Shown: one piece after another, positions 1-32,000 of the stretch
How the letters are laid out: every line of letters begins with the position of its first letter
Position numbering within the stretch: the stretch's first letter is position 1
From: Prevotella melaninogenica
Lineage (GTDB): Bacteria; Bacteroidota; Bacteroidia; Bacteroidales; Bacteroidaceae
Assembly (NCBI RefSeq): GCF_013267595.1
Contig: NZ_CP054011.1
Location: 540,147-572,146, forward strand
Length of the DNA stretch: 32,000 nucleotides
Direction of reading: 5' to 3'
Program-made: the position numbers and the translations under genes
Notes under the pieces: model-generated
What the model was told of the DNA's origin: nothing
Seen by the model: the letters and a program-made list of their open reading frames with translations, nothing else
The model's database searches: none

Positions 1-97
1 GATTTTTAGTAATAAGAATATCTGTTAAAACAAAAAGACAGACTCTACTAAATCAGAGAGCCTGTCTTTATCTATATCGGAAAATAGTGTAATTCTA

Positions 98-499
98 TTA
101 GAATGGTAAGTCATCTGTAGAATTTTCCTCTGGCTGTGCAGGAGGGAATGGAGTAGCCTGTGGCGCAGCAGGAGCTGGCTGAGGAGTGACTGGAGCGGCA
201 GCAACAGGCGTACCAGCCATAGCAGCTGTAGCGTCTACACGCTGAACGTTCCATGCACGAATATTGTTAAACCAACGGCCGTTGTACTCATGTGCATCAA
301 TGTCAAAACTTACATTGAGTTCATCACCAGCCTTAATAGCGAATTGCTCAATTCTATCAGCACCAAAAACATTGAAAACCATCTTCTTTGGGTACTGGTC
401 GTGTGTCTCAATCACATACTCCTGTGACTTCCATGGTCCTCGAGCTGAAGTTCCCTCACGTGCAGGAAGAACAGCAATTACTTTTCCTTGTAAATCCAT
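98..499 (-). CDS. DUF3127-like OB-fold protein with SSB-like C-terminal tail
   Basis: 133-aa ORF. The N-terminal ~90 aa resemble the Bacteroidetes DUF3127 family as I remember it (MDLQGKV...GPWKSQEYVIET...FNVFG). A Pro/Ala/Gln-rich low-complexity linker follows, ending in the acidic tip EENSTDDLPF. Divergent from dnaN. Confidence 0.75.
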   Translation of the reverse strand: MDLQGKVIAVLPAREGTSARGPWKSQEYVIETHDQYPKKMVFNVFGADRIEQFAIKAGDELNVSFDIDAHEYNGRWFNNIRAWNVQRVDATAAMAGTPVAAAPVTPQPAPAAPQATPFPPAQPEENSTDDLPF

Positions 500-613
500 T
501 TATCTTACTTGTTTTGGTTATTTTAATACTTTATTCTGTTTGCGAAATTACTAAAATAGTTCTAAAAAGCGAAACTTTTATACTTAATTTTTGTTTTTCA
601 CGTCCCTTTTTTG

Positions 614-621
614 TATTTTTG
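614..621 (+). promoter_or_regulatory. candidate Bacteroidetes -7 promoter box (TAnnTTTG) upstream of dnaN
   Basis: TATTTTTG at 614-621, about 90 nt upstream of the dnaN ATG at 712. Motif match only. Confidence 0.3.
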
Positions 622-711
622 TACGATGAAGTTGAAAGATGGTAATGGACTTGTTTCAGCCGTCTGGATATATAATAAGTGTAACAGAATATTAACTAAA
701 ATAAGATACTA

Positions 712-1836
712 ATGAGATTTAACCTTTCAAGCACTGCATTGAGCAGCCGGTTGTTGACTCTCTCTCGAGTAATTAATAGTAAGAATTCTCTGCCTATCTT
801 GGATTGCTTCTTGTTTGAAGTTCATGATGGTCAACTTACAATTACTGCTTCAGATAGTGAGAATGTCATGCGCGGAACATTGAATCTTGAGAGTTGTGAA
901 GGCGAGGGCAATTTTGCAGTGAACAATCATACGATTCTTGATGCTGTGAAAGAACTCCCAGAGCAACCATTGACATTGGATGTTAATCTGGATGAAATGA
1001 AGATTTATGTTACCTATCAGAATGGTTCTTATAACTTCCCGATTCTTGGTGCAGATGAGTATCCAAAGGCGCAGTCTGTATCAGATAATGCAACGACAAT
1101 TACGCTTCAAGCTGAGAAGTTATCAGATAGTCTGACACGTTCACTCTTTGCAACAGCACAGGATGAGCTCCGCCCAGTGATGAATGGTGTTTATTTCGAT
1201 TTGAAGGAAGATGGGTTAGCAATAGTTGCCAGTGATGGTCATAAGCTTGTAAGAAACAAGATCTTCTCTATTAAGAGTGATTCTCCTGCATCATTTGTCC
1301 TTCCAAAGAAGCCAGCTTCATTGTTGAAGAATGTTCTTTCAAAGGATGGTGGCGATGTTATCATTCGTTTCGATGAGCGTTCTGCAGAGATTTCTTTTGC
1401 TGAAGGCAACCTCGCATGTCGTTTGATAGAAGGTAAATATCCTAATTATAACAGTGTAATCCCACAGGATAATCCTAATCAGGTTACGATTGATCGTAAG
1501 TCATTGATTGGTGCTTTGCGTCGTGTATTACCTTTTGCAAGTGATTCTTCACAGTTGATTCGTTTCCATGTGTCAGCAGGTTTGTTAGAGTTGAATGCTG
1601 AAGATATTGATTTTGCAACAAGTGCAAAGGAGAGTGTTACCTGTGAGTATGGTGGCAACCCTATGAGCATTGGCTTCAAGGGCTCAAGCATGCTTGACAT
1701 ATTGAACAACCTGGAAAGTGATGATGTTGTCATTCAGTTGGCTGATCCATCACGTGCTGGTGTAATCGTGCCAGGTACTCAGCCAGAGAATGAGGATATT
1801 CTCATGCTGATTATGCCGATGCTGTTGAACGATTAA
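712..1836 (+). CDS. dnaN: DNA polymerase III beta subunit (sliding clamp)
   Basis: 374-aa ORF of typical clamp length. N-terminus is MRFNLSSTALSSRLLTLSRVINSKNSLPILDCFLFEV and the C-terminus is ...LIMPMLLND, both typical of beta clamps. Confidence 0.95.
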   Translation: MRFNLSSTALSSRLLTLSRVINSKNSLPILDCFLFEVHDGQLTITASDSENVMRGTLNLESCEGEGNFAVNNHTILDAVKELPEQPLTLDVNLDEMKIYVTYQNGSYNFPILGADEYPKAQSVSDNATTITLQAEKLSDSLTRSLFATAQDELRPVMNGVYFDLKEDGLAIVASDGHKLVRNKIFSIKSDSPASFVLPKKPASLLKNVLSKDGGDVIIRFDERSAEISFAEGNLACRLIEGKYPNYNSVIPQDNPNQVTIDRKSLIGALRRVLPFASDSSQLIRFHVSAGLLELNAEDIDFATSAKESVTCEYGGNPMSIGFKGSSMLDILNNLESDDVVIQLADPSRAGVIVPGTQPENEDILMLIMPMLLND

Positions 1837-1931
1837 GAAACAAGTGAAATAGATTTTATCGGGAGGATGGCTGTGTATCTTCTATATAGCCATTCTCCTT
1901 TATGATTATATATAGGGTTATACACAGACGT

Positions 1932-2786
1932 ATGAAACTGAATTTGACAAAGCCTTTGATAGTTTTCGACTTGGAAACGACTGGGCTTGACCTTGTAAAC
2001 GACCGTATTATCCAAATTTCTTTTATCAAGGTTCATCCTGATGGAAAGGAAGAAAGAGAAAATATATTTATTAATCCTGAAAAGCCAATACCTGCAGAAG
2101 TAACGCTATTGACTGGTATTTCTGATGCTGATGTGGCTGATGCGCCAACCTTCAAGCAGAAGGCTAAGGATTTATCAGATAAGTTTGCTGGTTGTGACTT
2201 TGCTGGGTACAATTCTAATCGTTTTGATGTGCCAATGTTGGCAGAAGAGTTTCTGCGTGCAGGTGTTGACTTTGATTTCTCAAAGTGTCGTCTGATTGAT
2301 GCACAGAATATCTATCATAAGATGGAGCGTCGTAATCTTGCTGCTGCCTATAAGTTCTACTGTGGTAGGAAGATGGAGGACGACTTTGAAGCACATAAGG
2401 CGGATCAGGATACTGAAGCTACATGGCGTGTGCTACAGGGTGAACTTGATATGTATGCTCCCGGCAATCAGGAAGAAGAGGATCGTGTGTTGAATAACGA
2501 CATGGATGAACTTGCAGAGTTCTCTCGTATGAATGACTTTGTAGACTTCGCTGGTCGTATAGTATGGCGTGACATGACTGATAAGGATGGTAACCAATTG
2601 TTGGATGCTACAGGAAAGCCACGCCGTCATGAAGTATTCAACTTTGGTAAGTATAAAGGTTGGGATGTTGCAGAGGTTCTGCGTAAAGATCCAGGTTATT
2701 ACAGTTGGATGCTTGCAAGTGATTTTACTTATAATACAAAGCAGGTATTGACACGTATTCGCCTGAGAGAGTTTAATAATAAGTAA
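1932..2786 (+). CDS. DnaQ/epsilon-like DEDD 3'-5' exonuclease with C-terminal KYKGW...YYSWM domain
   Basis: ExoI motif FDLETTGL, ExoII NSNRFDVPML, ExoIII HKADQDT. I prefer the ATG at 1932 (MKLNLTKPLIVFDLETTG) to the ORF-track start at 1902. Confidence 0.9.
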   Translation: MKLNLTKPLIVFDLETTGLDLVNDRIIQISFIKVHPDGKEERENIFINPEKPIPAEVTLLTGISDADVADAPTFKQKAKDLSDKFAGCDFAGYNSNRFDVPMLAEEFLRAGVDFDFSKCRLIDAQNIYHKMERRNLAAAYKFYCGRKMEDDFEAHKADQDTEATWRVLQGELDMYAPGNQEEEDRVLNNDMDELAEFSRMNDFVDFAGRIVWRDMTDKDGNQLLDATGKPRRHEVFNFGKYKGWDVAEVLRKDPGYYSWMLASDFTYNTKQVLTRIRLREFNNK

Positions 2787-2790
2787 GGTA

Positions 2791-4002
2791 ATGCTGAAAG
2801 GAAAGAAAATAGTTTTAGGCATAACAGGCTCTATTGCAGCATATAAGAGTTGTCTTATTATCCGTGAGCTGATAAAGAGTGGGGCAGAAGTGCAGGTGGT
2901 TATTACGCCTGCTGGTAAGGAGTTTATTACTCCTATCACATTGTCTGCATTAACACATAAACCTGTTGTAAGTGAGTTTTTCTCACAAAAGGATGGTATG
3001 TGGAACTCTCATGTAGACCTCGGACTATGGGCGGATGCAATGGTTATTGCTCCTTGTACAGCTGCTACGCTGGGTAAGATGGCAAATGGAGTAGCTGACA
3101 ATATGCTTATTACTACTTATCTTTCAATGAAAGCACCTGTCTTCATTGCGCCTGCAATGGACTTAGATATGTATAAGCACCCATCAACACAGAAGAATAT
3201 TGAGACGTTACGTAGCTTCGGGAATCATATTATTGAGCCAGGTAGCGGTTTTCTTGCCAGTGGTTTGGAGGGTAAGGGAAGAATGGAAGAACCAGAGAAT
3301 ATTGTTAAGGCTTTGGCGGATTTCTTCTCTACTTCATCGGAGTCGCCATCTTATACAGAAGATTTAAAAGATAAAAAGATTCTTATAACAGCTGGTCCTA
3401 CATACGAAAAGATTGACCCAGTACGTTTTATAGGAAACTATTCATCTGGTAAAATGGGGTTTGCTTTGGCAGAAGAGTGCAGTCGACGTGGTGCAAAGGT
3501 TGTGCTTGTTGCTGGTCCAGTGAGCCTTACTTGCTCTGATTGTATTCAGCGAGTTGATGTTGAAAGTTGTAGGGAGATGTATGAAGCTGCAGTAGGGGAG
3601 TTCCCTAATTGTGATGCAGTAATCCTTTGTGCAGCTGTTGCTGACTTCCGTCCAGAGACGATTGCTGAGCAAAAGATTAAGCGAGTGGGTGATGAACTAC
3701 TCTTAAAACTGAAGCCAACACAGGATATTGCTGCAACTATCGGTAGTATGAAAGGAGAAGGACAACGCATTGTTGCTTTTGCATTAGAAACAAATGAAGA
3801 AGAAAGCAATGCCCAAAGAAAGTTGGAAAAGAAAAATGCTGACTTCATTGTTTTGAACTCAACGAGAATTCCTGGTACGACTTTCCAAGCAGATGATAAC
3901 CAAATAACGATTATCAACAAAGAAGGTAAGAAGAGTTATGCTAAGAAACCAAAGACAGAAGTGGCTCGTGATATTATTGACGAGCTTGTTTCTATTCTCT
4001 AA
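2791..4002 (+). CDS. coaBC: bifunctional phosphopantothenoylcysteine decarboxylase / phosphopantothenate-cysteine ligase
   Basis: 403 aa. N-terminal flavoprotein motif GITGSIAAYK. CoaB-type ligase half with ITAGPTYEKIDPVRFIGNYSSGKMG. Confidence 0.95.
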   Translation: MLKGKKIVLGITGSIAAYKSCLIIRELIKSGAEVQVVITPAGKEFITPITLSALTHKPVVSEFFSQKDGMWNSHVDLGLWADAMVIAPCTAATLGKMANGVADNMLITTYLSMKAPVFIAPAMDLDMYKHPSTQKNIETLRSFGNHIIEPGSGFLASGLEGKGRMEEPENIVKALADFFSTSSESPSYTEDLKDKKILITAGPTYEKIDPVRFIGNYSSGKMGFALAEECSRRGAKVVLVAGPVSLTCSDCIQRVDVESCREMYEAAVGEFPNCDAVILCAAVADFRPETIAEQKIKRVGDELLLKLKPTQDIAATIGSMKGEGQRIVAFALETNEEESNAQRKLEKKNADFIVLNSTRIPGTTFQADDNQITIINKEGKKSYAKKPKTEVARDIIDELVSIL

Positions 4003-4864
4003 TGGAGAATTATCTGCACAAGAGCTAAATGCAAAGGTAACCGTGAATCATAATCAGATTCAGGGTACAGATGCTTCTGTCTTTGAGAATCTACAACAGA
4101 CTTTAGAACAGTTTATTAATACACGGCAATGGACTCATTATCAGTTTCAAAGAAATGAACGTATAAACTGCAACTTTAATATTACTGTTAGCAAATATGA
4201 CCCAGGTAGCAACCTCTTTACTTGTTCTGCTTTGATACAAGCAAACCGCCCAGTTTATAATGCTGCTTATAGTTCTACACTCTATAATAATCAAGATGGT
4301 GACTTTAACTTCACCTTTGCTCAATTCGATCAGATTGAGTTTAATGAGGAGAATATAGATAACCAACTAACGGCTCTGATAGCTTACTATGCTTATCTTA
4401 TCATAGGGTTAGATTTGGATTCTTTCTCTCCTATGGGTGGTGAAGATATCTTACAACGCTGCATGGTTTTGACGAATAATGCACAGAATCTTAACTTTAC
4501 GGGATGGAAAGCTTTTGATAATTCACGCAACCGCTTTGCTATTATCAACGATTATCTTGATGGTGCTATGAAACCTTTTCGTCAATTGCAGTACGACTAT
4601 TACCGAACAGGTTTGGATGAAATGGCTAACAATGTAGAACGTGGTCGTACAAATATCACATCAGCTTTGGAGAATGGATTAAAGAAGGCACATGAGAATC
4701 GTCCAATAAGCATGTTACCACAAATATGGACAGACTATAAGAAGGACGAGTTGGCTAATATATATAAAGGCAAAGGAACACAAAAAGAAAAGGAATTGGT
4801 CTACGATATCCTCTTTAGTATCAATGCCAGTCAGAATATTACATGGGATAAAATAAAACAATAG
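3938..4864 (+). CDS. DUF4835-family secreted protein
   Basis: 308 aa. N-terminal signal peptide KWLVILLTSLFLFSNGELSAQE. Sequence and position between coaBC and recN match my memory of the Bacteroidetes DUF4835 family. The only Met that keeps the signal peptide overlaps the coaBC 3' end by 65 nt. Confidence 0.75.
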   Translation: MLRNQRQKWLVILLTSLFLFSNGELSAQELNAKVTVNHNQIQGTDASVFENLQQTLEQFINTRQWTHYQFQRNERINCNFNITVSKYDPGSNLFTCSALIQANRPVYNAAYSSTLYNNQDGDFNFTFAQFDQIEFNEENIDNQLTALIAYYAYLIIGLDLDSFSPMGGEDILQRCMVLTNNAQNLNFTGWKAFDNSRNRFAIINDYLDGAMKPFRQLQYDYYRTGLDEMANNVERGRTNITSALENGLKKAHENRPISMLPQIWTDYKKDELANIYKGKGTQKEKELVYDILFSINASQNITWDKIKQ

Positions 4865-4927
4865 TAATCTTTTTGTAGGAAACAGTTATCCTCTGCCTTA
4901 ACTTCAATTATTATAATTGACAAATAT

Positions 4928-6598
4928 ATGCTGAAACATCTATATATTAAAAACTACACGTTGATTGATCAACTGGATATTGCTTTTCATTCTGGTTTCT
5001 CGGTTATTACTGGTGAAACGGGAGCGGGAAAGAGTATTATCCTGGGGGCAATCGGTTTGTTATTGGGCAATAGGGCTGATAGCAAACAGATAAAGCAAGG
5101 AGAAAAGAAATGTACGATTGAGGCACATTTTGACCTTTCTAACTATGGGTTTGAATCCTTCTTCGAGGAACAAGATGTTGATTTTGAACCTGAAGATACA
5201 ATTGTTCGCCGTGAACTAACGGCTACAGGAAAGTCACGTGCCTTTATCAATGATACACCTGTATCGTTACAAATGATGCGTGTATTGGGTGAACAACTTA
5301 TAGATATTCATTCACAGCATCAGAATCTTTTGTTACAGAAGGATGACTTCCAGTTGAATGTTGTGGATATTATCGCTCAAGACACAAAAGAACTGGCTGC
5401 TTATCGTTCGGCATACCAAGACTATAAAGAAACAGAAAGGCGTCTTTCTGACATGAGAGAGCAGATCTCTAAAGCACAGGAAAATGAAGAATTCATGCGT
5501 TTTCAGTTCAATGAGTTAGACAATGCTAATCTAATTGAAGGCAGACAAGAAGAACTTGAGCAAGAAAGTGAAACGCTCTCTCATTCAGAAGATATCAAAA
5601 CAGCTTTCTACGAGGCTGATAATCTGTTGAGTGATGATGACAACGGAGTTCTTCGAAAGCTGGGACAAAGTCTGGATAGTCTTGGAAATATAGAGAAAGT
5701 ATATCCTAAAGCACAAGAACTCATACAGCGTTTGTCATCAGTACATATAGAACTGAAAGATATTGCAGGTGAGATTGGTAGTGAAGTTGAGAATATCGAC
5801 TTTGACCCCTCTCGTCTGGATAGCATAAACCAGCAACTTGACTTGCTGAATACACTTGAACAGAAGTATCATGTTTCCACAGAGAAAGAACTCATCGAGA
5901 TACGTGATAACATTGCTAATCAGCTAAAGAATATTGATAATAGTGATGAAGAACAGGAAATACTTGAGCAAGAAGTAAAGACAAAACTTTCTACTTGTGA
6001 AAAGCAAGCAGAAAAGTTGACTACACTTAGACGTAAGGCTGCAAAGATTGTTGAGGAACAGATGAGTAGTCGACTTATTCCTTTGGGTATTCCGAATGTT
6101 AGGTTTAAGGTTGATTTGTCCCCAAAGCCTTTGACAATGGACGGTGCAGATAAGATTCAATTTCTTTTCTCTGCCAATACAAGTACGGCTATGGAACCTG
6201 TTGCACAGGTAGCTTCTGGTGGTGAGATTGCTCGTGTAATGTTATCGTTAAAGGCTATGGTAAGTGGTGCCGTGAAGTTACCAACAATCATCTTTGACGA
6301 GATTGATACGGGTGTTAGTGGTAAAATTGCTCAGAAGATGGCACTCATCATGCAAGAAATGGGTAATAATAATCGTCAAGTTATCTCTATCACACACCTT
6401 CCACAGATTGCTGCTTTGGGTACTTCACACTATAAAGTAGAGAAGGAGGAGACTGCAGAAGGGACACGCAGTCACATGCGTGAGTTGACTCAAGAGCAGC
6501 GTGTGAATGAGATAGCACAGATGCTTTCGGGTGCCGATGTTTCTGATGCAGCTTTACAGAATGCTCGAGAACTATTAGATTTAAGTAAGAAGAAATAG
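4928..6598 (+). CDS. recN: DNA repair protein RecN
   Basis: 556 aa. Walker A GETGAGKS, long central coiled-coil, SMC signature ASGGEIARV, Walker B IIFDEIDTG. Confidence 0.95.
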   Translation: MLKHLYIKNYTLIDQLDIAFHSGFSVITGETGAGKSIILGAIGLLLGNRADSKQIKQGEKKCTIEAHFDLSNYGFESFFEEQDVDFEPEDTIVRRELTATGKSRAFINDTPVSLQMMRVLGEQLIDIHSQHQNLLLQKDDFQLNVVDIIAQDTKELAAYRSAYQDYKETERRLSDMREQISKAQENEEFMRFQFNELDNANLIEGRQEELEQESETLSHSEDIKTAFYEADNLLSDDDNGVLRKLGQSLDSLGNIEKVYPKAQELIQRLSSVHIELKDIAGEIGSEVENIDFDPSRLDSINQQLDLLNTLEQKYHVSTEKELIEIRDNIANQLKNIDNSDEEQEILEQEVKTKLSTCEKQAEKLTTLRRKAAKIVEEQMSSRLIPLGIPNVRFKVDLSPKPLTMDGADKIQFLFSANTSTAMEPVAQVASGGEIARVMLSLKAMVSGAVKLPTIIFDEIDTGVSGKIAQKMALIMQEMGNNNRQVISITHLPQIAALGTSHYKVEKEETAEGTRSHMRELTQEQRVNEIAQMLSGADVSDAALQNARELLDLSKKK

Positions 6599-6621
6599 TA
6601 ATACCTTACTAAAAATATACA

Positions 6622-8310
6622 ATGAAAGAAATAATGAATATGAAACTGAAAACTTTAATTTTGACCATTGCCCTCATATTGGGTGCTTCTACTAACATTT
6701 TTGCTCAACCTGGTGCCGTTAAGAAGGCTGCAGATGCAGCTTTTACATTGACAACCTTTAAGGCAGATGGAAGTATATTAGCAACATCTAATGGTGTATG
6801 TATTAGTACTGATGGTGATGGTGTTGCTGTAAGCCCTTGGAAACCCTTTATAGGAGCAGATAAAGCTGTTATTGTTGATGCTAAAGGACAGAAACACGAG
6901 GTGGAGTGCCTGCTTGGGGCCAATGAGATTTATGATATAGTCAAGTTTCAAGTGAGCGGTAAGACTATTGCTGCTCCTTTGGCAACAACAGTTTCTGTAG
7001 GTGATGAAGCATGGATTACACCAATGCCAAAGAGTGGTAATGCTGAGAAGGCTGATGTTTCAAGTGTTGAAAAATTCATGGATAAGTATAATTATACGAT
7101 TCTGAAATCTTCAGCTACTGACAAGTTGAATGGTGCTCCTGTATTTAATGTTAAAGGACAGGTTATCGGTTTGTTCAATTCTGCTGGTGAATCACAGAGT
7201 TCAACGGATGTAAACTATGCCAAGGACTTTGTTGTTAAGGGACTTTCACAGAATGATATCACTCTTCGACAGAGCAATATTCGAATAGGTTTACCAAACA
7301 CAGTAGAGGAGGCTGTTGTTGCATTGATGCTCTCTTCTGAGAAACCTACTAATATACACGAAGCTATTGTCAACGAATTTATTACAAAATTCCCACAAGC
7401 AAATGATGGTTATTATGCTTTAGCGAATATACAAGTTGCAAAAGGTGACTTTGCTAATGCGGATAAAACAATGCAAACAGCTATTAGTAAGGTGACTGCA
7501 AAGGATGAAGCACATTATAACTTTGCTCGTCTTATTTATCGTAATGCGCTTATTCCAGAGTTTGCAGAAAAGACAAAGTCTGTGGGATGGACATTGGATA
7601 AGGCTTTGGATGAGATCAAAAAGGCTGAAACTACTAAGGCAAACGATGCTTATCGTCACCTTCAGGCACAGATTATCTATGCGAAAGGCGATTATGCAAA
7701 AGCTTATACTGAGTTTGAAGCATTGACAAAGACTAAGTTTAATAATCCAGAACTTTACTTAGAGATGGCACAGAGTCGTCAGCATTTGGGAGCTAATGAT
7801 CAGGAGATTCTCGATTTGCTTAATAAGAGTATCGAACTTTGCGACACACCATATGTTTCTACTTCTGCACCATATTTCTATACACGTGGTCAGCAATTAG
7901 AGAAGATGGGAGAATATAGAAAGGCTGTACAGGATTATTATACATATGAATATTTTAACCAAGGACGTCTTGGTGCTGCTTTCTATTATATGCGTGAACA
8001 GTGCGAGGTGAAAGGACGTATGTGGCAGCAAGCTTTGCAGGATATTCTTATTGCATCACAACTTGATCCTAAGGAAGCCTTATACCCAACAGAAGCAGGT
8101 AGCCTTTTGTTACGTCTAAACAAAGTTGATGCTGCTATCAGTGCTGCTCAACAGGCAATTCAACTTGACGGCTCTCAGCCTGATGCCCATCTTATTCTTG
8201 GTATTGCACAATGTGAAAGTAAACAGAAGGAAGAAGGTCTTAAGAATATTCAAAAGGCTAAGGAACTTGGCAATACACAAGCTGATACTTTCTTGCAGAA
8301 GTATAAATAA
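6622..8310 (+). CDS. secreted protein: degenerate trypsin-like N-terminal domain plus C-terminal TPR repeats
   Basis: 562 aa. Signal peptide MKLKTLILTIALILGASTNIFAQ (alternative starts at 6634 and 6640). The N-terminal part shows a chymotrypsin-fold-like pattern, ...LNGAPVFNVKGQVIGLFNS. The C-terminal half has repeated A/Y/L-rich TPR-like helices. Confidence 0.8.
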   Translation: MKEIMNMKLKTLILTIALILGASTNIFAQPGAVKKAADAAFTLTTFKADGSILATSNGVCISTDGDGVAVSPWKPFIGADKAVIVDAKGQKHEVECLLGANEIYDIVKFQVSGKTIAAPLATTVSVGDEAWITPMPKSGNAEKADVSSVEKFMDKYNYTILKSSATDKLNGAPVFNVKGQVIGLFNSAGESQSSTDVNYAKDFVVKGLSQNDITLRQSNIRIGLPNTVEEAVVALMLSSEKPTNIHEAIVNEFITKFPQANDGYYALANIQVAKGDFANADKTMQTAISKVTAKDEAHYNFARLIYRNALIPEFAEKTKSVGWTLDKALDEIKKAETTKANDAYRHLQAQIIYAKGDYAKAYTEFEALTKTKFNNPELYLEMAQSRQHLGANDQEILDLLNKSIELCDTPYVSTSAPYFYTRGQQLEKMGEYRKAVQDYYTYEYFNQGRLGAAFYYMREQCEVKGRMWQQALQDILIASQLDPKEALYPTEAGSLLLRLNKVDAAISAAQQAIQLDGSQPDAHLILGIAQCESKQKEEGLKNIQKAKELGNTQADTFLQKYK

Positions 8311-8378
8311 ATTTACCAGATAAGTTTATTGTCACGAAATTTGGGGGAATGGAATTTGGTAGAATCGAATTAAATCTG

Positions 8379-8386
8379 TACCTTTG
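8379..8386 (+). promoter_or_regulatory. Bacteroidetes -7 promoter box for tRNA-Arg
   Basis: TACCTTTG (TAnnTTTG consensus) ends 12 nt upstream of the tRNA 5' end. The identical octamer precedes tRNA-Lys on the other strand. Confidence 0.5.
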
Positions 8387-8398
8387 CACCCACATGAT

Positions 8399-8473
8399 GG
8401 TTCCGTAGCTCAGTTGGATTAGAGCAACAGCCTTCTAAGCTGTGGGTCTTGGGTTCGAACCCCAACGGAATCA
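8399..8473 (+). tRNA. tRNA-Arg (anticodon TCT)
   Basis: 75-nt cloverleaf. Acceptor GGTTCCG/CGGAATC (one G-T pair). D stem GCTC/GAGC. Anticodon stem ACAGC/GCTGT with loop CTTCTAA, so the anticodon is TCT. T stem TTGGG/CCCAA with loop TTCGAAC. Discriminator A. No encoded CCA. Confidence 0.9.
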
Positions 8474-8478
8474 CTGAA

Positions 8479-8534
8479 TGTTATAAGAGGAATATTCGTA
8501 AGGATATTCCTCTTATTGTTTTGATTATCAGTGT
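8479..8534. repeat. left copy of the ~56-bp imperfect direct repeat bracketing the island (partner 24351-24406)
   Basis: TGTTATAAGAGGAATATTCG[T/C]AAGGATATTCCTCTT[A/T]TT[G/A]TTTTGATTATCA[G/A]TGT... Hand alignment shows about 5 mismatches over ~56 nt. Similarity decays after that. Confidence 0.8.
8485..8522 (+). terminator. intrinsic terminator hairpin after tRNA-Arg
   Basis: 11-bp perfect stem AAGAGGAATAT (8485-8495) / ATATTCCTCTT (8504-8514) with an 8-nt loop, followed by the T-rich ATTGTTTTG. Confidence 0.6.
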
Positions 8535-8667
8535 ATTATATCGCAATGAGCTAAGGGGTTAATATTGTTAATGATAGAAATTTGTTTCATTAATCTTGCG
8601 TTTTCCGACTGATAGTTACTTTTATTTACCGATATATAACGTACTTTAATTATCCCGTGCACCCATA

Positions 8668-8713
8668 GTGATACCACTTGTGATACCACTTTTTTATTAA
8701 TTGTGTGATACCA
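8668..8713 (+). repeat. three direct copies of GTGATACCA (two tandem 11-12-bp units plus one 15 nt further on)
   Basis: GTGATACCACTT at 8668-8679, GTGATACCACT at 8680-8690, GTGATACCA at 8705-8713. Confidence 0.7.
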
Positions 8714-8842
8714 AAATAACGATTGCTGTATTGATGCTGTCTGATAAACATCTCTTATAAGGATTAGGCATTTGTATCATAATATGTTCATTATAACTCC
8801 ATTATATCCCTTTCTCACTATCTTTAGTCTAAGTGCTTATCC

Positions 8843-8886
8843 TTAACACATGTCGTGCTAAGGGTAAGCACCAATGGTGTTAAGTA
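8843..8886 (+). repeat. two 22-bp-period units of a degenerate motif also present three times at 28897-28962
   Basis: TTAACACATGTCGTGCTAAGGG / TAAGCACCAATGGTGTTAAGTA. Compare TTAACACCAATTGTGTTGAGCG at 28941-28962. Confidence 0.5.
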
Positions 8887-9161
8887 CTTTTTAGGTTCTT
8901 ATAGATGTCTTTTCCTAAAGAATTACTTCTCCATTTCCATTGAGTTTCTTAATCGATAAACTTATAGAAATTATACATTAGTCTTACTCTTGACAAGGGA
9001 ATATGTTGTTAGAGTAAAATATTACTTTATGATAAAGCTTTATACTGAGCACTGTTATAGATACAATCTCGATTTACAACTCAATTTAATCGTTGCTTGT
9101 ATTAAAACTTAAATATCTGTTATATATTGTTTTTATATTTGTTGTAATGAAAATATATTTC

Positions 9162-9169
9162 TAATTTTG
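9162..9169 (+). promoter_or_regulatory. candidate -7 promoter box for hcp (second candidate at 9134-9141)
   Basis: TAATTTTG at 9162-9169 and TATATTTG at 9134-9141, both matching TAnnTTTG. They lie about 185-220 nt upstream of the hcp ATG, implying a long leader. Confidence 0.35.
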
Positions 9170-9353
9170 TCATTATTAAAAACAACAGATTGTGAATCAT
9201 CCTCTTCTTTTCAAGAGCAAGACTGTTTAACAGCCGTACAGAGGGGACTTCAAGAAGTTGTTGAGGTTTTCTCTTTTTTGTTTTCTGGTTAAGGAGATGA
9301 TAAGGGTGCCTCGTTTATCATTTTTTTTCTAACAACTTAAAAAATTATCAATT

Positions 9354-9752
9354 ATGAGTTCATTTAGAGCAACTTTGGAATTAGGTGGTAAGGAGTATGA
9401 CGTACTCTATTCTAACTACGAGTTCAGCCGTACAACTGACAAGAAGGGTCAGCCTGCATCAAGCATCTCTGGCGGTCGTATCAGTGTAACTATCGAGTCA
9501 ACTGATGACACTTCTACTATCGAGGCTATGCTTAACAGCCAGTTCAAGCCTGTTGAGGGTAAGATCGTTTACAAGAAGAGCGAAGAGGATGCTAAGATGA
9601 AGGAGATTTCTTTCAAGAATGCTTACATCGTTCATTACAAGGAGACACTCGACGTTAACAACGAGGCTCCTATGACCATCGCTATGACTTTCTCTGCTGA
9701 GAATATCACCGTGGGTAATGCAGAGCTTGACAACCGTTGGCCTCGCACATAA
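9354..9752 (+). CDS. hcp: type VI secretion tube protein Hcp (Bacteroidetes TssD type)
   Basis: 132 aa. Matches my memory of Bacteroidales TssD proteins (...LELGGKEYDVLYSNYEFSRTTDKKGQPASSISGGRISVTIESTDDTS..., C-terminal GNAELDNRWP). Sits directly upstream of vgrG. Confidence 0.85.
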   Translation: MSSFRATLELGGKEYDVLYSNYEFSRTTDKKGQPASSISGGRISVTIESTDDTSTIEAMLNSQFKPVEGKIVYKKSEEDAKMKEISFKNAYIVHYKETLDVNNEAPMTIAMTFSAENITVGNAELDNRWPRT

Positions 9753-9767
9753 GTTTAGGAAACATTT

Positions 9768-9806
9768 GGACTATGCTGAGCTTTCGTACTTGGCATAGTC
9801 CTTTTT
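9768..9806 (+). terminator. intrinsic terminator/attenuator between hcp and vgrG
   Basis: 9-bp perfect stem GGACTATGC (9768-9776) / GCATAGTCC (9793-9801) with a 16-nt loop, followed by TTTTT (9802-9806). Confidence 0.65.
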
Positions 9807-9927
9807 CGTTTCTTACTCAAGTGAGGGGGAACTTTACTATCCTACATACTCCGATTGCTTTCCCTTGAGATTCTAAATGTAATGCCGTATAAGCCAATTA
9901 GCTTTTAATCTTCAAAACAAACAACCC

Positions 9928-11739
9928 ATGTCAATTCCTTTCAACCCCATTACTATCAGCGTAGGAAAGAAGTCTCTTTCTTCTTTTATTTCTCTACAAA
10001 TCGAACAAAACATAGGTAAACACCACCGATTCCAAATGTCTGTTGAATTGGAAACGGGTAGTAATAGATATGTACATAATATCAATAGCAGCAAGGAATG
10101 GCTCGGAGAAAGCATCGTTGTGAAGGCTGCAAATACTCCTATCTTTGTTGGTGTGGTGACAAATGTACAATTACACAGAGAAGGAAGTGACTTTGGATGT
10201 ATCATCGTTTCTGGCTACTCTGCTACTTACAGACTGGAAACGGCACATAGCTGCTTCTCATGGAATGATAGAACCATTGGGGATGTAGTGAAAAAGCTGT
10301 GCGAACAAGCTAAGGTGCAATTAGAGTTGAATCCTGCATTCAAGGAAACCAAAGACTTTATCTGCCAGTATGAAGAGTCGGATTTCGACTTTATCCGTCG
10401 TCTTGCTCATCAGTATCAAGAGTGGATGTATTTCGATGGAACTAAACTCATCTTTGGTAAACCAAGGAAATTGGCTGACCCTATAAGATTAGAATATGGA
10501 ACAACACTGTCTTCACTTGACATTGGTTTACAGACCCTCGCACGCTCTGAGGAGGTATTCTCTTACCACTCTGGTGCTGACCATGAGATGCAGCGTATGA
10601 CACCAGACTTGGCCTATGGTCATGACAAACTTGCGGGCGATGCTTTCCGTGCATCATTAGGTATGTTCTCAAAACCCGCACGACAGCATGCACTGCCACG
10701 TATCAGCGATGAGTCGGAACTTATTAATTACATGGGGCGTAAGCAGGCGGCTGAGACGGCAGAAACACATTACATCACGGCTGAGAGTCAGGTGCCTACC
10801 CTGCGTGTCGGTTCTGTCGTAAGTCTCTACAGCTCATTCTTGGAACGTGTAGGAAACATATCAAAAGAGAGTTTGGGTAACTTTATCATTATCGAGATAA
10901 CCCATGAGGTGAGCCAAGGCAGCTACTACAAAAACCGCTTCAAGGCTATCCCTGCAACAATAAAGGCACTGCCAAGTCCAAAGGTACGTATGCCATTAGC
11001 AGAGACACAGATGGCAACCGTGCTTAGTAATGCTGACCCACAGGGCAAGGGTCGTGTGCGCGTACGAATGAACTGGCAGACGGATGGTATGCAGACAGGC
11101 TGGGTGCGTGTAATGACACCAGATGGCGGTAGTAGTAAGGACGTAAAGAGCAACCGTGGTTTTGTATTTATCCCAGAGGTAGGCGACCAAGTCCTCCTCG
11201 GCTTCCGTCATGGAGACCCTGCAAGACCATACGTTATGGGTAGTCTCTTTAACGGAACAACAGGTGGTGGCGGTGGTCAGGGTAACAACTGCAAGAGCCT
11301 TACCACTCGAAGCGGTAGTTCCTTGAAACTTGATGATTCCAAAGGAAGTGTTACATTAGCTGATCCTGGGAAAACAAGCATTCACATGGACGGTGCTGGT
11401 AATGCCACATTTGATTCGTCTGACAAAATAATCATCTCCTGTGGTAGTGCTTCCATTGAGTTACACAATGATGGTACAATAAAGATAAACGGTAAGGAGA
11501 TATCAGTTGGAGGCACGGATGTCTCCATAGCAGGTACATCAAGTATTGTAGCTGGCGTGGGGGAAGGTGAGACTCCAAGTACTGGTATTGGTATGTCAAC
11601 AACAGAACTTAATATAAGTTCTTCGAAAACATATATTGATGGATCCAGTGAAACTAGTGTAAGTTCAAGTGGTGGAACAACCTCTGTTACTGCATCAAGT
11701 GAGGTGATTGTAGGCGGAAGCAAAGTAAAACTAAACTAA
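9928..11739 (+). CDS. vgrG: type VI secretion spike protein VgrG
   Basis: 603 aa. gp27-like N-terminal region. gp5 OB-fold motif GRVRVRMNWQTDG...GWVRVMTPDGG...RGFVFIPEVGDQVLLGFRHGDPARPYVMGSLFNG. A Gly run follows, then a Ser/Thr/Gly-rich beta-helix-like C-terminus. Confidence 0.9.
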   Translation: MSIPFNPITISVGKKSLSSFISLQIEQNIGKHHRFQMSVELETGSNRYVHNINSSKEWLGESIVVKAANTPIFVGVVTNVQLHREGSDFGCIIVSGYSATYRLETAHSCFSWNDRTIGDVVKKLCEQAKVQLELNPAFKETKDFICQYEESDFDFIRRLAHQYQEWMYFDGTKLIFGKPRKLADPIRLEYGTTLSSLDIGLQTLARSEEVFSYHSGADHEMQRMTPDLAYGHDKLAGDAFRASLGMFSKPARQHALPRISDESELINYMGRKQAAETAETHYITAESQVPTLRVGSVVSLYSSFLERVGNISKESLGNFIIIEITHEVSQGSYYKNRFKAIPATIKALPSPKVRMPLAETQMATVLSNADPQGKGRVRVRMNWQTDGMQTGWVRVMTPDGGSSKDVKSNRGFVFIPEVGDQVLLGFRHGDPARPYVMGSLFNGTTGGGGGQGNNCKSLTTRSGSSLKLDDSKGSVTLADPGKTSIHMDGAGNATFDSSDKIIISCGSASIELHNDGTIKINGKEISVGGTDVSIAGTSSIVAGVGEGETPSTGIGMSTTELNISSSKTYIDGSSETSVSSSGGTTSVTASSEVIVGGSKVKLN

Positions 11740-11746
11740 TAGTGGT

Positions 11747-13051
11747 ATGAATCCAGTACGATTGGAATTACTAAAGATAGACAGACAATGGTATGAGCAA
11801 GTAAAAGCACATACCGATAAACCACTATTTGTATGCTTAGGCGAGAAGCACACTCTAAACATGTTTGATGTTTATTTTAAGAGTCATGGTGCAGATGAGG
11901 TAGAAAGTGACGACGTTTTCCTTGTGAATTATAAACCATTTGAGGATGCACAGCGGTATGGCGCAGAGCTATTAGAAGAACTACATTTGGTTTATAACTT
12001 GTGGAGAGAACATAATCTGATTTCTGTTCCATGTAAAGAATGGAATACGGACATTGTCGTTCCTAATGATAAAGTAAAGACTGATGCAGGGAATACAGCT
12101 AAGGCGCTAATAGGACTATATGAATCTTTTCCACCACTACGTGGACACAAGATATTTATTCTCTTATCACCACAACAGATAAGTAGTATACCTTTATATG
12201 AACAGTGGCTGTTTGATTGGTGTGCTAATATGAATAGCAGTGATGTCAAGATTGTAGTTCTTGAAAAACATGAAGGTCGGCTGTTAAAGAATCTGCCTGA
12301 AAACAGACATGAATTTGTACTTACTGGTACTGACATTGCTTCTTTGATGAACAATGTGGCTGCCCAGACTGCTGCAGATCCTAATGATGAAGAAAATGTC
12401 CTGCAACAACAAATGTTATTGGCAAACGTTCACTTTAGCAGGCACGAGTTTGATAATGCTCATGTTGCTTTGGCTAAAGCTATTGGCATAGCCAGCCGAC
12501 ACAATCTTAAAGACGTGCTATGTACGGCTCACCTCTTAGATGCTTATGTATGGCTTACACAAAATGAACAGGAGAAAGCACATGACACATTCCGTACTTT
12601 ATTGAGTCTTACTGGTGAAGGTACTTTATTGTCCGCTCAGATGCATGTGAATTATGGTGGTTTCTTGCTTGCTATACGAAGAAAGGAGGATGCAATAGAT
12701 GCGTTTGAGAAATCAGCTGAGATTGCAAAGAATATAAAGAATCCATTATTGGAGATGGAGTGTTATCGTATTATGGGTCAAATACAAGATGGTACATTTA
12801 CAGATTCACAAACCATTGCTTATTATGAGAAGTGTATAGAGATAGGTATGACTATGAACAATGAGGAAAGACAACAAAGTTCATTAGCTTACATAGCTAC
12901 TCTATTACTAAAGAAATATGGAAACTCTAAAAAGACAGAAGAACTTTGTAAACAAATGGAGCAATATTTAGGTGCAGATTGGCAAACTAACATACAAGTC
13001 CCCAACATGGATGACCTATATCATTCACCCTTAACAAGTGTATCCTCATGA
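11747..13051 (+). CDS. unknown 434-aa protein: uncharacterised N-terminal domain plus TPR-like C-terminal half; candidate effector adaptor/chaperone
   Basis: ORF starts 8 nt after the vgrG stop. Its stop overlaps the rhs ATG (ATGA at 13048-13051). The C-terminal ~200 aa show repeated A/L/Y-rich helical pairs. I recognise no known T6SS adaptor motif. Confidence 0.7.
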   Translation: MNPVRLELLKIDRQWYEQVKAHTDKPLFVCLGEKHTLNMFDVYFKSHGADEVESDDVFLVNYKPFEDAQRYGAELLEELHLVYNLWREHNLISVPCKEWNTDIVVPNDKVKTDAGNTAKALIGLYESFPPLRGHKIFILLSPQQISSIPLYEQWLFDWCANMNSSDVKIVVLEKHEGRLLKNLPENRHEFVLTGTDIASLMNNVAAQTAADPNDEENVLQQQMLLANVHFSRHEFDNAHVALAKAIGIASRHNLKDVLCTAHLLDAYVWLTQNEQEKAHDTFRTLLSLTGEGTLLSAQMHVNYGGFLLAIRRKEDAIDAFEKSAEIAKNIKNPLLEMECYRIMGQIQDGTFTDSQTIAYYEKCIEIGMTMNNEERQQSSLAYIATLLLKKYGNSKKTEELCKQMEQYLGADWQTNIQVPNMDDLYHSPLTSVSS

Positions 13052-16000
13052 AGATAATAGCAAAGAAAGCCAATGTAGCGAGTACTGCCGTACAGCATGT
13101 GGCCAAACATTTTGATTTGGTATTAGGCATAGACATTCACTGGACAAAGCTACCTATGCCTCCTTTTCCTCTTCCCTTACCACACCCTTTCATAGGAATT
13201 GTCTTTGACCCCATGGAGTATGCAGACTTCAGCATACCAGTCCCTTCCTTGTTGCAAAAGATGTTCAATCTCCCAGAGAAGATCCCTATGGGAGCATCAG
13301 TGTTTGTTCATGGCCGTATTAAGGCAACAACTACTACATCTGTCTTTGGATTTGGTTGTAATATAAAACCTAAAGGTGGTGCTGCAAGTATGTTAGGAGC
13401 AGCTATGGTTGGGAATATTATACCTATCAAACATATAACAGGTGGTCTACCTTTCTATAAAATCTTCTTAGGAGACTTGGAAGGTCCGCATGATGGTGAA
13501 ATCTATTTTGGTTCGGAAAGTGTCATTATCAATGGTAGTGAGTGCAGTGGATCATTCCCTCAGCAGGTTCTAACTTGTTGGGGCATACCTTTCGGACACC
13601 AATATTTTCCTCCGGCATGGCTTGCTCTCTACCAGCATATATTAACAATGTATGTGCAAATAAATATCAAGCCACCTGTGCTGGTGGGTGGAACTTTTAT
13701 CCCTCATAAGTACACACTCTCTGACATTTTGATGCGTGCAGCAGCTGTACTCTTCATGAAAGCACTGGGAGCTATTGCCAAAAAAGGATTGACCAAATTT
13801 AATCATTTCCTTCAGGGTAAATTCGGTAAGAACCCTATATCTAAATCATTGTGTTTCTTCGGTTTGGAACCAGTGAACTTTGCTACAGGAGCAATGAATT
13901 TCTCTTGGGACGACTTTGAGCTATTGGGAGAGCATACCATTCGTTGGACAAGTGCGTGGCAGAGTGACATTACCTATTCTGGAATCATGGGTAATGGAGT
14001 GATATGTAACTATGACCTGTTCATTATTCCTCAGGATGCAGATGGGGTAGCAGCTTACAATAATCCAAATGAGAATCAAGTATTCCCAATACCAATACCA
14101 GAAATAGGAGGCAAAGAGGAGTATTATCGTTCTCTAAAGTTATGGCAGCATAGACCAAACAAATCTAAATGGATTGTAAGAACAGAGACTGAAATCCGCA
14201 CCTATCGTGCCTTCTCTGACAAGGAGTATGGTACAATATATCTTGCTGAAAGGATAGACTATGTGGGAGGTGGTTTCCTATTGTTAGATTATAGTGGGCG
14301 TAAGCACTTGCTTTCTACTATAGAAGATCACCTTGGACGTCTTATAATCTTTGGACAGGATGAGGAACGAGGTCTTATCCGTTCAGCAATGTATAAACAT
14401 GGCGATGTCATAGACCAATTGGTGGCATACGATTATGATGAAAGGAGTAATCTTATACGTGTACGTGATCGATTTGGTAAGAGTATTGAGTTTGAATATG
14501 ATGATGCTAATAGAGTGGTTCTACGTCGTAACCGCAACAATATGACGTATACATGGGAGTATGACGCTGAAGGACGTGTTATCCATACTACTGGTGAAGG
14601 TGGTATACAGGAAGGATATATATCTTACCATGACGGATATAACGAAGTAAAATACTCTGCCACAGGGGCTACGGAACAGTATTATTATGACGAAAACAAC
14701 CTTGTATATAAAAAGGTGGATGCCATGGGTGGTGAGACCTGGTATGGTTATAATTCTTGGCATGAGCGAACATTGGTAGGTACACCAGAGGGTAAGGTCG
14801 TAGGATATGATTATGATGACCGTGGTAACCTTATAAGATTGACGGCTGCTGACAGAGCTGAGACTGTTTATGAGTATGATGAGCATAATCGCCTAATAGC
14901 ACGTACGGATGCTGCTGGTAATAGAGAAGAATGGGTCTATGATAAAGAGACAGCATTGTTGCTGAAACATAAGGAAGCGGATGGTACTGTTGTTACTTAT
15001 ACATACGAGAAGGATAAGCAGCAGCCTTCTGCTATTGAGTATGGTGAAGAACTACGTGCTGTTCTACAATATGACACTTTAGGATTAATCTCAAATATTA
15101 CGGACGGGCATGGCGTTTGTGAAACATTCGCTTACGATGACTATGGCCGTCCACTGAAGCACAGGCATGCTGACGGGAATAGTACAGAATGGCAGCGTGA
15201 CCGACTTGGCCGTGTTACTCGCTACGCAACTCCTGGACAGAGCGTGATGCGCATCTCCTACGATGCCTACGACCTGCCTGTTGAAGTTACCAGCGGCAAT
15301 GAAGTGTGGACTATGGAGTACACTCCTATGGGTAACCTGCGCCGTCAGACACGACGGACGAGCAGTATGCGCATGGTCAGTGCGCTGAACTATGAGTATG
15401 ATTCCTATGACCAACTGAAGTTTGTCGAGAACGAACACGGTGAACGCTACTTCTTTGAACGTAACCTTAATGGTGAGGTGATTTGTGAAAGGGGCTTTGA
15501 TGGATTAGAACGTCATTATATCCGTGACCTTGACGGCACGGTGATTACTACACAGCTTCCTGATGGTACGGCTGTGCATCATCAGCATGACCAGGCTGGA
15601 CGGCTTACCTATAACAAGTACACCGATGGTAGTTGGGAGGCTTGGGAGTACGATAAGGCAGGACGGCTCACCAAAGCGTACAACAGAGACAGCGTGACGG
15701 AGTTCGTGCGTAATGCTTTGGGGCAGGTTATAAAGGAAACGCAGGACGGGCGTACAGTGGAGCATAAGTATGATGAGCGTTCCCGACTATCAAATATCGT
15801 CAGTGCATTAGGAGGAAGTATTACCTACGGATATGATATAAAAGGCACTGTCAACCACATATCAGCTGGTATGTCAGGAAAGAGGAAGCCTTGGGAAGCG
15901 AATATAGCATACGATAGGTTCGGGCGTGAAACTTCACGCATAATGTCTGGTTGTGTAGAGAATACTATGCAATATGACAATGTCGGTCGTCCTGCACATC

Positions 16001-17337
16001 AGCGTGTCCAGCATAATGGGCGAACACTGCTTGACAAGTCATACCTCTGGGGTGACAATCTTCGTCTTCTACAGGCGCTTGACACAATAAACCGCAGAAG
16101 TGTCCGTTACGATTATGATACCTTCGGTTCTCTGTCAGGGGCTGTTTATGGTGACGGTAGTTGTCAGTGGCGTAACCCAGATGCAATGGGTAATGTGTAT
16201 GATAGCCCCGACCGAACGGACAGGAGTTATGGTCGTGGTGGACAGCTGCGTGAGGACAAGAAGTGGCGGTATTATTATGACAGCCATGGCAACCTTGTGC
16301 TGAAGACCATGCGCAGGTCGGGACCATCCCTTGATGCTGGGATGCGGGATAAGTTCCTTCAATGGCAGAGCGGTGACTATGCCTATACGTGGCAGGGCAA
16401 TGGTATGCTTAGAAGTGTAACACGGGCTGACGGCAAAACTGTAACGTTCAAGTATGACGCTTTAGGCAGACGCATTGAGAAGGTCTTTGACGGACGAGTA
16501 TATCGCTACCTCTGGGATGGTGATGTCATTCTGCACGAGTGGGACTATGCCGAGGCTGACCGCCCGAACACGATTGTTACCGAGACTGGTGAGGTCACAC
16601 TCGACAGGCCAGAACCAGTTGAGAATCTCATCACATGGGTTTACGACAGTGACAGCTATGTCCCTACAGCCAAGATTGTCGGCGACAGGCATTACAGCAT
16701 CATCAGCGACTACATCGGTCGTCCTGTCCAAGCGTACGATGATAATGGTAATGTTGTCTGGCAGGCAGACTATGACATCTATGGTAATCTCCGCAATCTC
16801 CACGGCAGCAGGAAGTTCATTCCTTTCCGCCAGTTAGGACAGTATGAGGACGAGGAAACTGGGCTCTATTACAACAGATTTAGATATTATGATCCAAGGA
16901 TTGGCAATTACATCAGTCAAGACCCGATAAGGCTGGCAGGAACAGGTTTTAACCTATATGCCTATTCTAAAGATAGTAATATTGATTTTGATATTCTCGG
17001 CTTAGAATGCTGGAGTACAGCAAGAAAAAAGTTTTGGCAGCAAGAGGCAAAAAATAATCCTCATTTGTACTCTTCGAATAACTTAGCAAGAATGGAAAAG
17101 GGGAAAGCCCCCAGAATGACAATACAGGTCTTGAATCCCAAGACAGGTAAGATAAGTGTGAAGGATGTTTCTATGGAGTTACATCACAAGTTTCTTCCCC
17201 AACGAGGCGGAGGTCAGGCTGCAAACAAAGCATGGAATTTGACAAAAGCAACCCCATGGGGACACGCTTCGATGGATTCCTATAGACATACTGGATATAA
17301 ATTAATAAAAGTGATTAAAGGAACAAACTCTTGGTAA
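13048..17337 (+). CDS. rhs: Rhs-family polymorphic toxin (T6SS effector) with C-terminal colicin-type HNH DNase
   Basis: 1429 aa. DUF6531-like GLEPVNFATGAMNFSWDDFELLG. Many YD repeats (YDYDERSNLIRVRD, YEYDDANRVV, WEYDAEGRVI, YEYDEHNRLIARTDAAGN...). Core end is YYNRFRYYDPRIGNYISQDPIRLAG...DILGL. The last 110 aa (17005-17334) read RKKFWQQEAKNNP...MEKGKAP...MELHHKFLPQRGGG...NL..ATPWGH. Confidence 0.92.
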   Translation: MKIIAKKANVASTAVQHVAKHFDLVLGIDIHWTKLPMPPFPLPLPHPFIGIVFDPMEYADFSIPVPSLLQKMFNLPEKIPMGASVFVHGRIKATTTTSVFGFGCNIKPKGGAASMLGAAMVGNIIPIKHITGGLPFYKIFLGDLEGPHDGEIYFGSESVIINGSECSGSFPQQVLTCWGIPFGHQYFPPAWLALYQHILTMYVQINIKPPVLVGGTFIPHKYTLSDILMRAAAVLFMKALGAIAKKGLTKFNHFLQGKFGKNPISKSLCFFGLEPVNFATGAMNFSWDDFELLGEHTIRWTSAWQSDITYSGIMGNGVICNYDLFIIPQDADGVAAYNNPNENQVFPIPIPEIGGKEEYYRSLKLWQHRPNKSKWIVRTETEIRTYRAFSDKEYGTIYLAERIDYVGGGFLLLDYSGRKHLLSTIEDHLGRLIIFGQDEERGLIRSAMYKHGDVIDQLVAYDYDERSNLIRVRDRFGKSIEFEYDDANRVVLRRNRNNMTYTWEYDAEGRVIHTTGEGGIQEGYISYHDGYNEVKYSATGATEQYYYDENNLVYKKVDAMGGETWYGYNSWHERTLVGTPEGKVVGYDYDDRGNLIRLTAADRAETVYEYDEHNRLIARTDAAGNREEWVYDKETALLLKHKEADGTVVTYTYEKDKQQPSAIEYGEELRAVLQYDTLGLISNITDGHGVCETFAYDDYGRPLKHRHADGNSTEWQRDRLGRVTRYATPGQSVMRISYDAYDLPVEVTSGNEVWTMEYTPMGNLRRQTRRTSSMRMVSALNYEYDSYDQLKFVENEHGERYFFERNLNGEVICERGFDGLERHYIRDLDGTVITTQLPDGTAVHHQHDQAGRLTYNKYTDGSWEAWEYDKAGRLTKAYNRDSVTEFVRNALGQVIKETQDGRTVEHKYDERSRLSNIVSALGGSITYGYDIKGTVNHISAGMSGKRKPWEANIAYDRFGRETSRIMSGCVENTMQYDNVGRPAHQRVQHNGRTLLDKSYLWGDNLRLLQALDTINRRSVRYDYDTFGSLSGAVYGDGSCQWRNPDAMGNVYDSPDRTDRSYGRGGQLREDKKWRYYYDSHGNLVLKTMRRSGPSLDAGMRDKFLQWQSGDYAYTWQGNGMLRSVTRADGKTVTFKYDALGRRIEKVFDGRVYRYLWDGDVILHEWDYAEADRPNTIVTETGEVTLDRPEPVENLITWVYDSDSYVPTAKIVGDRHYSIISDYIGRPVQAYDDNGNVVWQADYDIYGNLRNLHGSRKFIPFRQLGQYEDEETGLYYNRFRYYDPRIGNYISQDPIRLAGTGFNLYAYSKDSNIDFDILGLECWSTARKKFWQQEAKNNPHLYSSNNLARMEKGKAPRMTIQVLNPKTGKISVKDVSMELHHKFLPQRGGGQAANKAWNLTKATPWGHASMDSYRHTGYKLIKVIKGTNSW

Positions 17338-17339
17338 AT

Positions 17340-17804
17340 ATGAATAAGTTAAATGAATTTATTAACGGGGAAAAATATGAATTTCTCCTGAGGAACATAC
17401 AAAAAAAAAGTAATATAGAGATTGATAGTACCATCCCTTTTGTATTGTTAGATTATGACAAAGAAATGTTAATAGCCGCACGAATTGAAATAGAAGATTT
17501 AGAATCTTTACTTAACTCATACATGACGGAAATAGTTTCTTTTGTTGAAAGAAAAATGAAATATGATTTTGAGGATGAGGATGAATATCCTGAAGGGGAA
17601 GAGCTAAGTGATGACGAAAAGCCTAAAACCATTATTGAACTACCCTACTATAAAAATTTTTTGATTGCTTATCTAATAGAGTACTATTTGCTTAAAAAGC
17701 AGCCTGCAGAATTAGGTAAATATTTAAAGAGGATACACATTTCGCATGCAACTAAATACGAAAGAGATTTGAAGGATATATGGAGAGAAACTTTGGAGAG
17801 TTGA
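17340..17804 (+). CDS. candidate immunity protein for the HNH DNase tip (acidic, not Im9-like)
   Basis: The ATG lies 2 nt after the rhs stop. The ORF-track start at 17331 is a TTG. 154 aa with the acidic run DFEDEDEYPEGEELSDDEKP. AT-rich like the toxin tip. Confidence 0.7.
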   Translation: MNKLNEFINGEKYEFLLRNIQKKSNIEIDSTIPFVLLDYDKEMLIAARIEIEDLESLLNSYMTEIVSFVERKMKYDFEDEDEYPEGEELSDDEKPKTIIELPYYKNFLIAYLIEYYLLKKQPAELGKYLKRIHISHATKYERDLKDIWRETLES

Positions 17805-17907
17805 AGCGACTTAACTGAAATAAAGGTTCTTCCGTTAAATACTTTGACTTATTTCGTATAGATTTAGCGGAGGAACCGAGGTTATGCGTTAAACAAACAG
17901 ATAGCCA

Positions 17908-17934
17908 AGACAGTCTTGACTGTCTGTTTTATTT
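17908..17934 (+). terminator. terminator-like hairpin after the immunity gene
   Basis: AGACAG TCTTGA CTGTCT (17908-17925) followed by GTTTTATTT. An outer pairing AAACAG/CTGTTT is also possible. Confidence 0.5.
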
Positions 17935-17990
17935 ATCCTCCGACACAGAATACCTTACCATTTTAACGCTTCGAAAATTTGGAGATAAGA

Positions 17991-18242
17991 CATTGAAAAG
18001 TCATGACATTATTTCGAATAAAACGTCTAAAATAAAGTGGAAAAACACGTATAAACAGCAAGATTGCAACCAACAGAAAATCAATTGGTTATGAAGTCGT
18101 ACAAGAAAAGGTGCTTGGTAAGGGTTCAAAAGGGCGTTAGTAAGACCTCAAAAGGGCACCTATTGCAAGTCAATCAGGCGTCTTTTCAAAGCCAAAAGAG
18201 CATATATCGATTTTGAGTCGTATGAAAATAGTTTACAAGTAT
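17991..18242 (+). repeat. ~250-bp noncoding repeat, copy P (inverted partner Q at 26717-26968)
   Basis: Shared colinear blocks with the reverse complement of 26717-26968: CATTGAAAAG, TAAAATAAAG, AAAAACACGTA, AACCAACAG, AAAGGGCGTTAGTAAGACCTCAAAAGGGC, GCGTCTTTT[C/G]AAAGCC, AAAAGAGCA, AAAATA[G/T]TTTACAA[G/A]TAT. Confidence 0.7.
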
Positions 18243-18453
18243 CGGTTAGTATAGGGATAAGTTGTTTGTAGAAGACAGAAAGATATGATAATGGGTAGAC
18301 ATAGTATTTATTATCTGGGGTGATAATCTTCGTCTTCTGCAGACGCTTGACACAATAAACCGCAGAAGTGTCCGTTACGATTATGATACCTTCGGTTCTC
18401 TGTCAGGGGCTGTATATGGTGACGGTAGTTGTCAGTGGCGTAACCCAGATGCA

Positions 18454-19692
18454 ATGGGTAACGTGTATGATAGCCCTGACCGAACGGACAGGAGTTATGG
18501 TCGTGGTGGACAGCTGCGTGAGGACAAGAAGTGGCGGTATTATTATGACAGCCATGGCAACCTTGTGCTGAAGACCATGCGCAGGTCGGGACCATCCCTT
18601 GATGCTGGGATGCGGGATGAGTTCCTTGCTTGGCAGAGTGGTGATTATGCCTATACGTGGCAGGGCAATGGTATGCTTAGGAGTGTAACACGGACGGACG
18701 GCAAAACCGTTACTTTTAGGTATGACGCTTTAGGCAGACGTATTGAGAAGGTCTTTGACGGACGAGTATATCGCTACCTCTGGGATGGTGATGTCATCCT
18801 GCACGAGTGGGACTATGCCGAAGCTGACCGTCCTAACACGGTTGTTACCGAGACTGGTGAGGTCACACTTGACAGCCCAGAACCTGTTGAGAATCTCATC
18901 ACGTGGGTTTACGACAGTGACAGCTATGTCCCTACAGCCAAGATAGTTGGTGACAGGCATTACAGCATCATCAGCGACTACATTGGTCGTCCTGTACAGG
19001 CATACGATGATAAAGGTAATGTTGTCTGGCAGGCAGACTATGATATCTATGGTAACGTCCGCAACATTCACCGCAGCAGGAACTTTATCCCCTTCCGCCA
19101 ATTAGGTCAGTATGAGGACGAGGAGACTGGACTGTATTACAACAGGTTTAGGTATTACGACCCAGGTTCGGGTACTTATATCAGTCAAGACCCAATTGGG
19201 TTGTTGGGAAGTAACCCAACACTGTATGTACATGTTAAAGATGTAAATACACAAGTAGACTCCTGGGGATTATTAAATGAATTTGGGATTGCTGGATATG
19301 GAACTTCACCACATATAAAAGATGGATTAAGTGCCCACGAATTATTACAAAATGCCTGGCTAAGAAATAATGGTGTCATTACAAGTAGAGCATCAGGAAT
19401 TGCAAAGAATAATCCTGCTATGGCACTACAAGAGAAAATGATGCATAAAATAATATCTAAATTACAGGCACAGTATGGATTACATAATCCAAATGTGTTA
19501 AAGAAACAAACAGCATTACAAAATATAAATAGAAACACAGCATTAACCAGAAGAGGTATTTATGAAGATCTCGTAAAAAATAGAGGTTGGGAACCTTATA
19601 ATGCTAAACAATTCGCAACAGAAAAAGCTATGAAGTTGAGGGAAGAAGCTATAGAGTTTGCGAAACAAAATGGTTTAATTAAATATAATTAA
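18454..19692 (+). CDS. orphan rhs C-terminal cassette 1 (5'-truncated Rhs core plus unassigned 139-aa toxin tip)
   Basis: Nucleotides 18314-19193 are colinear with 16046-16925 of the main rhs gene at a constant offset of 2268. The frame is open from 18292 and the first ATG is at 18454. The core ends at DSWGL, then a unique tip runs 19273-19689. Confidence 0.85.
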   Translation: MGNVYDSPDRTDRSYGRGGQLREDKKWRYYYDSHGNLVLKTMRRSGPSLDAGMRDEFLAWQSGDYAYTWQGNGMLRSVTRTDGKTVTFRYDALGRRIEKVFDGRVYRYLWDGDVILHEWDYAEADRPNTVVTETGEVTLDSPEPVENLITWVYDSDSYVPTAKIVGDRHYSIISDYIGRPVQAYDDKGNVVWQADYDIYGNVRNIHRSRNFIPFRQLGQYEDEETGLYYNRFRYYDPGSGTYISQDPIGLLGSNPTLYVHVKDVNTQVDSWGLLNEFGIAGYGTSPHIKDGLSAHELLQNAWLRNNGVITSRASGIAKNNPAMALQEKMMHKIISKLQAQYGLHNPNVLKKQTALQNINRNTALTRRGIYEDLVKNRGWEPYNAKQFATEKAMKLREEAIEFAKQNGLIKYN

Positions 19693-19694
19693 TT

Positions 19695-20252
19695 ATGAAC
19701 AAAGTCGCCAAAATCAGTTTAGACTCATCATCCACAGAAATAGGTAGAATAGGAGGAAATATACCGACTTGTTTTCTGGAGAAAAAGGAAAATATAGAGG
19801 GATTTAAATTTTATATGACAATTCAAAATCCTGATAATTCAGACGAATATATATCTATCTTTGTACCAGATAGCTACGATACAATGGTGGATGAAAATAT
19901 TTATCCCAATTGTTCAATAAAGGTTTTTACCCATTCGTTTTCTGTAGAGAGTAGTAATAACTTTTATACATTGAAAGAGCTTCATAAATCATCCCTTATG
20001 GGATACAAAGAAGTAGAAAATGAGGAATTTGATTTTGTCACAAAAACTCAGCATCCTCAGTTAATCCAGTATGAGGATTATTATTTAAAAAAATTAGATG
20101 AAGATGGGTTCACATTCTATTTGCAAATCGATGAAGATTATTATCCGGAAAATCTTCTTTCTGGGAATTATATATTGGGGTATGGTGCACTATATTTATA
20201 CAAACATAAAATCACAGGTAATATAATAGTTGGCTTTTGGCAATATTCATAA
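19695..20252 (+). CDS. candidate immunity protein for cassette 1 (DUF1963/YwqG-like pattern, tentative)
   Basis: Starts 2 nt after the cassette-1 stop. 185 aa. IGRIGGNIP...FKFYMTIQ...HPQLIQYED...FTFYLQIDEDYY...GYGALYLY resembles the DUF1963 pattern as I remember it. Confidence 0.6.
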   Translation: MNKVAKISLDSSSTEIGRIGGNIPTCFLEKKENIEGFKFYMTIQNPDNSDEYISIFVPDSYDTMVDENIYPNCSIKVFTHSFSVESSNNFYTLKELHKSSLMGYKEVENEEFDFVTKTQHPQLIQYEDYYLKKLDEDGFTFYLQIDEDYYPENLLSGNYILGYGALYLYKHKITGNIIVGFWQYS

Positions 20253-20360
20253 TTCGTTTTAACGCTATGTGTAAAAGAATGATGTCTCCTAATAACAACA
20301 CTGCCACATTTAACTACAAAACATTTAATCTGATGAGTCGAGAAGGTCTTTGACGGACGT

Positions 20361-21248
20361 GTGTATCGCTACCTTTGGGATGGTGATGTCATCCTGCACG
20401 AGTGGGACTATGCCAAAGCTGACCGCCCGAACACGATTGTTACCGAGACTGGTGAGGTCACACTCGATAGGCCTGAACCAGTTGAGAATCTCATCACGTG
20501 GGTTTACGACAGTGACAGCTATGTCCCTACAGCCAAGATAGTTGGTGACAGGCATTACAGTATCATCAGTGACTACATCGGTCGTCCCGTCCAAGCATAC
20601 GATGACAAAGGTAATGTCGTTTGGCAGGCAGAATATGACATCTATGGCAACCTCCGTAATCTCCATGGCAGCAAGAAGTTTATTCCTTTCCGTCAGTTAG
20701 GTCAGTATGAGGAAGAGGAGACTGGTCTGTATTACAACAGGTTTAGGTATTATGACCCAAGGATTGGTAATTATATCAGCCAAGATCCGATAAGGTTGGC
20801 AGGAGGAAACCCTACGATTTACGGATACGTTAAAGATTTAAATTCGTGGGTGGATTCTTTTGGGCTAGAAAATATTATTTTTACATCTTCTGACGGATTT
20901 ACTTTGGAAGTTAGAAATGTGCAAGATTTAAGTCATTTATCAAATCGTGAAATACTAGATATCTATCATGCCAATAATAATCCAAAAGGATATGGGAAAT
21001 CTCCCAAACATGCAAATGGCGATACAATTATTTTGCATCATCAAAATCAAAATCATTTAGGGCCAGTGATAGAGATGCCAAATAGTGGTCATGTTCGAGG
21101 TCTTGGAAATAAAAAGATGCATCCATATTTTCCAAATCCACATCCAACTAATCCTGTAGATAGAGACGTATTCAACAATTGGAAAAAAGAATATTGGAAA
21201 TACCGAGCAGAAACTGAGATTAAGAAAAGAGGTTTATCTTATAATTAA
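20361..21248 (+). CDS. orphan rhs C-terminal cassette 2 (short core fragment plus HNH/EndoVII-fold, LHH-like nuclease tip)
   Basis: 20340-20804 is colinear with 16477-16941 at offset 3863. The frame opens at 20337 just after TGATGA. The ORF-track start is a GTG. The core ends at DSFGL. The tip (20868-21245) contains GDTIILHHQNQNHLGPVIEMPNSGH. Confidence 0.8.
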   Translation: MYRYLWDGDVILHEWDYAKADRPNTIVTETGEVTLDRPEPVENLITWVYDSDSYVPTAKIVGDRHYSIISDYIGRPVQAYDDKGNVVWQAEYDIYGNLRNLHGSKKFIPFRQLGQYEEEETGLYYNRFRYYDPRIGNYISQDPIRLAGGNPTIYGYVKDLNSWVDSFGLENIIFTSSDGFTLEVRNVQDLSHLSNREILDIYHANNNPKGYGKSPKHANGDTIILHHQNQNHLGPVIEMPNSGHVRGLGNKKMHPYFPNPHPTNPVDRDVFNNWKKEYWKYRAETEIKKRGLSYN

Positions 21249-21258
21249 AAGTATTTTT

Positions 21259-21678
21259 ATGAAAACAGAGTTAATTGAAAGAATAAATAGTTACTTAAAC
21301 AAGTATCAATCATTCAATCCACAACCGGCAAATGATAAAGATATTAAACAAGCAGAGGTAATGTTAAATGTAGTCTTTGATTCAGATTATAAGCAATTCA
21401 TAAAAACCTTTGGGGGATGCTATGTTGGGGTGGATATTTATGGAATCAGAAGTTCAAATGACTTAAAAGAGAAGACAGTTGTTGATCTAACTAAGTTATA
21501 CAAAGAAGCTGGTTGGGCTATTGCAGATGATTGTTATATTATTTCATTTGATTCATCAGGCAATCCAATCATGATGAATAAATCGGGAGAGGTTGTTCTT
21601 TTTGATCATGACAACGGAGACTCTGTTATTTTAGCAAACTCTTTTGAGGAATTAATTGAAGACAATCTTCCTGATTAA
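21259..21678 (+). CDS. SMI1/KNR4 (SUKH-1) family immunity protein
   Basis: 139 aa, 10 nt downstream of cassette 2. Characteristic SUKH pattern: ...IKQAEVMLNVVFDSDYKQFIKTFGG... Confidence 0.8.
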   Translation: MKTELIERINSYLNKYQSFNPQPANDKDIKQAEVMLNVVFDSDYKQFIKTFGGCYVGVDIYGIRSSNDLKEKTVVDLTKLYKEAGWAIADDCYIISFDSSGNPIMMNKSGEVVLFDHDNGDSVILANSFEELIEDNLPD

Positions 21679-21901
21679 AATAAGATTACAGGCGACATTG
21701 CTATTAGAGTAGGAGACTTTCGCATATACCTATCAAGATTATAACCAACGGAGAGATTTTCGTCTTCGTTTCCTACAACCTCGATATACCCTGCAGGCAT
21801 TTAATAACAATGGCAAAAAGGGATGAGAGTAGGAACTTGACGCATTCGGCAGAAAGAGGAAAGGCAACAATAATTCCTCCTTCATTCCATTTAAATATTA
21901 G

Positions 21902-22252
21902 GGTCAGTATGAGGATGAGGAGACTGGGCTGTATTACAACAGGTTCAGGTATTACAATCCAAAGATTGGTAATTATATCAGCCAAGACCCTATAAGGTTG
22001 GCAGGAGGAAGCCCTACGCTGTATGGTTATGTTAGAGATGTTAATATAGGACAGGATATATATGGGCTTGATATCTCCTATAAAGGTGATGTTTTACCAT
22101 ATCAAATAAGATATAATCCAACTTGCCCAGGTCGGCCCGATCCTAGGTATTCAATTACTACTACTTTTGATGGTGGAACACCTACAGCAAAAGGAGGGTT
22201 GATAGACAATAAACAATTTTGGAAAAAATGGGAAAACTTAACCCAAGTTTAA
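21902..22252 (+). pseudogene. orphan rhs C-terminal cassette 3, lacking a start and truncated at its 3' end by IS insertion
   Basis: 21902-22006 is colinear with 16837-16941 at offset 5065 (GQYEDEETGLYYNRFRYYNPKIGNYISQDPIRLAGG). A TAG lies immediately upstream at 21899-21901. A unique tip starts after IYGL at 22070. The reading frame runs into the IS inverted repeat at 22237 and stops inside it. Confidence 0.8.
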
Positions 22253-24350
22253 CCGGCAAAATTATTTTTCATAAATTTTCGGGATGTTTTGTGTAGTATC
22301 AATTTGATAAATGATTGATAATCAAGTATAGGGTATTGTAACGAGGAGTAAAATCTGATTTGTAGGACACAGCCATATCAAAAATATTTTGTTACTTTGC
22401 ACTCATGCACGCAAATGTACAGACACGATTCAACCCTGCCACAGGCGACATGGCTCCTTATTATCGCATCAAGGAGTCATATCGTGACGTGCAGGGTCAT
22501 GTACATTCGCTAATTCTGTTGAACATAGGTTTTGAACCTTCACTTACTGCTGTACAGGTTCGAAAAATTGCATACGCTCTTACCGAACGCTTCAAAACCA
22601 GAAGTACACCCTCGCTTTTCAAAGAACGCCTTGAGGGACTTACTCCTATTGAACAGGCAAAGGCTGACGAATGGTGGAGCCGTATGGAGAAAGAAGGTGG
22701 AATCGATCGGTTTAATAAGGAAGAGCAGAAGTCGCTGAGAAAATATGAGAACTACATTGACCTCGAGACGGCAAACTATACTGACGCAAGGAATGTTGGT
22801 GCAGAGTGGCTCTGCAAGCAGACGATAGACAAGCTGCAGTTAGAGGGTTTTCTGCGCAAAAACGGCTGGACGGAGAATGCGATACACACGGCTTTGTCAG
22901 CATTGATTGTTCGCACGGTATATGCAGTCTCTGAACGTTCATCTTATTATTATTTGCGCGATAACTCAGCTGCTGGCGAACTTTACAGTGGAGTTCCTGG
23001 CTGGACACCAGGGATCAATTCTCTGTATAAAATCACCGACAAGTTATATGAACTAAAGGAACAGTTAGAGCGTCATCTGTGCAGCGTTACTGACGATCTC
23101 TTTAATATAGACAACAAGTTGATGCTCTTCGACTTAACCAACTTCTATTTCGAGGGTAGTAAGCGTAATAGCGATAAAGCCAAGTTCGGTCGTTCAAAAG
23201 AAAAACGCTCTGACTGTAAGCTACTTGTACTTGCATTATGTATCAATAAAGAAGGTTTTATACGTTATTCTTCTATCTTGGAGGGTAATACAGCAGATCC
23301 CAAGTCTCTACCCAATATGATTGATACGCTGGCAAAGAGGAATCCATCACGAACCAAGGATACGCTCGTTATCATGGATGCAGGTGTTGCCACGGAAGAG
23401 AACTTGGAGTTAATAAAGAAAAAGGGTTACAATTATCTCTGCGTATCTCGTACGAAAATGAAAGACTATACGCTCAGTGATGATAACAAGAGCGTTACAG
23501 TAATGGATGCCCGTCGGCAGAAGATAACGCTGAAAGAGGTTAAGACAGAGGATGATGAGGATTATTATCTCGAAATAACATCTCCTTCGAAAGCTATGAC
23601 AGAGTCGTCCATGAACAGGGTTTGGAGAGAGCGTTTTAAGATGGACCTGCAGAGGATAAACGAAGGAATCTCCAAGAAAGGTGGAACGAAAACCTATGAA
23701 AAGGTTGTTGAACGTACAGGACGTGCCATACAGAAGTACCCTTCTATAGCGAAGTTCTACCAGATAAGCTACATAAAAAATGAGAAGAAACCCAAGGAGA
23801 TGCTACGTGTAGACTGGGAGATAAAAGACCTCTCGGCAATGGAATCTGGTCACGGAGTCTATTTCCTCCGCAGCAATGTCAGGACACTTTCTGAGCGTGT
23901 GACATGGGAATACTACAATCTCATTCGTGAAATAGAATGTACGAACAGACAACTAAAGAATGATCTCAACCTCCGTCCTATCTATCATCAGAAAGATGAG
24001 CGAAGCGACGCACACCTCTTCTTCGGTTTATTAGCCTACTGGGTGGTAAACACTATCCGTTGTCAATTAAAACGAGAAGGAGAATCCTGTTACTGGACCG
24101 AGATAGTACGACGTATGAGTACCCAAAAGCTCGTCACCACAAAAGGGAAGAATCCATTAGGTGAGAACACCGAGATGCGCCAATGTAGTAGTCCTTCAAA
24201 GCAAGCAAAACAGATATACGATAAGTTGAACTTAAAACACTCACCATTCAAAAAGAATAAAATTTGTAGGACACAGAGCCCATAAGAAAAATGAGGAAAG
24301 TACGGTAACAGTAACAATTAGGCGAAGCTGGGTGTTAAACTTGGGCTAAG
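22237..24350 (+). mobile_element. IS1634-family (IS4 superfamily) insertion sequence, copy 1, ~2.1 kb
   Basis: Imperfect 17-bp terminal inverted repeats: CTTAACCCAAGTTTAAC (22237-22253) and GTTAAACTTGGGCTAAG (24334-24350). One long transposase ORF. A near-identical copy starts at 30821 in the opposite orientation. No flanking target-site duplication is visible. Confidence 0.85.
22405..24285 (+). CDS. IS1634-family DDE transposase
   Basis: 626 aa. The N-terminal ...APYYRIKESYRDVQGHVHSLILLNIGF resembles the conserved N-terminus of IS1634-group transposases (...SLVESYR...G..RQ...LG). Confidence 0.85.
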   Translation: MHANVQTRFNPATGDMAPYYRIKESYRDVQGHVHSLILLNIGFEPSLTAVQVRKIAYALTERFKTRSTPSLFKERLEGLTPIEQAKADEWWSRMEKEGGIDRFNKEEQKSLRKYENYIDLETANYTDARNVGAEWLCKQTIDKLQLEGFLRKNGWTENAIHTALSALIVRTVYAVSERSSYYYLRDNSAAGELYSGVPGWTPGINSLYKITDKLYELKEQLERHLCSVTDDLFNIDNKLMLFDLTNFYFEGSKRNSDKAKFGRSKEKRSDCKLLVLALCINKEGFIRYSSILEGNTADPKSLPNMIDTLAKRNPSRTKDTLVIMDAGVATEENLELIKKKGYNYLCVSRTKMKDYTLSDDNKSVTVMDARRQKITLKEVKTEDDEDYYLEITSPSKAMTESSMNRVWRERFKMDLQRINEGISKKGGTKTYEKVVERTGRAIQKYPSIAKFYQISYIKNEKKPKEMLRVDWEIKDLSAMESGHGVYFLRSNVRTLSERVTWEYYNLIREIECTNRQLKNDLNLRPIYHQKDERSDAHLFFGLLAYWVVNTIRCQLKREGESCYWTEIVRRMSTQKLVTTKGKNPLGENTEMRQCSSPSKQAKQIYDKLNLKHSPFKKNKICRTQSP

Positions 24351-24406
24351 TGTTATAAGAGGAATATTCGCAAGGATATTCCTCTTTTTATTTTGATTAT
24401 CAATGT
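24351..24406. repeat. right copy of the ~56-bp direct repeat (partner 8479-8534), including a second copy of the terminator hairpin
   Basis: Begins exactly at the outer end of IS1634 copy 1. See the feature at 8479-8534 for the alignment. Confidence 0.8.
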
Positions 24407-24712
24407 GATATAGCGTTATAAATTATATTTTTAATGGGTTAGTCCTAAAACCCAGTTGCAAGCCTATCCTCTTAAGCACACAATTTCATAAGTCTATATA
24501 AAAATATTGGTGTCCGATAAAACTTTTTTGGAGTTATCTGTGTTAGTTAAAATAGACTTAAACTTATGATTTCATTAATTTATCTGGTTATTATAGGGCT
24601 TTCCTTGTCAATATAAGCACATTTTATAATGCTTACAGTTTGAAACTGAAAACCAAGCCCCCTGGATAAGTAAAACGGCTGTAACACCGATGAGTAAAGA
24701 GATACAGAGCTT

Positions 24713-25585
24713 TCATTTTATTTTTACCGGACAGCAATAATATAAAAAGAAAGGAATATCTGTCACTCCTCTGAACTGTGCCCTGAATGCCTTAACTTTA
24801 GCATTGAATGACTCGGCATTTGCATTCGTAGCTCTGTTTACAAAGAAATTGAGTATGGTTTGATAATGATTTTCAAACGTGTCAATCACTGTGTAGAAAT
24901 TGTCCACTCCTAATTCTTCTACCTCATTAAACCATTTTGCTAACTTCAGCCTTGCGGCATCCTTGATGCTCTTGATGTTATAAATATCGGTAAGTTTCAT
25001 AGCCAAATCATACGCCTTTTTCAGTGTTGGATAATGTTCAAAGATGATTTGTGCTCTGTCTTTCTGTGTTTCAGTCCACTTACTCTTGTGCTTGGTCAAT
25101 ATGAACTTTGCTCTGGCGAGCAACTGCTTACGCGTGTCACCATTGCTGTATCTAAATGGTATATATTCCTTTCCCTTGCTTTTAGCTTCTTTTATCTCCT
25201 CGTTCTCTTTATCTCTTGCCATCCATCGGTAAGCAATACGCATGTCATCCAGAGCATCATAAAATAGTTTCTGTACATGAAACCTATCATTGGTAATAAG
25301 TGCTTTGGGAAAAACGGCACGGGCTATGCGCATCATAGAAGATGACAAGTCGAGTGTTATCTCCTTGACTGTCTTCCGTTTAGAAAGGTTTATCTTCTTG
25401 AGAACCTGAATAACATCCTCTGCTTTGGTCCCTTTAACCACAGCTATCAAAGTCCCTTTTCTGCCCTTTCCCGCCTTGTTGGTCAGAAAAGTATAAACCT
25501 CGCCACTGCTTAGACAGGTCTCATCGATACTTAGATTCTCACCTATGTTATCTTCAAACAATAGCCAGTCTTGAGCATGATCCAA
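24713..25585 (-). CDS. ISL3/ISAon1-like transposase, catalytic ORF (+1 frame relative to the N-terminal ORF)
   Basis: The ORF track gives 290 aa from a TTG start. The same frame is open up to 25708 and there encodes KNRIESTAESIASIGAHYGVNGKLLSTQYKEYFSDYRSW. Contains IDETCLSSGE...LITNDRFHVQK, typical of ISL3-type DDE transposases. Confidence 0.8.
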   Translation of the reverse strand: MDHAQDWLLFEDNIGENLSIDETCLSSGEVYTFLTNKAGKGRKGTLIAVVKGTKAEDVIQVLKKINLSKRKTVKEITLDLSSSMMRIARAVFPKALITNDRFHVQKLFYDALDDMRIAYRWMARDKENEEIKEAKSKGKEYIPFRYSNGDTRKQLLARAKFILTKHKSKWTETQKDRAQIIFEHYPTLKKAYDLAMKLTDIYNIKSIKDAARLKLAKWFNEVEELGVDNFYTVIDTFENHYQTILNFFVNRATNANAESFNAKVKAFRAQFRGVTDIPFFLYYCCPVKIK

Positions 25586-25700
25586 CTGATCCCAGCTACG
25601 GTAATCACTGAAATATTCCTTGTACTGTGTGGATAACAGCTTACCATTTACGCCATAGTGCGCACCGATACTTGCGATGCTCTCTGCAGTGGACTCAATT

Positions 25701-26045
25701 CTATTCTTTTAAAAAAGAAACGAACTCGGGGGATAATTTACTGCCCTCGGCCGTCAAGTCATCATATGAATAAGTAAATATCTCTCCGTTGGAACTGTCA
25801 CGCCACTTGCGACGGCGAACATGGAGGTAAACTGCTTTGCCACGGAGGGGGAAGTCCTGAATTACACGCTCGCTGGTAAAACCATAACTGCTTACAGTGC
25901 CTAACTTATGGTCTGACTTTTCCATAAAGTTACGCTCGTCAAGCCAAAAGTCAAACTGGCAAGCACTCTCTTGAATATCGACAACATCAAAGTAGTCGGC
26001 AAGTACATCTGGAAATATGCAACGTAATAATTGGTGACTCTTCAT
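25701..26045 (-). CDS. ISL3/ISAon1-like transposase, N-terminal ORF
   Basis: 114 aa. ...VIQDFPLRGKAVYLHVRRRKWRD... is typical of the N-terminal region of this transposase group. Ends at TAG within ...TTT TTA AAA GAA TAG. Confidence 0.8.
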   Translation of the reverse strand: MKSHQLLRCIFPDVLADYFDVVDIQESACQFDFWLDERNFMEKSDHKLGTVSSYGFTSERVIQDFPLRGKAVYLHVRRRKWRDSSNGEIFTYSYDDLTAEGSKLSPEFVSFLKE

Positions 26046-26246
26046 GATGCAAAGGTAATAAATACTTATGAAATTATGCGCTTAAGAGTATAGGCTTGGA
26101 ACTGGGTTTTAGGACTGCCCCATTTTTGTATGCCTAAAGGTACAAAAACTTTAGGAAATAGCAAAGCCCTGGCTTGAGAAAGTCGGGGCTTTGTGCATAA
26201 AAAAGAGGATGTGGACATTTTGACACACCCTCCTTGTTGTTCCAAG

Positions 26247-26319
26247 TGATTCGCATGGGGCTCGAACCCATGACCCCAACATTAAAAGTGTTGTGCTCTA
26301 CCAACTGAGCTAGCGAATC
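26247..26319 (-). tRNA. tRNA-Lys (anticodon TTT)
   Basis: 73-nt cloverleaf on the minus strand. Acceptor GATTCGC/GCGAATC. D stem GCTC/GAGC. Anticodon stem CAACA/TGTTG with loop CTTTTAA, so the anticodon is TTT. T stem ATGGG/CCCAT with loop TTCGAGC. Discriminator A. Confidence 0.9.
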
Positions 26320-26344
26320 TCCCTATGCTTTTATAAAGCGAGTG

Positions 26345-26352
26345 CAAAGGTA
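26345..26352 (-). promoter_or_regulatory. Bacteroidetes -7 promoter box for tRNA-Lys
   Basis: TACCTTTG on the minus strand, 25 nt upstream of the tRNA 5' end. Same octamer as upstream of tRNA-Arg. Confidence 0.45.
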
Positions 26353-26469
26353 ACAAGAATTTCTGATAATTCCAAATTATTTATAACTTTTCTTGTGCCT
26401 TTTTATTAATACATGGCTATTTGATGAAATCTTTTAGTGTGAGACATGATGATTTCCAGCAGGATAAGA

Positions 26470-26662
26470 GTTAACCCCAAATCGGTTATGTATAATTCTT
26501 ATTACTATAGTGTTGTTTCTAAACATCTTTTATTTTCTTATCGCCATCTTGTGTGTCTTTGTAACTTGACGTAGCCCGTTACGCCTGCGTTACAACGACA
26601 GGCAATCTGCTCGATAAGAAAACAAAAACTGTTTAGGCTCTAATGACCGATTTGGGTTAAAC
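26470..26662. repeat. ~190-bp imperfect palindromic (MITE-like or structured-RNA) element
   Basis: Outer arms GTTAACCCCAAATCGGT (26470-26486) and ACCGATTTGGGTTAAAC (26646-26662). Inner arms ...CTAAACA..TTTTCTTATCG and CGATAAGAAAA..TGTTTAG. Central TTGTAAC...GTTACAA. Confidence 0.6.
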
Positions 26663-26716
26663 TAACATAGCATGCGATACAATCTTAGTTAGAGTAGTTT
26701 ATTTTCTGTTTATTTT

Positions 26717-26968
26717 ATATTTGTAAAATATTTTGAGTTATCTCGTTATTAATATTTGCTCTTTTAGCATTCAATTAACGCCCAATAGGCTTTCAAAAGA
26801 CGCCCTTTTGAGGTCTTACTAACGCCCTTTAAGAAGCCTATTAAGCATCTTTTGAAATGCCTTGACTTAAGTTGTTGATTCCCTGTTGGTTAGACAGATG
26901 ATATTTACGTGTTTTTTTTGTCTTTATTTTAATAGGTTCATTTAGATTTATGTAAAGTCTTTTCAATG
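26717..26968 (-). repeat. ~250-bp noncoding repeat, copy Q (inverted partner of 17991-18242)
   Basis: See 17991-18242. Contains the hairpin TCAAAAG-GGCGT-CTTTTGA (minus-strand reading). In copy P this hairpin is interrupted by ~20 extra nt. Confidence 0.7.
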
Positions 26969-27178
26969 CGGTATGTATAGTTGAAGTATTTCATGATGAG
27001 ATTTTCAATGTAGGCAGATGAGAGATATAAATGGATTTATGAATGATAATTACACCATTAATTAGATCATAAAATAGCATCAGATTGAGCTCTGCATGAT
27101 GAAAATGTTAATACAAAAGTAATTCTGTGATTAACTCAAAAAGTTGCTTTTATAGTTGCTTTGTAAAAGATAAAATAC

Positions 27179-27186
27179 TATATTTG
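27179..27186 (+). promoter_or_regulatory. candidate -7 promoter box for the symporter gene
   Basis: TATATTTG, 90 nt upstream of the ATG at 27277. Confidence 0.35.
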
Positions 27187-27333
27187 TGGCGTAAGATTGA
27201 TTATTTAATCTGTTACTAAACAATCTAATGTGGTATTATCCACTAATCTATTACTAATATCTAAACTATGTAGCCGATGAATGTATTAGACTATGTAAAA
27301 GCGTTCAATGAGTTTTTGTAGAATAGTTTTCTC

Positions 27334-28629
27334 ATGTACGCATTGTTAGGAGTAGGCATTTTCTATACTGTCTACCTTGGTTTCCCACAGATTCGCCATC
27401 TAAATTTGGCGTTTAAGTATGCTTTTGGTCCAATATTCAAGAAGCGAAAGCCTGGTGAAACAAAAGTTAATTCATTCCAAGCATTAGCCACAGCTGTAGC
27501 CGCTCAAGTTGGTACTGGTAATATTGGTGGTGTGGCAACAGCTATTGCAAGTGGTGGTATGGGAGCTATTTTCTGGATGTGGGTATCTGCATTGTTAGGA
27601 ATGAGCACCATTTTCTCTGAGGCAGTACTTGCCCAGAAGTATAAGAAAGAGTATCATGGCGAGACGGTTGGAGGCTCAGCCTATTATCTTTATTATGGAC
27701 TTGGTAGTAAGTGGCTTGCTGTTTGTTTTTCTGTTGCTATTGTTCTTGCGTTGGGATTCGTTGGAAATATGGTACAAGCAAACTCTATTTCAATAGCTTT
27801 GAATAATGCTTTCCATATACCTTCTTATATTATAGGTGTTGTTTTAGCAGCTGTTGTGGGTGTAGTAATTATTGGAGGACAACGCCGAATCACCGCTATT
27901 GCCGAACTTTTAGTCCCTTTCATGGCGATTGTGTATATCTTGGGTTCGCTTGTTATCATTTATATGTTTGCAGATCAGTTGCCTCATGTTATCCGTACAA
28001 TCTTCCAGGATGCTTTCTCTATGAAGTCAGCAGCAGGTGGAGCCGCTGGTACGGTGATGAAATATGCCATTCGCTATGGTGTTGCTCGTGGTCTGTTTTC
28101 GAATGAGGCTGGTATGGGTTCAACACCTCATGCTCACGCTTTGGCTGATGTTAAAGACCCTTCTGAGCAGGGATTTATAGCTATGGCAGGTGTTTTTGTT
28201 GATACCGTTCTTATCTGTACATCAACAGCTTTTGTCATTATGCTGACAGGTTCTTTCCAAAATCTAAGCTTAAAATCGGTTGCTATTACGCAAGAAAGTT
28301 TCGAGATAGCTTTTGGAAATGGTGGAATTATCTTCCTTGCCATCAGTCTAATCTTCTTTGCTTTCACAACAATTATTGGGTGGTATATGTTTGCTGAGAT
28401 GAATATCAAGTTTATGTTTGGTAAGAAGGGCATTCTTTCTTATCGTGCACTTGTTGTTCTCTTTGTCTTTCTTGGCTGCCTCTTTGCAGCAGATATGGTA
28501 TGGGAATTGGCTGATACCTTCAATGGTCTGATGGTAATTCCTAACCTTATTGGTATTATTTTCCTTGCACCTCAGGTAAAGAAAATATACAAGAACTTCT
28601 TGGCAAACAGAAAAGAAAATAATTCTTAA
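27334..28629 (+). CDS. alanine/glycine:cation symporter (AGCS family), N-terminally interrupted
   Basis: 431-aa multi-pass membrane ORF with the AGCS-type motif GGMGAIFWMWVSALLGM. An in-frame upstream segment, ATG 27277 to TAG 27319-27321, encodes MNVLDYVKAFNEFL. This looks like the true N-terminus. Confidence 0.85.
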   Translation: MYALLGVGIFYTVYLGFPQIRHLNLAFKYAFGPIFKKRKPGETKVNSFQALATAVAAQVGTGNIGGVATAIASGGMGAIFWMWVSALLGMSTIFSEAVLAQKYKKEYHGETVGGSAYYLYYGLGSKWLAVCFSVAIVLALGFVGNMVQANSISIALNNAFHIPSYIIGVVLAAVVGVVIIGGQRRITAIAELLVPFMAIVYILGSLVIIYMFADQLPHVIRTIFQDAFSMKSAAGGAAGTVMKYAIRYGVARGLFSNEAGMGSTPHAHALADVKDPSEQGFIAMAGVFVDTVLICTSTAFVIMLTGSFQNLSLKSVAITQESFEIAFGNGGIIFLAISLIFFAFTTIIGWYMFAEMNIKFMFGKKGILSYRALVVLFVFLGCLFAADMVWELADTFNGLMVIPNLIGIIFLAPQVKKIYKNFLANRKENNS

Positions 28630-28720
28630 GCCTTTTGTCAACTTCTATTGTTATTTTCTTTTGATGTTTCTTCTTATTATGTTGAAACCAATCAATTGAA
28701 GAATAAATAGCTATTTTGAG

Positions 28721-28751
28721 CGGTGAGCTACATGTTGGTATGTGCTCACCG
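28721..28751 (+). terminator. hairpin downstream of the symporter gene
   Basis: CGGTGAGC-T-ACAT / ATGT-GCTCACCG, 12 bp with one bulge and a 6-nt loop, about 90 nt after the stop. The downstream T-tract (TTCTTAT) is weak. Confidence 0.4.
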
Positions 28752-28896
28752 TTCTTATGAATCAGGTAAGTAGTTATATAGAGAAGTTTGGAGTAAAAGA
28801 TAATAGAAGTACGAGCTTTACTGATAAAGAGAAGCAGACTTTATAGAATACGATAATACAATGCTTAATAATGATTATGTATCGATAAAGAGTCAT

Positions 28897-28962
28897 TCCG
28901 CACATAGCGTGTTGATGCTCCGCACATATTGTGTTGTTGGTTAACACCAATTGTGTTGAGCG
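28897..28962 (+). repeat. three tandem 22-bp units (degenerate), related to 8843-8886
   Basis: TCCGCACATAGCGTGTTGATGC / TCCGCACATATTGTGTTGTTGG / TTAACACCAATTGTGTTGAGCG. Units 1 and 2 match at 18/22, units 2 and 3 at 14/22 by hand count. Confidence 0.65.
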
Positions 28963-29185
28963 CTAAACATCTTGCAAAATGTCACCAAAGTAGGTTCAAC
29001 TTATTGTTATAAACAAGTTGTACTACAAAGAACTTACTTAGCCTGTTGGGTTAGTAGCTTATTTCGTAAAGTTGATAAGATAGCACTTCAAGGAGATACT
29101 ATTCTCTCTTTTATCCTATAAGAGTAGAATGATGCAGTTGAAATAAAATCAATGAATAACTTATATCTACTTAAACTAACCACTC

Positions 29186-30748
29186 TTATTTTCTTTTTTC
29201 ACCCTCCACGATTGGTTTCTGTGCATTCATTTTGTGTAATTTAGATGTGAGATGTCTGTAAAGGCGAGCAACGAGTTGAGGATGCGAAGAGGCAAGGTCG
29301 TTCTTCTCAGACAGGTCGTTTGATAGATCATATAGTTCTTTTTGACCAGTGAGATACGAATAAATCAATTTCCATTGCCCTTCACGAATGGCACAATTAA
29401 GACTGATTCCCAATCCCTCTCCATCCCAAATGTTAGGATAGTTCCATATCAGTTGTCGCTTCTTATCACCTTGTTGTTTACCACGAAGAATAGGTGTAAT
29501 GTCTTGTCCGTCTATTTTTTGTGGTACATGATAGTTCTTAATTCCAGCCATGGAGAGTAAGGTAGGGTAGAGATCCTCTATGATGATAGGTGCATGAGAG
29601 CGAGTATTTGGTTTTACAATATTATTCCATTTTACAATAAAGGGAACTCTTATACCTCCTTCATACAGAGAACCTTTACCACTCTTGAGTGGTGCATTCT
29701 GCGTGTAAAGTTCTCCATCCCGCCAATAGGATGATGAGGCGAGTCCTCCATTATCGCTCATAAAGATGATGATAGTCTCTCGCTTAAGTCCTGCCTTTGC
29801 GACCCAATCCATGAGATCTCCCAAACTTTTATCCATTCCTGCAATCAATGAAGCGTAAGCAGCTTCCTTTTCCGAAAGACCACGTGCACGATACGTAGGG
29901 TAAAAACGCATATCTCGATCGATTGGTACGTGCACAGCGTAATGAGACATATAGAGATAGAAAGGTTGGTCGTATTTTTTAGCCTTCTCTAATGATGCTA
30001 TTGCCTCTTGTGTAAGGGCTTCTGTGGCAAAGATACCAGTACCCCAATAACGTTCCAAGCCTGGGATAGCGAATGGAGATGTGGGTTTGCCATCTTTTGT
30101 AAAACCGTAGTTACGTTCGCTTAAATAGGTAGCTAATCCACCAGCTGCCGTACCTGTAATGTTCACGTCAAAGCCAAAATGGCACGGATTCTCACCCGGA
30201 GTGTCAATAGCTCCCCAGTGAGCTTTTCCGCAATGTATGGTGTGATAGCCTGCATTTTTTAGGAGTTGTACAAAGGATATTGCTTTTGTAGTATGTGCTA
30301 CATTACCGCTTTGCGCAATACCATTATAATTCCAATCAGGTAATGTTACGCCATCTCGTTTCCCATCCGTCATCTTATCGCGATGTAAAGTCCAATTTGT
30401 TACCCGATGGCGAGCCATATTCATACCTGTCATCAGACTACATCTGGAGGGCGAACTGATAGGAGTTGCATAAGCATCTGTGAACATCATCCCCTCGGAA
30501 GCAAGTCTTTCCATGTTAGGTGTATCGTATTTCCGATTATTGGCAGTAATCGAATCGGCAAAGGGAAGGGATGTGTCTTGCCATCCCATGTCGTCTACCA
30601 TGAACAGGATGATATTGGGTTGTGTATTTACTTGTTGTGCTTTGGCTGGGAGGGACACGCCAAGAACAGCTATTGATGTTGTAATCAATAGGGTCGAAGA
30701 GTGCTTTGAATTATATAAGGTATAGTTATTCATTGTTGTATCAATCAT
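29186..30748 (-). CDS. secreted sulfatase (Ser-type formylglycine site)
   Basis: 520 aa with a signal peptide. N-terminal metal-site motif FMVDDMGWQD. The sulfatase signature reads SSPSRCSLMTG, so Ser replaces Cys in C/S-x-P-x-R. Confidence 0.9.
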   Translation of the reverse strand: MIDTTMNNYTLYNSKHSSTLLITTSIAVLGVSLPAKAQQVNTQPNIILFMVDDMGWQDTSLPFADSITANNRKYDTPNMERLASEGMMFTDAYATPISSPSRCSLMTGMNMARHRVTNWTLHRDKMTDGKRDGVTLPDWNYNGIAQSGNVAHTTKAISFVQLLKNAGYHTIHCGKAHWGAIDTPGENPCHFGFDVNITGTAAGGLATYLSERNYGFTKDGKPTSPFAIPGLERYWGTGIFATEALTQEAIASLEKAKKYDQPFYLYMSHYAVHVPIDRDMRFYPTYRARGLSEKEAAYASLIAGMDKSLGDLMDWVAKAGLKRETIIIFMSDNGGLASSSYWRDGELYTQNAPLKSGKGSLYEGGIRVPFIVKWNNIVKPNTRSHAPIIIEDLYPTLLSMAGIKNYHVPQKIDGQDITPILRGKQQGDKKRQLIWNYPNIWDGEGLGISLNCAIREGQWKLIYSYLTGQKELYDLSNDLSEKNDLASSHPQLVARLYRHLTSKLHKMNAQKPIVEGEKRK

Positions 30749-30772
30749 TGATAGGGGTTTTTAGATAGAGTA

Positions 30773-30780
30773 CAAAGTTA
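30773..30780 (-). promoter_or_regulatory. candidate -7 promoter box for the sulfatase gene
   Basis: TAACTTTG on the minus strand, 25 nt upstream of the ATG at 30748 and 40 nt from the end of IS1634 copy 2. Confidence 0.35.
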
Positions 30781-30820
30781 AAAAGAAAGTTGCTAATCAC
30801 CACATAAATATGATGAAGTT

Positions 30821-32000
30821 CTTAACCCAAGTTTAACACCCACTTTCGCCTAATTGTTACTGTCACCGTACTTTTCTCGTTTTTCTTATGGGCTCTGTGT
30901 CCTACAAATTTTATTCTTTTTGAATGGTGAGTGTTTTAAGTTCAACTTATCGTATATCTGTTTTGCTTGCTTCGAAGGACTACTACATTGGCGCATCTCG
31001 ATGGTTTCACCTAATGGATTCTTCCCTTTTGTGGTGACGAGCTTTTGGGTACTCATACGTCGTACTATCTCGGTCCAGTAACAGGATTCTCCTTCTCGTT
31101 TTAATTGACAACGGATAGTGTTTACCACCCAGTAGGCTAATAAACCGAAGAAGAGGTGTGCGTCGCTTCGCTCATCTTTCTGATGATAGATAGGACGGAG
31201 GTTGAGTTCATTCTTTAGTTGTCTGTTCGTACATTCTATCTCACGAATGAGATTGTAGTATTCCCATGTCACACGCTCAGAAAGTGTCCTGACATTGCTG
31301 CGGAGGAAATAGACTCCGTGACCAGATTCCATTGCCGAGAGGTCTTTTATCTCCCAGTCTACACGCAGCATCTCCTTGAGTTTCTTCTCATTTTTTATGT
31401 AGCTTATCTGGTAGAATTTCGCTATAGAAGGGTACTTCTGTATGGCACGTCCTGTACGTTCAACAACCTTTTCATAGGTCTTTGTTCCACCTTTCTTGGA
31501 GATTCCATCGTTTATCCTCTGCAGTTCCATCTCAAAACGCTCTTTCCAAACCCTGTTCATGGACGACTCTGTCATAGCTTTCGAAGGAGATGTTATTTCG
31601 AGATAATAATCCTTATCATCCTCTGTCTTAACCTCTTTCAGCGTTATCTTTTGCCGACGGGCATCCATTACCGTAACGCTCTTATTATCATCACTGAGCG
31701 TATAGTCCTTCATTTGCGTACGGGATACGCAGAGATAATTGTAACCCTTTTTCTTTATTAACTCCAAGTTCTCTTCCGTGGCAACACCTGGATCCATGAT
31801 AACGAGCGTATCCTTGGTTCGTGATGGATTCCTCTTTGCCAGTGTATCAATCATATTGGGTAGAGACTTGGGATCTGCTGTATTACCCTCTAAGATAGAA
31901 GAATAACGTATAAAACCTTCTTTATTGATACATAATGCAAGTACAAGTAGCTTACAGTCAGAGCGTTTTTCTTTTGAACGACCGAACTTGGCTTTATCGC
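30821..32000 (-). mobile_element. IS1634-family insertion sequence, copy 2 (inverted relative to copy 1, runs off the window)
   Basis: Starts with CTTAACCCAAGTTTAACACCCACTTTCGCCTAATTGTTACTG, the reverse complement of the right end of copy 1 with a few mismatches. Confidence 0.85.
30886..32000 (-). CDS. IS1634-family transposase, copy 2 (partial; N-terminus outside the window)
   Basis: The ORF track lists 30886-31854 from an internal Met. The same frame stays open to base 32000 and keeps matching copy 1 (...AKFGRSKEKRSDCKLLVLALCINKEGFIRYSSILEGNTADPKSLPNMIDTL...). About a dozen aa differences from copy 1 over the shared part. Confidence 0.85.
   Translation of the reverse strand, partial: DKAKFGRSKEKRSDCKLLVLALCINKEGFIRYSSILEGNTADPKSLPNMIDTLAKRNPSRTKDTLVIMDPGVATEENLELIKKKGYNYLCVSRTQMKDYTLSDDNKSVTVMDARRQKITLKEVKTEDDKDYYLEITSPSKAMTESSMNRVWKERFEMELQRINDGISKKGGTKTYEKVVERTGRAIQKYPSIAKFYQISYIKNEKKLKEMLRVDWEIKDLSAMESGHGVYFLRSNVRTLSERVTWEYYNLIREIECTNRQLKNELNLRPIYHQKDERSDAHLFFGLLAYWVVNTIRCQLKREGESCYWTEIVRRMSTQKLVTTKGKNPLGETIEMRQCSSPSKQAKQIYDKLNLKHSPFKKNKICRTQSP

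Follow-up and report, generated by a model that had tools for sequence, protein, structure and literature searches.

How has a full-length rhs gene in Prevotella melaninogenica come to be followed by truncated copies of its own 3′ core, each with a different end, and can the toxin tips in these copies return to the full-length gene? We analyzed this question in a stretch of 32,000 nt of P. melaninogenica DNA (the window). It is probable that the locus combines a type VI secretion system (T6SS) cargo module, consisting of Hcp, VgrG, a TPR protein and Rhs, with an orphan rhs-CT/immunity array that has been shuffled by recombination. The features are:

8399–8474, + strand: tRNA-Arg(TCT) (ARAGORN)
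9354–9752, + strand: Hcp/TssD tube protein, Bacteroidota type (PF17642 TssD, E 6.1e-45)
9928–11739, + strand: VgrG spike protein (Phage_GPD, Phage_base_V; TIGR01646/TIGR03361 below cut-off)
11747–13051, + strand: TPR protein (weak TPR matches; synteny by tblastn)
13048–17004, + strand: full-length rhs, running from an N-terminal domain and DUF6531 through YD/RHS repeats to an RHS-associated core that closes with DILGL (domain profiles)
17005–17337, + strand: T0, tip of the main gene, 110 aa, divergent HNH/EndoVII nuclease (Tox-HNH-HHH/colicin DNase-like; Pfam)
17340–17804, + strand: immM, candidate immunity gene for T0 by position, 154 aa, no family match
17823–18313, + strand: conserved non-coding spacer, ~480 nt, no Rfam match
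18314–19272, + strand: O1 core fragment, main aa 1000–1319, ending in DSWGL (homology; frame open from 18292)
19273–19692, + strand: T1, tip of O1, 139 aa, toxin domain at the C-terminus, distant Tox-SHH relative
19695–20252, + strand: imm1, candidate T1 immunity gene, 185 aa, without family match
20337–20867, + strand: O2 core fragment, main aa 1143–1319, ending in DSFGL (homology)
20868–21248, + strand: O2 tip T2, 126 aa, LHH nuclease (HNH/EndoVII; PF14411, E 5.1e-10)
21259–21678, + strand: imm2, SUKH/SMI1_KNR4 immunity protein (PF14567, E 8.4e-20; PF09346, E 1.6e-16)
21791–22252, + strand: O3, dead chimeric remnant without immunity gene (core homology, tip family)
22237–24351, + strand: IS element with terminal repeats CTTAACCCAAGTTTAAC (DDE_Tnp_1 transposase at 22405–24285)
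24352–24435, + strand: array-end repeat remnant, copy of the tRNA-Arg downstream flank

The full-length gene and its core copies

Including its tip, the full-length rhs gene spans positions 13048–17337. Its YD/RHS repeats were recognized by PF05593 (E 1.1e-45, five stretches) and TIGR01643 (E 1.1e-37), and its RHS-associated core domain by TIGR03696 at aa 1242–1314. With shell repeats, a core that leads through a demarcation motif into a variable tip, and an adjoining immunity gene, the product appears to be a polymorphic toxin of the Rhs/YD-repeat class. The Pfam matches of T0 lie just under the cut-off (E 1.3e-5 and 3.4e-3), and T1 has no Pfam family of its own. Candidate immunity ORFs begin 3–11 nt past the stop codons of T0, T1 and T2; GC content is about 30% in the AT-rich tips and immunity genes and about 50% in the core.

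The gene adjoins those for Hcp and VgrG (TssD E 6e-45; VgrG domains), two neighbours that suggest delivery of the Rhs protein by a T6SS; they stand alone in the window, where T6SS core genes were not found. The stop codon of the TPR protein overlaps the rhs start, and by tblastn synteny a TPR protein lies directly 5′ of related Rhs genes in Hoylesella, Chryseobacterium and Taibaiella; it may act as an adaptor or chaperone. The Rhs N-terminus gave no PAAR match, and its residues 1–271 no Pfam match at E ≤ 1. The 3′ end of the tRNA-Arg gene together with ~170 nt downstream (8459–8639) recurs at the distal end of the array, and there is a slight possibility that the whole Hcp-VgrG-Rhs-array block is a mobile island bounded by these flank repeats.

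Three same-strand copies of the rhs 3′ core, of 880, 465 and 105 nt, lie 3′ of the main gene and are 92.5, 91.2 and 85.7% identical to it. An earlier sequence-only reading of this DNA had described all three repeats, and their extents proved correct almost to the base. Positions 16046–16925 align with 18314–19193 at an offset of 2268 without indels (66 mismatches over 880 nt; 15 of 293 codons non-synonymous, giving an amino acid identity of about 95%), 16477–16941 with 20340–20804 (offset 3863; 41 mismatches over 465 nt) and 16837–16941 with 21902–22006 (offset 5065; 15 mismatches over 105 nt). The repeats are genuine and far above chance expectation. Between main gene and O1, 44 codons differ synonymously and 15 non-synonymously, with 52 of the 66 mismatches at codon position 3; for O2 the corresponding values are 35, 5 and 38 of 41. 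Since this divergence is mostly synonymous, the cores of the orphans were translated as Rhs genes while they evolved, and are not old pseudogenes. The longest tracts identical between main gene and O1 (141, 70 and 56 nt) and between main gene and O2 (50 and 41 nt) could serve as a substrate for recombination, and the clustering of core mismatches (P = 0.0006) suggests gene conversion.

The most conserved portion of the core is its last ~100 nt, coding for GQYEDEETGLYYNRFRYY...DxxGL. As the sequence-only reading had recognized, all four copies end at this shared demarcation motif (DILGL in the main gene, DSWGL in O1, DSFGL in O2 and, as now given, DIYGL in O3), and the orphans, homologous to the main gene and on the same strand, lack an N-terminus and a start region, with in-frame stops 5′ of them at 18289–18291, 20334–20336 and 21899–21901. 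Its description of the tips as unrelated stands for their sequences but not for their families: T0 and T2 match HNH/EndoVII nuclease families, as does the full-length relative of T3. Likewise, tip lengths of 110, 139 and 126 aa were correct for the main gene, O1 and O2, and the O3 tip, put at 55 aa or more, is a 60-aa stub cut by the IS element.

Of the three stored cassettes that had been proposed, O1 and O2 stand, each with an uninterrupted reading frame, an open tip and an adjoining immunity gene of its own; imm1 follows T1 in 10 of 10 further loci. O3 has neither an intact tip frame nor an immunity gene. Its homology had been placed from 21902 onward, but a degenerate core (main aa 1227 onward, 57% aa identity) continues upstream to about 21791, across the in-frame TAG at 21899–21901; the core end occupies 21902–22069, and the Tox-HNH-HHH stub starts at 22070. 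The open frame terminates within the terminal inverted repeat of the IS element, which truncates the array. O3 lost its nuclease domain and immunity gene through this insertion at about 22237, and is a dead, unusable cassette. It is itself a chimera of two cassettes, with the crossover in the conserved core-end block.

Tips and junctions in other strains

The comparison set comprised other oral-metagenome assemblies of the same locus (contigs labelled L080 etc.), and all comparisons are between strains. The same full-length gene, with the same VgrG and TPR neighbours and a 97% identical core, carries at least three tips: that of the window is T0, that of L080/L081 is Tox-SHH (T23) and that of L104 is T27. 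T27 and T23 occupy orphan positions in L090, L091, L093, L094, L095, L097 and L099, T0 is an orphan in L120, after T1-imm1, and T1-like tips (78% aa identity) end full-length Rhs proteins in other bacteria (L122-125, L128). Both checks suggested beforehand, for alternative tips on the full-length gene of related strains (T0, T23, T27) and for orphan tips on full-length genes (T23, T27 and T0 in both positions; T1-like tips on full-length Rhs), were thus positive. In L080/L081 the main gene has the Tox-SHH tip with an SMI1 immunity gene, and O1 is missing; in L080, L081 and L115, T0 is deleted to its last 22 nt and immM is retained.

The junction of the spacer with the core at aa 1000 is followed by any of seven tips (T1, T16, T60, T25, T6, T27 and T10), and that of imm1 with the core at aa 1143 by T2, T27 or T16, or by T0 in L120; T27 was found behind two junction types. 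L112, L113 and L115 show no mismatches to the window over 1.2–1.8 kb. L112 and L115 become about 13% divergent from 18477–18609, within the O1 core, and L112 and L113 continue into a different tip. Recombination breakpoints fall within the orphan cores. The tip changes on the main gene of L080 and L104 place the crossover in the last ~25–100 nt of the core rather than far inside the long stretch that main gene and orphans have in common.

In the explanation that we favour, a new tip with its immunity gene would supplant the 3′ terminus of full-length rhs, and the old tip, together with a core piece and its immunity gene, would be pushed downstream (C-terminal displacement). Homologous recombination between conserved core fragments would then re-sort the array, and a crossover in the shared core could bring a stored tip to the full-length gene, either by chromosomal deletion or by exchange with DNA of another strain. 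The proposal that the core repeats permit tip exchange by recombination found support between strains, in the alternative tips and the breakpoints; a deletion fusion of the main gene with O1 or O2 was not observed. Among about 30 distinct contigs listed as carrying imm1, imm2 or T1, none has the main gene fused to T1 or T2, and in all of them these tips are orphan. Because every comparison is between strains, the exchanges may reflect DNA transfer between strains and not deletion in one chromosome; deletion-type switching within the P. melaninogenica strain of the window is plausible.

A possible, if rather unlikely, alternative is that the array is a one-way fossil record and immunity bank, in which main tips change only by import of foreign cassettes and displaced tips are never re-used; the array would persist because its retained immunity genes guard against neighbours, the toxin fragments being passengers. 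Such a bank would fit the loss of T0 with retention of immM, the decay of O3 and the orphan state of T1 and T2 in the listed contigs, and displacement alone also predicts that a tip found on the main gene of one strain is an orphan elsewhere; the fully open toxin frames of O1 and O2 and the mostly synonymous divergence of their cores speak against passengers. Moreover, a single junction with up to seven tips and the presence of T27 behind two junction types require recombination between core copies, from which nothing bars the core of the main gene, and re-activation of an orphan has been shown by experiment in Salmonella (PMC3967940).

Expression of the stored cassettes and the spacer

The toxins of O1 and O2 are most likely silent, as their own start region is absent and O1 lies behind a terminator-like hairpin (17908–17925, in the spacer after immM), whereas imm1 and imm2 may protect against neighbours firing the matching toxins. 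A Bacteroidetes-type promoter motif was not found in the spacer, including the part ahead of O1, which leaves the orphan immunity genes without support for their expression; hairpin and missing motif are also in keeping with the immunity bank.

The spacer precedes orphans with a core start near aa 968–1003 at many loci, across Prevotella species, and its central block is invariant. It also occurs alone and 5′ of tRNA-Lys. We give little credence to the idea that it is a functional cassette-boundary element and not passive filler. Such an element could act as an insulator of the active operon and drive or regulate expression of the stored immunity genes, or alternatively set the cassette joining site; either role, if true, would give the array a defined modular architecture for which enterobacterial arrays have no described counterpart.

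It is very improbable that the orphans are expressed from internal starts as small toxin-antitoxin-like modules, independently of the full-length gene. Internal starts at ATG 18454 (O1) and GTG 20361 (O2) open frames of 412 and 295 aa, and an orphan Rhs has been reported as a type II TA-like module in Salmonella (PMC7043789), but the internal ATG occurs in the main gene too, the spacer has no such promoter motif, and no way out of the cell is known for a truncated Rhs shell that lacks the N-terminal plug and the secretion domain. Assembly artefact or chance similarity can be virtually discounted: short-read assemblies can break or collapse at Rhs repeats, as is known (PMC4714493), but mismatches at 66, 41 and 15 positions set these copies apart, their tips are different, and an artefact is refuted by the same arrangement in the independent assemblies L092/L110 (GCA_000163035.1) and L111, the last 99.98% identical over 6083 nt.

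Relation to known arrays and islands

The recombination-shuffled array resembles the enterobacterial orphan rhs-CT/rhsI arrays of E. coli, Salmonella LT2 and Dickeya, whose recombination mechanism has been published (Poole 2011, PMC3150448; Koskiniemi 2014, PMC3967940). In both, a full-length rhs gene at a T6SS-linked locus is followed by same-strand core fragments, each having a tip after a DPxGL-type motif and its own immunity gene but no start region, with core homology as the recombination substrate. The Prevotella array differs in phylum and T6SS subtype (Bacteroidota-type TssD), in the much greater length of related Prevotella arrays (as many as 11 core-end copies within 20 kb) and in the conserved ~480-nt spacer at many cassette boundaries; the re-activation shown by experiment is that of Salmonella.

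The model in which rhs genes evolve by C-terminal displacement (Jackson et al. 2009), in the form in which PMC13183296 cites it, agrees with the stepwise shortening of homology downstream, the AT-rich tips and immunity genes and the displaced immunity gene kept in L080. Compared with that cited form, junctions common to different tips show extensive later re-sorting between orphan cores; the array is not a simple stack by age, and O3 is itself recombinant.

Within the Bacteroidota, RHS arrays consisting of a large RHS gene followed by orphan tips and immunity genes have been described in the Flavobacteriales Ornithobacterium hominis and Bergeyella cardium, with 26 orphan tip genes in the accessory genome of O. 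hominis and tips common to genera of the human airway and mouth (PMC13183296). That study regards the tips as pseudogenes and contains no breakpoint or main-versus-orphan analysis. The present array belongs to another order (Bacteroidales, Prevotellaceae) and has another Rhs core; the literature searched described no array of this kind in Prevotella or other Bacteroidales.

The acquired interbacterial defence islands (AID and rAID) known from gut Bacteroidales (Ross 2019, as represented in PMC12483513 and PMC10470768) share with the array immunity genes without an active cognate toxin in the same cell, and a probable role of these in protection against T6SS toxins of neighbours. In those accounts, AID islands consist solely of immunity genes, to which rAID islands add a tyrosine recombinase and flanking repeats. 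Here, by contrast, every immunity gene follows a toxin tip and core fragment, beside the weapon itself, and the main + strand ORFs scanned from 9354 to 22252 included no recombinase gene; we accordingly rejected assignment to either island type. Orphan arrays of CdiA-CT/CdiI and MafB (PMC3150448; PMC9263626) also store conserved pre-toxin sequence, variable tip and immunity gene in tandem after the full-length gene, but CdiA (a T5SS protein) and MafB of Neisseria differ from the Prevotella Rhs in delivery protein and secretion route.

Taken together, this is an enterobacterial-type Rhs orphan array in oral Prevotella, a little-studied group; the kind of system is already known, and the accepted model of Rhs evolution is unchanged by it. 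Oral Prevotella are abundant, and their interbacterial warfare has received little study. The Rhs loci rank with the most variable regions of their genomes: strains identical over kilobases differ in the armed toxin and in the stored immunity genes. T1/imm1 and T0/immM are candidate new toxin-immunity pairs, and the locus, together with the many public metagenomes, offers a natural system for the rate of toxin and immunity turnover in a human-associated community.

Repeated rhs core ends and their tips

The full-length rhs gene is followed by three same-strand repeats of its 3' core (O1, O2 and O3), each aligning to it at a constant offset and with zero indels, as a sequence-only reading of this stretch had proposed. 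All four core copies end in a DxxGL motif (DILGL in the main gene, DSWGL in O1, DSFGL in O2 and DIYGL in O3), beyond which divergence is complete. The core copies have ~50% GC, against ~30% for the tips and the genes 3' of them. In-frame stops closely precede each orphan, at 18289-18291 (O1), 20334-20336 (O2) and 21899-21901 (O3). The demarcation motif, the unrelated tips and these stops, all of them part of the same reading, were likewise borne out.

Core copies, tips and immunity genes
13048-17337, + strand: full-length rhs gene (1429-aa product) with tip T0 (110 aa); two matches narrowly short of the cut-off, to Tox-HNH-HHH (E 1.3e-5) and colicin DNase (E 3.4e-3)
17340-17804: immM, candidate immunity gene; 154-aa ORF, no family
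18314-19193, + strand: O1, matching main 16046-16925 (66/880 mismatches, 92.5% identity), then tip T1 (139 aa), without direct match in Pfam, NCBIfam or PDB sequence searches
19695-20252: imm1, following T1; 185-aa ORF, no family
20340-20804, + strand: O2, matching main 16477-16941 (41/465 mismatches, 91.2% identity), then tip T2 (126 aa), LHH nuclease (E 5e-10)
21259-21678: imm2, following T2; SUKH / SMI1_KNR4 immunity protein
21902-22006, + strand: O3, matching main 16837-16941 (15/105 mismatches, 85.7% identity), then T3, a 60-aa stub of a Tox-HNH-HHH tip with no gene after it

The Rhs protein comprises DUF6531, RHS repeats and an RHS-associated core; its residues 1-271 gave zero Pfam family matches. 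Upstream lie genes for a Bacteroidota-type Hcp (TssD, E 6e-45), VgrG and a 434-aa TPR protein, the stop of the TPR gene overlapping the rhs start. Synteny of the TPR and Rhs genes extends to Hoylesella, Chryseobacterium and Taibaiella, from which we infer that the TPR protein may be an adaptor or chaperone. The module is preceded by the housekeeping genes dnaN, coaBC and recN and by a tRNA-Arg. Between this tRNA and the Hcp gene, the segment 9000-9350 is very AT-rich (21.5% GC over 9000-9199) and holds zero ORFs of at least 60 aa; two TAnnTTTG motifs upstream of the Hcp gene, at 9134 and 9162, are candidate module promoters. The closest species-representative genome is that of Prevotella jejuni DSM 26989, with core copies of 83-93% protein identity, and GCA_000163035.1 shows the same arrangement as the window.

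T1 gave zero BLASTP matches to the Tox-SHH tip of the corresponding oral-metagenome locus L080, and the N-terminal half of its AlphaFold model is poor (mean pLDDT 68). One of 32 T1 homologues reaches Tox-SHH, which suggests that T1 is a polymorphic-toxin domain distantly related to SHH nucleases. The placement is C-terminal in all T1 relatives, among them RHS or PT-HINT domain proteins of 1300-5500 aa, and imm1 stands next to T1 at every locus seen. A word-indexed protein search with T1 returned short proteins only; since the clustering of long Rhs proteins follows their core, it is uninformative as to whether T1 is a main or an orphan tip. In Tannerella forsythia ATCC 43037 (L031, 12335-12679 and 13581-14415), adjacent orphans are related to T0 (51% aa), T2 (43% aa) and the SUKH immunity protein (37% aa); in a Tannerella MAG (L023, 10880-11224), a T0 relative is the tip immediately 3' of the core. 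Oral Bacteroidales genera therefore share cassette families.

Intact and degenerate orphans

O1 and O2 each have an uninterrupted frame spanning core fragment and tip, with an immunity gene behind it. Codon differences from the main gene are 44 synonymous and 15 non-synonymous for O1, and 35 and 5 for O2; the third codon position accounts for 52/66 and 38/41 mismatches, respectively. On this evidence O1 and O2 are not decaying. Mostly synonymous divergence is expected if they had diverged inside translated Rhs genes and been orphaned recently; it would also arise from occasional passage through the expressed position. Identical tracts measure 141, 70 and 56 nt between main and O1, 50 and 41 nt between main and O2, and at most 11 nt between main and O3; those of O1 and O2 are long enough for RecA-type recombination. 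Clustering of the main-O1 mismatches (P = 0.0006) points to gene conversion.

O3 has a different history. Its degenerate core homology (from main aa 1227, 57% aa) reaches past the TAG, upstream to ~21791. The segment from 21679 to ~21945 is a 92% match to sequence 3' of imm2 in L104, another oral-metagenome copy of the locus, and in L100-L109; starting with the GQYEDEETGLYYN-encoding conserved block, O3 matches another cassette at 94%, namely L104's Tox-HNH-HHH orphan (E 8e-39). O3 is thus a recombinant of these two cassettes. Its tip homology ends at ~22240, where the terminal inverted repeat CTTAACCCAAGTTTAAC of an insertion sequence (IS, 22237-24351) starts. O3 lacks both a nuclease domain and an immunity gene and is dead.

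Immediately 3' of the IS, 24352-24435 is the array-end sequence of other strains, from which it appears that the rest of the array was lost through an IS-linked deletion. Inversion between two IS copies is another possible cause of the truncation, although the array-end sulfatase gene of other strains is a different gene from that in the window.

Mobile elements at the array end
22237-24351, + strand: IS copy with a 626-aa DDE_Tnp_1 transposase, interrupting the O3 tip; also present in L080
24433-26124: element of the ISL3 family, its terminal inverted repeats 67 nt long; transposase ORFs 24713-25585 and 25701-26045, - strand
30821-32000, - strand: second IS copy, in inverted orientation and 97% identical to the first

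The ~6.5 kb between the IS copies carry the ISL3 element, tRNA-Lys and genes for an amino-acid carrier and a sulfatase; recombination between the copies could invert this segment. The ISL3-family element is probably inactive because its transposase is split in two ORFs.

Tip exchange at the same locus in other strains

We traced the locus in human oral metagenomes by exact look-up of the TPR protein. Alternative tips on the full-length gene, which the sequence-only reading had suggested seeking in related strains, were found. In L080 and L081 (97-98% nucleotide identity), the gene carries T23, a Tox-SHH tip, with an SMI1 immunity gene after it; these loci lack O1, and the core of their LHH orphan is longer. 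A third tip, T27, terminates the gene in L104, where its core is 97% identical in protein. Conversely, T23 and T27 are present as orphans in L090, L091, L093-L095, L097 and L099, and the T0-immM-spacer block is an orphan in L120, after T1-imm1. T23, T27 and T0 thus occur in both positions, not solely as decaying pseudogenes. T1-like tips (78% aa) terminate full-length Rhs proteins of other families (L122-L125 and L128); imm1 and imm2 look-ups and a metagenome scan with T1 found no contig in which the main gene carries T1 or T2.

Seven tips (T1, T16, T60, T25, T6, T27 and T10) occur behind the junction of spacer and core at aa 1000; behind that of imm1-downstream sequence and core at aa 1143 stand T2, T27, T16 and, in L120, T0. 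L112, L113 and L115 show 0 mismatches to the window over 1.2-1.8 kb; ~13% divergence sets in at 18477-18609, within the O1 core, in L112 and L115, and in L112 and L113 the tip is a different one. These three contigs record recent homologous exchanges. For the main-gene tip changes in L080 and L104, the crossover maps to the final ~25-100 nt of core sequence. Every comparison here is made between strains and would fit either exchange with foreign DNA or deletion within one chromosome, without telling the two apart.

A serious rival explanation is a one-way model, in which tips are only displaced and the array is retained as an immunity bank; in its favour, L080 has kept immM after the loss of T0. 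There (7486-8072), in L081 (7198-7784) and in L115 (from 188), immM is intact and of T0 an identical 22-nt 3' remnant is left (breakpoint at window 17316). This is one replacement event that has since spread, and it suggests that retention of immM is selected for.

Spacer, flanking repeats and related arrays

Of all the features, the conserved non-coding spacer at many cassette boundaries is the least explained. In several species of Prevotella, this element of ~480 nt, with a nearly invariant central block, stands 5' of many orphan cassettes (window 17823-18313, + strand, 100% identical in GCA_000163035.1, and a partial copy at 26717-26968, - strand; L015 8727-9193; L002 14349-14815); it is also found alone and, in the window, upstream of tRNA-Lys. 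Its terminator-like hairpin (17908-17925) lies 3' of immM. The spacer holds no Bacteroidetes-type -7 motif (TAnnTTTG), and scans for this motif and for sigma-70 sites gave no convincing promoter upstream of O1 or O2, match counts being near shuffle expectation. An Rfam scan of 17300-27400 returned tRNA-Lys and sub-threshold noise only, with no spacer match. Consensus folding and pair counting gave mostly invariant stems with weak covariation, and we make no claim of a structured RNA.

The tRNA-Arg 3' end with its ~170-nt downstream flank (8459-8639) is repeated at the distal array end (24352-24435), and thus direct repeats bracket the Hcp-VgrG-Rhs-array block, which resembles an island linked to a tRNA; an integrase gene was not seen. 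Array-end flank repeats also occur in L090 (16851-17009), L103 (18105-18276) and L120 (15415-15583). An AID island was ruled out, there being no recombinase and toxin fragments being present.

Among the sampled genome loci (L001-L079), arrays of at least three core ends were found in P. jejuni, Hoylesella, Porphyromonas circumdentaria and Tannerella forsythia, all of them oral or host-associated Bacteroidales; the loci of Chryseobacterium, Chitinophaga, Taibaiella and Niastella had a single core end within 20 kb. This is a small sample. A survey of gut Bacteroidales T6SSs noted PAAR-Rhs effectors and did not describe orphan arrays; it left out all Prevotella species except P. copri and P. stercorea. 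The literature searched yielded no analysis of Prevotella arrays. A similar RHS array is known from Ornithobacterium hominis, also of the Bacteroidota; the accessory genome of that species counts 26 orphan tip genes (PMC13183296).

The anatomy agrees with the orphan rhs-CT/rhsI arrays of Enterobacteria (PMC3150448; PMC3967940) and with the C-terminal displacement model (Jackson 2009, as cited in PMC13183296). Taken together, the population evidence supports the proposed orphan rhs array shuffled by recombination between cores. The array type is already known; what this locus offers is unusual clarity in the population evidence that cassettes are shuffled.

Follow-up and report, generated by a model that had tools for sequence, protein, structure and literature searches.

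An orphan Rhs cassette of Prevotella melaninogenica carrying a candidate nuclease tip related to Tox-SHH and a TYPP-like putative immunity protein

We analyzed a window (the whole stretch of DNA under study) of 32,000 nucleotides from Prevotella melaninogenica, and the cassette described here, cassette 1, is probably an orphan Rhs cassette that encodes an uncharacterised putative nuclease tip, belonging to an 'HE' sister clade of the Tox-SHH toxins, together with a TYPP-like immunity protein. The link to Tox-SHH provides the tip with a testable function and with a short list of residues, namely E22, H57, N46 and H21. The tip domain is widespread: its family comprises 331 clusters at 50% identity in several phyla, full-length Rhs proteins (1307-1700 aa) carry it at their very C-terminus, and so do PT-HINT, PT-TG, eCIS_core (eCIS-type toxins) and 5506-aa proteins. 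One protein carrying the domain is encoded directly after a VgrG gene. These architectures show a toxin domain that is deployed. Many effectors that bear it are labelled just 'RHS' or 'hypothetical' because the domain escapes Pfam and NCBIfam annotation.

The locus and the anatomy of cassette 1

The genes encoding Hcp/TssD and VgrG mark a type VI secretion (T6SS) effector locus (Table 1). A gene for a TPR protein is also located upstream of the cassette, together with those for Hcp, VgrG and a full-length Rhs effector, and this main Rhs has its own HNH-type tip, for which the Pfam match to Tox-HNH-HHH is weak. The orphan rhs fragment of cassette 1 is closely similar to the main gene, with 92.4% identity over 883 bp between positions 18314-19196 and 16046-16928. 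The core fragment seems to supply homology to the main rhs gene for recombination, and the main Rhs is the likely recipient for tip swapping. In our proposal, cassette 1 would be an orphan 3' rhs fragment with an alternative tip and its cognate immunity gene in a Prevotella-like T6SS locus, and the tip would be joined to the full-length Rhs via recombination in this core segment.

Poole et al. 2011 reportedly described orphan rhs-CT/rhsI cassettes that lie 3' of a main rhs gene. The arrangement found here is like theirs, a main gene being followed by 5'-truncated rhs fragments that share the core, each with a different tip and immunity gene. Compared with such cassettes the architecture is nothing unusual; the setting is a Bacteroidota-type T6SS locus, in which transposase genes come after the array of rhs fragments. 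The GC content of the tip and immunity genes is low, 0.30-0.32 versus 0.45-0.49 elsewhere in the regions compared, and it changes from 0.49 in the adjoining core to 0.32 in the tip.

The listed ORF of cassette 1 (18454-19692, plus strand, 412 aa) reaches QVDSWGL at the end of the core, continues with LNEFGIAGYG and ends with GLIKYN. DSWGL is preceded by DPIGL (19189-19203), and the D..GL boundary is aligned identically across all tip homologues. By analogy with published Rhs biology, DSWGL is presumed to be the autoproteolytic boundary that frees the tip; the tip would be severed after it and then delivered by the T6SS. In the Prevotella genome cassette 1 is without an N-terminal delivery region, and in the 90% cluster of the tip ORF (136 members) 15 of the 15 members listed are fragments of at most 485 aa; for these reasons, the toxin may not be deployed in the Prevotella genome. 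A sigma-70 promoter scan of positions 17300-22500, made with a model unsuited to Bacteroidota, found 18 promoters versus 19.1 expected, no more than background.

Table 1. Positions of cassette 1 features and neighbouring genes in the window
Feature	Position	Strand	Evidence or remark
Hcp/TssD	9354-9752	+	Pfam TssD, E=6e-45
VgrG	9928-11739	+	Pfam Phage_base_V and Phage_GPD matches
Main full-length Rhs effector, 1429 aa	13048-17337	+	Pfam RHS_repeat, DUF6531, RHS
Cassette 1 rhs core fragment, orphan, 5'-truncated	18314-19272	+	RHS, RHS_repeat and Rhs_assc_core matches
DSWGL, end of the Rhs-associated core	19258-19272	+	TIGR03696 (NCBIfam) ends at ORF residue 272
Toxin tip, Tox-SHH-like 'HE' domain plus C-terminal helical hairpin	19273-19692	+	139 aa plus stop; tip 19273-19689, stop 19690-19692
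H21-E22 dyad, end of predicted strand 1	19336-19341	+	Aligned with the Tox-SHH HH dyad
N46-P47, start of predicted strand 2	19411-19416	+	Aligned with Tox-SHH [ST]-P
H57, fifth residue of predicted core helix	19444-19446	+	Aligned with the conserved His of Tox-SHH
Immunity candidate, 185 aa, compact TYPP/DUF1963 (YwqG)-like fold	19695-20252	+	Model, Foldseek, synteny, pI
GGNIP motif of the immunity candidate	19752-19766	+	GGxP-like TYPP hallmark

Relationship of the tip to the Tox-SHH toxins

The original prediction had placed a tip of 139 aa after DSWGL and an ORF of 185 aa 2 nt further on, and both were found at the positions it gave. It had also described the tip as mostly helical, basic and lacking an HH...N...H pattern. 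This description holds: the AlphaFold2 model (pLDDT 94.2) is about 57% helix, the pI is 9.9, and there is no HH dipeptide, the pattern being H-E...N...H instead. The tip has homologues down to E=7e-66 in several phyla, which points to a real conserved protein and not to a chance ORF.

The relationship of this family emerges from profile comparisons with Tox-SHH (PF15652). The two were aligned by hhalign with a probability of 92.9% (E=3.7e-7), query 1-110 against template 1-100 of 115, and in global mode at 92.2% over 111 columns; the aligned columns numbered 96-111, end to end, and the 22 controls (shuffled, reversed or unrelated) gave at most 0.5%. The Tox-SHH reference consisted of intact sequences taken from plasmid records, and its alignment has low diversity (Neff 2.4). 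Moreover, 6 of 69 tip relatives show collinear, full-length Pfam Tox-SHH matches below threshold, for example of 17.2 and 15.7 bits; the best score among the relatives was 17 bits, and the gathering threshold of 22.7 bits is not reached by the tip or by its relatives. The matches of two relatives span profile positions 1-90 and 3-94 of 96. Bona fide Tox-SHH controls scored 122 and 93 bits, in a register that agrees with that of the relatives' matches. Ten relatives scanned with Pfam gave no Tox-SHH match. In UniProt, a 69%-identical homologue of the tip (P0008) is named 'Tox-SHH domain-containing protein'. The P. putida locus contains a truncated remnant of Tox-SHH (5565-5771 of that locus) that is similar by eye; it was not detected by the tip-family HMM and was set aside.

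The tip family and Tox-SHH have in common the motif L-x-x-H-[H/E]-x-x-x-x-x-W, then [N/S/T]-P-x-x-A-L, a His early in the next helix and a later aGVP/aNVP motif. They are alike in length and spacing, both are basic, and each forms the C-terminal toxin domain of polymorphic toxins such as Rhs, PT-HINT and LXG proteins. In addition, SUKH-type immunity is found with distant members of the tip clade, as it is with Tox-SHH. Several differences separate them. For Tox-SHH, PMC3482391 describes an [SG]HH signature that closes strand 1; the tip has S-A-H-E there, so that an invariant Glu of the tip clade stands against the catalytic second His of V2c; D16, Q25, Q64 and N87 are invariant or near-invariant only in the tip clade; and the TYPP-like partner of the tip is none of those that PMC3482391 gives for Tox-SHH (SUKH, Imm11, Imm24, Imm30, Imm55). 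From these alignments we infer that the tip clade is an unnamed, widespread 'HE' sister clade of the Tox-SHH His-Me finger toxins. In the close subfamily, about 35 further aa form a helical hairpin at the C-terminus.

We consider it very improbable that the link is spurious and that the tip adopts a new fold and has a non-nuclease activity. Consistent with such a reading, the tip has no Pfam-A or NCBIfam match at E<=1 and, together with 18 close homologues, no Pfam match even at E<=10; PDB sequence profiles match the ORF only within its Rhs core portion; and the low diversity of the Tox-SHH alignment points the same way. A Foldseek check, proposed with the original prediction, also gave no significant match in PDB and BFVD for the tip model, despite its pLDDT of 94: nothing was found at E<=1e-3, no His-Me finger appeared, and the best matches were unrelated helical proteins. 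This silence is expected, because no structure of Tox-SHH itself has been solved (PMC5714182 gives 0 for its group 30). Moreover, the hhalign alignment runs not only end to end but motif to motif (L..HE..W, NP.AL, H, aGVP), with far lower controls, and the Pfam matches of the two relatives come from an independent HMM.

The original prediction had recognised no known toxin signature in the tip, HNH variants included, and had named a profile match to a known toxin family as evidence against its proposal. That match is now largely at hand, since hhalign, the sub-threshold Pfam matches and the UniProt naming all point to Tox-SHH; what stands of the earlier claim is that the tip remains below the Pfam threshold and that the clade itself is uncharacterised.

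Two other toxin systems were compared. RdnE, likewise an Rhs tip (138 aa), has homologues in Prevotella, and RdnI is all-helical (PMC12483513). The RdnE/RdnI pair (PD-(D/E)XK Rhs tip, IdrD-CT) was rejected as a match for cassette 1: there is no conserved D...ExK in the tip family, and the immunity model is beta-rich, not helical. GH-E/Tox-GHE (Zhang et al. 2012), which we take to be Pfam PF14410, is like the tip an HNH/EndoVII-fold polymorphic toxin, with the listed motif GH, E, N, E, and it pairs with a non-SUKH immunity protein (Imm-SuFu). The likeness is one of motif only, and the tip and its 69 relatives gave no match to a Pfam GH-E-type model at E<=10.

Candidate active-site residues

Members of Tox-SHH have been shown experimentally to be DNases, and in V2c two residues are essential, the dyad's second His and the His of the helix, H408 (bioRxiv 10.1101/2023.03.20.533438). 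A. tumefaciens V2c, P. putida Tke4, P. plecoglossicida Txe4 and Bacillus LXG toxins are examples of the family. Among 107 representatives of the tip clade, E22 and H57 are present in all; H21 is found in 103, the other 4 having D, while N46 is conserved in 106 and P47 in 100. By alignment, E22 would occupy the position of the catalytic His of Tox-SHH and H21 the preceding metal-ligand position; N46 is a candidate for the 'N' of the H-N-H triad and H57 a candidate metal-binding His.

These assignments were compared with the predicted structure. In the AlphaFold2 model, DSSP assigns residues 18-22 to a first strand, 47-52 to a second strand and 53-66 to a helix, and the loop between the strands includes two short helices. 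This order is compatible with a His-Me finger (beta-beta-alpha-metal), whose core has a long loop between its two strands. H21 is the penultimate residue of the first strand and E22 the last, and N46 and H57, by sequence and predicted secondary structure, are at the places expected for the Asn of a His-Me finger, in the inter-strand loop or at its end, and for the His in the first turn of the helix.

In the mechanism that we propose, the tip would cleave nucleic acid, most likely DNA, in the target cytoplasm by a one-metal-ion mechanism. The metal would be held by N46, H57 and the residue at position 21 (H or D); the invariant E22 would act as the general base, the role taken by His in other His-Me fingers, and the basic C-terminal helical hairpin may aid substrate binding. 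To our knowledge, there is no characterised precedent for Glu at the catalytic-His position of a His-Me finger. Glu is, in principle, a competent general base. An invariant Glu at this position is unusual for His-Me fingers and represents a natural experiment on the one-metal mechanism.

The same residue could carry a different meaning. It is possible, though in our opinion unlikely, that the tip is homologous to Tox-SHH but has been repurposed, the change from His to Glu reflecting an altered chemistry or substrate. It might then be an RNase, a nickase with other metal use, an enzyme with phosphatase-like activity or a binding toxin that does not cleave. The invariance of E22 where other His-Me fingers have His is consistent with this, as are the extra conserved D16, Q25, Q64 and N87, absent from Tox-SHH. 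The superfamily has a 'nearly invariant' catalytic His, and PMC5714182 lists just three groups that lack it, with Tyr instead or inactive (one Tyr, one inactive). V2c, in addition, has a cell-elongation effect independent of its DNase activity (bioRxiv 10.1101/2023.03.20.533438). On the other hand, the remaining metal-site positions (H57, N46, H/D21) are kept as in active nucleases, distant clade members have SUKH-type immunity like HNH toxins, the tip is strongly basic as DNA or RNA binders are, and the general-base capacity of Glu also speaks against repurposing. We regard a nuclease with E22 as general base as the more likely reading.

The immunity candidate and its pairing with the tip

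The gene that begins 2 nt past the tip stop encodes an acidic protein (pI 4.6), complementary in charge to the tip, with the motifs GGNIP, HPQLIQ and YLQIDEDYYPE...GYGALYLY. Its homologues, down to E=4e-119 in several phyla, argue for a real conserved protein rather than a chance ORF. The AlphaFold2 model (pLDDT 94.7) is mostly beta, and its best Foldseek match in PDB is 1pv5 (YwqG; E=1.3e-3, prob 1.00, TMq 0.55), the sole convincing one, as the runners-up have prob <=0.18. The likeness to DUF1963/YwqG claimed in the original prediction is thus confirmed at the level of the fold. In length the two proteins differ, 185 aa versus 261 aa for YwqG. YwqG/DUF1963 (PF09234) belongs to the TYPP superfamily with TSR4, PDCD2L and PDCD2. 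TYPP proteins are marked by a GGxP motif together with a Gln that is highly conserved (PMC4275035). Both hallmarks are present in the candidate, whose GGNIP is GGxxP, one residue longer than GGxP; G20, G21, P24, Q125 (20067-20069) and Q183 (20241-20243) are invariant among 31-35 homologues.

Family models recognise this protein poorly. The candidate has no Pfam-A or NCBIfam match at E<=1 and does not reach the Pfam DUF1963 threshold of 23 bits, and the family has no match in a PDB sequence-profile search. Three of 31 homologues match Pfam DUF1963 at E>=0.037 (about 14-15 bits), in inconsistent parts of the profile, and three homologues are named DUF1963 by NCBI or UniProt. The family was rightly called uncharacterised, neither protein of the pair being covered by a curated model in Pfam or NCBIfam; the homologues of both also scored below threshold.

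The proposal of an effector-immunity pair gains support from synteny. The immunity gene lies directly 3' of a tip homologue in loci of Pseudomonas putida, Mangrovibacter, Aneurinibacillus and Flavobacterium, so that the pair is present in 4 other genera, in 3 phyla, besides the window. Two distant clade members are followed by proteins unlike TYPP, which restricts the TYPP pairing to the close subfamily. An orphan homologue is located in an Enterobacter Rhs-WHH/SUKH island, and in Fusobacterium and Xylocopilactobacillus homologues with no tip homologue nearby are surrounded by small, uncharacterised ORFs; such paired and solitary occurrence looks typical of immunity genes. We propose that the 185-aa protein would bind and neutralise the toxin and that it may also guard the Prevotella host against neighbours deploying the same tip. 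For strain competition in oral Prevotella, both the cassette and the immunity gene, which is widely conserved, are of relevance.

Our literature search found no paper tying DUF1963 to immunity, and the pairing with the tip is the first concrete functional context that it yielded for compact bacterial DUF1963/TYPP proteins. A broader scenario, which we regard as rather doubtful, joins the two families: the HE clade would be a His-Me lineage with Glu for the catalytic His and an altered chemistry or substrate, and YwqG-type TYPP proteins would be toxin-binding immunity proteins, later recruited by eukaryotes. If this were true, TYPP would be a conflict-system module like SUKH and SuFu, and its eukaryotic recruits would be the PDCD2/TSR4 ribosomal-protein chaperones.

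The least probable of the alternatives that we considered is that the 185-aa protein is a chaperone or adaptor of the toxin and not an immunity protein. TYPP domains have been inferred to be chaperone-like protein-interaction modules, as proposed for PDCD2/TSR4, and an immunity role is absent from the proposals made for them (PMC4275035); the outcome of our literature search also fits this alternative. Nevertheless, in 5 genomes the gene is immediately downstream of the tip, the canonical position of an immunity gene, and the tip-less copies in the Enterobacter island and in the small-ORF arrays of the two other genera resemble orphan immunity genes. The opposite charges of the acidic protein and the basic toxin also speak for immunity, and T6SS adaptors are usually encoded upstream of the effector, as is the TPR gene of the Prevotella locus.

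Cassette 1 within the orphan rhs array

The tip of cassette 1 is encoded at the 3' end of an rhs fragment, and the Rhs-associated core domain (TIGR03696, NCBIfam) stops at residue 272 of the 412-aa ORF, that is, at DSWG. The original prediction described this cassette accurately, because coordinates, motifs, basic charge, helical character and missing family matches all agree: the 139-aa tip follows DSWGL, the 185-aa ORF and its three motifs were all found, and the tip is basic (pI 9.9), mostly helical (about 57% in the AlphaFold2 model) and devoid of an HH dipeptide. Neither the tip nor the 185-aa protein has a match in Pfam-A or NCBIfam at E<=1.

Features of the rhs locus (coordinates in the window)
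Feature	Coordinates	Strand	Description
Hcp	9354-9752		upstream of cassettes
VgrG	9928-11739		upstream of cassettes
TPR protein	11747-13051		upstream of cassettes
Main full-length Rhs	13048-17337		upstream of cassettes; weak Tox-HNH-HHH tip
157-aa acidic ORF	17331-17804		7-nt overlap with main Rhs stop
rhs fragment 1	18314-19196		corresponds to 16046-16928 of main core, 92.4% over 883 bp
Cassette 1 rhs-fragment ORF	18454-19692	+	412 aa; end reads ...DPIGLLGSNPTLYVHVKDVNTQVDSWGL then LNEFGIAGYG...NGLIKYN
DSWGL	19258-19272	+	directly before tip
Tip	19273-19689	+	139 aa; stop 19690-19692
185-aa ORF	19695-20252	+	starts 2 nt past tip stop; GGNIP, HPQLIQ, YLQIDEDYYPE...GYGALYLY
rhs fragment 2	20340-20804		corresponds to 16477-16941 of main core, 91.2%
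rhs fragment 3	21902-22047		corresponds to 16837-16982 of main core, 78.8% (146 bp)
DDE_Tnp_1 gene	22405-24285		3' of third fragment

The main Rhs tip falls below the threshold for Tox-HNH-HHH (21.6 bits, cut-off 26.1), and the 157-aa ORF that follows, which has no family match in Pfam or NCBIfam at E<=1, is presumably its immunity gene. Downstream lie three 5'-truncated rhs fragments, all with stretches of DNA in common with the main rhs core at its 3' end. Cassette 2 carries an LHH tip and a SUKH immunity gene; the third orphan fragment (21902-22252) carries an 84-aa tip ORF with no family match and no obvious immunity gene beside it. Directly 3' of this fragment are transposase genes (22405-26045), comprising the DDE_Tnp_1 gene and an ISL3 transposase in two minus-strand ORFs, and an IS insertion may have truncated the array. 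The arrangement is a classical orphan rhs-CT/immunity array, and cassette 1 is a real orphan Rhs toxin-immunity cassette. The GC content of the tips and immunity genes of all cassettes is 0.30-0.32 (19273-21678), against 0.45-0.49 in the rhs core (13048-16950), which suggests a lower-GC pool from which the variable modules came or in which they circulate. Cassette 1 as present in this genome has a toxin fragment without a delivery region; the fragment is probably a recombination reserve, and its immunity gene may have a use by itself.

Numerous ORFs of 50-120 aa are also found on the minus strand and in alternative frames (14500-21100), over the rhs core and its repeat copies (e.g. 16462-16803, 18730-19101 and 20325-20666). 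The repeated DNA beneath them accounts for their recurrence, and they appear to reflect the composition of Rhs repeats rather than to be genes.

The tip family and its relation to Tox-SHH

A word-indexed search returned 31 close homologues of the tip (50-94% identity), mostly short orphan-like fragments, in Pseudomonas, Mangrovibacter, Aneurinibacillus, Myroides, Chryseobacterium and Flavobacterium. When 1.84 billion cluster representatives were searched exhaustively with an HMM, the family grew to 331 proteins at E<=1e-3 (95 at E<=1e-10), nearly all of which end within a few residues of the domain. Its carriers include full-length Rhs proteins (1307-1700 aa), one of them directly after VgrG, PT-HINT and PT-TG proteins, one eCIS_core protein and one protein of 5506 aa. 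These features are characteristic of the C-terminal domain of a polymorphic toxin. The family core spans residues 1 to about 100; beyond it, a helical hairpin of about 35 C-terminal residues is confined to the close subfamily.

The original prediction held that the tip has no recognisable toxin motif, and this is contradicted by profile homology to Tox-SHH (PF15652). A homologue 69% identical to the tip (P0008) is named 'Tox-SHH domain-containing protein' in UniProt and has no Pfam match. Among 69 broader relatives, six show sub-threshold Tox-SHH matches, and the two that were located are collinear over nearly the entire 96-position profile: residues 38-129 of P0249 match positions 1-90 (E=0.027) and residues 108-198 of P0238 match positions 3-94 (E=0.009). 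As bona fide references we used a Bacillus velezensis LXG toxin and a Burkholderia cenocepacia Rhs, whose domains score 122 and 93 bits (cut-off 22.7), and 47 homologues with precomputed PF15652 annotation were also collected. Comparison by hhalign of the tip family (107 sequences) with Tox-SHH (34 sequences) gave a probability of 92.9% (E=3.7e-7, 96 columns), or 92.2% over 111 columns in global mode; the controls, consisting of one reversed alignment, 20 column-shuffled ones and the unrelated immunity family, did not exceed 0.5%. The alignment pairs L18-S-A-H21-E22-L-L-Q-N-A-W28 of the tip with L-E-N-H-H-G-V-M-D-V-W of Tox-SHH, N46-P-A-M-A-L with [ST]-P-T-[IV]-A-L, H57 with the next conserved His, and the aGVP of distant clade members with aNVP. 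Its register is that of the Pfam HMM on P0249, if the first eight profile positions are ungapped.

Current family databases overlook the uncharacterised 'HE' sister clade of the Tox-SHH His-Me finger toxins, of which the tip is the founding-level example.

In P. putida (loci L001/L002, 5422-5771) a decayed cassette lies 3' of the tip-immunity pair, in which a short Rhs-repeat ORF leads into a Tox-SHH domain represented by its C-terminal half, and a SUKH gene comes next. One orphan array therefore has an HE-type domain next to an HH-type one.

A glutamate at the catalytic histidine position

Two points are of note, the Glu in the catalytic-His position and the proposed immunity role of a TYPP domain. 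Over 107 family representatives, E22 and H57 are invariant and N46 (106), H21 (103, with D in the other four), D16 (103), Q64 (102) and N87 (101) nearly so. In the His-Me superfamily the dyad's second His, presumed to act as general base, is 'nearly invariant' (PMC5714182); in the clade this position is an invariant Glu, the only dyad member that never varies. The residue before it, H or D, fits the metal ligand (D, E or H) found just ahead of the catalytic His in other His-Me fingers (PMC5714182). DNase activity is experimentally known for some Tox-SHH members, and the A. tumefaciens toxin V2c strictly requires H384, the second dyad His, and H408, the His of the helix, with H383, the first dyad His, being less critical (bioRxiv 10.1101/2023.03.20.533438). 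For the tip, we infer nuclease activity.

The D-E dyad ('LDADELL') is found in four clade representatives, among them the homologues P0124, P0125 and P0131 (locus L012, 3001-7188), and including full-length VgrG-linked Rhs toxins. One bona fide Tox-SHH protein (P0310) has R-H in place of H-H.

The confident AlphaFold2 model of the tip (pLDDT 94.2, pTM 0.89) has strand 18-22, which ends in H21-E22, then a loop that contains two short helices, then strand 47-52, beginning right after N46-P47, and helix 53-66, of which H57 is the fifth residue. Such a predicted order is consistent with a strand-strand-helix metal finger whose two strands are separated by a long loop. The structural comparison proposed in the original prediction gave no significant Foldseek match in PDB or BFVD, which is unsurprising because Tox-SHH has no solved structure (PMC5714182) and the finger would cover only about 40 of 138 residues. 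The putative His-Me assignment is based on profile homology and modelled topology.

The TYPP-like partner and its linkage to the tip

At E<=0.01 the 185-aa protein has 80 homologues, in Prevotella, Enterobacter, Kosakonia, Morganella, Fusobacterium, Xylocopilactobacillus and others; the nearest are those of oral Prevotella, with 90% identity to a P. melaninogenica protein. Among the invariant residues are G20, G21, P24, Y70, P71, H80, Q125, E147, G164, G180 and Q183. The proposed resemblance to DUF1963 is borne out at the level of fold and motif but not of Pfam, where three homologues match weakly and those located fall at inconsistent profile positions; a sequence-profile search of PDB with the family gave no match. 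The mostly beta AlphaFold2 model (pLDDT 94.7) has as its top Foldseek match B. subtilis YwqG (1pv5; E=1.3e-3, prob 1.00, TMq 0.55), the next ones having prob <=0.18. The TYPP domain, of which YwqG is the prototype in bacteria, is marked by a conserved Gln and a GGxP motif (PMC4275035); the 185-aa protein has GGNIP and Gln residues that do not vary among its homologues. The partner of the tip is a candidate immunity protein of a compact, TYPP/DUF1963-like kind. The paper defining TYPP proposes a chaperone-like protein-interaction role (PMC4275035), the immunity families given for Tox-SHH are SUKH, Imm11, Imm24, Imm30 and Imm55 (PMC3482391), and the literature searched held no paper tying DUF1963 to immunity proteins. 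RdnE/RdnI was considered as the identity of the pair and rejected.

The proposal of an effector-immunity pair is strengthened by gene order, by lone immunity copies and by charge (pI 4.6 for the 185-aa protein, against 9.9 for the tip). A homologue lies immediately 3' of a tip homologue, often with an overlap of a few bases, in four other organisms from Pseudomonadota, Bacillota and Bacteroidota: Pseudomonas putida (53% identity), Mangrovibacter phragmitis (46%), Aneurinibacillus migulanus (39%) and Flavobacterium lipolyticum (38%). The called Mangrovibacter gene (locus L006, 4429-4995) is truncated to 122 aa, yet all 185 aa align by tblastn as a single block, which points to a sequencing error or a stop codon within this copy.

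In distant members of the toxin clade the next gene encodes a protein that is not TYPP-like, of 201 aa at locus L011 (7604-8209; a faint SUKH_6 match) and of 324 aa at locus L012 (7188-8162; no Pfam match). The TYPP partner therefore belongs with the hairpin-bearing close subfamily, and several immunity folds serve one toxin clade.

Orphan occurrence is common for immunity genes, and in three places (loci L014, 3501-4067; L015, 3501-4088; L016, 3501-4064) a homologue of the 185-aa protein stands without a homologue of the tip in the preceding 3.5 kb. In Enterobacter cloacae the gene comes after a Rhs-WHH toxin and a SUKH immunity gene in a Rhs-WHH/SUKH island; the copies of Fusobacterium necrophorum and Xylocopilactobacillus apis lie within arrays of mostly unannotated small ORFs, which might be polyimmunity loci.
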